Source of the DNA: an uncultured Christensenellaceae bacterium
Lineage (GTDB): Bacteria; Bacillota; Clostridia; Christensenellales; UBA3700
Assembly (NCBI GenBank): GCA_944381355.1
Contig: CALWKV010000052.1
Span: 1 to 63,960, forward strand
Reading direction: 5' to 3'
Length of the DNA: 63,960 nucleotides
Positions 1 to 63,960 of this stretch are shown here, in pieces. The position numbers were made by a program, and so were the translations under genes. The notes under the pieces are model-generated. The model was given only the letters and a program-made list of their open reading frames with translations. It had not been told where the DNA came from and searched no databases. Position 1 is the first letter of the stretch. Each line of letters starts with the position of its first letter.

Positions 1-70
1 GCGCTTTCTTGCTTTTGCGCGCGTTTTGGTATAAAATAATAGAGTTAATTACAGTTTGGAGGTATTCTGC

Positions 71-814
71 ATGTCAGGACACAGCAAATGGGCAAATATC
101 AAGAATAAAAAGGGTGCGGCGGACGCAAAACGCGCCAACGTATTTACCAAAATAGGCAGAGAGATCGCGGTTGCAGTCAAAGCGGGCGGACCCGATCCCA
201 ACATCAACTCAAAGCTGCGCGACGTTATCGCAAAGGCTAAGGCAAACAATATGCCCAACGACAATATCGTCAGAGGTATCAAGAAGGCAAGCGGAGACCT
301 CAATGCGGTCAATTATGAGGAGATCACCTACGAAGGATATGCGGCGGGCGGCGTCGCGGTCATCGTCAGGACTCTTACAGACAATAAAAACCGCACCGCA
401 AGCGACGTGCGTCATCACTTCGACAAATGCGGCGGCAACCTCGGCACTACCGGTTGCGTCAGCTATATGTTTGACAAAAAGGGCGTCATAGTGGTAGAGA
501 AAGGAGACGTCGACGAGGACAGCATGATGGAGATCGCTCTCGAAGCCGGAGCAGACGACGTCGTGACCGACGAGGACGTTTACGAGATATACACGCAGGT
601 CGCGGACTTCGAGACCGTCAAGCAGGCGATTGAAAGCAACAAAGCGCTCGTTGTCCTCTCCGCAGAACTCACGATGGTGCCGTCCAACACGGTCAAAGTG
701 GATGCGGAGACCGAAGTCAAGGTCAGGAGACTTCTCGATATGCTCGAGGAAAACGACGACGTACAGGACGTCTATCACAACGCCGAACTCACGGAAGAAG
801 AGGAAGAAGAATAA
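71..814 (+). CDS. yebC: YebC/PmpR family DNA-binding transcriptional regulator
   Basis: N-terminus [22 protein letters not shown] is the hallmark YebC start. GGAGG lies 8 nt upstream of the ATG at 71, so this start is preferred over the in-frame ATG at 56. Confidence 0.9.
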
Positions 815-857
815 TATAAAGATATTGCGGTTTTACGCTTAATATCGGAGGTGGATC

Positions 858-2102
858 ATGGTCGATATCGAAAAAATCTGTGCGCTTGCGAAAAAGGCGA
901 GTTACGAGCTTGCGACTCTCTCGGCGGAAGATAAAAACCGCATACTTCTGGCTATTGCGGACGAGATAGAGGCAAAGAAGGCACAAATTCTCGAAGAAAA
1001 CGCAAAGGATATCGCCGCGGCGAGCGCTCTCAGCGAGGCGATGAAAGACAGGCTCAGGCTGAACGACGCGCGTATCGCGGGTATATGCGAGGGCGTCAGA
1101 GACGTGGCGAAACTCGACGATCCCGTGGGCGAAGTTACGGAGACTTTTACCCGTCCCAACGGGCTTGAAATAAGCAAAGTGCGCGTGCCTTTGGGCGTTA
1201 TCGGCGTGATTTACGAGTCCCGCCCCAACGTGACCGCGGACGTCGCCGCGCTCTGCATAAAGTCGGGCAACTGCGTGGTTTTGAGAGGCGGCAAAGAGGC
1301 GATCAACAGCAACCGCATACTCGCGCGTATTATCGCCGACGCGATCGAAAAGAGCGGGGTCATAAGCCGCGATATCGTCGCGTTTGTGGACGACGTGACG
1401 AGAGACGGCTCGCTTGCGATGCTCAAGCAGAGCAAATATATCGACGTGGTCATTCCGCGCGGCGGCGACGGACTCAAGAAGTTCGTGCTTGAAAACGCTC
1501 TTATGCCGGTTATAGCGAGCGCGGGCGGCAATTGTCACCTTTACGTCGAAAAGACCGCCGATCTCGCAACGTCCGCGGCTGTGGTCGCCAACGCGAAACT
1601 CAGCCGTCCTTCGACCTGCAACGCGCTGGAACAGCTTCTCGTCGACAGAAGCGTCGCAAAGGAGTTTTTACCGCTCGTTTGCGATATACTCAAGCGTGAG
1701 GGGTGCATTGTCAACGGCAGTGAAGAAGCTCGTTCTTATTGCGATTATATCGTGCCTTGCGACGAGGACGAATATTTTAAAGAACACGGCGATAAGGTAC
1801 TGACTGTATATATCGTCGACGGCGTAGAGGAGGCGGTCGAAAGAGTCAATTCTCACAGCACCTGCCACAGCGACGGCATACTGACGAAAGACGACAAAGC
1901 GGCAGAATACTTTGCGGCAAAAGTCGACAGCGCGTGCGTTTATATCAACGCAAGCACGAGATTTACCGACGGCTTCGAGTTCGGCTTCGGCGCGGAGATA
2001 GGCATTTCCACTCAGAAACTGCACGCCAGAGGTCCTCTCGGTCTCAAACAGCTCACCAGCGAAAAATACGTCGTGCGCGGCAACGGACAGGTCCGCAAAT
2101 GA
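858..2102 (+). CDS. proA: glutamate-5-semialdehyde dehydrogenase (gamma-glutamyl phosphate reductase)
   Basis: 414 aa with typical ProA segments (GVIGVIYESRPNVT, NASTRFTDGFEFGFGAEIGISTQKLHARGP). GGAGGTG RBS. Confidence 0.92.
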   Translation: MVDIEKICALAKKASYELATLSAEDKNRILLAIADEIEAKKAQILEENAKDIAAASALSEAMKDRLRLNDARIAGICEGVRDVAKLDDPVGEVTETFTRPNGLEISKVRVPLGVIGVIYESRPNVTADVAALCIKSGNCVVLRGGKEAINSNRILARIIADAIEKSGVISRDIVAFVDDVTRDGSLAMLKQSKYIDVVIPRGGDGLKKFVLENALMPVIASAGGNCHLYVEKTADLATSAAVVANAKLSRPSTCNALEQLLVDRSVAKEFLPLVCDILKREGCIVNGSEEARSYCDYIVPCDEDEYFKEHGDKVLTVYIVDGVEEAVERVNSHSTCHSDGILTKDDKAAEYFAAKVDSACVYINASTRFTDGFEFGFGAEIGISTQKLHARGPLGLKQLTSEKYVVRGNGQVRK

Positions 2103-2590
2103 TAATCATGGGCATCGACCCGGGGCTTGCTATCGTAGGTTACGGGATCGTGAACAGCGAAAAAGGCAACGTGACAGCCGTCGATTACGGCGTGATAGAA
2201 ACGCCCAAAACAGAGAAAGTGCCTGCGCGCCTTCACATGATTTACGACGGCATCAATGCGCTTTTCGACAAATACAATCCCGACTGCGTTGCGCTCGAAG
2301 AACTGTTTTTTACCAAGAACATCACGACGGGCATCAACGTCGCGCATGCGAGAGGCGTGATCCTTCTCGCGTGTTCCGACAGGTGCGGCAGACTTTACGA
2401 GTACACTCCGATGCAGATAAAGCAGGCGATAACGGGTTATGGCAAGGCGGACAAAAAGCAGATGCAGTATATGGTCACGCGTATGCTTAGGCTGAGATCC
2501 GTTCCCAGACCCGACGACGCGGCTGACGCGCTTGCCGTAGCTCTCACGCACGCGCAGGCGGCAAGGCTCGGGGGATTGTTCTCGATCTAA
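2099..2590 (+). CDS. ruvC: crossover junction endodeoxyribonuclease RuvC
   Basis: MIIMGIDPGLAIVGYGIV start, internal KQAITGYGKADKKQ, and C-terminal DDAADALAVAL. The ATGA overlap with the proA stop suggests translational coupling. The upstream part of ORF 1934..2590 is read-through within proA. Confidence 0.9.
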   Translation: MIIMGIDPGLAIVGYGIVNSEKGNVTAVDYGVIETPKTEKVPARLHMIYDGINALFDKYNPDCVALEELFFTKNITTGINVAHARGVILLACSDRCGRLYEYTPMQIKQAITGYGKADKKQMQYMVTRMLRLRSVPRPDDAADALAVALTHAQAARLGGLFSI

Positions 2591-2618
2591 AAGACACTTT
2601 TTGATAAATTAAAAATTT

Positions 2619-2641
2619 GCGGACTTCAGTCCGCTTTTTTT
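2619..2641 (+). terminator. intrinsic terminator after ruvC
   Basis: Hairpin GCGGAC-TTCA-GTCCGC followed by a T7 run. Confidence 0.7.
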
Positions 2642-2903
2642 GTCCGAAATTCTTTGATACAGTTTTATCTTAACGATTTGCTTATCGCATTGCAACGTGC
2701 TAAGTTGTGTGCGCTTGCCGACAAATAATGCGAGATGACAGCAGATGTGCCTGTTTTGCGTGGCGTTTTGATTGTATGTGCGGCAGTGTACGTCGATAAG
2801 GACGGCAAAAACGGGCAGACGAGACAAATATAAAAGACCTTTTCGACGATTGCTGAAAGAATATAAATTATTTGAACAAAAAACCACAAGTCGACAGGGA
2901 AAA

Positions 2904-2933
2904 GAAAATCCGCGGAAAAACCGCGGATTTTTT
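2904..2933 (-). terminator. intrinsic terminator after the GPH transporter gene (hairpin flanked by A and T runs, possibly bidirectional)
   Basis: AAAATCCGCGG-AAAAA-CCGCGGATTTTTT lies 25 nt beyond the stop of the minus-strand CDS. Confidence 0.6.
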
Positions 2934-2957
2934 GAATATTCGGCAAACTGTCAGAGA

Positions 2958-4511
2958 TCAGCAGAGCTTCTTTTTCAGTTCCAGATACTCCGTCATTTCT
3001 TCTTCGGTGAAACTTTCTTCGCCGCTTTGCTTGCGTTTCTCCACAAAATACCTTATTCTGTCGAGGCGCTTGTTGGTTACCTTGTATTTTACCGAGGCGA
3101 TGAAGCCTATCGACAGAAGCAGTGTGACCGATATCGCGATGAGAAGCCTTATTGCAAGGAGCACGCTGTCGGGCTGCTGCTGAAGTATGCTTTTGCCTGT
3201 TTCGCTGTCGTATACGGGTTTTACGTAGTGTGCGGCGGTGAGTACCCAGCCGACCATGCCCGTGCCGAGTGCGGTCGCGATTTTGCGCGTAAACGTCATT
3301 ACGCCCGACATGTTAGCCGTGGGACGGTAACCGAGTTTGAGTTCTGCCACGTCGACAGTGTCGGCAAATACGAGCCACGGCATGGACTGTGCGCCGGCGA
3401 AGCCGAGACCCATTATCGCCGCAAATACGGGGATCAGGATCGGGTTCCAGTCAGGCTGATAGCACGCAAGGAGTATCGCTCCGATAATGTACAGCGGAAG
3501 TCCTGCGCGGAATGCCGCCTGTTTGGAATATTTCGCCTTGATGACGTATGCTATCACGATACCTATTGCCGCGCATACCATCATGGGCGCAATGATCATG
3601 ATCGATCCCATATCCATTTTCATAAAGCCGAGGTCGACCTGCACTCCGTTGATCGTGCCGCCGATATAGTCGGTGTAATATATCGCGACTGCGCTGACGA
3701 GGTCCATTGTCAGGAAAGCCGTCACGTACATCAGTATATGCCATATATAGGATTTTACGGTCAGCCCTTTGAAGTATTCTTTGATATTGAATTTCTGTTT
3801 TTTCTCGTTACTGTACGGGGTGCGTTCTTTTACCGTCAGACCTGCAACGATAAGCGGTATCGCGAACAGCAGACCGAAACCGAAAACTATGATATAGTAA
3901 AACGTCGTGTAGGAAATGGTTGCGTTTTCGCCGACGACCTTGTTCCACATAAGGCTGGGGATGAGATACAGAAGTCCCGCCGCGATTATGTCGAAGATCA
4001 GCTTCCAGGTATTGGCTTTGTTGCGCTGACGGTAATCCATCGAGATATCGGAGCTCATCGACATATACGGCACCTGCGAGATGGTGGATATGGTGCAGTA
4101 AATGATGTAAGCGAAAACCATCCATGTGATCTGCGAAGGCTCCTCCATTTCCTGTATCGGAGCAAACAGGAAGGCGAGACCGAATGGTATCAGAATGCCG
4201 CCGAGTATCATAAACGGTTTTCTTCTGCCGAGTTTAAAGCGCGAATTTTCAGATATAAGACCCATAGCGGGATCGGAGACGGCGTCCCAGATCTTTGACA
4301 CCATGATGATCGTGCTGGCGATCGCAGCTTCGATGCCTATAATGTTGGTGAAAAACGCGAGCAGTATGACGGAAAGAAAAGCCGATTGACCGCCGCCGAA
4401 AAGATCTGCCGCACCGTACAGGATGCACTCTTTGGTGGAAACGTAGTCTTTGACGTCGCAGTTTTCTTTTGCTGCGCGTTCTTCTAGAGAGAGTTTTTTG
4501 TTTGAAGCCAT
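2958..4511 (-). CDS. MFS transporter, glycoside-pentoside-hexuronide (GPH):cation symporter family
   Basis: 517 aa polytopic protein. The N-terminal region (LYGAADLFGGGQSAFLSVIL ... KIWDAVSDPAMGLISENSRFKLGRRKPFM) matches the MelB/YicJ-type GPH signature. Confidence 0.85.
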   Translation of the reverse strand: MASNKKLSLEERAAKENCDVKDYVSTKECILYGAADLFGGGQSAFLSVILLAFFTNIIGIEAAIASTIIMVSKIWDAVSDPAMGLISENSRFKLGRRKPFMILGGILIPFGLAFLFAPIQEMEEPSQITWMVFAYIIYCTISTISQVPYMSMSSDISMDYRQRNKANTWKLIFDIIAAGLLYLIPSLMWNKVVGENATISYTTFYYIIVFGFGLLFAIPLIVAGLTVKERTPYSNEKKQKFNIKEYFKGLTVKSYIWHILMYVTAFLTMDLVSAVAIYYTDYIGGTINGVQVDLGFMKMDMGSIMIIAPMMVCAAIGIVIAYVIKAKYSKQAAFRAGLPLYIIGAILLACYQPDWNPILIPVFAAIMGLGFAGAQSMPWLVFADTVDVAELKLGYRPTANMSGVMTFTRKIATALGTGMVGWVLTAAHYVKPVYDSETGKSILQQQPDSVLLAIRLLIAISVTLLLSIGFIASVKYKVTNKRLDRIRYFVEKRKQSGEESFTEEEMTEYLELKKKLC

Positions 4512-4855
4512 GTTTTTCCTCTTTAACCGACGGCGCTATCGGAGCTTTGATCTTGTCGCGAAACCGCGCTGCGCCGATATCAGTATAACACAATGCGCGC
4601 GCTTATTGCAATCGCACAACGGGCATATTGACAAAACGGTAAAAATTCTGCACAATTCAAGCTATCGGTTTGCGGTCGGGATCGGAAAGACGCTGTCGCT
4701 GTTAAGTGGGCGATGATACGCGACAGCGATTACTGTTCACGCCACGCGGACGCCTCAGGGCAGGTTCGTATTATTCAGGTCTGGTATTGAAACATCACTC
4801 TAAACTTTTATATTTTGTTGCATATGGGTGATAAATATTTTATAATATAACAGAT

Positions 4856-5941
4856 ATGGAAAACTTTGTTTTGCAGGTAAAGGACCTTTCTTTAACATAT
4901 TACGGCGGTTACGACGGAGTGAACGACGTCAGCTTCGGACTTCGCGAGGGCGAAAAACTCTGCGTGTTCGGCGGGCAGAATCAAGGCAAGACGTCGCTTA
5001 TGCGGGCATTGGCGGGTCTGGAGGAGTATAGCGGCAGTATTTTGCTGAACGGCAAAGAACTCAAAGACATTCCTCCGGAACAGCGCAACGTCACTTACAG
5101 CTTTGACGAGGGCAGCCTTATGCCGAGAGTCAGCGTTTTGAAAAATATAGTCAAACCGCTCGTTTTGAGAGACGCAGACGACTCATATATAGCTGCAAGA
5201 CTCGGCTATGTATCTAAGCTGTTCGGAGTGGACGATCTTCTCAACGTGAAAGTGAAAGAGCTGACAGAAGTTCAGCTTTGCAGGGTATTGCTTGCGCGCA
5301 TCTTCATAAGAGAAAGCACCGTATATCTTCTTGACAACATCTTCGGCAAGATAGATTACAGTGTGCGCCGCATATTGTTCGGATTGCTGTATCAGGCCGT
5401 AGCCGACAGCAAGGCGGTTGTGATATATGCGACCGACAGGATTACAGAGGCGAGCGTGCTCGGCGACAGGATCGCGGTCTTGTCCGGCGGCAGAGTGGAG
5501 CAGATCGACGACTATTACAATCTGTATAAGAATCCGCAAAGCCTCGCTGTCTTAAGAGGTCTGGACGAAAATCTTGGTATAGTGTCTGGATATCTGAAGA
5601 AAAGAGAGGGCGGATATGCTGTCAAATTGTATGACGGAGAGGAAGTAAACGGCTGCAACCCGCCCATAGCAGACAATTACGAAAACAAGTTGATATTCGC
5701 GTGCGTTTATCCCAAAGACGTGCAAGTGAAAAAGTCGGAGGACGGCAAATGGCGCGCGATAGCCATAGTCAGTACAAAAGACGGCAACCTCGCGCTGATG
5801 AGACGCGACGAAAATATGCTGTACGCTCCTGCGGGAGACGTCAGGAGAGGCGACTTCGGAGACGTTGTCATTGCAAGAGTCGGCAACTATTTCGACAAAC
5901 TGAGTGAGAGAAAAATCAATATAAACAGTATTGAAAAATAA
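4856..5941 (+). CDS. MalK/MsmX-like ABC ATPase homologue with degenerate catalytic motifs and a C-terminal TOBE-like domain
   Basis: Colinear with MalK. Walker A is retained (GGQNQGKT). The Q-loop Gln, signature (LTEVQ for LSGGQ), Walker B Glu (LLDN for LLDE) and H-loop His (YATD for YVTH) are all replaced. Confidence 0.75.
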   Translation: MENFVLQVKDLSLTYYGGYDGVNDVSFGLREGEKLCVFGGQNQGKTSLMRALAGLEEYSGSILLNGKELKDIPPEQRNVTYSFDEGSLMPRVSVLKNIVKPLVLRDADDSYIAARLGYVSKLFGVDDLLNVKVKELTEVQLCRVLLARIFIRESTVYLLDNIFGKIDYSVRRILFGLLYQAVADSKAVVIYATDRITEASVLGDRIAVLSGGRVEQIDDYYNLYKNPQSLAVLRGLDENLGIVSGYLKKREGGYAVKLYDGEEVNGCNPPIADNYENKLIFACVYPKDVQVKKSEDGKWRAIAIVSTKDGNLALMRRDENMLYAPAGDVRRGDFGDVVIARVGNYFDKLSERKININSIEK

Positions 5942-6002
5942 TATTGATAACAATAAAATAATAAAAAATACTAAAAAATCTAAAATTAAACGGAGATACA
6001 AT

Positions 6003-7166
6003 ATGAGCGAAGCATTGGATATGCACAAAAAGTGGCACGGCAAACTTGAAGTAATCAGCAAAGCGCCCGTAAATGACGCGCACGACCTTTCGGTAGCGTA
6101 TACCCCGGGCGTAGCGGAGCCTTGCGTAGAGATAGCTAAAGATCCTGCGCTCGCATATACTTATACGGGCAAGCACAACCTCGTCGCTGTCATCACGGAC
6201 GGCAGCGCGGTGTTGGGACTTGGCAACATCGGCGGACTTGCGGGTATGCCCGTAATGGAAGGCAAATGCTGTCTGTTCAAGAAGTTCGGAGGGGTCGACG
6301 CTTTCCCGATATGCCTTTCCACGCAGAACACTCAGGAGATAATAGACGCCTGCGTCGCGATCGCTCCGACTTTCGGAGGCATAAATCTTGAGGATATTTC
6401 CGCGCCGAGATGTTTTGAAATAGAAGAAGCGCTCAAGAGCAAGCTGGATATTCCCGTATTCCACGACGACCAGCACGGTACGGCGATAGTAGTGCTCGCG
6501 GCTCTCAAGAACGCGCTTAAGATCGTCGACAAAAAACTCGAAGATATCACCGCTACGATACTCGGTACGGGCGCCGCGGGCGGTGCGATAGCGAGACTTC
6601 TCCTCGCGGCGGGAGTAAAAGACCTCGTGCTCGTTGACAGAAAGGGTATTCTGTACAAAGGCAGAGAGGGTATGGACTGGTCCAAGACCCAGCTTGCAGA
6701 GCTTACCAACAAGACGGGCAAAAAGGGAGGCGCAAAAGAGGCTCTCGAAGGCAGCGACGTGCTGATCGGCGTTTCCGGTCCGAATACCGTGACTGTCGAT
6801 ATGGTAAAGGGTATGGCTGAAAAGCCCGTTGTGTTTGCAATGTCAAACCCCGTGCCTGAGATATATCCCGATGAGGCGAAGAAGGGCGGCGCGGCTGTCG
6901 TAGGTACGGGCAGATCGGATTATCCCAATCAGATCAACAACGTGCTTGCGTTCCCGGGCATATTCCGCGGCGCGCTCGACGCAAGAGCGAGTGCGATAAC
7001 CGAAAATATGAAGCTCGCCGCCGTTGACGCACTTGCGGGGCTCGTGTCCGACGAAGAACTCAGTGCGGACTACATTCTGCCCAAGGCGTTCGACGAGAGA
7101 GTGGGTGCAACGGTCGCTAAAGCGGTATATGCGCAGGCATATGCCGATAAGGTAAACAGGATCTGA
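6003..7166 (+). CDS. NAD(P)-dependent malic enzyme (oxaloacetate-decarboxylating malate dehydrogenase), short form
   Basis: [17 protein letters not shown] start. Also [44 protein letters not shown] and GTGAAG motifs. GGAGA RBS before the ATG at 6003; the K/N-rich extension from 5931 is rejected. Confidence 0.9.
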
Positions 7167-7268
7167 CTTTAACATCCGTTTAATCATAGCGGTTTTATAA
7201 TAAAGTCGGCTTTTACGGGCACAATATTACAGTCGGGCGGCGGCGCCGCTCAAGGAGGCTACTACTAT

Positions 7269-8651
7269 ATGGATATGTTTGAAGAAAAGGATATTTATAC
7301 AGAATATCCCGCAGAGACAAAACCGTCGAAGAAAAAAACAGTCACTTTCGCGATCGTTATCGTGCTTATAGTCGCGGTGGTCGCGGGACTTGCGTTTTTC
7401 GGAGGAGTAGCCTACGGCAGAAACGATTCTGTCGAAAGCGAAATGCCTATGGTAAAAACGGTGATCGAAGCTCTCAATAAATACTATATCGACGATATCG
7501 ACTGGGAGCAGTTCCAGTATATCGTCGCGGCGGCGATCGCGGGCAGCGTCGACCCTTATACGGGAATGGTCGCCTCGTCTCCCACGGGTATGCAGAGTCT
7601 GTCGGCAGGAATTACTTTTACCTACAACGACTACTGTAATTATTTTATTACCGAAGTTTCGCCCGGCTCTCCCGCTGCAAAGGCGAAAAACGTACTTTCG
7701 GGCGGATATGAGGGCAATCAGCAGCTTATGGTCGGAGACGAAGTGCTGGCGATCAACGGGCAAAAGGTACAACACCTCAATTACAACGCCTTTTCGCAGA
7801 TCCTGTCTAACGCCGGAGATACGATAGAGCTTGTCGTGACCCGTCCCAATTCCGCAAGCGAGATACAGCCGACGTATACGTTTGTGATAGAAAAAGAGAT
7901 GTTCCACGCTCCCGTGGCATACTACCTCGACAGTGCCGTTACGGGGCTTGCGTCAGACGTGGGATATATAAAACTGAAAGAGTTCGGCGATACCGCTCCC
8001 GACGATTTTGCGGCGGCGGTCGAAGCGTTCCTCGCAGACGAGGATAAGCCGAATAAACTCGTGCTCGACCTCAGAGGGAACGGTGGAGGCTCTACGATGA
8101 TATGCGGCTTTATCGCGTCTTATTTCGTCAGTCAGAACGGCACGTCAGACGGCATTCCTATGGCGAAATACGTCTACAACGAGGGCGGCGGCGACATGGC
8201 GGAGACCTACTTCTATACGCAGACTTCGTACTCGAGCGACCTTGACGGAACTCAGCTCAAGTCGGTCAATCTGTACGACGAGATTGACGGTTTCGAGTGC
8301 GTCGTGCTCGTCAACGGATCTTCTGCTTCTTCGTCAGAACTTCTGACGGCTACGCTTGCAAATTACTGCGGCATAAAGTCGATAGGATCAACAACCTACG
8401 GCAAGGGGGTTGCGCAGATTGTGATCGAGTATATGGGCGGCAAGTACGAGCTGTATATCACCAACGGCAAGTATTATATCCCCACGCAGAAGAACGGCGA
8501 GACCGTGTTTGAAGTCAACATTCACGGCAAGGGACTGACCCCTGATATCGAGGCGGAGGCTTCTGGCGCATATTATATGGACGAAGACCCGTGCTTCCTG
8601 TCGGCGGCGGAATATTTCTCGTTGTCTGCCGATGAGGGCGCAGCGGCATAA
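7269..8651 (+). CDS. S41 family C-terminal processing peptidase with N-terminal membrane anchor and PDZ-like region
   Basis: TM helix FAIVIVLIVAVVAGLAFF. S41 core LDLRGNGGG ... VLVNGSSASSSELL ... GSTTYGKGVAQ (Ser/Lys dyad context). AAGGAGG RBS. Confidence 0.85.
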   Translation: MDMFEEKDIYTEYPAETKPSKKKTVTFAIVIVLIVAVVAGLAFFGGVAYGRNDSVESEMPMVKTVIEALNKYYIDDIDWEQFQYIVAAAIAGSVDPYTGMVASSPTGMQSLSAGITFTYNDYCNYFITEVSPGSPAAKAKNVLSGGYEGNQQLMVGDEVLAINGQKVQHLNYNAFSQILSNAGDTIELVVTRPNSASEIQPTYTFVIEKEMFHAPVAYYLDSAVTGLASDVGYIKLKEFGDTAPDDFAAAVEAFLADEDKPNKLVLDLRGNGGGSTMICGFIASYFVSQNGTSDGIPMAKYVYNEGGGDMAETYFYTQTSYSSDLDGTQLKSVNLYDEIDGFECVVLVNGSSASSSELLTATLANYCGIKSIGSTTYGKGVAQIVIEYMGGKYELYITNGKYYIPTQKNGETVFEVNIHGKGLTPDIEAEASGAYYMDEDPCFLSAAEYFSLSADEGAAA

Positions 8652-8664
8652 TATTGCAAAAAGA

Positions 8665-8693
8665 TTGACATCGGCTTCCCGATAATATATAAT
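8665..8693 (+). promoter_or_regulatory. consensus sigma-A type promoter (TTGACA-17 nt-TATAAT)
   Basis: Exact TTGACA at 8665-8670, a 17-nt spacer, and exact TATAAT at 8688-8693. Confidence 0.6.
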
Positions 8694-8802
8694 GACATTG
8701 ACCCTAAGGACGGATTTATCCGCCTGAGGCTCTTGACAAAATACCTGATCCCGATCGAAGACGCGTTCTGAGAGTAAGAAAAAGGCTGATACCGGTTTTC
8801 AC

Positions 8803-8832
8803 TCCGCACGTTTTCGCGTGCGGAATTTTTTT
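8803..8832 (+). terminator. intrinsic terminator closing a transcript of about 130 nt from the 8665 promoter
   Basis: Perfect 8-bp stem TCCGCACG / CGTGCGGA, 6-nt loop, then T7. Confidence 0.7.
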
Positions 8833-8992
8833 GCAGTCATATTCAAGCCGCCGCGCAACGTCAGTCTGTATAGCGCGCGGATATGAAAAGAGGAATACAA
8901 AAACTATCGGCGAGAGTCGGCAGAGCCTGAAAGGGTGATAAGCAGTCGGCTAAAGTATCAGAAGCGGTCATAAAACGCAATAAGGAGTATAT

Positions 8993-9247
8993 ATGAAAAA
9001 AATCGGAGTTATCGGCATAGTCCTCAAAGCGGGAAGGGAAAGAGTGGACAAGGTGCAAAGCCTTTTGTCCGATTACGGCGAGATAATCGTCGGAAGAATG
9101 GGTATCCCTGACAAAACAACGGGAATAAATACGATAAGCCTTATCGTCAACGGAGACACGGAGAAGATATCCGCGCTCTGCGGCAAGCTGGGCAGGATAG
9201 AGGACGTCAACGTCAAGTCGGCGGTGATGACCGTGGACGGCGAATGA
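8993..9247 (+). CDS. small ACT-like regulatory protein resembling the TM1266 family (putative iron-only hydrogenase system regulator family)
   Basis: 84 aa. The pattern KIGVIGIVL...V.KV..LLS.YG..I.GRMGIP......NTISLIV.G....I.AL.GKLG....V.VK matches my recollection of TM1266-type proteins. AGGAG RBS. Confidence 0.5.
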   Translation: MKKIGVIGIVLKAGRERVDKVQSLLSDYGEIIVGRMGIPDKTTGINTISLIVNGDTEKISALCGKLGRIEDVNVKSAVMTVDGE

Positions 9248-9281
9248 CGGACAAAAGAAAAATAATTTTAAGGAGCAATAT

Positions 9282-10310
9282 ATGAAAAGATTTTATTCAA
9301 TAATTGTAGCGGCGCTTGCCGTAGCGCTTGTAGCGGCGCTTGCCGTAGGTTTCGCCGCTTGCACCGATGACAATCCCGAGGTCGAAGGTTACACGATGGT
9401 CGTGCCCGACGGCGCGCCCGCGCTCGCGGCGGTCAACCTTATCGACGAGATCGATAAAAACGGCGCTTTCGCAAAACTCGGAAAAGTTGAGATAGTGCAA
9501 TCGTCCGCGATTGCAACGCGCGCTCTCGAAGCGGATTTCGCGGTTGTGCCCGCCAACCTTGCGGCTAATCTTTACAACAAGGGGCAGGATATAAAACTGC
9601 TTGCCACGGTCACTCAGGGCAACCTTTACGTTCTCGGCGTGAACAGCGAGGTCAAAGAACTTTCCGATCTCGTCGGCAAGAGAGTGTTTTCGATAGGACA
9701 GGGAAGCGTGCCCGACTATATCTTCCAGACCCTTCTCAAGAACGAGGGGATCGTTTACGAGCAGGGAGATGAAGCCGTCGCAGGCAAGGTCGTCATAACT
9801 TATGTCGAGGACGGAAGCGGCGTGATGAGTCAGCTCGTCGCGGCAAATAAGAGCGGCAAAGAAGCGATCGGTGTTATCGCAGAGCCTGCCGCAAGCAAGG
9901 CATTTGCCAACGCGGGAGCCGTCGAACTGTTCGATCTGCAACAGCTCTGGAAAGATTACACCGGCAGCGAAACGCTCGGATATCCGCAGGCGGTGCTTAT
10001 CGGCAAAGCGTCGGTGGTTGAAAACGATCCCGCTTTCGTAAGCCTTCTCATTGACAAAATGGCGGAAAACGGCACGTTTATCACAGAAAACAGCGACAAG
10101 GTCAGCGATATACTCGTCAAAGCCTATCCCTCGACCACTCTCAACACCGCGTTCAGCAAAGAGACGCTCGAGCGCTGCAATTGCAAACTGATAAAGATCG
10201 CCGACGCAAAGGACGATTACGTCTCAATGCTGGAAGCCATCGCGGCTATCAACGCGCAGGCTATCGGCGGAAAACTGCCCGACGAGGGTCTGTATTATAC
10301 CGCAGAATAA
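9282..10310 (+). CDS. ABC transporter substrate-binding lipoprotein, NMT1/THI5-like (NitT/TauT family)
   Basis: Signal peptide with lipobox GFAAC. About 340 aa periplasmic-binding-protein length. First gene of an SBP-permease-ATPase set. Confidence 0.75.
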   Translation: MKRFYSIIVAALAVALVAALAVGFAACTDDNPEVEGYTMVVPDGAPALAAVNLIDEIDKNGAFAKLGKVEIVQSSAIATRALEADFAVVPANLAANLYNKGQDIKLLATVTQGNLYVLGVNSEVKELSDLVGKRVFSIGQGSVPDYIFQTLLKNEGIVYEQGDEAVAGKVVITYVEDGSGVMSQLVAANKSGKEAIGVIAEPAASKAFANAGAVELFDLQQLWKDYTGSETLGYPQAVLIGKASVVENDPAFVSLLIDKMAENGTFITENSDKVSDILVKAYPSTTLNTAFSKETLERCNCKLIKIADAKDDYVSMLEAIAAINAQAIGGKLPDEGLYYTAE

Positions 10311-10328
10311 GGACGGATATCTTGCCCG

Positions 10329-11111
10329 ATGAACAAAAGAAAACTCTCTTTCGATAAAAAAACGGCTCTGACCTCGCTGGCGTATCCGCTGTTTTCGCTT
10401 GCCCTGATACTCGCGTTGTGGGCTGCGACCGCGGCATACGTCGGCAGCGATCTGCTGCTGCCGTCGATAGGGGAGACGTTTTCTCAGGCGGGCGTGCTGC
10501 TCTCGGAAAAAAAGACTTATGTGGACATAGCTGCGACTCTGCTGCGCGCGATCCGCGGGTTTGTGATCAGCTTTGCCGTCGCGCTGGGGCTTGCCGTCGC
10601 TTCTGCGTTTTTTAAAACGCTTGCGAAGATACTGTCGCCGATAATCGCCGTCATGCGTTCCACGCCGACGATGAGCGTGATATTGCTTTGCCTGCTGTGG
10701 ACAACCACTCAGACTACGCCCGTGCTCGTTACCGTGCTGATCATCTTTCCGCTTCTTTATACCTCGTTTTACACGGCGGTGACGGGCGTGGACAAAAAGC
10801 TCGTCGATATGGCTAAGGTCTACAAGGTGCCTTTCGTGACGAGGCTGATGAAGTTGTATATCCCGTCGGCGCTTCCCGAGGTGTTTTCCGCCGTGAGATC
10901 GACGCTGTCGCTGACCGTAAAACTCACAATCGCCGCAGAGGTGCTCGCTCAGACGAGAAACAGCATAGGCGTGGATATGCAGATCGCCAACCTCTATCTG
11001 GAGACGCCGACGCTTATTGCGTGGACGATAATCGCGATCGTCCTGGGCGCGCTGCTCGAACTCGCCGTATTCGGTCTCGGAAAACTGTGTATGAGGTGGA
11101 AAAATGCTTGA
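10329..11111 (+). CDS. ABC transporter permease (NitT/TauT family)
   Basis: 260 aa with about 6 TM segments. BPD-type EAA-like loop region (MAKVYKVPFVTRLMKLYIPSALPEVF). Confidence 0.85.
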   Translation: MNKRKLSFDKKTALTSLAYPLFSLALILALWAATAAYVGSDLLLPSIGETFSQAGVLLSEKKTYVDIAATLLRAIRGFVISFAVALGLAVASAFFKTLAKILSPIIAVMRSTPTMSVILLCLLWTTTQTTPVLVTVLIIFPLLYTSFYTAVTGVDKKLVDMAKVYKVPFVTRLMKLYIPSALPEVFSAVRSTLSLTVKLTIAAEVLAQTRNSIGVDMQIANLYLETPTLIAWTIIAIVLGALLELAVFGLGKLCMRWKNA

Positions 11112-11808
11112 AATACGCGATCTTACCGTAAAATACGGAGAAAAAACCGTGTTTGACAATTTTTCGCTGACGGTAGCGGACAGGGAAATACTCTGCGTGC
11201 TCGGCAAATCGGGTTGCGGCAAGACGACCCTTCTCAACGCCGTCGCGGGACTTTTGCCCTGCAAGGGCGCGATAAACGGCGCAGACAGCGTATCGTATAT
11301 GTTCCAGGAGGACAGACTCGTGCCGTCGCTGACCGCACTTGACAATATCACGTTCGCTATACCGCATCTGTATAAAGATAAAAAAGAAGCTGAAAAAAAG
11401 GCGAGAGAAGCGCTTGAAAAAGTCGGTATCGGCGACTGCGCGGACAGATATCCGCATACGCTCAGCGGAGGTCAGGCGGCAAGAGTGTCGCTAGCCCGTG
11501 CGTTTTGTTATCCATCGCGACTGCTTATCGCAGACGAACCGTTCAAGGGACTCGACATTGCGACCGCTGACGCTCTCGAAAGGTATTTTCTGGAGCTTTT
11601 CGACGTTTCGGGAAAAAGCGTCGTCATCGTCTCTCACAGCGTGGAAGAATGCGTAAGACTTGCAGACAGAGCTGTCGTGCTGGGAGGCTCGCCGTGCAAG
11701 GTGACGGAAGAAATAATCATTCCCCTCTCGAGGGAGGAGAGGAGAGGAGACGTAGCGTTCTGCGCAAGTGCGGCTGAAAAAATAAAGGCGGCTATAATTG
11801 CCTCCTGA
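11104..11808 (+). CDS. ABC transporter ATP-binding protein
   Basis: Walker A GKSGCGKTT, signature LSGGQAARVSLARA, Walker B LLIADEP, H-loop VSHS. Overlaps the permease stop by 8 nt. Confidence 0.9.
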   Translation: MLEIRDLTVKYGEKTVFDNFSLTVADREILCVLGKSGCGKTTLLNAVAGLLPCKGAINGADSVSYMFQEDRLVPSLTALDNITFAIPHLYKDKKEAEKKAREALEKVGIGDCADRYPHTLSGGQAARVSLARAFCYPSRLLIADEPFKGLDIATADALERYFLELFDVSGKSVVIVSHSVEECVRLADRAVVLGGSPCKVTEEIIIPLSREERRGDVAFCASAAEKIKAAIIAS

Positions 11809-11815
11809 AAACCGT

Positions 11816-11840
11816 TGCGCCCGTAAGGGGCGCATTTTTT
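11816..11840 (+). terminator. intrinsic terminator after the ABC operon
   Basis: TGCGCCC-GTAA-GGGGCGCA followed by T6. Confidence 0.7.
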
Positions 11841-11846
11841 ATCGGT

Positions 11847-12080
11847 TTAATTGTCTGCGCTTTCGGACAGTTTTGTCATCGCGGATATTATCTCGCTGTC
11901 ATCGGGGAGCTTTGTCTCTTTGGTCTCGCCGCGGGTGACGGCGCCTGCGTTTTTTTTGCCCGCATTCATAAGAAAAGGGATAAGCGACGAAACGTCTCCG
12001 CCCGCAAGCGCGGAGAAAAGATTCGTCTTGTCCTGCGACGTGCCGCCTGTAAGGATTTTTAAAAGATCTCTCGTATCCAT
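11847..12080 (-). CDS. hypothetical small protein (77 aa)
   Basis: Open frame with plausible composition. No recognisable SD and no recognised motif. Confidence 0.35.
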   Translation of the reverse strand: MDTRDLLKILTGGTSQDKTNLFSALAGGDVSSLIPFLMNAGKKNAGAVTRGETKETKLPDDSEIISAMTKLSESADN

Positions 12081-12205
12081 ATTTACATATTATGCCCGAC
12101 GGAGCGCCGACGATACGCAAAATCCCACATTGACTGTATTTTGTTTTTTCCCGGATACGTCACGTTTTTTTTCTTTGCGTCATATATGATACGAGGAGGC
12201 GAAAC

Positions 12206-12490
12206 ATGAAAAAAAAGAACGGTAATTTTTACGGATACGGCAGCGATATCCAAAGTCGGGAAAACGACGCGACGAGTGAGGACAACTTGCGCCGCGCTGT
12301 GGATTCGTACTCGGGGATGAGTGAGGACGCGCTCCTCGACGAACTGTTTGCCCAAGCGTCCGTCGCAAGGCGCAGAGGAGAGCTGGACGACGCAAAACTC
12401 GATCTGTTTTACAATTCGGTAAAGTCGTCCCTGTCTCCCGCGCAACTTAAAAAACTCGACGTGCTGATGCGCGCGCTTAAGTCAAAATAA
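12206..12490 (+). CDS. hypothetical small protein (94 aa)
   Basis: GAGGAGG RBS 6 nt upstream of the ATG. Hydrophilic helical composition. No recognised family. Confidence 0.5.
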   Translation: MKKKNGNFYGYGSDIQSRENDATSEDNLRRAVDSYSGMSEDALLDELFAQASVARRRGELDDAKLDLFYNSVKSSLSPAQLKKLDVLMRALKSK

Positions 12491-12503
12491 AAGCGCATAA
12501 CAA

Positions 12504-13646
12504 TCACGGGCAGGAAAATCTGCAAAATTTTTCTATTACTTCTAGCGTGCGTGAAACGTGATAGGAATTGTTGTTGTAACCCAATGATATCCTGACTGTC
12601 CCCCTGTTTTCCGTGCCGAGGAATTTATGGGCGAGAGGCGCGCAGTGCAGACCGCTTCTGACGGCAACGTCGTTGTCGTTGAGGTAGTCTGCTACGTCTG
12701 TGGAATCGACTTCGCGCACGTTGAACGATATGACGCCCGACAATGTTTTTGTGTAGATCTCTACGCACGGTATCTTGCTGAGACCGTAAAGCGTCTGCGA
12801 AGAAAGGTAGGCGATATGACGGTTTATCCTTTCAAAATTTTCGTAAGTCCATTTTGCCGCCGCGCCCAGCCCTATAATGCCTGCGGTATTCATCGTGCCG
12901 CTTTCAAGACCCTCGGGCGCGTCCTCAGGTTGTATCAGGCTGTTGCTCGAAGTGCCCGTGCCGCCGAAGCGTATCGGGCGCAGTTTTATGTCGTCGGAAA
13001 ATATAAGAAAACCCGTGCCCTGACTGCCGTGCAGTCCTTTGTGTCCCGCTCCTGCCAACATAGAGATATTGCATTTTTTCATATCCGCCCGCAGATGTCC
13101 GAGTGATTGCGCGCCGTCTACGAGGAAGGGTATGTTCCTTGACTTCGCGAACGCGCCGATGCCTTCGATTTCTGCGGTCGCGCCGTTGACGTTGGATACG
13201 TGATTGACCACGATGAGTCTGGTATCGTCGTCGGTCGCCGCGGCAATGTCGCTTGCGGTTATGCTTTGCGACGGATCGGACGGGGAGACGTAGCGTATGC
13301 CGTCTATCGCATCGGTCTGCAGAAGTCTGTTGAGCGGGCGTAGCACCGAGTTGTGCTCGAATACGGTCGTAACGACGTTGCCGCCTTTTTTGTCGGAAAG
13401 ATAACCGAATATCGCGAGGTTGAGCGCTTCGGTGCAGCCGCTCGTGAACACGAGTTCATAGCCGTCTCCTGCGCCCGTCAGAGCTTTAAGCGCCGCGCGT
13501 GTGTCGTTGATCTTGATCGCGCAGTCGAGGCTGTCGTTGTGACCGCCGCGCCCCGGGTTGGCGCTGTCGCCCAGTTGGCAGAACATTGCGTCGAACATAC
13601 ATTTAGGTTTGAATTTGCTGGTTGCCGCGTTGTCGAGATATATCAT
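12504..13646 (-). CDS. cysteine desulfurase family / class V aminotransferase
   Basis: MIYLDNAATS start, TSGCTEALN, PLP-lysine context GAGHKGLHG, C-terminal SGLHCAP. Confidence 0.85.
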   Translation of the reverse strand: MIYLDNAATSKFKPKCMFDAMFCQLGDSANPGRGGHNDSLDCAIKINDTRAALKALTGAGDGYELVFTSGCTEALNLAIFGYLSDKKGGNVVTTVFEHNSVLRPLNRLLQTDAIDGIRYVSPSDPSQSITASDIAAATDDDTRLIVVNHVSNVNGATAEIEGIGAFAKSRNIPFLVDGAQSLGHLRADMKKCNISMLAGAGHKGLHGSQGTGFLIFSDDIKLRPIRFGGTGTSSNSLIQPEDAPEGLESGTMNTAGIIGLGAAAKWTYENFERINRHIAYLSSQTLYGLSKIPCVEIYTKTLSGVISFNVREVDSTDVADYLNDNDVAVRSGLHCAPLAHKFLGTENRGTVRISLGYNNNSYHVSRTLEVIEKFCRFSCP

Positions 13647-13725
13647 TTTTCACCTCACGTTTAGTCGGATAAGACAATATATTGTATTAGGAGCGGACTA
13701 CATTTTATTACAAAGGAGAAGCCTT

Positions 13726-13959
13726 ATGAACGATATTATAGTCGTCTTCCGCTCCCGCAGCGACGCCCTTTCGTTCAATTCGCGTCTCAGATCGTACGGA
13801 GTGTCGGGAAAGGTGGTCAACACGCCCCGAGCGCTGTCGCTGAGTTGCGGTCTGAGCGTACGCGTGGGCGGCTTTGCGAGAAGCGTCGCCACGGCTCTTT
13901 GTCCGCGCGACGCTGCGATATACGAGATCCGCAGCGACGGATACACAAAAATCGGGTGA
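13726..13959 (+). CDS. DUF3343-like putative sulfur/selenium carrier protein
   Basis: 77 aa. IVVFRS..DAL......R..G..GKVV.TPR.LS.SCGLSV matches the DUF3343 pattern. AAGGAGA RBS. Divergent from the cysteine desulfurase gene. Confidence 0.6.
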   Translation: MNDIIVVFRSRSDALSFNSRLRSYGVSGKVVNTPRALSLSCGLSVRVGGFARSVATALCPRDAAIYEIRSDGYTKIG

Positions 13960-14164
13960 GGGAAACCTTGCCCTTTCTGTCGTTAAAAAATGCGTGTTTA
14001 TAAGAAGCGACCGCGTAGAGAAAAGCGCTTTGCCGCGATACGGGGCAAAATTGAAGTGTATAAAGCGTATAAGTTGTATAATTATTGTAAATTTCTTTAC
14101 AATGCGCGCATAGTTATGTATAATAAAATAAAAAATTATCAAGGAGACCCTTTTGAGGGTAAAT

Positions 14165-15433
14165 ATGGAAATACCGTTACTAATAGCAATCATCGTTCTC
14201 ATAATGCTGTCTGCGTTCTTTTCTGCTACGGAGACGGCGTTTTCTTCGCTTAACAAGATAAAGATGAAGAATGCCGCTGCCGACGGCGATAAACGCGCGG
14301 CAAAAGTCATGAAGCTGGAGGGTAACTTCGACCGTTTTATTTCGACGATACTCATCGGCAACAACATAGTCAATATTACGGCAACCACGCTCGCGACGAT
14401 TCTGTTCGGTATGCTGATTAAAAATTCCAGCGTCGCCAACACCGTGTCGACCGTGGTAATGACGGTAGGGGTGCTTATCTTCGGCGAGATTTCTCCCAAA
14501 ACGATAGCCAAGAAAAGCCCCGAATATTTTGCCTTGGCAACAGTGTCGCTCGTGCAGGTAATATGCTATATCCTGTTCCCGCTGACCTGGCTGTTCGGTA
14601 TGTGGCAGAAGCTGATCAACAAGATATTCAAGAAAAAGAGCAATGAAAACATCACCGACGACGAACTGATCACGATAGTCGACGAGGCGCAGACGGGAGG
14701 CAACATCGACGAGTACGAGGGAGAACTCATTCGTTCTGCGATAGAATTCGACGATCTGACCGTGATAGACATTCTCACCCCGAGAGTAGACGTCAAGGCG
14801 GTGAAGCAGGGCACGGATATGCATACCGTGATCCGCATCTTCAAAGAGACGGGCTTCAGCCGTCTGCCCGTATACAAAGACACGATCGACAACATCGTCG
14901 GCGTGCTCAACGAAAAGGACTTTTACAACGCCTATTTCAGCGGAGCCAAGTCGATCAACGCAGTCGTGTCGAGCAATATCATCTACGCGACCCCGTTTGA
15001 GAAGATATCCATCCTGCTCAGAAAGTTGCAGAAAGCGAAAACGCATATCGCGATAGTCGTCGACGAGTTCGGCGGTACGCTGGGCATAGTGACGCTCGAG
15101 GACATTCTCGAAGAACTGGTGGGCGACATCTGGGACGAACACGACAGAGTGGTCGAATCGTTCAGAAAGGTGGAAGAAAACAAATATATCGTCGCGGGAG
15201 ACGTCAATCTGATCGACTTTTTCGATTATTTCGAGATAAAGGACGACGCAGAGGAGTACGACGCGACCGTTCTTTCGGGTTTTGTGGTAATGAAGCTGGG
15301 TCAGGTGCCGCAGGTCGGCGACTCGATAGAGTTTGAAAATCTGACCATAACCGTCAAAAAGACGGAGCATATGAAAATATCCGAGTGCGAAGTCGTCGTG
15401 TCTCCGCGCGAGGAAAAAGAAGACGAGGAATAA
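14165..15433 (+). CDS. hemolysin-family / CNNM (DUF21)-CBS-CorC_HlyC domain membrane protein
   Basis: N-terminal DUF21 with SATETAFSSLN and FGEISPKTIA, a CBS pair, and a C-terminal CorC/HlyC transporter-associated domain. Confidence 0.85.
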   Translation: MEIPLLIAIIVLIMLSAFFSATETAFSSLNKIKMKNAAADGDKRAAKVMKLEGNFDRFISTILIGNNIVNITATTLATILFGMLIKNSSVANTVSTVVMTVGVLIFGEISPKTIAKKSPEYFALATVSLVQVICYILFPLTWLFGMWQKLINKIFKKKSNENITDDELITIVDEAQTGGNIDEYEGELIRSAIEFDDLTVIDILTPRVDVKAVKQGTDMHTVIRIFKETGFSRLPVYKDTIDNIVGVLNEKDFYNAYFSGAKSINAVVSSNIIYATPFEKISILLRKLQKAKTHIAIVVDEFGGTLGIVTLEDILEELVGDIWDEHDRVVESFRKVEENKYIVAGDVNLIDFFDYFEIKDDAEEYDATVLSGFVVMKLGQVPQVGDSIEFENLTITVKKTEHMKISECEVVVSPREEKEDEE

Positions 15434-15458
15434 TTTTTTTCCGAAAACGGAGGATAAA

Positions 15459-18400
15459 ATGTATAAACAAGTAAGCTCGAGTCTCGATTTCTGTTCGAGA
15501 GAAAAAGAGGTGCTCGAATTCTGGAAGGAAAATTCAATCTTTGAAAAGAGCGTGAAACAAAGCGAGGGCAGACCCTCGTTCTCGTTCTACGACGGACCCC
15601 CGACCGCCAACGGCAAGCCGCACATCGGTCACATTCTGACGCGCGTCATGAAAGACATCATACCGCGTTACAAGACGATGAAGGGCTATCATGTGCTGCG
15701 CAAGGCGGGCTGGGATACTCACGGCCTCCCCGTAGAGCTTGAGGTCGAAAAGACCCTCAACATGGACGGCAAACAGGATATCGAAAAGTACGGTATCGAG
15801 CCTTTTATTCAGAAGTGCAAAGAGAGCGTCTGGAAGTACAAGGGCGAGTGGGAGAGAATGTCGGAGCGCGTCGGTTACTGGGTGGATATGGAGCACCCGT
15901 ACATCACGTATGACGACAACTATATCGAGTCCGAGTGGTGGGCGCTCAAGAAGATCGCAGAAGCGGGGCTGCTTTACAAGGGACACAAAATCGTTCCTTA
16001 CTGCCCGCGTTGCGGCACGGCGCTTTCTTCTCACGAAGTGGCGCAGGGCTACAAGACCGTAAAGGAAAAATCCATTTTCGTAAAGTTCAAGATCAAGAAC
16101 TCCGACGGCTACTTCCTCGCCTGGACTACGACTCCCTGGACGCTCCCGTCTAACGTCGCGCTGTGCATGAACCCCGACGAGGATTATGTGAAGATCAAGG
16201 CGGAGGACGGAGAGATCTACGTGCTCGCGGCGGCTCTCGCTCCCTCTCTGTTCGAGAACTACGAAGTGCTTGAGACTAAGAAGGGCAAAGAATACGAAAG
16301 GGAGGAGTATATCCCGCTTTTCGATTTCTACAAGGGCGACAAAAAGGCGTTTTACGTGACCTGCGACAGTTACGTCACTCTGACGGACGGCAGCGGCGTG
16401 GTTCACATCGCGCCCGCATTCGGCGAGGACGACGCGGGCGTCGGCAGAAATTACGGTCTGCCTTTCGTGCAGATGGTCGACGACAGAGGCAAGTTCACCA
16501 AGGAGACGGGTGACCTCGAAGGCATTTTCGTCAAGGACGGAGACAAACTCGTCATCGACAAACTCAAGGAAAAAGGTCTCTTGTTCAAAGAGCTTATGTT
16601 CGAGCACAGCTATCCCTATTGCTGGAGATGCGATACGCCGCTCCTGTACTACGCGAGAAGCAGCTGGTTCATCAAGATGACCGAAGTCAGAGACAGACTT
16701 CTCAAAAACAACGCTACGATCAACTGGATGCCCCCGACTATCGGTACGGGCAGAATGGGCAACTTCCTCGAGAACGTCATCGACTGGGGCGTTTCCAGAG
16801 AGAGATACTGGGGCACTCCGCTCCCGATCTGGATATGTCAGGACTGCGGCGAAATGCACGTCGTAGGAAGCAAGGCGGAACTCAAAGAGCTTGCCGGCAT
16901 CGAAGGGGATATCGAACTGCATAAACCCTACCTCGACCCGATCACGTTCAAGTGCCCGAAATGCGGCGGCACGATGAAGCGTACGCCCGAGGTCATGGAC
17001 TGCTGGTACGACAGCGGCAGCATGCCGTTCGCGCAGTGGCATTATCCGTTCGAGAACAAGGAGATATTCGACAGCCAGTTCCCCGCAGACTTCATATCCG
17101 AGGCGGTCGACCAGACAAGAGGCTGGTTCTATACGCTGCTTGCGGTCTCCACGCTCATATTCGACCGCGCGCCGTTCAAAAACTGCATAGTCCTCGGACA
17201 CGTCAATGACAAGAACGGTATAAAGATGTCAAAACACAAGGGCAACGTCGTCGATCCGTGGAGCGTGCTCGACAAACAGGGCGCAGACGCGGTCAGATGG
17301 TATTTCTACAGTTCTTCGGCGCCGTGGCTCCCGTCGCGTTTCAGCGCGGAGAACGTCTCCGAGGCTCAGCGCAAGTTCATGGGCACGCTGTGGAACACAT
17401 ATTCTTTCTTCGTCCTCTACGCGGAGATAGACAAGTACGACCCGCGCAAGTACGATCTTAAGAAATGCAAACTTTCGCAGATCGACAGATGGGCGCTTTC
17501 CAACCTCAATACGCTCGTCGCGACCGTGGACGAAAACCTCGAAAAGTACAAGATCACAGAGTCCGCAAGGGCGATCGAGGAGTTTACCGACAACCTGTCC
17601 AACTGGTACGTAAGAAGAAGCCGCGAGCGCTTCTGGGGCAGCGATATGACCGATGACAAGGCGGCGGCTTATACGACGCTTTACCACATACTCGTCACGA
17701 TGAGTAAGGTGCTGGCGCCGTTTGTGCCCTTTATGTCCGAGTGCATTTATCAGAACCTCGTGCGCACGTTCTACGAGGACGCGCCGGAAAGCGTACACCT
17801 TTGTACTTTCCCCGAGGCGGACAAGAGCGCTATCGACAAAGAACTCGAATCCGACATGGATATCGTTCTGCATGCCGTTGCGCTGGGCAGGGCGTGCCGC
17901 AATAAGGTCAATATCAAGAACAGACAGCCGCTTTCCGGACTGTTCGTTCTCACCGAAAAACAGCTTGCGGACAAGTCTGTAGTGTCCTATATCGCCGACG
18001 AGATCAACGTCAAGGAAGTCGTGCCGGAAAAGGACAGCAGTAAGTTTATCACCTACGAACTCAAGCCGCAGCTCAAGACCCTCGGTCCCAAGTACGGCAA
18101 GCACCTGAATGCGATCAGACAGTATCTCGCGTCTTGCGACAACGCAGTCGAGATCGTAGACCGCGTAAGAGCAGGCAAGATATATTCGTTCGAGGCAGAC
18201 GGCACGACGATCGAACTTGCCGAAGAAGATTTGCTGATCAACCCCGTCAACAAGAGCGGTTACAGCGTCGAGAGCGAGAACGGCATGACCGTCGTCATAG
18301 ACACGACCCTGACCCCCGCGCTTGTGGACGAAGGTATCGCGAGAGAACTCGTCTCCAAACTTCAGACGATGAGAAAAGAGGCGGGCTTTGAAGTGACCGA

Positions 18401-18575
18401 CCACATCGTAGTCGGTTACGTCGCGGACGGTGACAGCGCGAGAGTGCTCGCAAGCGACAAGGGCATACAGTCCGACGTGCTCTGCGACGAACTCGTGACG
18501 GGTCTGTTCGACGGATATACCAAAGAGTGGGATATCAACGGCGAAAAGGTCTCCCTCGTCGTCAAAAAGGCGTAA
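15459..18575 (+). CDS. ileS: isoleucine--tRNA ligase (long, type 2-like)
   Basis: 1038 aa. HIGH motif (GKPHIGHIL), KMSKS motif (IKMSKHKGN), and CP1 editing domain region. Confidence 0.95.
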   Translation: MYKQVSSSLDFCSREKEVLEFWKENSIFEKSVKQSEGRPSFSFYDGPPTANGKPHIGHILTRVMKDIIPRYKTMKGYHVLRKAGWDTHGLPVELEVEKTLNMDGKQDIEKYGIEPFIQKCKESVWKYKGEWERMSERVGYWVDMEHPYITYDDNYIESEWWALKKIAEAGLLYKGHKIVPYCPRCGTALSSHEVAQGYKTVKEKSIFVKFKIKNSDGYFLAWTTTPWTLPSNVALCMNPDEDYVKIKAEDGEIYVLAAALAPSLFENYEVLETKKGKEYEREEYIPLFDFYKGDKKAFYVTCDSYVTLTDGSGVVHIAPAFGEDDAGVGRNYGLPFVQMVDDRGKFTKETGDLEGIFVKDGDKLVIDKLKEKGLLFKELMFEHSYPYCWRCDTPLLYYARSSWFIKMTEVRDRLLKNNATINWMPPTIGTGRMGNFLENVIDWGVSRERYWGTPLPIWICQDCGEMHVVGSKAELKELAGIEGDIELHKPYLDPITFKCPKCGGTMKRTPEVMDCWYDSGSMPFAQWHYPFENKEIFDSQFPADFISEAVDQTRGWFYTLLAVSTLIFDRAPFKNCIVLGHVNDKNGIKMSKHKGNVVDPWSVLDKQGADAVRWYFYSSSAPWLPSRFSAENVSEAQRKFMGTLWNTYSFFVLYAEIDKYDPRKYDLKKCKLSQIDRWALSNLNTLVATVDENLEKYKITESARAIEEFTDNLSNWYVRRSRERFWGSDMTDDKAAAYTTLYHILVTMSKVLAPFVPFMSECIYQNLVRTFYEDAPESVHLCTFPEADKSAIDKELESDMDIVLHAVALGRACRNKVNIKNRQPLSGLFVLTEKQLADKSVVSYIADEINVKEVVPEKDSSKFITYELKPQLKTLGPKYGKHLNAIRQYLASCDNAVEIVDRVRAGKIYSFEADGTTIELAEEDLLINPVNKSGYSVESENGMTVVIDTTLTPALVDEGIARELVSKLQTMRKEAGFEVTDHIVVGYVADGDSARVLASDKGIQSDVLCDELVTGLFDGYTKEWDINGEKVSLVVKKA

Positions 18576-19439
18576 ATGATACGCGTAGCCGAAGGCTGGA
18601 AGGATTACCGCGTCATCGCTACCGGCGACGGGATGAAACTCGAACGCTGGGGCGATCTCGTGTTGCTTCGTCCAGATCCGCAGGTAATATGGCATGCGGA
18701 CAAAGATCTCGCGTCGTACAAGGGCATAAACGCCGTATACAAACGCTCGTCGAGCGGCGGCGGACGCTGGCAATATAAAGGCAATGTGCCCGAAAACTTT
18801 ACGGTAGGCAGGAAAGGTCTGAAATTTTCACTCAAACTGATGGGCTTCAAGCACACGGGGCTTTTCCCCGAACAGGCGGTGAACTGGGACGTCGTGCAGG
18901 ATCTTATCAAGAGCGAAAACCGCAGAGTCAAGGTGCTCAATCTCTTTGCCTATACGGGCGGCGCGACGGTTGCCTGCGCAAAAGCCGGAGCTTTCGTGAC
19001 CCACGTGGACGCGGCGAAAGCCATGGTGGACAGAGCCAAAGAAAATGCCGCGCTGTCAGAGATACCCGGCGACTCGATAAGGTATATCGTAGACGATTGC
19101 ATGAAGTTCGTCGCGAGAGAACAGAGGAGAGGCAACACTTACGACGCGATAATCATGGATCCTCCGTCGTACGGCAGAGGCGTCAACGGTGAAGTGTGGA
19201 AGCTCGAAGAAAATCTGTTCGATTTTGTGACGGAATGCGTAAAACTTCTTTCGGACAAACCGCTGTTCGTGCTCGTCAATTCTTATACGACGGGACTTCA
19301 GCCGACCGTGACAGAAAATATTCTGAGACTTTGCCTTAAAGACAGGGGCGGGATATTCGAGTCCTACGAAATAGGACTTCCCACCGACGAAAAAATTGTT
19401 TTACCCTGCGGATGCAGCGGACTTTGGAGGACAAAATGA
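18576..19439 (+). CDS. class I SAM-dependent methyltransferase (RlmI/RlmK-like rRNA methyltransferase core)
   Basis: 287 aa. The ATG immediately follows the ileS stop. Has NLFAYTGG(A)T and IIMDPPSYG motifs typical of this methyltransferase family. Confidence 0.7.
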   Translation: MIRVAEGWKDYRVIATGDGMKLERWGDLVLLRPDPQVIWHADKDLASYKGINAVYKRSSSGGGRWQYKGNVPENFTVGRKGLKFSLKLMGFKHTGLFPEQAVNWDVVQDLIKSENRRVKVLNLFAYTGGATVACAKAGAFVTHVDAAKAMVDRAKENAALSEIPGDSIRYIVDDCMKFVAREQRRGNTYDAIIMDPPSYGRGVNGEVWKLEENLFDFVTECVKLLSDKPLFVLVNSYTTGLQPTVTENILRLCLKDRGGIFESYEIGLPTDEKIVLPCGCSGLWRTK

Positions 19440-20218
19440 CCGACTTCAGTTATCGTGACCTGACCGTGGTACACGAGGACAATCATATCATTGTCGTTAT
19501 TAAACCGCAAAACGTTCCCACTCAGGCGGACGCTTCCGGCGATACCGACATGCTCACTGTGGTCAAGGAATACATAAAGAATAAATACGGCAAGCCCGGC
19601 AACGTATACGTCGGACTTGTGCACAGGCTGGACAGACCCACGGGCGGTCTCATGGTCTTTGCGCGCACGTCCAAGGCGGCGGAAAGACTTTGCGAGGCGA
19701 TAAAAAGCGGAGATTTTGAAAAGAAATATCTTTGCGTTACCTGCGGAATCCCCAAACATCCCGTCGGCGCGCTTACGCATTATCTGAAAAAGAACGAAAA
19801 GACAAACACCGTCGAGATCGTTCCCATGATGACGGAAGGCGCGAAAAAGGCGGAACTGGAATATCACGTGCTTGCCGAAAAAGACAGCTTCGCACTCGTC
19901 AAGGTAAATCTGCTGACGGGCAGGTCGCATCAGATACGCGCGCAGATGTCGTTCAACGGTACGCCGCTGTTCGGCGACGCAAAGTACGGCGCGGACAGAC
20001 GTACGCTCAAACACAACCTTGCTCTTTGGTCGGCGGTGCTTCGCTTCACTCATCCCACGACGGGCGAGAGGCTTGCGTTCATCTCTTATCCGCCCGAGGA
20101 TATATCGCCGTGGAAGGCGTTTGAACTGGGCAGATTCCTCAACTTTGCCGCCGTCACCGATCCTTACGGCAACATGAAAAACTATATCGACTTTGCAAAA
20201 AAAGACGACAAAAAATAA
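19436..20218 (+). CDS. RluA family pseudouridine synthase
   Basis: HRLDRPTGGLMVFA catalytic Asp motif and LLTGRSHQIRAQM motif. ATGA overlap with the upstream stop. Confidence 0.85.
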   Translation: MTDFSYRDLTVVHEDNHIIVVIKPQNVPTQADASGDTDMLTVVKEYIKNKYGKPGNVYVGLVHRLDRPTGGLMVFARTSKAAERLCEAIKSGDFEKKYLCVTCGIPKHPVGALTHYLKKNEKTNTVEIVPMMTEGAKKAELEYHVLAEKDSFALVKVNLLTGRSHQIRAQMSFNGTPLFGDAKYGADRRTLKHNLALWSAVLRFTHPTTGERLAFISYPPEDISPWKAFELGRFLNFAAVTDPYGNMKNYIDFAKKDDKK

Positions 20219-20240
20219 CAGTCGACATATCAGAGCAATG

Positions 20241-20268
20241 TCTCTCGCAAGCGCGGGAGATTTTTTTT
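20241..20268 (+). terminator. intrinsic terminator after the rluA-family gene
   Basis: TCTCTCGC-AAGC-GCGGGAGA followed by T8. Confidence 0.65.
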
Positions 20269-20304
20269 GCTTTTTAAAGAAGCGTCGAGGCTCCGAGGCG
20301 ATTC

Positions 20305-20385
20305 GCAAGTCGTCAGACGAAGGAAAGCAGAGAATATTCAGATTGCAAGTCGTCAGACGAAGGGAATCATGGAATATTCTGAATT
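20305..20385. repeat. two copies of a 40-bp unit, each with palindromes TCGTC-A-GACGA and GAATATTC
   Basis: The 19-bp perfect direct repeat GCAAGTCGTCAGACGAAGG occurs at 20305 and 20345. Confidence 0.8.
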
Positions 20386-20418
20386 TATATATAATGTCAA
20401 AATGTGGTTGGCTTTATA

Positions 20419-20610
20419 TCTTTTGACCTGCAACATACGGTTGACATAAGAGATTTTGCCCGTAACAATTTATTGTTTTCAGGTCTTTTGACTGAAAGAT
20501 ATGATTGACTTCAGGTCTTTTGACTGAAAGATATGATTGACTTCAGGTATATTGACTTAAATATATAATTGACTTCAGGTCTTTTGACCTAAAACAGGTC
20601 TTTTGACCTG
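20419..20610. repeat. iteron-like array: three tandem 32-bp units plus two 19-bp partial units and a flanking copy, 10 co-oriented TTGAC motifs
   Basis: CAGGTCTTTTGACTGAAAGATATGATTGACTT occurs at 20480 and 20512 (identical), with a diverged copy at 20544. CAGGTCTTTTGACC occurs at 20576 and 20595. TCTTTTGACCTG also occurs at 20419. Confidence 0.85.
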
Positions 20611-20714
20611 ACGACAAAAGTTCGCTTAGGCACTTTTATGGATTTTCGCGAAATGAATGGTGAGGGTGATTTTACAATGTTTTTTGGTAAAATCCACAGG
20701 TATGCAGATATGTT

Positions 20715-20923
20715 ACGTCGGCAAGCATATAAATGCGACGTCGGCAAGCAGATAAAAGAGATGACAGGCAAACAGATAAATGTTGCTTAGGCAAGCAGAT
20801 AAAAGAGATGACAGGCAAAACATATAAATGTTACGTCGACAAGCATATAAATGCGACATCGGCAAACAGATAAATGTTACTTAGGCAAGCAGATAAAAGA
20901 GATGACAGGCAAACATATATATC
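20715..20923. repeat. iteron-like array: nine tandem 23-25-bp units with core GGCAA(G/A)CA(G/T)ATAAA
   Basis: The units abut with no unique spacers. The two-unit block GGCAAGCAGATAAAAGAGATGACAGGCAAAC recurs three times. Confidence 0.85.
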
Positions 20924-21464
20924 ATTAATTATTATTTCAATATATAAAACAATCAATTGATATTATATTACGCGCGCGCAAAATTTAGCTGCGCGTTTCT
21001 TGGTATTGACTGCGTTTAAAGAAAGGGAAGGCGAGGATTGCACGGTCTGAACTTCTGTCATTGCAACGCGCTTTGCAATACCGCGATCGTGACATGCCGT
21101 CGAGAAGTATAACAATTTTACGGCATGACATTTTTGATAAAAACGGAGTAGACCTCGCTATATGCGGCAGAGCGCATTTTTACGTTGTCTGCAGTTTGCC
21201 GACAGGGTTAAGATCTTGTTGTTTTTTCTCGGACGTAGCGTTTCTTGCGGACTGATCGGTTTTTTCGCTGACGTTCAGATTATGTTTTCTCAAACTTTTT
21301 CAAAGATGACATAGCAATCCGTAACAATAGATTGCAGGGCATAAAATTCAACAGACTTTACATTATGTTCACATTTTTTCAAGCCGATTTTTAAAAAATC
21401 GTCAATTTTTCTACTTAAATATGACAAAATATGGCAACTTCTAAAAGTTACCATATAGAAAAGA

Positions 21465-21478
21465 CGAACAAATGTTCG
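21465..21478. promoter_or_regulatory. candidate LexA (Cheo/SOS) box CGAACAAATGTTCG
   Basis: Perfect palindrome matching the Firmicute LexA consensus CGAAC-RNRY-GTTCG. It ends 65 nt upstream of the first cassette gene. Confidence 0.5.
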
Positions 21479-21497
21479 CAAAAGTTGGCAGACTAAA

Positions 21498-21526
21498 TTG
21501 ATTTACAACTGTTGCGGATATATACT
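21498..21526 (+). promoter_or_regulatory. candidate promoter TTGATT-17 nt-TATACT for the cassette
   Basis: Hexamers with 17-nt spacing, 17 nt upstream of the ATG at 21544. The RBS GGAGGAAAG follows. Confidence 0.4.
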
Positions 21527-21543
21527 GTGGACGGAGGAAAGAT

Positions 21544-22119
21544 ATGGAAAAAACGATTGATTGGGTAACGGCGCTTACTGCAGCTTACAGACATTTGCCG
21601 CGTGCTGTGGGGGCTTGCAAAAAGACTTCGTCCGCACTTGCGGTTTCGGGTTTTTACAATACCGACACTATGGCTCTCATAGAAAAGATGATTGATTGCA
21701 ACGTCCGCGCCGAGAGTTATATCAACGCCAAGGTGCTTATCGACAGAACGATTGAGAAATTGCCGCTCAAGCACGCCAGAATACTTTATTTAAGGGCGCG
21801 TTACGGCGTAAGCATCGAGGTCATCGCGGAGAAACTGGGATATTCCAAGAGGAGCGCGTTCCGCTGGTACGCCGAGGCGCTGAAAAAGGCGGCGAGCGTG
21901 CTCAAGGCGCAAGGCTATGACAGCGACTGGTTTGCCGAGAGGTATGCAAAAGACGTGCTGATAGGGGATTACTATTCTCAGATAAGAAAAGGTGCGGACG
22001 TGTTCGGCCGCACCGTAAAGATCCGTGACAGCAAAAAGCTGAGGATAAAACTGGAGGACGCCGTTGCCGCAGGGCTTCTGCTGGGCGAGCGAGCGTATTC
22101 GATAGGTTGTCTTAATTAA
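21544..22119 (+). CDS. sigma-70 region-4-like HTH protein (phage late activator ArpU/RinA-like, or HTH-type small terminase)
   Basis: 191 aa. HARILYLRARYGVSIEVIAEKLGYSKRSAFRWYAEALKKAA is a region-4 type HTH. It is the first gene of the cassette, upstream of terL. Confidence 0.55.
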   Translation: MEKTIDWVTALTAAYRHLPRAVGACKKTSSALAVSGFYNTDTMALIEKMIDCNVRAESYINAKVLIDRTIEKLPLKHARILYLRARYGVSIEVIAEKLGYSKRSAFRWYAEALKKAASVLKAQGYDSDWFAERYAKDVLIGDYYSQIRKGADVFGRTVKIRDSKKLRIKLEDAVAAGLLLGERAYSIGCLN

Positions 22120-22937
22120 CGACCGTAACCGTCATAGCGGTCTCTTTCTGCATTTTCGCGGTTTTCCATCTCGTAGCGGTTTTTCGCGTTCTTGGTTGGA
22201 CGGAAGATGAGGAATATGACCAGCACGCACATTATGCATATGACCGCTATCATCACGTTGCGGATTACGTTGTTGCCGCCTACGTCCGCGTTGCCGTCAC
22301 CGGGGGTGGAGATGACGCCTTCGTTTTCGGCGTTGTTTTTCTCTACCGTGATCTGGTGGAGAGGTATTGAGGACATCGTGAAAGCGGCTTTATTGGTGGC
22401 GCTCGCTTCTACGAGAAGCACTTTATAATAGGGTGCGCTGGCGATCAATGCGAAATATATCTTGTTGTTGCTCGCGCGGTAAACGCCGAGAACAGAGTCT
22501 ATCTGAGTTACGAAATCGCCTGTTGCCGCGTGCGTCTCGAGATTGCCCGGGGCATAGAACAGAGTGGTCTGCTTGTTGTTGAGCGTGAGGTCGATGATCT
22601 TGTACCCCGCGGTAGAGTCGGTGACGTCGTCATTGGATACGGACGCTTTTGCGTTCAGGTCAGAAGTCAACACGGCAAGGGTTATCGAATAATCCGCATT
22701 GCCGTTGTAGGAGATGAGGGTGTACTCTCCGCTGGTCGCCAGAGTGCGGAAATAATAGCTTTGCGGGATTATAAACGCAGGCTGATACGCGCCTCCGTCG
22801 GGAGACGTGTAGACTGTAATGTTTTCGTTGGCTATGTAATAGGTCTGACCGCCTGATTGCGTATCGGCAAAAACGGTGCCTGTCGCAAGCAGAAACACGG
22901 CGGCGATAAGTATGCAGACCGTAAGGATTTTTTTCAT
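22116..22937 (-). CDS. secreted, C-terminally membrane-anchored protein of unknown function (273 aa)
   Basis: GAGGAG RBS. Signal peptide MKKILTVCILIAAVFLLATGTVFA/DT. C-terminal TM helix VMIAVICIMCVLVIFLIF followed by a charged tail. This is the real part of the 747-aa minus-strand ORF. Confidence 0.65.
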   Translation of the reverse strand: MKKILTVCILIAAVFLLATGTVFADTQSGGQTYYIANENITVYTSPDGGAYQPAFIIPQSYYFRTLATSGEYTLISYNGNADYSITLAVLTSDLNAKASVSNDDVTDSTAGYKIIDLTLNNKQTTLFYAPGNLETHAATGDFVTQIDSVLGVYRASNNKIYFALIASAPYYKVLLVEASATNKAAFTMSSIPLHQITVEKNNAENEGVISTPGDGNADVGGNNVIRNVMIAVICIMCVLVIFLIFRPTKNAKNRYEMENRENAERDRYDGYGR

Positions 22938-23060
22938 CTTCAACTCCTCGGTACAGACGCATCGCGCCTGCAAGATACTATTATTATACACTATGACGTG
23001 TATATCGCAACAATTAAAAATAGTTTTTATTGTAAAAAATACGGCGTAAATCGGAGAAAT

Positions 23061-24488
23061 ATGACTGAAAAAGAGATACTTGCAAAGATTCTGGCGATAG
23101 AGCAGGAGCAGAAACGCCGCTTCGACAACAGCAGGCTCGCCCGATACAATACGGGAGAAAAGGTGCACGAAAAGCAGATGGCTTTTCACAAATGTCTCAA
23201 GCGTAACCGCTGGGTTTTCGGCGGCAACAGAAGCGGCAAAACTGAGTGCGGCGCAGTCGAGGCGATATGGTGGGCGAGAGGCATACACCCTTACCGCAAG
23301 AACAGAGGAGCGGTCGAAGGCTGGGTCGTGTCGCTGTCGTACGAGGTGCAGAGAGACGTCGCGCAGAGCAAATTCCTGTCCTATCTCAATCCCGATTGGG
23401 TAGAGGATATCGTTATGTCGTCGGGAAGAAAAGAAAGCGCGGAGTACGGCGTCATCGACTACATTCTGATAAAAAACGTGTCGGGCGGAATATCTAAAAT
23501 TTCTTTCAAAAGCTGCGATCAGGGCAGAGAGAAATTTCAGGGTACTTCGCTCGATTTCGTATGGTTCGACGAGGAGCCGCCTCTCGATATATATCAGGAG
23601 TGCAGGATGCGCGTGCTCGACCGCAAAGGAGAGGTATGGGGCACTATGACTCCGCTCAAAGGTCTGACGTGGGTCTACGATCTGATATACCTCAACAGCG
23701 GCGGCGACGACGAGATATGGTGCACGCATATGGAATGGGCTGACAATCCTTTTCTTGACGAGGACGAAGTAGCCGCGCTGACGGCGAGTATGGACGAGGA
23801 GACGCTCAATTCTAGACGATACGGCAAGTTCAGCGCCGCGGAAGGCATCGTATACAAAGAGTTCGACCCGTCGAGGCACGTGCTTGAATTGCCCTTCGAC
23901 GTGCCTGCCGAGTGGCAGGATACGATAAGCATCGACCCCGGACTCAACAATCCGCTGGCGTGCTTGTTTTTCGCGACCGACTACGACGGCGTGGTCTACG
24001 TGGTCGGCGAGTGGTACGAGGCGGGCAGAGATATAGATTATCACGCGAAAAAGATATTCGAGACGGCAGACGCGCTGGGCTGGCACAGAGACGGCAAAGG
24101 GCGGCTTGAAGCGCTCATCGACAGCGCGGCGACTCAAAAGACGCTCGCGAGCGCAAAAAGCGTCGCGGACTTGTTTTTCGAGCGGAATATCGCAGTCAAT
24201 ACGCGCGTCGACAAAGATCTGTTCAGCGGCATAGCGAGAGTCAAATCCTATTTCGCAACAGACAGGATCAGGATATTCCCGTGTTGCGTCAATCTGATAC
24301 GGGAACTGAAATCTTACTGGTGGGGTAGCGGGGACAGACCCGTCAAAAAGGACGATCACGCGCTTGACGCGCTGAGATATTACATTATGACAAAGCCCGA
24401 GCCGACGAAGCCGCCAAGACGCGAAAAGTCGGTGATACAGAAAGACAAGGACAGGCTTATCAACAAACTCAGACGGAGCAAATTATGA
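23061..24488 (+). CDS. terL: phage terminase large subunit
   Basis: P-loop FGGNRSGKTE, Walker B LDFVWFDEEP, and C-terminal nuclease motif DDHALDALRYY. GGAGA RBS at the ATG at 23061. Confidence 0.85.
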   Translation: MTEKEILAKILAIEQEQKRRFDNSRLARYNTGEKVHEKQMAFHKCLKRNRWVFGGNRSGKTECGAVEAIWWARGIHPYRKNRGAVEGWVVSLSYEVQRDVAQSKFLSYLNPDWVEDIVMSSGRKESAEYGVIDYILIKNVSGGISKISFKSCDQGREKFQGTSLDFVWFDEEPPLDIYQECRMRVLDRKGEVWGTMTPLKGLTWVYDLIYLNSGGDDEIWCTHMEWADNPFLDEDEVAALTASMDEETLNSRRYGKFSAAEGIVYKEFDPSRHVLELPFDVPAEWQDTISIDPGLNNPLACLFFATDYDGVVYVVGEWYEAGRDIDYHAKKIFETADALGWHRDGKGRLEALIDSAATQKTLASAKSVADLFFERNIAVNTRVDKDLFSGIARVKSYFATDRIRIFPCCVNLIRELKSYWWGSGDRPVKKDDHALDALRYYIMTKPEPTKPPRREKSVIQKDKDRLINKLRRSKL

Positions 24489-24790
24489 CGAAGAAAAAGA
24501 TAGACAGCATTCTGATGAAGAAGGCGACGGGGTACTTTGTTGAAGAAAAGGTGGAAGAATTCGACCGCGAAAACGAAGTCACCAAAAGAAAGGTCTCCAA
24601 AAAATATATTCCGCCCGATACCACGGCTATAAAGGCTGTGATAGAGAGATCGGCAGAAAACCCGCTCGCGGGATATACGGACGAACAACTGGAGCAACTC
24701 AAACACAGGCTTCTAACAGAGCTTGAAAAAATAAATTCACAATCCAAGGAGGCAAAAAATGCAGGTCGCAAAACTAAGCGTAAAGACTAA
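24485..24790 (+). CDS. hypothetical phage protein (101 aa) with a small-terminase-like KxxIPPDTTAI segment
   Basis: ATGA coupling to the terL stop. The charged protein GYFVEEKVEEFD...KKYIPPDTTAIKAVIE resembles the central segment of some TerS proteins (recollection only, not searched). Confidence 0.45.
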   Translation: MTKKKIDSILMKKATGYFVEEKVEEFDRENEVTKRKVSKKYIPPDTTAIKAVIERSAENPLAGYTDEQLEQLKHRLLTELEKINSQSKEAKNAGRKTKRKD

Positions 24791-24977
24791 ATGCGAAATG
24801 CCGCTTTGCAAAAACAATGCGGCGTACCAGTTCTGCGCAGACAACGGAGACAAACTCAATTCTCTCAATCTGTGCGAGGACTGCGTGAAAGAATTGTATA
24901 GACAAATCGGCAAACTTCTGACGCCCAAAAGTCCTAAAAACATACTCTCGGGCAAGAGGGGAAAGGAGAGCGTATGA
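24759..24977 (+). CDS. small Cys-rich (zinc-ribbon-like) phage protein, 72 aa
   Basis: AAGGAGG RBS 7 nt upstream. Cys pattern C-x4-C ... C-x13-C-x2-C. Its stop overlaps the portal start (ATGA). Confidence 0.5.
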   Translation: MQVAKLSVKTKCEMPLCKNNAAYQFCADNGDKLNSLNLCEDCVKELYRQIGKLLTPKSPKNILSGKRGKESV

Positions 24978-26863
24978 GAGAAAAAAAGATATTTGCCGAG
25001 GACATCGTAGCCGACGTCAGAAAGGATTACGAAAGGCGCAGAGAGGACAGAAAACCGCTTGAATTGCAATGGCAACTCAACATGAATTTCGTGAACGGCA
25101 ATCAATATATGCAGATTATGCCGACGGGCGAAGTCGAGGAGTTCGGCAAACAGTATTTCTGGCAGGAAAGAGAGGTCTACAACCACATAGCTTCCGTACT
25201 CGAGACGAGAATGTCAAAGCTCGTCAGAGTCAATACGGGAGTGACGGTCAGACCCTTTTCAAACGACGAGACGGACATTCAGTCCGCTAAGCTGTCTACC
25301 GCTCTCATCAGCGCGGTGGCGGAACAGAACGATCTGCCTTCGCTGATCAACGACGCGGTTTCCTGGAGCGAAGTCACGGGGTCTTGTTTTTTCAAGGTCA
25401 CCTGGGATAAGGATCTGGGCGAAAAAATAGGTACGGATAAAGAAAAAAATCCTGTCCGTGTAGGAGAAGCACGCATTACCGTGGTGCCGCCGTTTGAAAT
25501 TTTCCCCGACAACGTATGCGCCGGATCGCTTGAAGAATGCGCGAGCATCATTCATGCGAAAGCCTATCCCGTATCCGAGATAGAGGAGCGTTGGGGAGTC
25601 AAGGTCGAGGGAGAAGAAGTCAACGTGTTCACGCTGGACAACGCCAGCATTGCGGGAGGTCTGGGGTACAACGCGAGCGTCGGCAACGTGATCGCGTCCA
25701 AGGTCGACGGATACGCGATAGTCATAGAAAGGTATACGCGCCCGACAAAGGATAAACCCGACGGCGAACTCGTCATTACGGCGGGAGACAAACTTCTGTA
25801 TTACGGCGGTCTGCCTTACGTGACCGACGTGCAGGGACGCAAAGGCTTTCCTTTTTCACAGACCAACTGTATCAAGAAAGTGGGCAGCTTTTTCGGCACT
25901 TCGGTCGTCGAAAGAATGATACCGCTTCAGAGAAGCTACAACGCGGTCAAGAACAGAAAACACGAATATCTCAACCGCATTTCAATGGGCATACTCGCCG
26001 TCGAGGACGGCAGCGTCGATATGGACAATCTGGAAGAAGAAGGACTCTCGCCCGGCAAAGTGCTTATATACAGGCAAGGCTCCAACATCCCGAGATTTAT
26101 AGAGACGGGCAGCGTGCCCGCGGACTTCACCTATGAAGAAGAAAGACTGCTGTCGGAATTCGTTACGGTCAGCGGCGTCAGCGAACTCAGCAAATATTCG
26201 CAGACTTACGGCAATATGTCGGGCAAGGCGATTTCGCTTCTCGTCAATCAGGACGATACAAGAATGTCGCTTTCCACTACTTCGCTGAGACTGTGCATAA
26301 AGAGGGTGTGCAGAATGTTGCTCTATCTCTACAAACAGTTTGCGACTCAGAAGCGACTCAAGCGCATTTCCGGCGAAAACGGAGAACCCGAGCTGACTTA
26401 TTTCACCGGCAACGACCTGCAATGCGAGGATCTCGTTTTCGACACGCAGGACGACGTGGGAGAGACGATCACAGAAAGACGGAACATGGTCGTCGAACTT
26501 ATACGTATGGGAGTGCTGACCGAGGCGGACGGCACGATGAGTCCGCGCACCAAGATCAAAGTGCTCGAAATGCTGGGAATAGGCAACTGGGATAGCGCGA
26601 AAGACGTAAGCGAAACGCAGAGAAAACGCGCCATGAGAGAAAACCTCGCTATCGGCAAAGAACAGTTGGCGGCATGCCCTTACGACGATCACGACGTACA
26701 CGTGGAGGAGCATATCAAATGCCTGCTCGAGGACAGCGTGCTCAAGAATAAAAAACTTTACGAAGCGATGGACGCGCACATCAAGGAACATCAGATGTTT
26801 GCGCTCGCCGATTCGGCAGAGGCGCAGGCTTTTGCCGGTCAGACCCAAACTCAAAATGACTAA
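24974..26863 (+). CDS. phage portal protein
   Basis: 629 aa, directly after the terminase genes. The N-terminal LELQWQLNMNFVNGNQY-type segment is typical of portal families. Confidence 0.75.
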   Translation: MREKKIFAEDIVADVRKDYERRREDRKPLELQWQLNMNFVNGNQYMQIMPTGEVEEFGKQYFWQEREVYNHIASVLETRMSKLVRVNTGVTVRPFSNDETDIQSAKLSTALISAVAEQNDLPSLINDAVSWSEVTGSCFFKVTWDKDLGEKIGTDKEKNPVRVGEARITVVPPFEIFPDNVCAGSLEECASIIHAKAYPVSEIEERWGVKVEGEEVNVFTLDNASIAGGLGYNASVGNVIASKVDGYAIVIERYTRPTKDKPDGELVITAGDKLLYYGGLPYVTDVQGRKGFPFSQTNCIKKVGSFFGTSVVERMIPLQRSYNAVKNRKHEYLNRISMGILAVEDGSVDMDNLEEEGLSPGKVLIYRQGSNIPRFIETGSVPADFTYEEERLLSEFVTVSGVSELSKYSQTYGNMSGKAISLLVNQDDTRMSLSTTSLRLCIKRVCRMLLYLYKQFATQKRLKRISGENGEPELTYFTGNDLQCEDLVFDTQDDVGETITERRNMVVELIRMGVLTEADGTMSPRTKIKVLEMLGIGNWDSAKDVSETQRKRAMRENLAIGKEQLAACPYDDHDVHVEEHIKCLLEDSVLKNKKLYEAMDAHIKEHQMFALADSAEAQAFAGQTQTQND

Positions 26864-26880
26864 ACCGAAAGGAGACATAT

Positions 26881-27588
26881 ATGGAAGAAGTGCAGAAACA
26901 AACGGAAGATCTTTCCCCCGAAGCGCACGTAGATGAGGCTGCGGATAAGGAAAGGACCGCCTTTTGCAACAAGTTCGCCACGGCAGACGAACTTGAGAAG
27001 GCTTACGACAGCCTGCAAAGGGAATTTACGAAAAAATGTCAGGTAAATTCCCGACTCAGTCGCGAACTCGAGGAACTCAGAAACGCGAAAGTGACTACGG
27101 ACGGAGAGCCGCTGACGGCGCGGCCTGAGGGGCGTGGAAATGAAACGCCGACGGCTTTGAACGGCGTTGAAGCGACAACTCCCGTCTACGAGTCGCCCGA
27201 CTGGGAAAGCAGGGTCGGAGAGTTTATGAAGAAGTATCCTCAAGCGGCGCGCTACACGCAGAGTATCGCGAAAACGCTTGCGGGCGATCCCTCTCTGGCA
27301 ATGAGAGAGGACTGCCTTGAGCGCGCGTACTTCGACGTGCTGGTCAAAGCCGACAGAACGCCCGAAGAAGTGGTTGCTGACGACGATTTTCTCGAAAAAT
27401 ACGTTCTCGACAACCCTCGGGTGAAGGACAGGATAATAGAGAAGTATCTCCTTGAAAATCTGGACGCAGAGATTCCCCGCACTATTGCCGGGAGCGGAAG
27501 AACTCACGTCACCCCGCCGTCGCGACCCAAGAGCATACGCGAGGCGGGCGGTATCGTAAAAAATATGCTCGCAAACAGGAGGATTTAA
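26881..27588 (+). CDS. putative scaffolding protein
   Basis: 235 aa, acidic and helical, sitting between the portal and capsid genes. The call rests on position and composition only. Confidence 0.45.
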   Translation: MEEVQKQTEDLSPEAHVDEAADKERTAFCNKFATADELEKAYDSLQREFTKKCQVNSRLSRELEELRNAKVTTDGEPLTARPEGRGNETPTALNGVEATTPVYESPDWESRVGEFMKKYPQAARYTQSIAKTLAGDPSLAMREDCLERAYFDVLVKADRTPEEVVADDDFLEKYVLDNPRVKDRIIEKYLLENLDAEIPRTIAGSGRTHVTPPSRPKSIREAGGIVKNMLANRRI

Positions 27589-27591
27589 AAT

Positions 27592-28761
27592 ATGGTAACA
27601 ATGGAAACAGCCGAAAAGGCGCTCAAAACCGTATATCTCGGAGTTGTCGCCAACCAGCTTAACGTAGGCGTGAACCCGCTTCTCGCCAAGATTAAACAGA
27701 CCAGTTCCGACGTATGGGGCAAAGAGATCGTCAAACTCGTGCCCTACGGTCTCAACGGCGGTATCGGAGCGGGTACGGAAACGGGCGACCTTCCGCAGGC
27801 GGCGGCAAATAATTATGACCGCTTCAGGCTCGAGCTTAAGAACTTGTACGGCACGATAGAACTGTCCGACAAGGCTATCAGAGCGTCGCAGAACAGCGTG
27901 GGCGCGTTCGTCAACCTGCTCGACGCCGAAATGGAAGGATTGCTCAAAGCGTCCAAGTTCAACCTCGGCAGAATGCTTTACGGCGACGGCTCGGGCAAGA
28001 TCGCAACGGTTACGGCGCAGGGCAGTTCCAACAATCAGATCGTTGTGGGAAGCGTCAAGAATCTGATGGAGGGTATGGTCGTCGACGTGTACGACGGCGA
28101 AACAGACACCGTACGCAGCGGTCTCAAGGGAGTGAGGATCACATCAGTCGACAGAGCGACCAAGACCGTCACTTTCGGCAATTCGGCAGGCGGAACGGTC
28201 GAGAGCGGCGACTACGTTACGGTGCAAGGCTCCAAGGACAACGAACTCACAGGTCTCGGCGCGATATTCTCTGATAAAGACCTCTACGGTCTCGCGAGAA
28301 GCGGCAGAGCCTGGATGAAGAGCGGCAGCAAAGATAGCGTAGGAGCGATTTCTTTTGTCGGCATGCAGAGCGCGATCGACGAGGTCGAGGAAGTGTCGGG
28401 CGGCGCGATCGATATGATCGTCTGTGCGTACGACGTCAGAAGATTCTATCTCGACAACTGCATGAGTGCGAGAATGAACCTCGACTACATGAATCTGGAC
28501 GGCGGTTACAAAGCGGTGACCTTCAACGGCATTCCCGTCGTTGCGGACAAGTTCGTCGAGGACGGCACGATGTATATGCTCAATACGGGCGATTTCAAGC
28601 TGCATCAGCTGTGCGACTGGAGATGGCTCGAAGGCGACGGAGGCAGGGTCATCAAGCAGAAAGCGGGTAGCGCAACCTATTCCGCAACGCTCGTCAAGTA
28701 TGCCGATCTTATCTGCGACAAACCGATAGGTCAGTATAAGCTCTCGGGCATCAACGCGTGA
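27592..28761 (+). CDS. putative major capsid protein
   Basis: 389 aa, in the position after portal and scaffold. AGGAGG RBS. Gly-rich N-terminal loop and overall composition resemble HK97-fold capsids. Not verified by search. Confidence 0.65.
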   Translation: MVTMETAEKALKTVYLGVVANQLNVGVNPLLAKIKQTSSDVWGKEIVKLVPYGLNGGIGAGTETGDLPQAAANNYDRFRLELKNLYGTIELSDKAIRASQNSVGAFVNLLDAEMEGLLKASKFNLGRMLYGDGSGKIATVTAQGSSNNQIVVGSVKNLMEGMVVDVYDGETDTVRSGLKGVRITSVDRATKTVTFGNSAGGTVESGDYVTVQGSKDNELTGLGAIFSDKDLYGLARSGRAWMKSGSKDSVGAISFVGMQSAIDEVEEVSGGAIDMIVCAYDVRRFYLDNCMSARMNLDYMNLDGGYKAVTFNGIPVVADKFVEDGTMYMLNTGDFKLHQLCDWRWLEGDGGRVIKQKAGSATYSATLVKYADLICDKPIGQYKLSGINA

Positions 28762-29075
28762 AAAACAAACGCCTGATCCCTGTCGAAAACGATTTATTCT
28801 ACGTTGCGGACAGAATAAAAAGCATAGACGACAAATACAAAATCTACTACAACGGGGAAAGTAGGAAATTCGAGGTCCGCAACGCGGAGGACGACAGTCT
28901 GCAGGTCGTATTGCCTTACGGGCAGCTCGACAGCCGCGCGGTGGACTACGTGCGCAAGACGAGGATAGAGAGGATAGACGCTCTGCTCGAGGAGATAGAG
29001 CGCGCCAACGCCGAGGCGGAAAAAGCTGCGGCGAGACTGGCTAAGGAAAAGGCGTTTGAAAATATACGCATATAG
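28758..29075 (+). CDS. hypothetical phage protein (105 aa)
   Basis: The GTG start overlaps the capsid stop. C-terminal helical EEIERANAEAEKAAARLAKEK segment. Confidence 0.4.
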   Translation: MKNKRLIPVENDLFYVADRIKSIDDKYKIYYNGESRKFEVRNAEDDSLQVVLPYGQLDSRAVDYVRKTRIERIDALLEEIERANAEAEKAAARLAKEKAFENIRI

Positions 29076-29117
29076 ACGGGGGCGGATTTGTTCCGCCCCT
29101 TTGTCAAAGGAGGCAAA

Positions 29118-29660
29118 ATGAAACTTGAAGAGGTAATCAATACGGCGCTTGCGTATCTGGACGAAGGGGATCACGACGCAGGCAGAGACAACGTTGAGGA
29201 CGACAAGATCAGACTCCTCGTAAAATGCGCAAACATTATGCTGACCGAGATCGCGCAGGAATATCTGCCTCTGGAGGACGAGTGCGAAGTGACGGCAAAG
29301 GACGGAAGATTTTCTTATGAAGATATCCCGAGGCGCGTGTCAAGGATCATATCTGTCAAGGACGAAAAGGGCACCTCTGTATCATTTCGTCAACGCTCTT
29401 TTTCTTGTGCGGTAGGCAAGAACGGCAGACTTAAAGTGGTCTACCGCTATCTGCCTGCCGCAGTTGCTCTCGGAGACGACTGCGACGTGCATCCTGCCGT
29501 CAGCGAAAAGACGCTTGCCCTCGGAACGTGCGCGGAATACTGTATGATAAACGGCATGTACGAGCAGAGCGAAGGGTTTGCGGAACGATTCCGACAGGAT
29601 ATCCGTACCGCGGTACGCCCTGTATCCGTCATCACCCTCAAAGGCAGGGGGTGGTATTGA
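29118..29660 (+). CDS. hypothetical virion protein (180 aa), candidate head-tail adaptor
   Basis: AAAGGAGG RBS. Sits just downstream of the capsid gene. Function inferred from position only. Confidence 0.45.
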   Translation: MKLEEVINTALAYLDEGDHDAGRDNVEDDKIRLLVKCANIMLTEIAQEYLPLEDECEVTAKDGRFSYEDIPRRVSRIISVKDEKGTSVSFRQRSFSCAVGKNGRLKVVYRYLPAAVALGDDCDVHPAVSEKTLALGTCAEYCMINGMYEQSEGFAERFRQDIRTAVRPVSVITLKGRGWY

Positions 29661-31120
29661 TGTTTTACGAAAAGAAGTTTTCGGTAGACAAACCCACAAG
29701 GATGAGATACAGATTTTCTTCGTTCAAGGGCTTCGACGTGAAATCGTCGCCCTCAACGCTTCCTTGCGATTACTGCGAGGACGTCTACAACTTCGGATTT
29801 GACAACGGCAATCTTACTGCAGGGGTCGGGCTTTCTGCATTTGAATACAAGTGTGAAAACGGGGAGACATTCGCGCTGCCGCCGATACCCGAGGGCTACG
29901 GCGACGCAAGAATGTTCTGCGGCAAACTCAGCGACGAAAACGGTCCTTACGAATGCGTGATACTTTCTGCGCCCGACAAACTCACGCATATAAAACTCGC
30001 GGCGGGCGAGAGCTGGGCGCCGGATACGGCGACGGACAGGCAATTCACCTCGGCGATAGGATACCTCGACGGAGACAACGACCTGATGCTCCTCGGTGGC
30101 GGCGGCGAGGGACTTTACGTTATGAGCGGCGAAGGCGGTCAGTACGCCGCGGACGCGCTTGCGATAACAGACCTCTGCACTCACTACGAGAGAGTTTATG
30201 CGGTAGTTGACGGCGTGCGCACGAGTATATGGTTTTCTGACGCGTTCGATCCTTACAACTGGAACGTGTCTCTCGACGAGGGCGGTTATATCTCACTCGA
30301 CGGGTCGCTCGGCGAAGTGCTGAGAGTGCTCAGCTTCGAGGACAATATTTACGTGTTCTGCGAATACGGCATTTACCGCCTGACCGCGTACGCCGATCAG
30401 CTCCAGTTCAGCCTGAGGCGCGTGCATTGCGACTGCGGACGCATTTTCAAGGATACGATCACGATATGCGGCGCAGTGATAATCTTCGTGACGAGCGACG
30501 GCGTTTTCGCTATGGACGGCTACGACGTGACCCGTGTCACAGACAGGCTGGACGACCTCGTCGACGGCGCGGAAAAACTTCGTGCACTCTACTGCGACGG
30601 CAGATATTATCTGATTTTCGACAAGGAACACGAGGACGCGCTTTACGATTATACCGTCGCCGACGGCGGTCCCAACGTCACCGTCATCGTGGATACGGAG
30701 AAAGGTACGGTTGAGATATACCGCGGCGCAAAAATGCACGATATGTGCGTGCTCGCCGGAAGAACTCAGCATTGCGTGCTCGCGTTGTCTGAACTGTCTG
30801 ACAGGATCGCGGTAGTAGACGACGGCGGAGTTTTTTTCAACGAGCCGCCTTTCAGATACTGGATTATAAAAGACGTCGATTTCAACGAACACGTAAACAA
30901 AAAGTATGTTCTCGGAGTGGATTATTGCACGGACGTGCCTTTTACGCTGGGAGTCGTCGCAGACGGCAAAGCGCGTGAATTCAGGCTCGATCCGTCGAGG
31001 AAGTACGTGCCGATAGGCGTAAACGGGATATGCTTCGACTTTTATATCAAGTGTTCGGAGCGGAGCGTCAGGATAAAGCCGTTCGGCATCACGATCGACT
31101 TTCTGAGGAGGAATAAATGA
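29660..31120 (+). CDS. hypothetical virion protein (486 aa), repetitive beta-rich, candidate nozzle/tail-knob
   Basis: ATG overlaps the upstream stop. Recurrent short G/Y/D-rich beta-strand-like segments. No recognised family. Confidence 0.5.
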   Translation: MFYEKKFSVDKPTRMRYRFSSFKGFDVKSSPSTLPCDYCEDVYNFGFDNGNLTAGVGLSAFEYKCENGETFALPPIPEGYGDARMFCGKLSDENGPYECVILSAPDKLTHIKLAAGESWAPDTATDRQFTSAIGYLDGDNDLMLLGGGGEGLYVMSGEGGQYAADALAITDLCTHYERVYAVVDGVRTSIWFSDAFDPYNWNVSLDEGGYISLDGSLGEVLRVLSFEDNIYVFCEYGIYRLTAYADQLQFSLRRVHCDCGRIFKDTITICGAVIIFVTSDGVFAMDGYDVTRVTDRLDDLVDGAEKLRALYCDGRYYLIFDKEHEDALYDYTVADGGPNVTVIVDTEKGTVEIYRGAKMHDMCVLAGRTQHCVLALSELSDRIAVVDDGGVFFNEPPFRYWIIKDVDFNEHVNKKYVLGVDYCTDVPFTLGVVADGKAREFRLDPSRKYVPIGVNGICFDFYIKCSERSVRIKPFGITIDFLRRNK

Positions 31121-31473
31121 AGTTATCGAGAATAGAAAGAACCGCAAGAGAGGGGCTTGAGATCGCCGAGTACGTGTATAACAACAGAGACGTGGAGTTC
31201 GTTGAGATACTTCCCGCGCTGCACGCGGGCAGTCCGCACACTCTGACTTTCTGGTGTACGGGCACTATCGACGTGGAACTCGCGTTCTTCGGCGAAGCGT
31301 GCGACGTGGAAGTCGCTCTCGACGATACTACGAAGTATACCGCGACGGGCAGGATATGGAGACTCACTCTCGAACAACTCGGCAGATCCAGGCATACGCT
31401 GACCTTTACCGCGGCGGGCGACGCGACGGAGATAAGACTTTGCGTGACCGCCAAAGGAGGGCTAAGGATATGA
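31117..31473 (+). CDS. hypothetical phage protein (118 aa)
   Basis: GAGGAGG RBS and ATGA overlap with the upstream stop. Confidence 0.5.
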   Translation: MKLSRIERTAREGLEIAEYVYNNRDVEFVEILPALHAGSPHTLTFWCTGTIDVELAFFGEACDVEVALDDTTKYTATGRIWRLTLEQLGRSRHTLTFTAAGDATEIRLCVTAKGGLRI

Positions 31474-31549
31474 TATACGGCAAGAAATTCCGCGCGCTCA
31501 GAAAGAGATTCGCGCGGTACAACTATTACGTTTTAAAAAGGAGAATATT

Positions 31550-32533
31550 ATGGCAATAGCAGGAAAACTCATCACTCGGACCACTTACGGAGGCAACAGC
31601 GGAAGTACGAAAAAGATAACTACCGAAGAGCAGCTTATCAATACCTTGAAACAGATGCACAGCGACTACCGACAGAAAGAGTTGGAAGAACGCAAAGAGG
31701 AAGCGTCGGCGGCGCTTCCCGAAGAACCCGATTATGAGTTCAAAAGTTACGAGGGAGAAAACGAAGAAGAAATAAAAAACAGGGTAGAGAGCGAGTACGG
31801 AGCTAAACTCGAAAGCGAAAAGGCTCTCGAGACCGAAAAGACAAAGACCAAGACCGATGAGCTTGCAGGCAAGGTCGAGACGACTTATCAGGATTTCGGC
31901 AAGACAGAGGAGGAGATCCTCGCTTCGCTCGAAAAGAGCAAGAAGCAGAACGAGAACAAGATGATCGAGAGCGGTCTGTCGCGTTCTTCGATAAAGGAGC
32001 TTATCGGTGAAAGCGCACAGCAACAGGCGGATATGATGATCGCAGAAGCCAAGGCTGACGCAGACAACGTAGCGAAGAAATATCAGACTCAGATAGACGG
32101 ACTGAACAGAGAATTGCAGGCGGCGATCGACGATCTCAATGCGGAATACGTCATCAAAATATCGACCGAAATAGAAGAACTCATCGCAAAAAGAGACAAG
32201 GAGATTAAGGCGATTCAGGAATATAACAATAAGATTGAACAGCAGATCGCCGAATATCAGCTCGCGCGCGAAAAAGCCATTCAGGAAGACGTTGCGACGC
32301 GTATCGAAGCCGACTATCAGCAGGCAGAGTACGAGAAAAAATACGGTTATGTCGGAGAAAAGGCGGACAACTACGCGCAGAGACTCAATATCGCGATAGA
32401 TTTTTACGACGGCTTCGATCCCGAGACCGCAAAGAGCATGGTGCAGCAGAATCAGTATCTCAAGACCTATCTCGGTTATGAATACACAAATCTTCTCGCG
32501 AGATACGTCAAAGCCGCAAAGGACGCAAAGTAA
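31550..32533 (+). CDS. coiled-coil phage protein (327 aa)
   Basis: AAGGAGA RBS. Long E/K/Q/A-rich heptad-like stretches. Confidence 0.6.
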   Translation: MAIAGKLITRTTYGGNSGSTKKITTEEQLINTLKQMHSDYRQKELEERKEEASAALPEEPDYEFKSYEGENEEEIKNRVESEYGAKLESEKALETEKTKTKTDELAGKVETTYQDFGKTEEEILASLEKSKKQNENKMIESGLSRSSIKELIGESAQQQADMMIAEAKADADNVAKKYQTQIDGLNRELQAAIDDLNAEYVIKISTEIEELIAKRDKEIKAIQEYNNKIEQQIAEYQLAREKAIQEDVATRIEADYQQAEYEKKYGYVGEKADNYAQRLNIAIDFYDGFDPETAKSMVQQNQYLKTYLGYEYTNLLARYVKAAKDAK

Positions 32534-32548
32534 CGGGAGGTGAGAACT

Positions 32549-32812
32549 GTGTGGGAGAGCGTGATAGAGACCGTTGTCGCCAACGGCGCATGGGCAGTAC
32601 TGTTCTGTCTGCTTCTCGTCTACGAGCTGAAAGACAGTCGCAAAAGAGAGCAGAAGTATCAGGACACGATAACCTCGCTGGGAGACAGTCTGTCGTGCGT
32701 AAAAGCGGTGGCAAAGGACGTGGAAGAGATAAAATACGACGTCAGATGCGGATTCGGTCTGCAGGAATTGCAGAGGGAAGCGACGGACGTAGCGTCGGAA
32801 GAAGTGGCGTAA
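32549..32812 (+). CDS. BhlA/UviB family holin-like protein
   Basis: N-terminal TM segment followed by a charged stretch, NGAWAVLFCLLLVYELKDSRKREQKYQDTI, resembles BhlA/UviB. The GTG at 32549 lies 7 nt after GGGAGGTG and is preferred to 32540. Confidence 0.55.
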   Translation: MWESVIETVVANGAWAVLFCLLLVYELKDSRKREQKYQDTITSLGDSLSCVKAVAKDVEEIKYDVRCGFGLQELQREATDVASEEVA

Positions 32813-32823
32813 CGGAGGATAAT

Positions 32824-33102
32824 ATGAAGGAAAAGATCAAATCTTACGATTTCTGGATGGCGGTTGCAAGTGCATTGTTCGTTGTTCTGCAGGCTGTCGG
32901 ATTTACGACCGAGATACCCTACCTCAGAGAGATCACGACGGCGTTTCTCGGATTGCTTGCAGTAAGCGGTTTTATCGTGAAACCGCCTTCGTCGCAGGTT
33001 CAGGAAGACGTATCTTCGGATGAGCAGAATGCGGCAAGCGGAAGCGAGCAAAACGCTGAGTTGACTGAAATTATTGATGAAATAATTGATAATACTAAAT
33101 AA
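32824..33102 (+). CDS. putative holin / small two-TM membrane protein (92 aa)
   Basis: GGAGG RBS. Two hydrophobic helices followed by an acidic C-terminal tail. Last gene of the cassette. Confidence 0.45.
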   Translation: MKEKIKSYDFWMAVASALFVVLQAVGFTTEIPYLREITTAFLGLLAVSGFIVKPPSSQVQEDVSSDEQNAASGSEQNAELTEIIDEIIDNTK

Positions 33103-33121
33103 TAACTATTATTCACAATTA

Positions 33122-33148
33122 ACGACGGCATCAAGCCGTCGTTTTTTT
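33122..33148 (+). terminator. intrinsic terminator ending the cassette (abuts the murG stop)
   Basis: ACGACGGC-ATCAA-GCCGTCGT followed by T7. Confidence 0.7.
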
Positions 33149-34190
33149 ATTTGTTTCCTGAAGCTATGTTGAGAAGAAGTTCCGCTATATCAAAGTTTAC
33201 TTTACGATTTCTTTCGGGCTGCGGGGGCGGCGAACTCATCAGGTAAGACAGCGTCGACACTACTCGCTTTTCGCAGAGGTCTTTTTGTTCGAGGTAGGCT
33301 GCCTTTCCGTTTGCGCAGGCACGCTTAGCGTTGAGTATCTGATCGCCTCTCGAAGCGTCTGCCGGGAGAGGAATGTAGAGCACGCGTTTCCCTATCGCCG
33401 TCAGCTCGTCCACTGTATTAGCTCCCGCACGCGATATCACGACGTCTGCGGCGGCGTAAAGATCGAACACGTCGTCGGCATACTCCTTGTGAAAATAATT
33501 TTTCAATCCTTTAGTCTTTTCCGGATTTATGCCGTTCTTTCCCGTTATGTGTATGATGCAGAAACTCTTAAGAAGCACGTCGAGTATCGAAATTACGAAA
33601 TCGTTGAGAGCTTTTGAACCGCTCGAGCCGCCTATCACGAGAAGGAGAGGTTTGGTCTGAGACAGTCCGTATTTGCGCTTTACGTCGGTGCCGTCTGCAA
33701 AGAGGAGTTCTTCGCGCAGCGGATTGCCGATGAAAACGGCATTTTTCGCGTTGGTTGACTTGTGCGATACCACGACCGCTTCTGCGAATCGCGAAGTAAT
33801 CCTGTTGGCGAGCCCCAGCGTCGTATCCGACTCGTGCGCAACGACGGGTATGCCCAGAGATCTCGCCGCGAGACAGGTCGGCAGAGCTACGTAGCCGCCC
33901 TTTGAAAAGACTACGTCGGGAGTGAGTTCTTTGAGAGTTTCTTTTGCCTGTCTGACGCATTTTCCGAGTAGAAAAGGTATTCTGATATTGGAAAAAAATC
34001 TGCTTCGGTCCAGCTTTACCGTGTCAGTCGCAAAAAACTCCACACCGTATTTTTCGCAGAGACTTTTTTCTATACCGTTTCTGCCGCCGATGTAATATAT
34101 TCCGTCAAATCTCTTTTTCAATTCAGGCAGAAGCGCGAGATTGGGCATTACGTGTCCTGCAGTGCCTCCGCCTGTAAGTGCGATTTTCAT
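33147..34190 (-). CDS. murG: undecaprenyldiphospho-muramoylpentapeptide beta-N-acetylglucosaminyltransferase
   Basis: MKIALTGGGTAGHVMPNLAL start and typical GT28 N- and C-terminal domains. Confidence 0.9.
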   Translation of the reverse strand: MKIALTGGGTAGHVMPNLALLPELKKRFDGIYYIGGRNGIEKSLCEKYGVEFFATDTVKLDRSRFFSNIRIPFLLGKCVRQAKETLKELTPDVVFSKGGYVALPTCLAARSLGIPVVAHESDTTLGLANRITSRFAEAVVVSHKSTNAKNAVFIGNPLREELLFADGTDVKRKYGLSQTKPLLLVIGGSSGSKALNDFVISILDVLLKSFCIIHITGKNGINPEKTKGLKNYFHKEYADDVFDLYAAADVVISRAGANTVDELTAIGKRVLYIPLPADASRGDQILNAKRACANGKAAYLEQKDLCEKRVVSTLSYLMSSPPPQPERNRKVNFDIAELLLNIASGNK

Positions 34191-34515
34191 ATTACCCTCC
34201 TTTGGCTTTTAAATATTATATGTCCCGTCGCGTGCAAATAATACTTTGCATTACGGAGTTAATATGGTTTCGTGTCGGAGCGCCTGTGTTTTTGATTTAC
34301 GTATAAGTACATGTTAAATACTTAATAGTACTATAAACAAATAAAATTACATAAGTTGTAAAATCAGAAACAGATAAAACCTTTGCCGTGTGTACAGAGT
34401 GTCGGATACGCATCCTGATCGACGGACGGTGCAGGCGGAACGGGTTGCTGCATGAAGAAAGCCGCCCTTCAATCGAAAGCGGCGATCACAGTAAATATAA
34501 TAATAAAATAATGCT

Positions 34516-34544
34516 TGATAAAAAACGCTATATATAGTATAATG
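34516..34544 (+). promoter_or_regulatory. candidate promoter TTGATA-17 nt-TATAAT for the hydrolase gene
   Basis: Hexamers at 34516 and 34539 with a 17-nt spacer, 48 nt upstream of the ATG. Confidence 0.5.
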
Positions 34545-34591
34545 CGAAGTATAAAGGGGAGAATGCCCCCAACATATAGTGGTGAGGATAT

Positions 34592-35524
34592 ATGAAAGAA
34601 ATAATTTTCTACGGATATAAAGATTACAAACTCAATCTCGCGGTCTGGGACGAAGTCCCCAAGCCGCGCGCCGTCGTGCAGATACTGCACGGAATGGCGG
34701 AACATATAGGCAGATACGACGCGTTTGCGCGTTTTCTCAATACGAAAGGTTTTGTAGTGCTGGGCGACGATCACCGCGGACACGGCAAGACGGCGGGAGA
34801 GAACAATCTGGGCAAAGTTCCTGACGGAGACTGCTTTTTCGACACGGTTCAGGACGAGATACTTATCACGAAGTATGCCGCCGAAACGTACAAGCTGCCC
34901 GTGATCATTTTCGGTCACAGTTACGGTTCTTTTCTCGCGCAGGCGTACATCCAAAGGAACAGTAGCGTCATAATAGGTGCAGTACTGTGCGGCAGCGCGT
35001 GTCAGAACGGCATCGACGTCAAGGCAGGCAAGCTGCTTGCGTCGGTTCAAAGCGCCGTTTACGGCAAGGACGCAGAAGCGGGCATGATACGCAAAATGTC
35101 TTTCGGCGCTTATGATGCCCAGTTTATTACAGAAAACAAGGAGTTTGCCTGGGGCAACCGCGACGATAAAGAGCGCGAAAAGTATCTTGCCGATCCTATG
35201 TGCAATTTCACGCTGTCACTCGGCTTCTATAAATCGTTCTTTGCCGCGCTCAGGAAGATATACCGCTCGAAAAACCTCAGCAATATCCGCAAGGATCTGC
35301 CCGTATTCATCATCAGCGGAGACCGCGATCCCGTGGGAGGAAACGGCAAGCTGGTCAGTAAACTTTACGAAAAGTATATCGACGCAGGACTTTCGTGCGT
35401 GTCTATGAAGCTGTATCCCGAGGCGAGGCACGAGATACTCAACGAGCTTAACAAAGAGGAAGTTTACGGCGACGTAGTGGATTTTGCGGATACATGTCTG
35501 CAGGTGTTTGAGAAAAACAAATGA
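34592..35524 (+). CDS. alpha/beta hydrolase (lysophospholipase/monoacylglycerol lipase-like)
   Basis: ILHGMAEH, nucleophile elbow GHSYGS, and C-terminal D/H region (GDRDPV ... ARHEIL). Confidence 0.8.
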   Translation: MKEIIFYGYKDYKLNLAVWDEVPKPRAVVQILHGMAEHIGRYDAFARFLNTKGFVVLGDDHRGHGKTAGENNLGKVPDGDCFFDTVQDEILITKYAAETYKLPVIIFGHSYGSFLAQAYIQRNSSVIIGAVLCGSACQNGIDVKAGKLLASVQSAVYGKDAEAGMIRKMSFGAYDAQFITENKEFAWGNRDDKEREKYLADPMCNFTLSLGFYKSFFAALRKIYRSKNLSNIRKDLPVFIISGDRDPVGGNGKLVSKLYEKYIDAGLSCVSMKLYPEARHEILNELNKEEVYGDVVDFADTCLQVFEKNK

Positions 35525-35633
35525 CGTTTTCCGCCGCTTTGCGGCGGTCCTGCGCGTTCCGAAAGGCGGAGCGCGCCGTTTTACGGCAACATTCCGTGCC
35601 GTTTCTTGCGGCAACGGGGGATAAGGAGAGAGG

Positions 35634-37592
35634 ATGAAAAATACTTACGATTCAAAAGATCTGCAAGTTCTCGAGGGGCTGGAGGCAGTCCGCGTCAGAC
35701 CGGGCATGTATATCGGCACGACGGGCAGCAAGGGTATGCACCACATTTTGTGGGAAATCGTGGACAACGGCATCGACGAAGTCGCCAACGGTTACGGCGA
35801 CCGCATCGATATCGTCATTTATCCCGACAACAGCGTCAGCGTGCGCGACAACGGCAGAGGCATACCCGTCGACATACACCCTAAGTACGGCATATCGGGC
35901 GTAGAGCTTGTATTTACGAAACTGCACGCAGGCGGCAAGTTCGACTCCAACAACTACGGTTTTTCGGGCGGTCTGCACGGCGTAGGCGCTTCTGTTACCA
36001 ACGCGCTTTCGGAGTGGCTTACGGTCAAGGTATACAAAAGCGGGACCGAGTATACGCAGGAATTTCATTCTCCCGTCGTTGACGGCAAGATAGTCAGCGG
36101 CGCACCCAAGACGGGACTTATGCAAAAGCCTTGCGACAAAAAAGAAAAGGGCACGCTTGTTCATTTTCTTCCCGATCCGCGCGTTTTCGAAGGAGAAAGA
36201 TTCTCTTACGACGTAATATCGAAAAGGATAAAAGAACTCGCTTTTCTCAACGGAGGAATGACGATCACCCTGACCGACCTCAGAGAGACGGACGAGGAGG
36301 GCAGATACAAATCCGTCACCTATTGTTATGACGGCGGTCTGCGCGATTTCGCAAAATACATCAACAGTTCCAAGGTCGTGCTTTACGACGAGCCTATATA
36401 CGTAGAACGCACAGCGAAGAATTTTATGGTAATGCTGGCAATTCAGCATACCGACGGCTACAACGAGAGCATTTTCAGCTTTGTCAACAATATACCGACG
36501 ACCGAGGGAGGCACGCACGAGACGGGCTTCAAATCGGCGTACACTAAGGTGTTCAACGACTTTGCGAGAGCGAAAAACATTCTCAAGGACAAGGATCAGA
36601 ACTTCCTCGGAGAGGATTTCAGAGAGGGAATGACCGCGATTCTCGCGATCAAGATGCAGAACGTTCAGTTCGAGGGTCAGACCAAGACGAAACTAGGCAA
36701 TCCCGAAGTCAAGACGCTTGTCGAAAACCTGCTGACCGACGCGCTCAAGGATTACCTCAACAGGGCGAAGAAAGAGGTCATTGACGCGATATACGCAAAA
36801 GCCGACGTCGCCGCAAAGGCAAGACTCAAGGCGGCGCAGGCGAAGGACATGACGAGAAAACTCAACAGCATGACCCAGTCTGCGCTGGTAGGCAAGCTGT
36901 CCAATTGCAGCGGCAAGAAAGCGGAGATGAACGAGCTTTTCATCGTCGAGGGCGACAGTGCGGGAGGCAGCGCGAAACAGGGCAGAGACAGATATTTTCA
37001 GGCGATACTGCCGCTTAAGGGCAAGCCGCTCAACGCGGAGAAAAAGCGCGTCAATCAGATCCTGGAAAACGATGAGATGGTCTCTATCATCAACGCTCTC
37101 GGCACGGGATTCTACAAGGATTTCGACATCAAAGGACTCAAGTACAACAAGGTGATAATTCTCGCCGACGCAGACCAGGACGGCGCGCACATCAGGTGCA
37201 TTCTTCTGACCTTCTTCTACCGATACATGAAAGAGCTTATCACGGACGGGCACGTCTACATCGGCATGCCGCCGCTGTACAAGATAAGCGACAAGAACGG
37301 CACGAGGTACGCCTATGACGACGACGAACTGAAAAAAATGCTAGACACCGCGGCGAGAGGGTATACGCTCCAGCGTTACAAGGGTCTGGGCGAGATGAAC
37401 CCGGAGCAGCTCTGGGAGACGACGATGAACCCCGAAACGCGCACGCTGACAAAAGTAACGATAGACGACGCGTCGGAGGCGGAAAGCCTGATTTCGATAC
37501 TTATGGGAGACAATATAGACGCGAGAAAGAGTTATATAAACGAAAACGCGAACTTCAACAAGGTCGACAGCTTCAAAGACATTGTGAGTTGA
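35634..37592 (+). CDS. type IIA topoisomerase subunit B (ParE/GyrB family)
   Basis: GLEAVRVRPGMYIG, GHKL ATPase motifs, Toprim EGDSAGG, and PLKGKPLN. Confidence 0.9.
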   Translation: MKNTYDSKDLQVLEGLEAVRVRPGMYIGTTGSKGMHHILWEIVDNGIDEVANGYGDRIDIVIYPDNSVSVRDNGRGIPVDIHPKYGISGVELVFTKLHAGGKFDSNNYGFSGGLHGVGASVTNALSEWLTVKVYKSGTEYTQEFHSPVVDGKIVSGAPKTGLMQKPCDKKEKGTLVHFLPDPRVFEGERFSYDVISKRIKELAFLNGGMTITLTDLRETDEEGRYKSVTYCYDGGLRDFAKYINSSKVVLYDEPIYVERTAKNFMVMLAIQHTDGYNESIFSFVNNIPTTEGGTHETGFKSAYTKVFNDFARAKNILKDKDQNFLGEDFREGMTAILAIKMQNVQFEGQTKTKLGNPEVKTLVENLLTDALKDYLNRAKKEVIDAIYAKADVAAKARLKAAQAKDMTRKLNSMTQSALVGKLSNCSGKKAEMNELFIVEGDSAGGSAKQGRDRYFQAILPLKGKPLNAEKKRVNQILENDEMVSIINALGTGFYKDFDIKGLKYNKVIILADADQDGAHIRCILLTFFYRYMKELITDGHVYIGMPPLYKISDKNGTRYAYDDDELKKMLDTAARGYTLQRYKGLGEMNPEQLWETTMNPETRTLTKVTIDDASEAESLISILMGDNIDARKSYINENANFNKVDSFKDIVS

Positions 37593-37611
37593 CGCAAGGG
37601 GATAGTGTGAT

Positions 37612-40062
37612 ATGGCAAAAAAGAGAAAACCGATAGAGGATAAGACCGTAATACTTGACAACGACCTCGTGGATATAATGCATCAGTCGATGATGCAGTA
37701 TTCCGAGCACGTTATACTAGACCGTGCGCTTCCCAGAGTGGAAGACGGTCTCAAGCCCGTGCAGAGGCGCATTCTTTATTCGATGAGCGAACTCGGTACA
37801 ACGCCCGACAAGCCGCACAAGAAGTCCGCGAGAATAGTCGGAGAATGTCTGGGTAAATACCATCCGCACGGCGACAGCAGCGTTTACGAAGCTATGGTTA
37901 GGCTCGCCCAGCCGTTCAACACGCGTATGATGCTCGTGGACGGACACGGCAACTTCGGCAGCGTTGACGGAGACGGCGCGGCGGCTATGCGTTATACCGA
38001 GGCGAGGCTCGCGCCGATCGCGATGGAAATGCTGAGGGATCTCGACAAAGAGACGGTCACGTTCTCGCTAAACTTCGACGACAGCCTGCAGGAACCCGAC
38101 GTGCTGCCGTGCAGATTCCCCAATCTTCTCGTCAACGGTACGACGGGTATCGCGGTCGGTCTTGCGACCAACATACCGCCGCACAACCTCGGCGAAGTCG
38201 TCAACGGCATAGTCGCCTACATCGACAACAGCCGTATAACGCTGGACGAAATGATGAAATACATACCCGCTCCCGACTTTCCGACGGGAGGCATAATAAT
38301 TGCCAATGAGGGTATACGAGAGGCTTATGCTACGGGCAAAGGCAAGATAATAATGAGGGCTAACGCGTATATAGAAAAGGACGGAGACAGAGACCTCATC
38401 GTGATCACCGAATTCCCGTATCAGATAAACAAGGCGCTTCTTCTGACCAAGATAAATCAGCTGAGAGAGGAGAGAAAGGATCGCTTCAGTTTTATACAGG
38501 AGATCACCGACGAGTCGGACAGAAGCGGCAACCGCGCCGTGATAAAACTTCGCAAGGACGCCAATGCGGAAAAGGCGCTCGCGACGCTGTTCAAGTTCAC
38601 CAATCTCGAGTGTTCGTTCGGCGTCAACATGGTAGCGATAGCGGGCGGCAAACCGAGGCAGATGGGGCTTCTCGAGATAATCGCGCATTATGTGGAGTTT
38701 CAGAGACAGGTCATATACAGGCGCAGTCAGTTCGACGTATCCGTCGCGCGCAAGCAGGAACACATTCAGCAAGGCAAACTGGTCGCGGTCAACAACATAC
38801 GCAGAGTGGTCGACATAATCCTCAATGCGCAGACCGATCAGGAAGCCAAGGAACAGATAAAAGAAGAATTCAACCTGACGGAGAGACAGGCGGTCGCGAT
38901 CCTCGAGATGAAGTTGAAAAATCTCAAGCGCGTAGACGCGAGAAAGCTCGAGGCGGAGATAGCGGAATTGCAGGAAAAGATTGCAGAACTCGATCAGATA
39001 CTGTCTTCCAAACGTCGCCAGCTCGCTATAGTGCGCAAGGAGATACTCGAGATAAAGAAGAAGTATGCGGACAAGCGTCGCACGGCGATAGTTTCGCAGG
39101 ACAACGCGGTAGTTGCAACCGTGGACGTGAACGCCAAGATCGAGCGCGCGGGCAAACTCATACTCACGCAGGCGGGCAACCTCAAATTTATGGCGCCCAA
39201 GTCATACTCGATGGCGCAGAAAAGCATCGTCAACTGCGGCGCGTCCGATCTTGTAAGAAAGGTCATGGACTGCACCAACGACTACAACCTTATAGCGTTC
39301 ACACAGAAGGGCAACGCCGTCGTATTCGACATAGATCAGCTCGGAGAGGACAAATGGAAATCGCGCGGTACCGCGATAGGTAAGATTGCGCGCGCCGACA
39401 GCGACGAAAAGGCGATAGCGGTATTCACTCCCGCCGAGCTTGAGGGCAAAGAACTGTATTTCTATACGAAGCAGGGCATGGTCAAAAAGACGGAGGCAAA
39501 GGAGTATTCTCTCGACAAAAAGACGGTTTCTCCGTCTATCGTGCTGAAAGAAGGAGACGAATTAACGGGAGTGGAAATAGTCGATCCCGAGGACGAATAC
39601 ATACTCTTTGTCACCAAAAAAGGCATGGTGCTCAACGCAGAGGCGGACATTCCTTGTCAGGGCAAGAAGGCGAGCGGCGTAAAAGGCATACAGCTTGCCG
39701 ACGGCGACGAAGTTCTCTTTGCCGCTCAGCATGACTGCGAGGGCGAGATCGTCGTCGTTACGGACGTTGGTTTTGCCAAACGAGTAGTGATATCTTCAAT
39801 CGAACCTATGAAACGTTATCGCAAGGGCGTGACGCTCAACGACGACAAAAAGACGGGAAGTATCGTGTTCGTGGACACAGTCACGATGCCGTATGACTTC
39901 GCGTTGCAGCTTGTGGACGGTGAGTGTCTGTCCGTAAATACCGACGATATTGATATTACCGACCGCACCAACAAGGGCAAAAACGTGCTCAAAGAGGCGT
40001 GCAGAAAGGGCGGCAGCAACCTCAGCATGGTTATTGCCGATTGCAAACGCCACAATATCTGA
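37612..40062 (+). CDS. type IIA topoisomerase subunit A, ParC-like (no GyrA box)
   Basis: [12 protein letters not shown], active-site [10 protein letters not shown]. The C-terminal domain lacks a QRRGGKG-type GyrA box. Confidence 0.85.
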
Positions 40063-40120
40063 CGATCGTACGCACTGCGGTCGCAGAAGTTGGCGACACG
40101 TTTAAAATCCGACAAAGAAC

Positions 40121-40151
40121 AGAGACCCTCGGCGGAGGGTCTCTCTTTGTT
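40121..40151 (+). terminator. intrinsic terminator after the topoisomerase A-subunit gene
   Basis: AGAGACCCTC-GGCG-GAGGGTCTCT followed by CTTTGTT. Confidence 0.65.
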
Positions 40152-40159
40152 GCAGACAT

Positions 40160-40184
40160 AAAAAATCCCCGGACTTGCCGGGGA
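40160..40184 (-). terminator. intrinsic terminator after the Na/Pi cotransporter gene
   Basis: On the minus strand, TCCCCGG-CAAGT-CCGGGGA followed by T6. Confidence 0.7.
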
Positions 40185-40193
40185 AATCATATT

Positions 40194-41867
40194 TCAGGCT
40201 TTTGCCACGTTTGCTTTGACTTTGGTCGGCGGTTCTACGTAATAGCTCATACTGTTGTAGACGTTGCGGAAGTGGTCTGCGATCCTTTCGAGATCGTTGA
40301 TAAGGTTAAGCCATACCGCGCCTGCGTCGGGAGTGCAGAGGTTGTCGCGCAGTCTTAGGATATGCGAGCTGTCGAGCGAGCGTTTGTATTCGTCGACGCT
40401 GTCCTCGAGAGCTTCCATTTCGTCTTTCTGTGAGACGTCCTTATTGATATAACCCGTCATTACCACGTCGTACAGCTTGTCGATCGCGCTTTTCATTTCT
40501 GCGAGTTCGCGCTTTGCGGCTTCGGAGAAAGAAACGTTGGTTTTGACAAGTTTTTCGGTATATTCCATGATGTTTTCAGAATAGTCACCCACGCGCTCGA
40601 GGTCAGAAATTACGTGGTAATAAGAGCTGAGTTCGCGTTCTGTCTGTTTGGATATCGGTGCCGACGAAACCTTGGTGAGGTAGTTGGTCAATTCCTTGTT
40701 CAGGAAGTTGAGGTGTCTTTCGCGTGCATCGAACTTTGCCTTTTTGTCGAGAGAATTTATCGTGACGGCGTAGACCGAAGTGTCGAAATTCTTTTTAGCG
40801 ATACTTGCCATCAGCAGAATTTCTTTGCGGACCTGCGCCAGCGCGATCGTAGGCGTAGCGAGCAGGCGTTCGTCGACGTACTGGAACTTGTCCTCTACGA
40901 AACCGTCCTCATTTGGAGCAGGTTTTTTGTCTCGTATAACGAGGCATGCGAGCTGGGTAAGTTGCTTTATAAACGGCACGAGAAGTATCGTGGTCGTCAC
41001 GTTGAATATAGTGTGGAACATGGCTATCTGGGTTTCGATTTCTGAGAATGCAGTCTGAAGCCATCTGTCGATCGGCAGAACCAATGCCAGTATGAAAAAG
41101 ACCACAGAGCCTATGCAGTTGAACATGAGATGAATGAACGACGCGCGCTTGCCGTTGGGAGCCGCGCCGATCGATGCGAACATCGCGGTTACGCAAGTGC
41201 CGATGTTGATACCCAGCGTGATGAAGATCGCGTTTTTGAGAGTCATGAGTCCCGCGCCTGCCATGGTAATAAGGATTATCGTAGTCGCGGACGAGCTTTG
41301 CACGATTGCCGTGACGGTAAGACCTATCAGCAGAAGAAGCACGGGGTTGCTTATCGTCGACATAACCTTTTCTATCACGGGTGAACCGCTGAAACTTTGC
41401 ATCGATCCGCTCATTACCTGCAGACCCACGAATATCATGCCCACGCTGCCGATGATGCAGCCCCAGAGGTTGACTTTGTCGTGTTTGGACATCTGCATGA
41501 ATGCGCCGACGCATGCGAGAGCGGCAAAAAACGCCGTTATCGGCAGGGATTGCAGAGCGCCTATCTGCGCGGTGATCGTCGTGCCTATGTTTGCGCCCAT
41601 GATTATCGAAGTCGCTTGCGCTAGCGTCATAACGCCCGCGTTGACGAAGCCGACGACCATGACCGTGGTTGCAGACGAACTCTGAATTATCATTGTCACG
41701 CCCGTACCGACGGCGATACCTGCAAATCTGTTGCTGCTGATCTTGTTGAATACCGATCTGAGTCGGTTGCCTGCGACGGACTCGAGGTTTTCGCTCATGA
41801 TTTTCAGCGCAATCAGAAATACGCCGAGACCGCCCAAAAGAGTAAGAATTGTTTCAAAAACTTCCAT
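40194..41867 (-). CDS. Na/Pi cotransporter family protein with C-terminal PhoU-like domain
   Basis: 557 aa with duplicated Na_Pi_cotrans motifs (QSSSATT ... GANIGTT twice) and PhoU-like helices at the C-terminus. Confidence 0.85.
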   Translation of the reverse strand: MEVFETILTLLGGLGVFLIALKIMSENLESVAGNRLRSVFNKISSNRFAGIAVGTGVTMIIQSSSATTVMVVGFVNAGVMTLAQATSIIMGANIGTTITAQIGALQSLPITAFFAALACVGAFMQMSKHDKVNLWGCIIGSVGMIFVGLQVMSGSMQSFSGSPVIEKVMSTISNPVLLLLIGLTVTAIVQSSSATTIILITMAGAGLMTLKNAIFITLGINIGTCVTAMFASIGAAPNGKRASFIHLMFNCIGSVVFFILALVLPIDRWLQTAFSEIETQIAMFHTIFNVTTTILLVPFIKQLTQLACLVIRDKKPAPNEDGFVEDKFQYVDERLLATPTIALAQVRKEILLMASIAKKNFDTSVYAVTINSLDKKAKFDARERHLNFLNKELTNYLTKVSSAPISKQTERELSSYYHVISDLERVGDYSENIMEYTEKLVKTNVSFSEAAKRELAEMKSAIDKLYDVVMTGYINKDVSQKDEMEALEDSVDEYKRSLDSSHILRLRDNLCTPDAGAVWLNLINDLERIADHFRNVYNSMSYYVEPPTKVKANVAKA

Positions 41868-42258
41868 TTTTCCGTGTACGGCATAGCCCGTACGCTGTCA
41901 GAACCGCCGTTGAAGCGGAGTGGCGGGAAGGGGTCTCCCGCAGTTGTTACCATTTCCATATATAACAAAAAATGCCGTCAAAGTCAAACGAAAATATAGA
42001 CAATCAAGCAATTTTATTGTATAATATCGTCGTGCTGTAAATATGATTTTTTACTTGATGCGCGCGTTTATACTTGTGCGCGCACAGTCAATAATCATAA
42101 TGAACTCAGGAGTGCCGCCGTACACGGTAAATTGTTTGTAAAAACTCCTTGTAAGAAGTCGGATGATATTTACAAAACGGCTTATGCGTAATAACATTAT
42201 ATCCGTAAGGGTACGTGCTGGTACGGCGTTTATCAAAAAAATGTCTTAAGGTAGAAAT

Positions 42259-44802
42259 ATGCAGACTTTGATATTGCTTGATTCCAATTCGCTCATCAAC
42301 AGGGCTTTTTACGCGCTTCCTCCGCTTACCAACAGAAAAGGTCAGCAGACGGGCGCTATTTTCGGGTTCGTGAATATGTTTCTCAAGCTCGTTGACAATT
42401 ACAACCCCGATTTCGTTGTCGCCGCTTTCGACCGCAAAGCTCCTACTTTCAGAAAAAAGATGTATGAAGGTTACAAGGCGACCAGAAAGCCCATGCCCGA
42501 AGAACTCGCGAGTCAGCTCGAGCCGCTCAAGCGCCTCTTGCGCGCTATGGGCGTTCAGATCGCAGAAATCGACGGTTACGAGGCGGACGACTTGCTGGGC
42601 ACTCTCGCAAAAAGGAGCGCGTGCAGGACGTATATCGTCACGGGAGACCGCGACAGTCTGCAACTCATAGACGGCAAGACGACCGTGCTTATGACGAAAA
42701 AGGGTATATCGGAGATCGTAGAGTATGACGAGGCGCGCCTGAGAGAGGACGGTTTTGCTCCGTCGCAGATCATCGACCTCAAAGCGCTGATGGGCGACAG
42801 CTCGGACAATATTCCCGGCGTGGCAGGAGTTGGCGAGGGCACGGCAACGAAACTTCTCGCACAATACGGCACGCTCGACGGCGTTTACGAACACCTCGAC
42901 GAGACCAAAGGAGCGCTCAACCGCAAGCTGACGGAGGGAAAAGAAAGCGCTTATCTTTCGTACAAACTCGCGACGATAGACCGCGACTGCCCGATAGACG
43001 TCGACCCCGAAGCCAAGCCTTTTTCACGCGAATACGATCCCGAGGTCAGAGATATACTTCTCGAATTCGAGTTCGGCAAGACGGCGGACAGGCTGACCTA
43101 CAGGGACGGCAAAGCGAAAGAGATCGCGCCTGTCGCGGAAGCGGTCAGGCTTGAAGATACCGACACGCTTCTCGGCGCGCTTAAAGAAACGGAAAAAAGC
43201 GGGATATTCGCATTCGATTTATCCTCGAGGATATTTATCGGCGGCAGCGGCGCGACCTACGAAGTCGTCATATCGGAAAATCTTCTCGGAGATGGGATAG
43301 ATTACAACGAATTTCTGCGCGCGGCAAAACGTGTGCTCGAAAATGCGGACGTGCGCAAGATATGTTTTGACAAAAAGACCTGCATGCATATTTTCGACCC
43401 GTACGGTATAGAGATAAAGGGGATATGCGACGACGTTCTGCTCAAAGCGTATCTGTGCGACAGCAACCGCAATTACAAGTCCCTTGCCGCACTCGCTTCT
43501 GCATACGGCATAAATACAGAGGACGCGGCGGCGGCTCTTATCGCACTCGACGCCGTTCTCGATGCAGAGATGAAAGAAAAAGAGCAGGAAAAACTCTATT
43601 CTCAACTCGAGCTTCCGCTTGTCGACGTGCTTTTCTCTATGGAAAAGGAGGGTTTCAGGGTAGACCGTGCGTATCTTGAAAAGTTAAATGCGGAACTGAC
43701 TTCGGAGATCGACAAACTCGCCGCCGAAATAACCGGACTCGCGGGCGAGCCTTTCAATATAAATTCCACCCAGCAACTCGCGAGGATATTGTTCGAAAAG
43801 CTCGGATTAAAGCACGGCAAAAAGACCAAGACGGGTTATTCCACCAACGTGGAAGTGCTGGAAACGTTAAAAAACGAGCATCCGATAATCCCCGCGGTGC
43901 TTCAGTACAGAGAACTCGGAAAACTCAAGTCCACTTATCTGGACGGCATGCTCCCGCTTATCGACAAGAACGGCAGGATACACACCGTATTCAAGCAGGC
44001 GGTCACCTCTACGGGCAGACTCTCGTCGACAGAGCCTAATCTGCAGAACATACCCATACGCAAGGAGAGCGGCAAGAGGATCCGCAAAATGTTCGTGCCT
44101 GCGGACGGCAACGTCCTCGTGTGCGGCGACTACTCGCAGATCGAACTCAGACTCATGGCGCACATGAGCGGCGACGAGGGCATGATCGAGGCGTTCAACG
44201 AGGGCGAAGATTTTCACCGTTCCACAGCGGCAAAACTTTTCGGCGTGCCTTTTTCAGAGGTTACGCAGGATATGAGAAGAAGCGCAAAAGCCGTCAATTT
44301 CGGGATAATTTACGGCATCAGCGACTACGGGCTCAGCGCCGATCTCGGCATAAGCGTGCCGCAGGCGAGACGATATATGCAGAACTATTTCGAGACCTAT
44401 CCCAAGGTCAGACAGTTTATGCAGGACTGCGTCGCGTACGCAAAGGCGAACGGCTACGTCAAAACGCTGTACGGCAGAAAGAGGTATATCCCCGAGCTTC
44501 AGGCTTCGGTATACGCGACCCGCGCTTTCGGCGAACGAGTGGCGATGAATATGCCGCTTCAGGGTACGGCGAGCGACATTATAAAAGCCGCGATGATCGC
44601 CGTCGACAAACAACTCAAAGAAAAAGGACTCAAAGCAAAACTGATAATGCAGGTGCATGACGAACTTATCGTTGACTGTCCCGTCGGGGAAAGGGAGCAG
44701 GTCGAAGAATTGTTGAAAAATTGTATGCAGAACGTAGCGGCTCTCGACGTGCCGCTCATAGCGGACGTGGGCAGCGGAGACAACTGGCTGGACGCTAAAT
44801 AA
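42259..44802 (+). CDS. polA: DNA polymerase I
   Basis: 5'-nuclease domain, motif A DYSQIELR, motif B RRSAKAVNFGIIYG, motif C QVHDEL. Confidence 0.95.
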   Translation: MQTLILLDSNSLINRAFYALPPLTNRKGQQTGAIFGFVNMFLKLVDNYNPDFVVAAFDRKAPTFRKKMYEGYKATRKPMPEELASQLEPLKRLLRAMGVQIAEIDGYEADDLLGTLAKRSACRTYIVTGDRDSLQLIDGKTTVLMTKKGISEIVEYDEARLREDGFAPSQIIDLKALMGDSSDNIPGVAGVGEGTATKLLAQYGTLDGVYEHLDETKGALNRKLTEGKESAYLSYKLATIDRDCPIDVDPEAKPFSREYDPEVRDILLEFEFGKTADRLTYRDGKAKEIAPVAEAVRLEDTDTLLGALKETEKSGIFAFDLSSRIFIGGSGATYEVVISENLLGDGIDYNEFLRAAKRVLENADVRKICFDKKTCMHIFDPYGIEIKGICDDVLLKAYLCDSNRNYKSLAALASAYGINTEDAAAALIALDAVLDAEMKEKEQEKLYSQLELPLVDVLFSMEKEGFRVDRAYLEKLNAELTSEIDKLAAEITGLAGEPFNINSTQQLARILFEKLGLKHGKKTKTGYSTNVEVLETLKNEHPIIPAVLQYRELGKLKSTYLDGMLPLIDKNGRIHTVFKQAVTSTGRLSSTEPNLQNIPIRKESGKRIRKMFVPADGNVLVCGDYSQIELRLMAHMSGDEGMIEAFNEGEDFHRSTAAKLFGVPFSEVTQDMRRSAKAVNFGIIYGISDYGLSADLGISVPQARRYMQNYFETYPKVRQFMQDCVAYAKANGYVKTLYGRKRYIPELQASVYATRAFGERVAMNMPLQGTASDIIKAAMIAVDKQLKEKGLKAKLIMQVHDELIVDCPVGEREQVEELLKNCMQNVAALDVPLIADVGSGDNWLDAK

Positions 44803-44838
44803 AATACGCCGCGGCGCGGAGAGCGCAAGGAGGCAGGT

Positions 44839-45402
44839 ATGAAAATTGCAGTTATCGGAGGAGTGGGCAGCGGCAAAAGCACCGTGCTGTCGATGTTGAG
44901 AAACGCAGGAGAAGAAGTCGTCGACTGCGACGCCGTCTATCGCGAAGTAAAAAAGGACGCGCATTACAAAAAGGAACTTGTCGAAGAATTCGGCGACGTG
45001 ATTACGGACGGAGAGATCGACAACAACAAAGTCGCGGCGATCGTCCTCGGCGACAAGGAAAAACTAAGCAGACTCAATGCTCTGGCGCATCCTTACGTGA
45101 AAAGGGATCTGGACAAAAAGTGCGACGGAAAAAAACGCGTTTTCGTCGAGGTGCAGGTTTTTGAAAACGGGCTTCTTGCGGATTATTTCGACAAGGTATG
45201 GCTTGTCGTCGGAGACAGGCAGACGAGGCTTAGCAGAGTAGTCGCGCGCGACGATTGCGACACAGAGCGCGTCGAAAGGATAATGGCGGCGCAACCGAGA
45301 GACGAGGACAGAAAAAAGGCAGGATACACGATCATAGTCAACGACGGCTCTTTCAGAGAACTTCAGGAAACGGTCAACAAAAAACTCAAAGAACTCGGCT
45401 GA
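44839..45402 (+). CDS. coaE: dephospho-CoA kinase
   Basis: P-loop IGGVGSGKST, 187 aa, in the canonical position after polA. Confidence 0.85.
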   Translation: MKIAVIGGVGSGKSTVLSMLRNAGEEVVDCDAVYREVKKDAHYKKELVEEFGDVITDGEIDNNKVAAIVLGDKEKLSRLNALAHPYVKRDLDKKCDGKKRVFVEVQVFENGLLADYFDKVWLVVGDRQTRLSRVVARDDCDTERVERIMAAQPRDEDRKKAGYTIIVNDGSFRELQETVNKKLKELG

Positions 45403-45458
45403 ACGGCTTATGCTGCGTCGGTCTGCTCGTGTCAGAGAGGAACAATCGATAGGAACTT

Positions 45459-45481
45459 ACGCGGGAAATTCCCGCGTTTTT
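45459..45481 (+). terminator. intrinsic terminator after coaE
   Basis: CGCGGGA-AAT-TCCCGCG followed by T5. Confidence 0.7.
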
Positions 45482-45533
45482 GTTTGCCGTCAAACGGTTG
45501 TCAAAAGCGCGCGCATACTTTATAATAAAATAT

Positions 45534-46139
45534 ATGTTCTATTGTATCACGGGAAAAGTTATCCATTACGAAGAAGGAAAACTCGTCGTGCAGGCGGGCG
45601 GCGTCGGTTATGAGCTGCTCGTGTCCAACAACGCGCTGATAAGGCTCGGCAAGACCGGTCTCGAGTGCACTGTTTATACAGAACTCAGCGTGACGCAGGA
45701 CGACGTGCGCCTTTTCGGTTTTTACAGCAAAGAAGAAAAGAATATGTTCCGCAAACTCACTTCGGTCAGCGGCGTGGGCGGCAAAATGGCGCTTCAGATA
45801 TTGTCGTCGGCGGACGTCAGTATGCTTGCCGTTGCGATCGTCAGCGGCGATACCGCGACGATATCCAAGGTAAAAGGCATAGGCAAAAAGACCGCAGAAC
45901 GCATTATTCTGGAGCTTAAAGAACAGGTGAGCGACGCGGTCGCGGCAAGCGGCGCGGTCGCTGACATACCCGTGCTGAGTGAGGAAAAGCAGGGCGGCGT
46001 TGCGGCTGACGCGATCGCTGCATTGATCTCTCTCGGCATTTCCAAGACGGACGCTTATTCCGCCGTAGCGGCGGCAATGAAAAAGACGGACAAGCTCGAG
46101 CAGATAATCACGCTCGCGCTGAGGAGTTTTGACAGATGA
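45534..46139 (+). CDS. ruvA: Holliday junction branch migration complex subunit RuvA
   Basis: MFYCITGKV...GGVGYEL start and HhH motifs ([25 protein letters not shown]). Confidence 0.9.
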
Positions 46140-47209
46140 ATTTTGACGACGACGAAGAGAGGTTCATGTCGTCCATGCCGATAGCTTCGGACGCGGACAG
46201 TGAAAACAAACTGCGCCCCAAGACGATGCAGGATTACGTCGGGCAGGACAAGATCAAGGAAAACCTCGAAATATACATCAAAGCCGCCGTGGCGAGAGGA
46301 GAAGCGCTCGACCACGTGCTTTTGTACGGTCCTCCCGGTCTAGGCAAGACCACGCTCGCGCATATCATCGCCAACGAAATGGGCAGTCAGATAAGGATAA
46401 CCAGCGGTCCTGCGATAGAAAAAGCGGCAGACCTCGCGGCTATACTCACCAACCTCGGAGAGGGCGACGTGCTGTTCATCGACGAGATCCACAGACTCAA
46501 CCGCAATGTTGAGGAGGTGCTTTATCCCGCAATGGAGGACTTCGCGCTCGACTTCATCGTCGGTAAAGGTCCTACGGCAAAGAGTCTGAGGATACCTCTG
46601 CCTAAATTCACGCTGATAGGCGCGACAACCAAGGCGGGAATGTTGACGGGTCCGCTCCGCGACCGCTTCGGCGTAAATTGCAGGCTTGAAATGTACACCG
46701 CAGAGCAGCTTGCGAGAATAGTCAGACGTTCTGCGTCCATACTCGGCATAGAGATGACCGACGACGGCGCTATCGAAATAGCGAGGAGAAGCCGCGGCAC
46801 TCCGCGTATCGCCAACCGTATACTCAAACGCGTCCGCGATTTTGCAGAAGTCAAGGGCGAAGGAGTGATAACCTACGAGGTTGCCGATCACGCGCTCGGC
46901 AAGATGGAGATAGACAAGCTCGGTCTCGATTCCGTCGACCGCAGACTGCTGACCACGATGATAGACAAGTTCGGCGGCGGCCCCGTCGGACTGGACACTT
47001 TGAGCGCGGCGGTAGGCGAGGACAGCGGCACGATCGAGGACGTGTACGAACCTTATCTTATGCAGATCACCTTCATCGCGCGCACTCCGAGAGGCAGGAT
47101 CGTCCTGCCGGACGCTTACGTGCACCTCGGTCTCAAGGTGCCGCAGAGTGCGGTAAAACAGATGAGCATTCTCGACGTGCTCGAGACGGGAGACAACGGC
47201 GACAAATGA
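46136..47209 (+). CDS. ruvB: Holliday junction branch migration DNA helicase RuvB
   Basis: [30 protein letters not shown]-type motifs. ATGA overlap with ruvA. Confidence 0.95.
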
Positions 47210-48246
47210 TGAAAACAAGCGATTTCGATTACTACCTTCCCAAAGAACTGATCGCGCAGACCCCCGCGGAACCGCGCGATTCTTCACGTCTGTTGGTATA
47301 CGACAGAGCCGACGGAAGTATTCAGCACAGGATTTTCCGCGATATAACCGATTACCTCAAAGAGGGCGACGTGCTCGTAGTCAACAATACCAAAGTCATT
47401 CCCGCACGCATATTCGCAAAACGCGTGCTCGCAGACGGCTCGCTCGGCGAAGGGGACTGCGAGGTGCTTCTTCTCAAGCGTCTCGACTACAATACGTGGG
47501 AGTGCATAACCCGTCCCGCAAAAAAACTCAGAGTGGGCACAAAACTCTATTTCTCGGACAAACTTTCCGCCGAGGTCGTCGGTTACAAGGACGAGGGGAT
47601 CAGAGATATGAAATTCGCGTTTGACGGCGTTTTCGAGGATATACTCGACGAGATCGGCAATATGCCTCTCCCTCCTTATATTACGCAAAAGCTCAAGGAT
47701 AAGAACAGATACCAGACCGTATATTGCAAGACGGACGGCTCTGCGGCGGCACCCACCGCGGGTCTGCATTTTACGCCCGAATTGCTCGACAGAATACGCG
47801 CCAAAGGCGTACAGATAGCGACCGTGCTTCTTCACGTGGGTCTCGGCACGTTCCGCCCCGTAAAAGAGGAAAACGTCCTCGATCATAAAATGCACAGCGA
47901 ATATTACCGCGTCGACAAAGAAAACGCCGCGATAATAACCAAGGCGAAAAAAGAGGGCAGACGAGTGATATGCGTCGGCACAACGTCCGTGCGCGTGCTG
48001 GAGAGCGTCGCGAAAGAGGACGGCACCGTCGAGGCTTGCTCCGGGGATACCGACATCTTCATCTATCCCGGCTACAAGTTCAAAGCCGTCGACGCGCTGA
48101 TCACCAATTTTCACCTGCCTCAGTCGACTCTGTTTATGCTCGTCAGCGCCTTTATGGGCAGAGAAAACGCATTGAGAATGTATGAAACGGCGGTGGGAGA
48201 GGGGTATAGGTTTTTTTCGTTCGGCGACGCCACTTTCATTATCTGA
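47206..48246 (+). CDS. queA: S-adenosylmethionine:tRNA ribosyltransferase-isomerase
   Basis: [30 protein letters not shown] start and C-terminal YRFFSFGDA. Confidence 0.95.
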
Positions 48247-48249
48247 AAG

Positions 48250-48815
48250 TGTATAAGCGGCGCAATACTGTGTCAAGCTCCGCTTTCCTTGGGTCACGTA
48301 CGAATAGTACGCTCCCCGTCGGTAAATGCTCGCTCTCCTTGTCTTGCTTGCTTCTGCGCTTTCAGATAATGAAAGTCCAGAATTATTGAACGTGAATAAA
48401 CCGCGCATCTCTTTGTCGTGCTTACGTTTCCCCTCGGTCACTTACGAGAGTAGTGCGCTCCCTTGGGTTTTGAGGGCAAATAAGCAGCGCATACCTTTGT
48501 CGCGCTTGCGTTGTGTCTGCGGTCACGTACGCATAAGTACGTTCCCTTGACAAATCCGCGCGCTTCGCGGTCTGCTTGCTTCTTTGACCTCAAAAGGGCA
48601 AGATGATAACGCGCACTCCTTGACCTGCTTGTTTCTTCGCGTTCGGGAGAATAAAAGTCCCGAATTGCAAGAAGCGAATAAGCGGCGCAATACTGTGTCG
48701 AGCTTGCTTCTTTGACCTCAAAAGGGCAAGAGGATAACACGCGCTTCGCGGTCTGCTTGCTTCTTTGACCTCAAAAGATCAAGAGGATAACGCGCGCTTC
48801 GCGGTCTGTCGCAAT
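48250..48815. repeat. degenerate direct-repeat field in the queA-tgt spacer
   Basis: A 38-bp perfect repeat CGCGCTTCGCGGTCTGCTTGCTTCTTTGACCTCAAAAG at 48559 and 48740, with a partial copy at 48793. A 22-bp perfect repeat ATAAGCGGCGCAATACTGTGTC at 48253 and 48678. Three GGTCAC(G/T)TACG...GTAC/GTGC modules. Confidence 0.8.
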
Positions 48816-48915
48816 CATCGCATATAACGGTCGCAAGATATTGCTTGCCGACACTTAAATGGATTTAACGCACACGGGTGCGCAAAATATAAAAATACCC
48901 CCATTGAGGAGATAT

Positions 48916-50037
48916 ATGTTTTCTTACGAAGTTATAAAAGTAGACAAACACACGGGTGCGAGAGTGGGAAGGCTCGTTACGCCGCACGGCGAGGTAATGA
49001 CTCCCGTGTTTATGCCTGTCGGCACGAACGCCACGGTCAAGAGCCTGACTCCCGAGGCTGTGGACAGGACGGGCGCGAGCATAGTGCTTGCCAATACCTA
49101 TCATCTTTATCTCCGCCCGGGGCACGAGCTGGTGGAAAAGGCAGGGGGATTGCACAAGTTTATGAACTGGAACAAGCCGATACTTACAGACAGCGGCGGT
49201 TTTCAGGTCTTTTCGCTTTCCAAACTGCGCAAGATAACCGATGACGGAGTGACGTTCGGGTCGTATATCGACGGGAGCCGTCATCACCTGACGCCCGAGG
49301 ACGCGGTGCGCGTGCAGAACGCTCTGGGGGCGGATATAATCATGGCGTTTGACGAATGCACGTCGGCGGATACCGACTACCGCAAATCGGGCAGAGCGAT
49401 GGAACGCACTCTGCGTTGGCTCGACAGGTGCGTTAAGGCGCATACCGACTGGGACAGGCAGATGCTTTTCCCGATAATTCAGGGCAATATGTACGAAGAC
49501 CTGAGAAAAGAGAGCGCAAAGGCTACCGCGGAGTACGCCAGATGCGGTATCGCGATAGGCGGTCTTTCGGTCGGCGAGCCTAAAGAGGTGATGTACCGAA
49601 TGCTCGAGCTTCTCAGACCTTATTATCCGCAAGATCAGCCGCGCTATCTCATGGGCGTGGGTAGTCCCGACTGTCTCGTCGAAGGCGTTATGCGCGGTAT
49701 CGATATGTTCGACTGCGTGCTTCCTACGCGTATCGCGAGAAACGGCATGGCTTTTACGCGCAACGGCAATATGACGCTAAGAAACGCTAAATACAAAGAA
49801 GATTTTTCGCCTGTAGAAGAAAACTGCGACTGTTATTGCTGCCGCAATTTCTCGAGGGCATATCTGCGCCACCTTATAAACAGCGACGAGATACTGGGCG
49901 GAGAATTGCTTTCGATGCACAATATCCGCTTCCTTGTCAAGCTGACCGAAGATATGCGCACGGCGATAATGCACGACGAGTTTGCGGATTTCTACAAGGA
50001 TTTCAAGGAAAAATACGCATGGGACAGAAAGGTATAA
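48916..50037 (+). CDS. tgt: tRNA-guanine transglycosylase
   Basis: [21 protein letters not shown], and Zn site CDCYCC...H. GAGGAG RBS at the ATG at 48916. Confidence 0.95.
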
Positions 50038-50185
50038 AACGCGTTTTCGACACCTTTGACCGCGTTTTAATCAAAAATTTACAATAACGGCGCAAAAATA
50101 ACTTGCCATTTGTTAAGAATTTCTATATTATTAGATATACACGAAAAGACTGATTTTGTTACGCAAAATCTTAAAGGAGAATAAT

Positions 50186-50752
50186 ATGACCAATTTGTTT
50201 TTACTCGCGGCAGACGATGCGTCCGGCGGCAGCAGTTCCTGGATCATTCTCGTCGTTCTCGCGGTAATGCTTGTAGGCACGATGCTTTTGTCCATCATTC
50301 CGCAGAAAAAGAGACAAAAGAAGGCTCAGGAAATGATGGCGGGCATCAAGGTCGGCACCAAGATCAAGACGATCGGCGGTTTTGTCGGCATAATAAAGAT
50401 GATTGACAACGCGCAGGGCACTTTTGTCCTCGATATCAGCGCAAACGGTGACGGCAGCGTGCTCGTGACCATTGACAAGGGCGCCGTTTATACGGTCATC
50501 AATCCCGCAGACGCGACTGCTGACGCGGCTGTCAATGCGGATCAGGCTTCGGCGGCAAATACTGCGGTAGCGGCGGACGACGTCGTCGAGGATGCTCAGG
50601 CAGCAGAAAAGAAGGCTGCAAAGAGCAAAAAGAAGGGCAAGGCAAAAGAGGTTGTCGCAGAAGAAGTTCCTGCAAGCGACGAAGTGTCTGCAAGTGAGGA
50701 AAGCACCAACGATCTCAGCATCGACGGCGACAATTCCGACATCAAGTTCTGA
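50186..50752 (+). CDS. yajC: preprotein translocase subunit YajC with extended Ala/Asp/Glu-rich C-terminal tail
   Basis: TM helix followed by PQKKRQKKAQEMMAGIKVGTKIKTIGGFVGII. AAAGGAGA RBS at 50186. Confidence 0.8.
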   Translation: MTNLFLLAADDASGGSSSWIILVVLAVMLVGTMLLSIIPQKKRQKKAQEMMAGIKVGTKIKTIGGFVGIIKMIDNAQGTFVLDISANGDGSVLVTIDKGAVYTVINPADATADAAVNADQASAANTAVAADDVVEDAQAAEKKAAKSKKKGKAKEVVAEEVPASDEVSASEESTNDLSIDGDNSDIKF

Positions 50753-50768
50753 TAATCAACGACAGACA

Positions 50769-50797
50769 AAAACTCGGGAGCGATCCCGAGTTTTTTT
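50769..50797. terminator. bidirectional intrinsic terminator between yajC and the convergent membrane-protein gene
   Basis: AAAA-CTCGGGA-GCGA-TCCCGAG-T7. Confidence 0.7.
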
Positions 50798-50848
50798 CTT
50801 TTTTTCTTTGAGTTTTCGACATACAACGGGTCTGATTCGAATCGTTGT

Positions 50849-51241
50849 TCACATCTTTTTCTTTTTGACGTTGACGGCGAGTATTCCGCTGAGTATCCCT
50901 GCGGCTATGCATGCAAGTACGTCGTATACTGTCATAGAGCTGCCGGAGAAATCGCCCGAGATCCCCGCGAACACGAGATAGGTCAGACCTGCGTATATCA
51001 GACCTATCGCAAGACCTTTCACGAGCCCTTTATTGTCGTGTCTTATGCCGATAAGGCATGCCGCGGCTACCGACAGTATTTTTATCGCGATATTGACGGG
51101 CGCGATGACGTTTTCGGATGCGTCCGTGAATTTGGCAATGACGGCAAAGAGCATTATCAGAAGTATGGACAGAATGATCGCGAAAAGCGCGCTCCTGAAT
51201 ATGTCCAACGCGTCGTATTTTGTGAATTTTACCTTTTCCAT
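50849..51241 (-). CDS. small polytopic membrane protein, TIGR04086 (YrzE-like) family candidate
   Basis: 130 aa with four hydrophobic helices. Divergent neighbour of the SCIFF genes; as I recall, this family is often found next to SCIFF loci. Confidence 0.55.
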   Translation of the reverse strand: MEKVKFTKYDALDIFRSALFAIILSILLIMLFAVIAKFTDASENVIAPVNIAIKILSVAAACLIGIRHDNKGLVKGLAIGLIYAGLTYLVFAGISGDFSGSSMTVYDVLACIAAGILSGILAVNVKKKKM

Positions 51242-51401
51242 ATAAATACCTCCATAGCAAAGAATATGAACGGTGGCGCACGATTATGTTGACGGAATAA
51301 TGCCGCGGCGCGTACAAAAATTGATACAATTTGCCGATAACGCTTGATTTATTGCACGCATTATATTAAAATATATTTACAATAAAACTTCGGAGGTTGT
51401 T

Positions 51402-51575
51402 ATGAAACATATCAACAGTATCGCTATCAACGGTATGAAGAAGAGCGGCAACATCGGTTGCGGTGAGTGCCAGTCCAGTTGCCAGAGCGCTTGCAAGACG
51501 AGCTGCACGGTAGGCAATCAGAGCTGCAAGAACAGAGACGAAAAAGTCAACACCGTCAAAAAGCCGTTGCTGTAA
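51402..51575 (+). CDS. scfA: six-cysteine ranthipeptide precursor SCIFF (57 aa; absent from the ORF track)
   Basis: Translation MKHINSIAINGMKKSGNIGCGECQSSCQSACKTSCTVGNQSCKNRDEKVNTVKKPLL carries the SCIFF core GCGECQ(S/T)SCQSACKTSCTVGNQ.C. GGAGG RBS 6 nt upstream. The maturase gene starts 10 nt downstream. Confidence 0.85.
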   Translation: MKHINSIAINGMKKSGNIGCGECQSSCQSACKTSCTVGNQSCKNRDEKVNTVKKPLL

Positions 51576-51584
51576 GAGGATGAG

Positions 51585-52949
51585 ATGACTCATCCGTTCG
51601 GCTTTACCTACGGAGGCAAGACGCATTATTTTGCCTTCGACAGCGAAAGTGGCAGTCTGCATAATGTGGATTATGTCACTTTTTTATGTATTAAATCACG
51701 GCTCGGCATGCCTTTCGAGGGCGCCGAGGCGGAGGACTTTGCCGCCCTTGATCAAAATGAAAAATACGAGATAAACGTAGAACTCGATCAGCTCGTCGCA
51801 GAAGGCGTTCTTGACAGTCCCTGTACGGTTGCGCAGAAAAAAAAGAGGACGGGAGAGATCAAGGCGCTTTGTCTGCATATCTGCCACGACTGCAATCTTC
51901 GTTGCCGTTACTGCTTTGCGGACGAGGGCACTTACCGCACTGCTGACAAGGCGCACATGCCCGTTGAAGTGGGGCTGCGCGCGGTGGACTTCCTCATCGC
52001 CAACAGCGGCAAAAGGAAAAACCTCGAGATAGACTTTTTTGGCGGCGAGCCGCTGATGAATATGCAAACGGTGAAAGCCGTCGTGGAATATGCGCGTTCT
52101 CTCGAGGCATCCACGGGCAAGACTTTCTCGTTTACGATGACGACCAACTGCGTGCTTCTCGGCGAGGAGAACAGAAAGTGGCTCAACGAGAATATGTACA
52201 ACGTCGTACTCAGCATAGACGGCAGGAGAGATATCCACAATGCAGTCAGAAAGACGCCTAACGGCAACGACGCGTTTGACCTAATACTGAATAATGCGCT
52301 TGAGTTCCGCAAAATACGAGGCGACAAATCGTATTACGTGCGTGGTACTTTCACTGCTAAAAATCTCGACTTCTGCAACGACGTGCTTTACCTCAACGAC
52401 TGCGGTTTCGATCAGATATCCATGGAGCCTGTCGTGACGGACATTCCCGATCTGCAGATTAAAAAAGAGCATCTGCCGAGGATATTTGAAGAATACGAAA
52501 GGCTGGCAAGAGAGTATATAGCAAGAAGAAAGACCAAGGACAAATGGTTCAACTTCTTCCACTTTATGTACGATCTCGAGGGCGGACCTTGCGTTGTCAA
52601 GAGACTGACGGGGTGCGGCAGCGGCTGCGAATATCTGGCTGTCACTCCGAGAGGAGACATATATCCATGTCATCAGTTTGCGGAGAGGAAACCTTATAAG
52701 ATGGGCAACGTGCTCGAAGGCACGGGCTTCGACTTGTCTGTCAGCGAGATTTTCGCGGGAAATATTGTCACCAACAAGCCTGATTGCACGGATTGTCCCG
52801 CAAAATATTATTGCAGCGGCGGTTGCGTAGCCAACAATCTCAATTTCGCGGGGGATATGAACAAGCCCTACGACATAAGTTGCGCTATGATGAAAAAGCG
52901 CTTCGAGCTGTCTCTTGCCATCGCGGCTATAGAAGCTGCGGGAGAATGA
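51585..52949 (+). CDS. scfB: thioether cross-link-forming SCIFF peptide maturase (radical SAM/SPASM)
   Basis: CNLRCRYC radical SAM cluster motif. C-terminal SPASM cysteines (CGSGCEYLAV...YPCHQF, CTDCPAKYYCSGGC). Adjacent to the SCIFF precursor. Confidence 0.85.
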   Translation: MTHPFGFTYGGKTHYFAFDSESGSLHNVDYVTFLCIKSRLGMPFEGAEAEDFAALDQNEKYEINVELDQLVAEGVLDSPCTVAQKKKRTGEIKALCLHICHDCNLRCRYCFADEGTYRTADKAHMPVEVGLRAVDFLIANSGKRKNLEIDFFGGEPLMNMQTVKAVVEYARSLEASTGKTFSFTMTTNCVLLGEENRKWLNENMYNVVLSIDGRRDIHNAVRKTPNGNDAFDLILNNALEFRKIRGDKSYYVRGTFTAKNLDFCNDVLYLNDCGFDQISMEPVVTDIPDLQIKKEHLPRIFEEYERLAREYIARRKTKDKWFNFFHFMYDLEGGPCVVKRLTGCGSGCEYLAVTPRGDIYPCHQFAERKPYKMGNVLEGTGFDLSVSEIFAGNIVTNKPDCTDCPAKYYCSGGCVANNLNFAGDMNKPYDISCAMMKKRFELSLAIAAIEAAGE

Positions 52950-52967
52950 ACGATTGCCATCACAATG

Positions 52968-52998
52968 GCGGCTTCCGTGTCGGAGCCGCTATTTTTTT
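52968..52998 (+). terminator. intrinsic terminator after scfB
   Basis: GCGGCTTCCG-TGT-CGGAGCCGC (one bulge) followed by ATTTTTTT. Confidence 0.55.
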
Positions 52999-53164
52999 GA
53001 AATTTTATTACGTCTTTGGGTATCACGCCCGATTTTTAAAAAAATATCGACGTTTTATGCGTGCAAAATGAATTAAACGCAAAAAAACAATCAAACTTTT
53101 ATTGACTTCTTTTTATTATATATATATAATATTTGAGTAGGACTAACTTCAGGAGGCAAGTAAG

Positions 53165-54550
53165 GTGATAAAGAGCAAATCAATCGCACTTCCGATTGTG
53201 ATTTTAGCTGTTTTTTCCATACTTATCATTTTAGGCACGGTCTTTGCCTTTGTCAGCCTCACCGACGGTCAGCTCGGCATCTACAACTACAACGCGTACC
53301 CCACCTGCATCAAGCTGGGTCTCGACCTCAGCGGCGGTGCATATGCGGTCTACGAAGTGGACGAGGAGAATCTTCCCGAGAGCATGACTGACGGCGAGAA
53401 CGACGAGCAGGAGATAGAAATGGCTATCGAAGGCACGCGTGCGAGTTTGGAATCGCTTTTGTTCAACAAAGGCTATACGGAGGCGCAGGTCAGCGTCTAC
53501 GGCAGGACGATAAGAGTAGAAGTTCCGGACGTTGACGATCCGGAGAGAATATTCGAGCTTATAGGTCGTCCTTCCAGCCTTGAGTTTAAAGAATATACCG
53601 ACGCAGACACTGTCAACGATACGCTTATGACAGGCGACGAGATCGCAGAAGCCGGCGTTACTTACAACAACGAAACGGGTTATTACGAGGTTGCGCTCAA
53701 GTTTACGAGCACGGGTTCCGACAAGTTCGCAAAGATCACTTCGGATCTGACGGGCAAGTACCTCGGCATCTATATCAACGGCGAATACGTGATGCACGCT
53801 TCGGTCGGCGAAGCTATATCGGGCGGACAGGCTTCGATAAGCGGTCAATACAGCTACGACGACGCTTACGCGCTGGCGGTCCAGATACAGGCGGGCAGCT
53901 TCCCCCTTCAGCTCAACATGAGAGAATCCAGCACTCTTACCGCGACTCTCGGCGACTCTGCTATCAAGGCGGGCGTCATTGCTGGTCTCGTAGGTCTGCT
54001 TCTCATCATCGTTTATCTTATCGCTATATACAGGCTCATGGGCGTAGCGGCAAGCATTGCGCTTGCGTACTACACGATGACCTACGTGTTCTTCCTTGCG
54101 GTGTTCCCGTGGGTACAGCTGACTCTTGCGGGTATAGCCGGTATCCTTCTCAGTATGGGTATGGCTGTCGACGCCAACGTCATCATATTCGAGAGAATAA
54201 AAGAAGAATACGCAAAGGGCAAGTCGATGCGCATGGCGGTCAGCGAGGGCTTCAAGCGTTCGCTCGGCGCGATCCTCGACGGCAACATCACGACGATCAT
54301 CGGCGCGGTTGTGCTAATGCTCGTGGGCGCTTCGACGATCAAGGGCTTCGGCATCACGCTCCTTATCGGTATCGTTTTGTCGCTGTTTACGTCGCTTCTC
54401 ATCACGAGAATTATACTCAATGCGATCATGGCTTTCCACAGCGAAAAACACGCGGCATTGTACGCTATGAAGCGTAAGTCCGAAGACGAAGAAGAAACGC
54501 AGGAAGTAAATGCTTCTGCAGAAGAAGTTCAGGGAGGTGCAACTGTATGA
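53165..54550 (+). CDS. secD: protein translocase subunit SecD
   Basis: GTG start 8 nt after AGGAGG. LGLDLSGG motif, then a C-terminal 6-TM domain with MAVDANVIIFERIKEE. Confidence 0.9.
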   Translation: MIKSKSIALPIVILAVFSILIILGTVFAFVSLTDGQLGIYNYNAYPTCIKLGLDLSGGAYAVYEVDEENLPESMTDGENDEQEIEMAIEGTRASLESLLFNKGYTEAQVSVYGRTIRVEVPDVDDPERIFELIGRPSSLEFKEYTDADTVNDTLMTGDEIAEAGVTYNNETGYYEVALKFTSTGSDKFAKITSDLTGKYLGIYINGEYVMHASVGEAISGGQASISGQYSYDDAYALAVQIQAGSFPLQLNMRESSTLTATLGDSAIKAGVIAGLVGLLLIIVYLIAIYRLMGVAASIALAYYTMTYVFFLAVFPWVQLTLAGIAGILLSMGMAVDANVIIFERIKEEYAKGKSMRMAVSEGFKRSLGAILDGNITTIIGAVVLMLVGASTIKGFGITLLIGIVLSLFTSLLITRIILNAIMAFHSEKHAALYAMKRKSEDEEETQEVNASAEEVQGGATV

Positions 54551-55668
54551 AGATAAACAGAAACATCCCCAGAATGTTTAAGATCTGGTTTGTCATACCG
54601 TTCGTGGTCATTCTGATAGCTGCGGCTGTTTTCACAGGATACGCCGTGTCCTACAAGGACGTTTCCAAGGGTATGAATATCGGTACCGACTTTGCGGGCG
54701 GCTCTATTGTCAACATAGTCCTCGGCGAGAGCGAGCTTTCCGACAGCGAAAAGTACGACAAGCATCTCGACACCGTTGTAGAGCTTTTGCAGGATGATGC
54801 AATTGCAGAACAGATCGTTACCTACGCTAAGGAGGAACTCAATCAGACTATTGACGCGTCCGCTGTAAAGGCGACGGTCAGCTACAGTCAGAAGTCGGAC
54901 TCGGGCGCAAATATGACCCTCGTAGTCAAATACGACAACATATCCAAGACGTACGATCCGACCAACGAACTGACCAAGGTCAGGAACGAGCTTATCGTTG
55001 AGAAGCTCAACGAGATATACAGCGCAGAAAACGGATATACCAACGTATCGGTTACCTACAGCAACATAGGCGCGACGGCTAGCGAATCTCTGATCCGCAC
55101 CGCGATCATATCTCTTGCGATATCTCTTGCGATCATTCTTGTATACGTTATCGTACGTTTCGAGTTGTGGAGCGGTCTTGCGGCAGTTATTGCGCTTATT
55201 CACGACGTCGCGATAATGGTTGCGCTGACGATAGTGTTCCGTATTCAGGTCAACAGCTCTTTCATTGCGGCTATGATCACGATCGTTGCATATTCCATCA
55301 ACAACACGATCGTTATATTCGACCGTGTCCGTGAGAACATCAAGATAGAGAAAAAGCTCAATCACAATGCTATAATCGACAATTTCGAGATGGCAGACAA
55401 GTCTACGAAACAGTCTATGACGAGAACGATCAATACGACCGTCACCACCATGTTTGCGATAGTGATATTCGCGATACTGGGTGCGGCGACTGTCAGAGAA
55501 TTCGCTCTCCCGGTTATATTCGGTCTGATTGCAGGTTTCTATTCGTCGGTATTCATTTCTCCCGCGCTTTACGCGCTGATGAAAAATGCGGGCGACACAT
55601 GGAAAAGAAATCGGGAAAACAAGGCGACGCCGATTTTTGTGGGACAGAAGAAAAAGAAAAACGCCTGA
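54547..55668 (+). CDS. secF: protein translocase subunit SecF
   Basis: GTDFAGGS motif, 6-TM domain with YSINNTIVIFDRVREN. 4-nt overlap with secD. Confidence 0.9.
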   Translation: MKINRNIPRMFKIWFVIPFVVILIAAAVFTGYAVSYKDVSKGMNIGTDFAGGSIVNIVLGESELSDSEKYDKHLDTVVELLQDDAIAEQIVTYAKEELNQTIDASAVKATVSYSQKSDSGANMTLVVKYDNISKTYDPTNELTKVRNELIVEKLNEIYSAENGYTNVSVTYSNIGATASESLIRTAIISLAISLAIILVYVIVRFELWSGLAAVIALIHDVAIMVALTIVFRIQVNSSFIAAMITIVAYSINNTIVIFDRVRENIKIEKKLNHNAIIDNFEMADKSTKQSMTRTINTTVTTMFAIVIFAILGAATVREFALPVIFGLIAGFYSSVFISPALYALMKNAGDTWKRNRENKATPIFVGQKKKKNA

Positions 55669-55679
55669 ACGAATCAGAG

Positions 55680-55709
55680 ACGGCCGCGCTAAACGTCGCG
55701 GTCGTTTTT
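55680..55709 (+). terminator. candidate intrinsic terminator after secF
   Basis: 9-bp stem ACGGCCGCG / CGCGGTCGT with one G-U pair, followed by T5. Confidence 0.5.
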
Positions 55710-55776
55710 GTTTCGGGACAAGTATGTTCATGACGACTTCTTAAATATCCAATATAAATACGAGAGCCGAGAAAAC

Positions 55777-58056
55777 ATGGATGAAAAGAAAATATCTTCA
55801 ATACTGACGAAAGAACTCGCGATAGATGCTCTGGTCGCTGACCTGCTTGTTGCCAGAGGGATAGACGACGTAGAAAAAGCCCGCGCTTTTCTCAACCCGT
55901 CTCTTTCTTCGCTCACGCCTCTCGACGAATATTCCGGCATAGACGAGATTGCCGACAGGTTGAAAAGAGCGATGTCCGACGGAGAGAGCATAGTTATATA
56001 CGGCGATTATGACTGTGACGGCGTATGTGCGGTCTCGATACTTTACGCTTATCTTTCCGAACACAGCAAGGGTAAAGTCGGTTACTTTATTCCCAACCGT
56101 CACAGCGACGGTTACGGCATAAGCGTTTCCGCTCTGGACAATATCGCCGAAAATACCGACGCGCAGGTAGTGATAAGCGTAGATTGCGGCATCAATTCCG
56201 TGCAGGAAGTCGATTATGCTCAGGACGAACTGGGACTGGACATGCTGATCACAGACCATCATCAGCCCGGAGACAAACTTCCCGATTGTCCCGTATTCAA
56301 TCCGCACGCGTGCGCAAAAACGGATACAGCGTTCCGCGATCTGTGCGGTGCGGGAGTCGCCTTGAGACTTGTAGAAGCGCTTGCGGGCGTTGACGAAAGC
56401 AAAAAATATTACGATATCGCCGCGCTGGCTACTGTCGCTGACGTTGTGCCGTTGCTTCGCGATAACAGGGTGATAACTTATTACGGCCTTATCAGCATAA
56501 ACAAGCGTTACAGGAGAGGGGTATCCCTGCTTGTCGACAGTTGTATGAAGTACCCCGTTACCTCGTCCGATATTGCTTTTAAACTGGCGCCGAGGATAAA
56601 TGCGATGGGCAGGGTAAAGGACGCGAATGAAGTCGTCGAGCTTTTCGTGGAAAACGATATGTTTCTGCTCAAATGCCTTGTTGAAGATATAAACAAGGCA
56701 AACGACGCGCGACAGCAACTGACGGACGATCTGACCGAGGACTGCTTGTCAAAGCTGAAAGACTACGATTTTGAAAACGATCCTTTCATTATACTTTACG
56801 CGCCCTATTGGGACGACGGAGTGCTGGGCATTACGGCTTCGCGGATCGCAGGGATGTTTTCTCGCCCGGTCTTGCTGTTTACGAAGAACAAAGGAGTGCT
56901 CAAAGGCTCTGGAAGAAGCGTCGCAGGAGTGAATATACTCGAATGCGTAAAACACGCCTCGTGTTATCTGACGCGTTTCGGAGGGCATCCTATGGCATGC
57001 GGTCTGGGGCTTGAGGAGAGCAATTTCGAGGACTTTCGCACCGCGGTCAATGCATACGCCAAGGAAGTTTACGGCGATATTTCCGCAAAAGCGGAGAGAA
57101 AATGCGACTGCGTGTTGACAAAGCCTTTAGATGTGTCGGTTACAAAACAGCTTATGTATCTTCAGCCTTTCGGAGAAGGCAATCCTGCGCCTGTGTTTGC
57201 GATCGACGAGCGCAAAAGTTCTTTTGTTCCGTTCGGAGACGGCACTCATCTCAAGGCGCGCATCAAGAATATGGAAGTGCTCGCGTTCGGAATGTACGAG
57301 GACAGAGAATATCTCAACAGCGATGCCGAAAAGCGTCTGTATCTCGACATATCATACAGCGTTTTCAACAATACGGAGCGCACTCAGGCAGTTGTAAGAA
57401 GCGTACTGCCGGGAGGTCTGCCGGACGACGACGTATGTTTTGAATACAATCTGAGAAGGGGGGCGGCGAGACCCGAGGTCGGGGACGCAAAAATACGCGA
57501 TATATCTTTTGAAGAAGCAAAAAGGCTTGCGGAGCGGTCATACGGAACGGCGTTCGTTGCGTTCGACAAACAGACCGCGGAAAAGGCTGCGGCTCAGTTC
57601 TCTCTGGGCGTTGCATACGGCAAAGGAGAGGGCAAGCTGCCTGTCACGCAGGTGCTGTTGTGTCCGACGAGCGGTGCGACGGCTTTCTATTCTGACGTCG
57701 TGCTTCTTGAAATGCCTCTCAACGGCAGCGCGGAGTTCGCAAGAAATGGCGAAGTCGCGCTTTTCGGGAGCGGCGCACTGGCAGACTCGTACCGAGAGCA
57801 CGCGCCCGTATATGAAGAATTGGGCGCCGTATACCGCGCGGTAAGGAAACGTACGGGAAGCGGTCGGTATACCGACGTAAACGCGCTGTATGCCGACGTA
57901 GCGTCCGATACCGATGTGGAAAAACACAAATTCCTGATATGCATTTATGTGTTTAGGGAGCTGAAGCTGCTGACGCTTATCCCCGATATCAGGTGCGTCC
58001 ACGGCGTAAAGGCGGATCTGACCGCAAGTACGCTTTACAAGGCGGTCTGCGGCTGA
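55777..58056 (+). CDS. recJ: single-stranded-DNA-specific exonuclease RecJ
   Basis: DHH motifs (IYGDYDCDGV, ISVDCG, ITDHH) and a DHHA1 region. ATG at 55777 chosen (MDEKKISSIL...). Confidence 0.9.
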   Translation: MDEKKISSILTKELAIDALVADLLVARGIDDVEKARAFLNPSLSSLTPLDEYSGIDEIADRLKRAMSDGESIVIYGDYDCDGVCAVSILYAYLSEHSKGKVGYFIPNRHSDGYGISVSALDNIAENTDAQVVISVDCGINSVQEVDYAQDELGLDMLITDHHQPGDKLPDCPVFNPHACAKTDTAFRDLCGAGVALRLVEALAGVDESKKYYDIAALATVADVVPLLRDNRVITYYGLISINKRYRRGVSLLVDSCMKYPVTSSDIAFKLAPRINAMGRVKDANEVVELFVENDMFLLKCLVEDINKANDARQQLTDDLTEDCLSKLKDYDFENDPFIILYAPYWDDGVLGITASRIAGMFSRPVLLFTKNKGVLKGSGRSVAGVNILECVKHASCYLTRFGGHPMACGLGLEESNFEDFRTAVNAYAKEVYGDISAKAERKCDCVLTKPLDVSVTKQLMYLQPFGEGNPAPVFAIDERKSSFVPFGDGTHLKARIKNMEVLAFGMYEDREYLNSDAEKRLYLDISYSVFNNTERTQAVVRSVLPGGLPDDDVCFEYNLRRGAARPEVGDAKIRDISFEEAKRLAERSYGTAFVAFDKQTAEKAAAQFSLGVAYGKGEGKLPVTQVLLCPTSGATAFYSDVVLLEMPLNGSAEFARNGEVALFGSGALADSYREHAPVYEELGAVYRAVRKRTGSGRYTDVNALYADVASDTDVEKHKFLICIYVFRELKLLTLIPDIRCVHGVKADLTASTLYKAVCG

Positions 58057-58160
58057 AGAAATTGCGTCAAAACCGGTATTTTGTTTATTTTGGGTATTGA
58101 TACCCTGCAAAAACGTGGTATTATATAAGTAAAGAAGCGCGCAAGCGGCATAAATAAGGT

Positions 58161-60326
58161 ATGGCAATGATTGAAGATTTTCTCACACAGATCGAAAATA
58201 CCTATTCGGACGCGAGCTATCAGAGGATAGTGCGTGCGTATTACTTTGCAAAATCCGCGCACAAAGGACAACTGAGGCACTCGGGAGAGGAATACTTTAT
58301 TCACCCCGTATCCGTTGCAACTATTCTCGTAGAACTCGGACTGGACTGCGACACGATAATCGCCGCGCTTCTGCACGACGTTGTAGAAGATACGGGGGTT
58401 ACCGAGGAGGAGATCGAGACTGAATTCGGTCACAGCGTCGTAATGCTTGTCGACGGAGTGACCAAGCTGAGCAAACTCAACTTCAAATCCCGTGAGGAAG
58501 CGCAGGCGGAAAACCTGAGGCGAATGTTCCTCGCGATGAGCAACGACATCAGGGTCATAATCATCAAGCTTGCGGACAGGCTTCACAATATGCGCACGCT
58601 GTCCTACCGCAAGGAGGAGGACAGGATAAGGGTCGCCAAGGAGACGCTCGAGATCTACGCGCCTATAGCTGCACGTCTCGGTATCGCAAGCGTAAAAGGA
58701 GAACTTGAGGATCTGTGCCTCAGATATCTGCATCCTGACGACTATTACGATATAGCCGAAAAGGTCGCGTCAACCAAGGTCGAAAGGCAGAAGCTCGTAG
58801 AATCCATTACCGCAGACCTTCGCAAGATGCTTGACGAACTGGGTATAAAAGGCGATATAAACGGGCGTCCGAAGCATTTTTACAGCATATGGCGCAAGAT
58901 GAAAAAGGGCAAGAGCTTTGAGGAGATCTACGATCTCACCGCCGTCAGAATCATCGTTGATACGGTCAAGGATTGTTACGCGGTGCTCGGTGCGATACAT
59001 ACTATGTGGAAGCCGCTTCCCGGCAGATTCAAGGATTATATTTCAGTGCCGAAAACCAATATGTATCAGTCGCTTCACACGACGGTGCTGTCCAGTTACG
59101 GTTCGCCGTTCGAGATACAGATTAGAACGCATGAAATGCACCGCGTTGCAGAATACGGTATCGCCGCGCACTGGAAGTATAAACAGGGCGTTGCAGGCGG
59201 CAGCTCATCTATAGACGACAATAAACTCGCGTGGATAAGAAGCGTTATGGAGTTGCAGAACGACGTCAGCGATTCGCGCGAATATCTGGATATGCTCAAG
59301 CTCGACCTTTACGTCGATCAGGTTTTCGTATTCACTCCCAAGGGCGAGGTGATAAATCTCCCTGCAGGCGCGACAGGTATAGACTTTGCATATGCAATAC
59401 ATTCGCAGGTCGGCAACAAGTGCGTAGGCATCAAAATAAACTCCAAAATGGTGCCCGTGGATACGGTACTGACCAACGGAGACGTCGTTGAAGTCGTCAC
59501 GTCCAATACTGCTAAAGGACCGTCCAGAGACTGGCTTAAATTCGTCAAAACGCCGTCGGCAAAGAGCAAAATAAAAAGCTTTTTCAAAAAAGAACTGCGA
59601 GACGAAAACGTCAAGCGCGGCAAAGATATGCTGGAGCGCGAGGCAAAGCACAAGAATTATCAGCTTTCGGATCTTGTGGCGCTTTCTTCGTGGCGCGACT
59701 ATATAAAACAGAAATACAACATATCCGATCCCGACGAGATATTCGGCATGGTCGGTTACGGCGAGCTTACTACCAATCAGGTGCTTACCAAAATGATCGA
59801 GTTCTACAAGGTGGAAGAATGCAAGAAAGAACCCGTCATCGAGGTCAAGCCTTCAACGGCGCGCAAACGCAAGAACGACAGCGGCATTATCGTCAAAGGC
59901 TTCGACGATCTGAAAATACGCTTTTCACATTGCTGTACGCCTGTGCCCGGCGACGAGATCATCGGATATATTTCGAGAAGCCGCGGCGTTACTATACACA
60001 GGGCGGATTGCCCCAACGTGAAGTATCTTGAACCCGAACGCCTGATAGAGGCGGTATGGCCTGCGCAGAGCGCTGCCGGAGACAAGTTTGTTTCATCGCT
60101 CGGCATAACCGCAGAAGACAGGACGGGACTGGTCATAGAAGTCGCAACGCTGATAAACAATATGAAGGTTACGATGACAAATATCAATGCACGTGCCGAA
60201 AAGAACGGTACGGCGGTGATAACTGTCACGGTCGAGATAGGCAACGTTTCGGATCTCGAAAACCTTATAAACAAGATCGGGCAACTTAAGGGGGTTACGT
60301 CGGTTTCGAGAACGAACAACGTTTGA
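58161..60326 (+). CDS. relA: bifunctional (p)ppGpp synthetase/hydrolase, RelA/SpoT (Rel) family
   Basis: HD domain (HPVSVA...LHDVVEDT), synthetase domain (YSIWRKM, YQSLHTTV), TGS and C-terminal ACT regions. Confidence 0.95.
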   Translation: MAMIEDFLTQIENTYSDASYQRIVRAYYFAKSAHKGQLRHSGEEYFIHPVSVATILVELGLDCDTIIAALLHDVVEDTGVTEEEIETEFGHSVVMLVDGVTKLSKLNFKSREEAQAENLRRMFLAMSNDIRVIIIKLADRLHNMRTLSYRKEEDRIRVAKETLEIYAPIAARLGIASVKGELEDLCLRYLHPDDYYDIAEKVASTKVERQKLVESITADLRKMLDELGIKGDINGRPKHFYSIWRKMKKGKSFEEIYDLTAVRIIVDTVKDCYAVLGAIHTMWKPLPGRFKDYISVPKTNMYQSLHTTVLSSYGSPFEIQIRTHEMHRVAEYGIAAHWKYKQGVAGGSSSIDDNKLAWIRSVMELQNDVSDSREYLDMLKLDLYVDQVFVFTPKGEVINLPAGATGIDFAYAIHSQVGNKCVGIKINSKMVPVDTVLTNGDVVEVVTSNTAKGPSRDWLKFVKTPSAKSKIKSFFKKELRDENVKRGKDMLEREAKHKNYQLSDLVALSSWRDYIKQKYNISDPDEIFGMVGYGELTTNQVLTKMIEFYKVEECKKEPVIEVKPSTARKRKNDSGIIVKGFDDLKIRFSHCCTPVPGDEIIGYISRSRGVTIHRADCPNVKYLEPERLIEAVWPAQSAAGDKFVSSLGITAEDRTGLVIEVATLINNMKVTMTNINARAEKNGTAVITVTVEIGNVSDLENLINKIGQLKGVTSVSRTNNV

Positions 60327-60358
60327 CGGAAATTCCTTCTTATGTGACGGCAGAGCTA

Positions 60359-60383
60359 GCGGCGGTCATCCGCCGCAGTTTTA
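60359..60383 (+). terminator. weak candidate terminator after relA
   Basis: GCGGCGG-TCAT-CCGCCGC followed by AGTTTTA (short T run). Confidence 0.4.
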
Positions 60384-60630
60384 TGTTGCGGCGTGCCGAA
60401 AATATTATATGTATAAAATCTGTCGGGGCGAATGTTTTCAGCCTTTTGACGGGTGCATGTATTTGCGTGCTTGTGCGGTGAAAGTACAAACCGCAAGCTA
60501 TCGCATAATTCGACAAATAAGGCTTTGCGGATAAAATACGGCAAAAAAGATCGGCGACCCTTGCAATTCCGACTATGCAAAGCCTGAATGGAAACAGAAA
60601 CTGTTTAAGAAAAATAAAAGAGAGGTAAAA

Positions 60631-61068
60631 ATGAGAGCGGTAATTCAGAGAGTGAACAATGCGACGCTGACCGTGAACGGCGAGAAGATATCGTCGATAG
60701 GCGAGGGATTCCTCGTGCTTGTCGGTTACACGGACGGCGACGACGAAAAGAAGATAGACTACGTGGTGGACAGAATTGTCGGCATGAGAATATTCCGTGA
60801 CGAAAACGGCAAGCTCAACAAGACGCTTAAAGATATCGGCGGAGAAGTGATGTGCGTGTCCAATTTCACGCTGTACGGCAATGCGGCGACGGGCAGGAGA
60901 CCCGATTTTTCCAAATCGGCACACTTTGCGGTCGCAAAACCTATGTACGACTACACTTTGAAACAGTTTGAAAAATTGCTCGGCAAGGTTGCAAGCGGAG
61001 TTTTCGGCGAGCATATGCACATAGATATGTCCAACGACGGACCTGTCACTATGATAATCGAAAAGTGA
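60631..61068 (+). CDS. dtd: D-aminoacyl-tRNA deacylase
   Basis: MRAVIQRV start, SNFTLYG (SQFTL-type) and GPVT motifs, 145 aa. Confidence 0.9.
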   Translation: MRAVIQRVNNATLTVNGEKISSIGEGFLVLVGYTDGDDEKKIDYVVDRIVGMRIFRDENGKLNKTLKDIGGEVMCVSNFTLYGNAATGRRPDFSKSAHFAVAKPMYDYTLKQFEKLLGKVASGVFGEHMHIDMSNDGPVTMIIEK

Positions 61069-61075
61069 GGTTGAT

Positions 61076-61687
61076 ATGAAGATAAAGAAAATTTCACTGG
61101 TCACCAACTGTTATCTCGTCTACGATGAAAAAACTAAAGAAGGATTTTTGGTCGACTGCTACAATGCGACGTTCTGCATGAGAGCCGCAGAGGAGGAAGT
61201 GGTAAAAATCAAGGCAATACTCGTAACGCACGGTCACTACGATCACATTACGGGAGTCGCCGCATTGAAAGAGAAAACGGGCGCAAAAATTTATATGCAC
61301 GATTCGGATATAGAAAAGATAGCCGACAGCATGAAAAATTTCGGTTGGCTGTCCGGTGTGACGGTTGTTCCTTTTGACGTCGACGTGGCGCTTAAGGGAG
61401 GGGAAGTCTTCGATTTATGCGGCATCGAGGTGCGTGTTATCCATACCCCCGGGCACAGCGAGGGAAGCGTCTGTTACGTTGTCGGCGATACGATATTCTG
61501 CGGCGATCTTCTGTTCAGAAATTCATACGGTCGCTACGACAATTACGACGGCAGTTTTGAAAAACTAAAGAAAAGCGCAGAGTCGCTGTTTGCGCTCGAG
61601 GGCGATTACCGTGTTCTTCCGGGACACGACAGGGAGACGACGCTTGATTACGAGAGGAAGCACAATCCCGTGCTTGAGGAAATATGA
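61076..61687 (+). CDS. MBL fold metallo-hydrolase
   Basis: THGHYDH metal-binding motif, later HTPGHS. 203 aa. Confidence 0.8.
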   Translation: MKIKKISLVTNCYLVYDEKTKEGFLVDCYNATFCMRAAEEEVVKIKAILVTHGHYDHITGVAALKEKTGAKIYMHDSDIEKIADSMKNFGWLSGVTVVPFDVDVALKGGEVFDLCGIEVRVIHTPGHSEGSVCYVVGDTIFCGDLLFRNSYGRYDNYDGSFEKLKKSAESLFALEGDYRVLPGHDRETTLDYERKHNPVLEEI

Positions 61688-63117
61688 TAGGAATAAGGTT
61701 TGAAACCAACGCAGAAAAGTACTATGCCGACTATATGGAAGTGGTCAGAGAGTTTGAGCCTCACCTCGTTGACAAGGAGGGAGGAGAGAGACTTTTTCTG
61801 CAACTTGAATCGGACGGCGAACAAGTAAAAGTTATAATATCAAGCGCATTACTGCCGTCAAACTATTATGAAATAAGTCAAAAAATAGATATATCCAGAA
61901 GTGAACTGGCTAAAATAGCGCAAATCAAGCGATTTTCCAAGGTTGTGCTGTACGACGCACTGAAAAAGATCTCGGGAGTCGATCTGCCTTACGGCTCGCT
62001 TACGGGGATACGTCCGACAAAACTTTATCACGACCTTTTGTCTCAGGGAAAGGACGCGCAAAAAGAGTTTGAAGAAGATCTTCGCGTCAGCGCATCCAAG
62101 ACGAAACTTATCGGAGATATAGTGAAGAATCAATCGTCCGTCTATCTGAAAGAGGAAGGCGTTGCCGACGTGTTTGTCAATATCCCGATATGCCCTACAA
62201 GGTGCGTTTACTGTTCTTTCATCTCGGCGGAATTTTCCAAGATAAAAAAGCAGGTGCCCGCATACTGCGATCTGCTGACTAAAGAACTCGAGGACTGTAA
62301 AAAACTGATTGCCGAGACAGGTTATAAGATAAGAAGCGTATACGTAGGAGGAGGCACTCCCACGTGTATATCCGACGACGATTTTCTCAGGATACTTTCG
62401 CTTTGCGACTTCGGTCAATCAGAGTTTACCGTGGAAGCTGGCAGACCCGACACTATCACTGAAAATAAGTTAAAAATTATGGACGAAACGGGAGTGACGC
62501 GCATTTCTATCAATCCGCAGTCGTTCAATCAGTCCACGCTTGACGTCATCGGCAGGAGACATTCGGTCGACGACGTATACCGCGCTTACGAATGCGCGAG
62601 GAAATATTCTTTCGATATCAATACCGATCTCATTGCGATGCTTCCGGGGGAGGGCTTCGACGAGTTTGCTCATTCGGTAGACTGCGCCGTGGCTATGCGA
62701 CCCGAAAATATCACGGTGCATACCCTCGCTCTGAAAAAAGGCTCTGTACTCAAGGTAGGAGGCTACGACAACACGTCGGACGAACTCGCGGCAAAAATGG
62801 TGGATTACGCGAGAGAAGCGGTGCAAAAAGCGGGTTATTCTCCCTATTATATGTACCGTCAGAAGTATGTCAGCGGCAATCTCGAAAACGTCGGATACGC
62901 CTTGCAGGGCAAATACTGTCTCTACAACGTCGACATAATGGAGGAGACTACTACGATAATCGCAAACGGTGCGGGCGGTATATCGAAAAAGCTCGATCTG
63001 TCGCGCAATCTGCTCGAAAGATGCGCCAATCCCAAAGGTCTCGACGTCTATCTCGCCAGGGGGAGTGAAGTTTTTGATAAAAAACGCGCCTTCTTTACGC
63101 AGGGCGCAAATGACTGA
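61684..63117 (+). CDS. hemZ: coproporphyrinogen dehydrogenase HemZ-like radical SAM protein
   Basis: CPTRCVYCSF radical SAM motif, HemN-like core with the N-terminal extension typical of HemZ. The relA-dtd-MBL-hemZ order is common in Clostridia. Confidence 0.7.
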   Translation: MIGIRFETNAEKYYADYMEVVREFEPHLVDKEGGERLFLQLESDGEQVKVIISSALLPSNYYEISQKIDISRSELAKIAQIKRFSKVVLYDALKKISGVDLPYGSLTGIRPTKLYHDLLSQGKDAQKEFEEDLRVSASKTKLIGDIVKNQSSVYLKEEGVADVFVNIPICPTRCVYCSFISAEFSKIKKQVPAYCDLLTKELEDCKKLIAETGYKIRSVYVGGGTPTCISDDDFLRILSLCDFGQSEFTVEAGRPDTITENKLKIMDETGVTRISINPQSFNQSTLDVIGRRHSVDDVYRAYECARKYSFDINTDLIAMLPGEGFDEFAHSVDCAVAMRPENITVHTLALKKGSVLKVGGYDNTSDELAAKMVDYAREAVQKAGYSPYYMYRQKYVSGNLENVGYALQGKYCLYNVDIMEETTTIIANGAGGISKKLDLSRNLLERCANPKGLDVYLARGSEVFDKKRAFFTQGAND

Positions 63118-63377
63118 TACGTCGCACCTCGTCTGCTGTCAGATTGCAATGATTGAGACTCCGGCTTTTATTGTCTTGCAAATAAAGCGCGAAAAGCTGC
63201 ATTTTTGCCGTCTCGGGCTTGTTTAGGATACTAAAAGTCCGCCCGTATCGGCTTGCAGGAATTGAAATTACGAAGCGTATTTGTCCACCGGCGACAGGCG
63301 GGAAATCGATATATTTATGCGTGTCCCCGCAGTTGGTAACGCTTAAGAAAAAACTTTTCTTATGCGCCGCATTTTGG

Positions 63378-63406
63378 TTGATTAATAATTTTTTTTATGT
63401 TAATAT
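63378..63406 (+). promoter_or_regulatory. candidate promoter TTGATT-17 nt-TAATAT (with TGn) for rpsO
   Basis: Hexamers at 63378 and 63401, about 90 nt upstream of rpsO. Confidence 0.45.
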
Positions 63407-63495
63407 ACTAACTGTACCTCGACCGGGATAGACAAAAACTCCGATGTTTTTCTCAGTCGCAGGCAAATTAATTTTCCAACGAAGGAGGCAAAACA

Positions 63496-63762
63496 ATGGA
63501 AAAGAATCTTACCAAAGAGCAGATCATTGCTCAGTACGCACAGCACGAAGGAGACACCGGTTCTCCCGAAGTTCAAATCGCTCTTCTCACCGCGAGAATA
63601 GAACAGCTCAACGAGCACTTCGCGGTACACAAGAAGGACTTTCACAGCATGAGAGGTCTCAAGCAGATGGTCGGCAAGCGCCGCAACATGCTCGCATACC
63701 TCAAGAACAGCGATATCGAGCGTTACCGCGCGCTTATCGCCAAGCTGGGTCTCAGAAAGTAA
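63496..63762 (+). CDS. rpsO: 30S ribosomal protein S15
   Basis: 88 aa with [17 protein letters not shown]...HKKD.HS.RGL motifs. AGGAGG RBS. Confidence 0.95.
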
Positions 63763-63767
63763 AAGGC

Positions 63768-63800
63768 AACGGGGGTGTCGGTTTCGGCAACCCCGTTTTT
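63768..63800 (+). terminator. intrinsic terminator/attenuator between rpsO and pnp
   Basis: AACGGGG ... CCCCGTT stem followed by TTTTCT. Confidence 0.6.
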
Positions 63801-63888
63801 CTGTGCGAAAGCCGTCCGCGGGCTATAAACGCGGCAATTCTTTGATAAAAAATAAAGGTATATACAACGTACTAATTGGAGGTTAGTA

Positions 63889-63960
63889 ATGGAAAGAAAG
63901 ATTTTTTCCACTCAGATCGGCGGCAGAGAAGTGACCGTCGAAACGGGCGCGTATTGCGGA
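63889..63960 (+). CDS. pnp: polyribonucleotide nucleotidyltransferase (5' partial, runs off the window)
   Basis: MERKIFSTQIGGREVTVETGAYCG is a typical PNPase N-terminus. GGAGG RBS. Canonical rpsO-pnp order. Confidence 0.8.
   Translation, partial: MERKIFSTQIGGREVTVETGAYCG

Follow-up and report, generated by a model that had tools for sequence, protein, structure and literature searches.

A vertically inherited, podovirus-derived gene cassette of Christensenellales and the case for a GTA-like function

What kind of element is a compact block of phage-type packaging, head and lysis genes that sits among housekeeping genes in an uncultured Christensenellaceae bacterium, with no gene for its own integration or replication in view? 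The block occupies positions 21465–33148 of contig CALWKV010000052.1 (GCA_944381355.1), all 63,960 nt of which were analysed and are hereafter referred to as the window. At least 561 species-representative genomes, the majority from Christensenellales (gut species), carry the same cassette, and we fetched 80 species loci for gene-level comparison; the per-gene counts below refer to the loci whose contig allows the gene to be scored.

Gene content and boundaries

The cassette, about 11.7 kb in length, comprises 14 plus-strand genes and one conserved minus-strand gene, c02. A first-pass annotation, made from the DNA letters alone, had listed 14 co-oriented reading frames; all of them were found where it had placed them, but it had overlooked the minus-strand gene. 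The features are as follows.

21465–21478, no strand assigned: LexA (Cheo/SOS) box, CGAACAAATGTTCG, about 20 nt upstream of the −35 element of the c01 promoter
21498–21526, plus strand: c01 promoter, sigma-A type, TTGATT-17-TATACT
21544–22119, plus strand: c01, sigma-70 region-4 / phage late-activator-like DNA-binding protein, 191 aa
22116–22937, minus strand: c02, surface protein of unknown role, 273 aa
22983–23010, minus strand: c02 promoter, TTGCGA-16-TATAAT, with TG upstream of the −10 element
23061–24488, plus strand: TerL, large terminase, 475 aa
24485–24790, plus strand: c04, TerS-like protein, 101 aa
24759–24977, plus strand: c05, Cys-rich protein of unknown role, 72 aa
24974–26863, plus strand: portal, P22/SU10 type, 629 aa
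26881–27588, plus strand: protein in the scaffold position, 235 aa
27592–28761, plus strand: MCP, 389 aa
28758–29075, plus strand: c09, protein of unknown role, 105 aa
29118–29660, plus strand: predicted head-to-tail adaptor, T7 gp11 / tail tubular protein A fold, 180 aa
29660–31120, plus strand: predicted tail nozzle or tail hub, fold of P22 gp10, T7 gp12 and the SU10 nozzle, 486 aa
31117–31473, plus strand: c12, 118 aa, in a variable slot between the nozzle and DUF7934 genes
31550–32533, plus strand: DUF7934 helical / coiled-coil protein, 327 aa
32540–32812, plus strand: BhlA/UviB-family holin-like protein
32824–33102, plus strand: second holin, 92 aa
33121–33143, plus strand: terminator-like hairpin, operon end

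Start and stop codons overlap at 24485/24488, 24759/24790, 24974/24977, 28758/28761, 29660 and 31117/31120, and a Shine-Dalgarno-like sequence precedes nearly every start, as had been noted before. The terminators earlier proposed to enclose the block were recovered by a terminator scan as hairpins 3′ of rluA (20240–20261) and after the last holin gene; the latter has a 9-bp stem (6 GC pairs) and a T run behind it, and is common to the convergent murG. The similarity of the cassette to its flanks, judged previously by eye, also held: its G+C content, GC3 and codon usage are those of the flanking genes, with an RSCU correlation of 0.976 between cassette and flanks (0.967 when the host gene set is split into two halves that are compared with each other).

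Within the 64 kb window we found no integrase, repressor, replication or endolysin gene, in agreement with the first-pass annotation, and no fibre gene, tRNA, Rfam family or att-like direct repeats flanking the cassette. The window also offered no look-alike of a receptor-binding protein, an ejection protein or a tail enzyme that degrades the cell wall. All the non-cassette genes tested in it were housekeeping genes, which extend for at least 20 kb on either side.

Family matches agree with the earlier listing of an HTH protein, TerL, portal, a capsid-sized frame and two holin-like proteins. TerL matched Terminase_6N, Terminase_6C and phrog_2 (E 5e-30), and its translation shows Walker A (GNRSGKT), Walker B (VWFDEE) and nuclease Asp motifs. 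The portal matched PF16510 (E 5.8e-24), PF23899 (E 1.4e-14) and phrog_156 (E 4.8e-36), and the MCP matched NF033394 capsid_maj_Podo (252 bits) and phrog_14242 (E 8e-58), being at least 59% identical across the 80 species loci. The 101-aa frame, which had been listed without an identity, proved to encode a TerS-like fragment: 39 of 41 c04 orthologues matched phrog_309 ‘terminase small subunit’ (best E 3.2e-9), covering approximately profile positions 202–239 of 319. The match thus concerns the C-terminal part of small terminases only, without the DNA-binding domain. The gene is present in 76/76 loci, and c04 gave no match in Pfam or PDB. The assignment of 26881–27588 as a scaffold gene is an inference from its conservation and its position between portal and MCP only, as profile searches returned no family match. 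The c05 and c09 products likewise matched no family; tblastn placed c05 at the same position in 52 of the 80 loci and detected c09 in 74 of them. A role of c09 in head completion or decoration is possible by inference, and any role of c05 would be inferred as well.

It had been left undecided whether the particle was tailless or short-tailed, and whether the reading frames after the head genes were related to virions at all. AF2 models and Foldseek searches of the two frames at 29118–31120 point to virion tail proteins. The adaptor model (pLDDT 86.7) matched KHP30 7wmp_m, Pa223 9nwi_A, N4 9lc0_H, crAss001, SU10 7z47_A, T7 6r21_M and KP32 TTPA 5mu4, with E values down to 1.9e-6 and TM scores of 0.6–0.7. 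The nozzle model (pLDDT 86.5, pTM 0.86) matched Pa223 9nwi_Y (E 8e-20, TM 0.71), VP1 8zkk_O (TM 0.75), SU10 7z4b, P22 gp10 8eap_D (E 3.5e-13) and T7 gp12, and was also recognized by a sequence profile match to SU10 7z47_G (E 1.3e-5). The adaptor gene is present in 71/72 loci and the nozzle gene in 68/69. On these models the two proteins are tail parts and the particle is predicted to be short-tailed, not tailless.

Two genes of uncertain role follow. c12 was detected only in the eight closest loci (38–90% identity), the slot elsewhere containing a 109–143 aa frame (mostly 115–131 aa), a 344–372 aa frame or nothing; we infer for it a candidate role in the distal tail or in receptor binding. The next gene product matched PF25588 (DUF7934; E 9e-39) and no PDB sequence, and its gene is present in 58/60 loci, the divergent L049 clade among them; judged from its place behind the nozzle, it is a candidate needle, plug or internal protein of the particle. 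The operon ends with the BhlA/UviB-like gene (PF10960, E 1.1e-14; phrog_2429), for which gene callers favour a start at 32549 and which was also called in same-species contigs, and the second holin gene (phrog_297 holin, E 3e-7), with a weak TIGR01598 match and, in orthologue L085, a weak Phage_holin_1 match.

The minus-strand gene c02, located between c01 and TerL, encodes a protein with a signal peptide, one or more SH3b-like ectodomains, a Pro-rich linker and a C-terminal TM helix that is strongly conserved; its profile matched 2kq8, the SH3b domain from a cell wall hydrolase (E 5.6e-5). The gene was present in 66/67 loci, every time on the minus strand upstream of TerL, and has a dN/dS of 0.07–0.23. 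Its promoter, found by promoter scan, stands back to back with the TerL upstream region and contains the minus-strand motif GTGTATAAT, which is kept in many loci. What c02 does can only be inferred.

A conserved LexA box upstream of c01

The LexA box at the head of the cassette is the sole exact match in the window. We take it to be a LexA site on the strength of the established Firmicutes consensus, CGAACRNRYGTTYC. Of 34 loci, 26 have GAAC-N4-GTTC within the 250 nt that precede c01, where 0.0098 occurrences per stretch, or about 0.3 in total, would be expected. More distant loci and clades have the box at the same relative position, 1.4–2.2 kb upstream of TerL, and in the upstream alignment neither the GAAC nor the GTTC columns vary. 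Downstream of the box, the promoter scan identified the sigma-A-type promoter, of which TTG of the −35 and TATA.T of the −10 elements are kept across 15 loci; the RBS GGAGGA and the c01 start codon (ATG at 21544) follow it.

The c01 product matched Sigma70_r4_2 in Pfam (E 7.9e-7) and region 4 of RpoE/SigF among PDB profiles, and its orthologues matched phrog_36 ‘transcriptional regulator’ (18/21) and phrog_248 ‘transcriptional activator’ (10/21). We propose by inference that c01 is a cassette-specific transcription activator serving as the operon switch. The cassette thus appears to be wired to the DNA-damage response via LexA, although only the conservation of the box is observed and control by LexA is inferred. 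As c01 was found in 48 of the 63 loci reaching far enough and is missing from one clade (15/63), this regulatory model is not universal.

Synteny, descent and selection

The cassette was present in all 80 fetched loci, with gene order and strand kept in 79. Its neighbours are recurrent housekeeping genes (rluA / murG-abhydrolase-gyrB; gyrBA / murC; nifSU upstream with RNase J downstream), and an integrase was never seen beside the orthologous loci. Three same-species contigs from independent samples have an identical architecture. Only 13 of 2.9 million IMG/VR contigs carry the cassette, and the two with annotated flanks show host context. Occasional loci are disrupted, by a prophage inside TerL in L094 and by a defence island after MCP in L022.

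Distances between the cassette proteins followed those between the host GyrB proteins (Mantel r = 0.991 with slope 0.86 for MCP, 0.955 for TerL and 0.973 for portal), and this co-divergence holds down to about 60% identity. All 15 genes have dN/dS values of about 0.03–0.20 (dS 0.1–1.7), with no sign of relaxed selection; those of TerL (0.036), portal (0.033) and MCP (0.042) indicate constraint comparable to that of rluA and the hydrolase gene. These results show that the cassette is vertically inherited, with all its genes under purifying selection, and they uphold the first-pass view of a domesticated GTA-like particle system instead of an ordinary prophage. The possibility that it is a recent deletion remnant of a full prophage was rejected: no close relative has a full prophage at the site, and relatives carry the same short cassette.

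Known systems and competing explanations

Among described systems, FpGTA of Faecalibacterium prausnitzii (Borodovich et al., Nat Commun 2026; PMC12946183) comes closest; its particles are about 40 nm, podovirus-like and filled with approximately 8.5–9 kb of host DNA. It too is a chromosomal operon (about 10.5 kb) of a gut Clostridia member, near-ubiquitous in its genus and without replication or integration genes. It encodes TerS without a DNA-binding domain, TerL, portal, a scaffold-position protein, MCP and a P22 gp10-like nozzle, which its authors assigned via PDB 8eap, also a match of our nozzle model. The FpGTA operon ends with a long helical ‘TolA’-annotated protein, abundant in particles, in a further likeness to the cassette. 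The two differ in capsid family, gene order and regulation. FpGTA MCP is named as a member of the N4-gp56 family, whereas the cassette MCP gave no match to the N4 model at E ≤ 0.01 and no N4-like phage was matched. The TerS-like gene is downstream of TerL in the cassette and upstream in FpGTA, where a Prp-like protein also separates portal from MCP; holin, endolysin and fibres occupy a second FpGTA operon, whereas two holins end the main operon here. No counterpart of the LexA box, of the proposed activator c01 or of the SH3b membrane gene c02 is described for FpGTA. FpGTA I homologues were found by its authors only in Faecalibacterium, in a search of all their scaffolds, and TerS without a DNA-binding domain is reported for RcGTA as well (PMC12946183). 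Our comparison with FpGTA is by described features, without direct sequence comparison.

RcGTA of Alphaproteobacteria (Rhodobacter, Caulobacter) is a vertically inherited head, packaging and tail cluster under purifying selection across an order- or class-level clade, with lysis and fibre accessory genes at other loci and production controlled by host regulators. RcGTA-type GTAs share this logic with the cassette, as they do the reduced TerS. RcGTA is, however, siphovirus-derived, with a long tail, a tape measure, an HK97-type protease and control by CtrA, GafA and quorum sensing, without a direct LexA box ahead of a sigma-like activator. Apart from shared folds the two are not related in sequence, and the adaptor gave only weak Foldseek matches to RcGTA neck proteins (E 0.05–0.2).

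PBSX of Bacillus subtilis, a defective, GTA-like prophage, is SOS-induced, lyses its host and packages pieces of host DNA shorter than its own locus; these traits, in a Gram-positive host, liken it to the cassette as inferred here. It differs in that its particle is myovirus-like, has a contractile tail and serves to kill instead of to transfer; PBSX is also under an Xre repressor, has its own endolysin and is confined to a few Bacillus species. The PBSX read length is 13.4 kb.

Podophages with SU10/P22-type tail machines and the phages Jasmine (Arthrobacter), Shocker (Microbacterium) and DS1 (Cellulosimicrobium) resemble the cassette in gene order, in which TerL is followed by two small ORFs, portal, scaffold, MCP, further small ORFs and then an adaptor (about 200 aa) and a nozzle (about 500 aa). 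Their MCP and portal are homologous to those of the cassette (23–30% identity), and a more distant MCP relative occurs on a phage-like contig (49.7 kb) that also has an SU10_adaptor gene. These phages have complete genomes of 42–47 kb with replication genes, lysis enzymes, large internal or ejection proteins and fibres, all of which the cassette lacks.

We favour, at a probability of roughly 0.7, the interpretation of the cassette as a domesticated, vertically inherited, SOS-controlled, podovirus-derived GTA-like viriform of Christensenellales. No particles, packaged DNA or transfer have been demonstrated experimentally for it, so that these remain inferred only, and delivery into a Gram-positive recipient is unexplained, because the window has no endolysin, receptor-binding protein, fibre, wall-degrading tail enzyme or ejection protein.

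These same gaps leave room for a PBSX-like function, in which particles form and may package DNA, but the selected role is the killing of competitors or lysis of the producer to release DNA or goods, and not delivery to recipients. A LexA box ahead of an activator gene and a holin of the BhlA/UviB family, which is annotated as bacteriocin-related, are equally typical of bacteriocin or tailocin release, and the FpGTA authors voice the same caveat for their own system (PMC12946183). TerL, TerS-like and portal genes, however, are among the most constrained (dN/dS 0.03–0.07) and evolve as slowly as GyrB, which would be unexpected if DNA packaging were irrelevant, and a short podovirus tail offers nothing comparable to the contractile or puncturing apparatus of tailocins. 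We regard this explanation as unlikely, while keeping it in consideration.

Another alternative, that a temperate podophage left its late region behind as a decaying or cryptic remnant without selected function, is essentially refuted. In its favour, every component derives from phages, complete podophage-type genomes are the nearest cultured relatives, and a few loci are interrupted; the near-invariant 15-gene order, the constraint on each gene, the co-divergence with GyrB and codon usage ameliorated to the host speak against it. A capsid-forming satellite (cf-PICI-like), which would make its own heads, take fibres, tails and lysis enzymes from a helper and spread horizontally, had been suggested at first; it would suit a locus with head and packaging genes and no fibre or endolysin gene. 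This idea is strongly disfavoured: integrase, excisionase, primase or replication genes and att repeats are missing, context is fixed and descent vertical, adaptor and nozzle are self-encoded, and viral contig collections are nearly devoid of the cassette. Least credible is an autonomous temperate phage with its integration, replication, fibre and endolysin modules elsewhere in the genome, of which only 64 kb is visible; FpGTA does have a second unlinked operon, but a phage so divided could not package itself as one unit, and the long housekeeping flanks and vertical co-divergence speak against it.

For the GTA-like viriform, we envisage the following course. Host LexA would be bound at the SOS box ahead of c01 until this gene is de-repressed by DNA damage or by SOS firing that arises stochastically in a few cells; c01 would then turn on the TerL-to-holin operon. 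Capsids of the podovirus-type MCP would assemble, with scaffold assistance, on the P22/SU10-type portal, and TerL would fill them by a headful mechanism with its TerS-like partner. As this partner has lost its DNA-binding domain, we propose that cellular DNA is packaged without sequence preference. Adaptor, nozzle, and c12 and/or DUF7934 would close the portal as a short tail, the two holins would bring about producer death and particle release, and a murein hydrolase and any fibres would come from other loci; packaging of random host DNA, release and delivery are all inferred.

Published nanopore reads of VLP DNA show GTA-like even packaging of fragments of about 4.1 and 6.3 kb, shorter than the 11.7 kb cassette, for Christensenellaceae MAGs HGM11616 and QANA01, with no gene cluster attributed. 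A link to the cassette is circumstantial, its presence in those MAGs not being established.

The cassette is most likely an ancient, host-owned remnant of a short-tailed phage. Because it has stayed intact at the same spot across hundreds of species and is apparently wired to DNA damage, its most likely output is GTA-like particles, whose production and DNA content we infer.

Gene content and structural assignments of the cassette

Family searches characterized the cassette as a cluster of phage-like structural and packaging genes that lacks genes for replication, integration and lysogeny control, and the orthologous loci had the same composition. The 14 co-oriented ORFs reported in the first-pass annotation were all present in the region, with several identities now backed by family searches. 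Shine-Dalgarno sequences and start/stop overlaps were likewise found, and terminator-like hairpins bracket the block on both sides. That gene list was incomplete, however, as it had overlooked c02, a gene on the minus strand.

Features of the cassette (positions in the window)
21544–22119, sigma-70 region-4/HTH protein, c01 (Pfam, PHROGs)
22116–22937, minus strand, c02, between the HTH gene and TerL, with its own extended −10 promoter
23061–24488, TerL (Terminase_6N/6C)
24974–26863, portal protein of the P22/SU10 type (PF16510, PF23899)
27592–28761, major capsid protein, MCP (NF033394, 252 bits; phrog_14242, E 8e-58)
31550–32533, DUF7934 protein (PF25588)
32540–32812, BhlA holin (PF10960)
32824–33102, second holin (phrog_297)

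The window is one complete NCBI contig, and everything in the genome beyond its 64 kb was unseen. All the other annotated genes within it are housekeeping genes, including rluA, murG, gyrBA, polA, coaE, ruvAB, queA, tgt, yajC and secD, in agreement with the earlier statement that integrase, repressor, replication and endolysin genes are absent. Searches around the cassette detected neither tRNA genes, Rfam families nor att-like direct repeats in the window. When a fibre, a receptor-binding protein and an endolysin were sought in the rest of the window, only housekeeping genes were found; the window likewise yielded no identifiable fibre, ejection protein or wall hydrolase.

Structure models provided the identities of two tail proteins. 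Over its whole length, the 486-aa protein as modelled by AlphaFold2 (pLDDT 86.5) matched nozzles or hubs of podovirus tails (E down to 8e-20, TM up to 0.75), those of Pa223, VP1, SU10, GP4, P22 (gp10), Sf6 (gp8) and T7 (gp12) among them, and a sequence-profile match to the SU10 nozzle chain supported this assignment independently. The model of the 180-aa protein (pLDDT 86.7) matched the head-to-tail adaptors of KHP30, Pa223, N4, crAss001, SU10, T7 and KP32; its identity came from the structure model, the PDB sequence-profile search being uninformative. The cassette thus has a portal-adaptor-nozzle module of the podovirus type, in which the nozzle is P22 gp10-like, and its gene order (TerL, portal, scaffold, MCP, adaptor, nozzle) parallels that of P22, SU10 and actinophage Shocker. 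Of the particle forms proposed previously, tailless or short-tailed, these matches uphold the short tail and not the tailless form. For these two ORFs, they also remove the concern of being unrelated to virions.

The 101-aa protein encoded after TerL is TerS-like, with 39 of 41 orthologues matching phrog_309. Because the match is confined to approximately positions 202–239 of the 319-position profile, we regard it as a TerS-like protein without the DNA-binding part. Pfam gave no match for any of the 41 orthologues, and the PDB sequence-profile search was uninformative for this protein.

In the predicted c02 protein, a signal peptide accompanies an SH3b domain (2kq8, E 5.6e-5) and a Pro-rich linker, and the transmembrane helix is very conserved; the protein might function in immunity or lysis control, or as the cognate receptor. 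For DUF7934, the PDB sequence-profile search returned no informative structural relative. The slot between the nozzle and DUF7934 genes, occupied in the window by the 118-aa ORF c12, varies among loci and contains an ORF of 109–143 aa (115–131 aa in most), an ORF of 344–372 aa, or nothing. A 29-aa ORF predicted by gene callers bridges c12 and DUF7934 (31470–31559) and may not be real; one orthologous locus, L083, has a 42-aa ORF at the equivalent position.

Within one genus, in which GyrB is 94–95% identical, the adaptor, nozzle and c12 are 38–78% identical as against 90–95% for MCP (window 29118–31473 compared with the orthologous loci L004–L010). It follows that the tail tip is exchanged or evolves far more quickly than the capsid, in the manner of receptor-specificity modules; this resemblance is by analogy.

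Regulatory sequences upstream of c01 and TerL

Just upstream of the conserved sigma-A promoter of c01 lies CGAACAAATGTTCG (21465–21478), which we take to be a perfect Firmicutes LexA box in the absence of binding data. GAAC-N4-GTTC was present in the 250 nt preceding c01 in 26 of the 34 loci, against a background of 0.0098 per such stretch. It occurred 50 times in the 1.38 Mb of loci, mostly at the position upstream of c01; these occurrences include distant loci, in which identification relied solely on the spacing to TerL.

The cassette contains no repressor gene. We infer a chain in which LexA would repress c01, SOS induction would free c01 from LexA, and c01 would then switch on the operon running from TerL to the holins. 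No experiment underlies this chain, and both LexA binding and induction are inferred. Judged from its sequence, c01 resembles phage late activators or region 4 of sigma factors. We also considered that c01 might be the DNA-binding half of a split TerS; a role as activator of transcription was preferred, as every PHROG and PDB match was to a regulator or a sigma factor and c01 is missing from one clade.

A c01-dependent promoter was sought upstream of TerL, where only clade-specific motifs were visible. The clade without c01 (loci L042–L053, L064, L071 and L075–L080) has a conserved TG(T/G)CA(T/C)AA-N6-TTG motif 40–60 nt upstream of TerL, and this different motif suggests that another regulator acts there.

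Two further features were seen upstream. In the genus of the window, a second conserved element, TAATATGACA-N5-GTGG (21417–21440; columns 18–35 of A10, the alignment of the region upstream of c01), precedes the c01 LexA box by about 30 nt and may be another operator. Three adjacent tandem-repeat arrays occupy 20300–20920 in the A+T-rich stretch that separates rluA from the cassette, with units of 40 nt (2 copies), 32 nt (4.4 copies, TTGAC-rich) and 23/47/94 nt (8 copies). Among close relatives the rluA–c01 gap varies from 356 to 1491 bp, and beyond the nearest relative, L003, conservation upstream of c01 is limited to the last ~190 bp; L003 alone shares short stretches of the repeat region. 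We therefore did not count the repeat arrays as part of the cassette.

Distribution, descent and the nature of the cassette

More than 6,000 relatives of the cassette MCP were found, the best 120 of which were all at least 66% identical. In a scan using one genome per GTDB species, such relatives were encoded in at least 561 species-representative genomes. The best 80 loci of these were mostly from MAGs labelled Christensenellales or Clostridia, and gene order and strand were maintained in 79 of the 80. We scored the presence of individual genes with profile HMMs, counting only loci whose contig extends far enough.

Presence of cassette genes among orthologous loci reaching the position concerned
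c02, 66/67
TerS-like protein, 76/76
Adaptor, 71/72
Nozzle, 68/69
DUF7934, 58/60
c01, 48/63

Many loci share the flanks of the window, with rluA upstream and murG-abhydrolase-gyrB downstream, while others adjoin gyrBA and murC, follow nifSU or precede RNase J. No orthologous locus whose context was examined had its own integrase, and the architecture was identical in three independent contigs of the same species. Complete genomes with the cassette include OZ006985.1. A search for an autonomous phage ancestor in IMG/VR, which yielded 13 loci among 2.9 million contigs, did not find one: all 13 carried the same cassette, and the only two with annotated flanks were both in host context.

Individual loci deviated from this arrangement. 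In L094, an IMG/VR contig, an unrelated prophage end (1383–6515) encoding two large serine recombinases and an Mtd_N (DGR tropism) protein lies inside TerL, of which only the 3′ part remains (6652–7248); this insertion may represent a recombinase-controlled gene interruption. In the MAG locus L022, a defence island (11595–17650) with a WYL regulator, an NYN-domain protein and type I R-M HsdM/HsdS directly follows MCP, and the distal cassette genes were not found within the locus. L091 (2559–6886), in which TerL is reduced to a 176-aa ORF and two genes, one for a 732-aa GLUG-motif protein, are inserted before the TerS-like gene, may be a decayed or remodelled copy. The records of several MAGs with this Clostridia-type cassette (L044, L050, L052, L053, L057, L059 and L071) give Acidaminococcus, Bacteroidaceae, Bacteroides or Corallococcus as the label, and NCBI places ‘Candidatus Fimimonas’ in Myxococcaceae; the odd labels are probably binning or naming errors.

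Pairwise distances of MCP followed those of GyrB across 14 genomes (Mantel r = 0.991, slope 0.86), and TerL, portal, DUF7934, nozzle and c02 also correlated with GyrB in these genomes (r 0.86 to 0.97). Compared with the closest species, dN/dS was 0.03–0.20 in all 15 genes, the host genes gyrB and rluA having values of 0.019 and 0.043. The codon usage of the cassette is that of the host. As expected of a gene transfer agent or viriform, the cassette has been passed down vertically with its host over a deep clade, its place in the chromosome is conserved, and its structural genes are under purifying selection.

We interpret the cassette as a domesticated, vertically inherited, podovirus-derived viriform resembling a gene transfer agent (GTA), with a probability of roughly 0.7. 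Distribution, co-divergence and purifying selection bear out, at the level of genomics, the initial proposal of a domesticated GTA-like system rather than an ordinary prophage; packaging and transfer of host DNA are inferences from sequence comparison. That particles would carry essentially random pieces of host DNA, each too short for the whole cluster, is supported only indirectly, by the missing DNA-binding domain of the TerS-like protein and by published 4.1 and 6.3 kb fragments from Christensenellaceae MAGs to which no cluster has been assigned (PMC12946183). The main rival explanation is that the locus encodes an SOS-induced killer or lysis particle. The comparative results on distribution, integrity, context, descent and selection refute three other readings, a recent remnant, a satellite and an ordinary prophage. 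An ordinary or recently decayed prophage would have been signalled by a distribution patchy between strains, relatives with a full-length prophage at this site, and relaxed selection or pseudogenes; the loci compared did not show this picture, and relatives carry the same cassette. A capsid-forming PICI or other phage satellite, the alternative offered by the first-pass annotation, is dismissed by the lack of integrase, att sites and replication module in the window and by the vertical descent.

Comparison with known gene transfer agents and implications

Few GTAs have a known gene cluster; almost all of these derive from siphoviruses or myoviruses, and Alphaproteobacteria are their main source. 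Only in 2026 was a podovirus-like GTA first reported from a gut commensal, namely FpGTA of Faecalibacterium (Borodovich et al. 2026, PMC12946183). It is encoded by a ten-gene, 10.5 kb operon, with fibres, holin and endolysin in a second operon, and its particles of ~40 nm contain ~8.5–9 kb of host DNA; the authors' own search found homologues in Faecalibacterium only (PMC12946183).

Like FpGTA, the cassette has a podovirus module and no mobility genes, its TerS-like protein lacks a DNA-binding domain, and the last of its structural proteins is long and helical. Both have a P22 gp10-like nozzle, assigned in FpGTA via 8eap (PMC12946183). They differ in several respects. The FpGTA MCP (RCH50849.1) was named as N4-gp56 family (PMC12946183), whereas the cassette MCP gives only NF033394 capsid_maj_Podo in NCBIfam, and tblastn of the cassette MCP matched no N4-like phage. 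TerS lies upstream of TerL in FpGTA but the TerS-like gene lies downstream of it in the cassette, and the holins, placed in the second operon of FpGTA, are in cis here; no second operon was found within the 64 kb window. The LexA/c01 input and c02 also set the cassette apart. Without a direct sequence comparison, the cassette looks like a second, separately organized podovirus-type element.

GTA-like packaging has been observed in Christensenellaceae MAGs, with peaks at ~4.1 and 6.3 kb, and the gene cluster was not identified (PMC12946183). The cassette is a concrete genetic candidate for this unexplained packaging. We put forward, tentatively and with more doubt than confidence, that it represents an independent, order-wide domestication of a podovirus into an SOS-wired GTA with a constitutively promoted c02 SH3b membrane protein, and that it is the unidentified source of the ~4–6 kb Christensenellaceae fragments in human faecal VLPs.

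The element stands out by its phylogenetic reach over at least 561 species representatives, by a capsid protein evolving about as slowly as GyrB, and by a readable regulatory input, in which an SOS box precedes the gene for a sigma-like activator. Two conserved parts of such particles, DUF7934 and the SH3b membrane protein, are flagged as uncharacterized. Virome studies and prophage predictors should be read with caution, as this host locus will be called ‘viral’. The lineage that bears the cassette is among the most heritable gut bacterial lineages. If the tentative reading of an independently domesticated, SOS-wired GTA is true, altruistic DNA donation triggered by DNA damage would be a core trait of this lineage.
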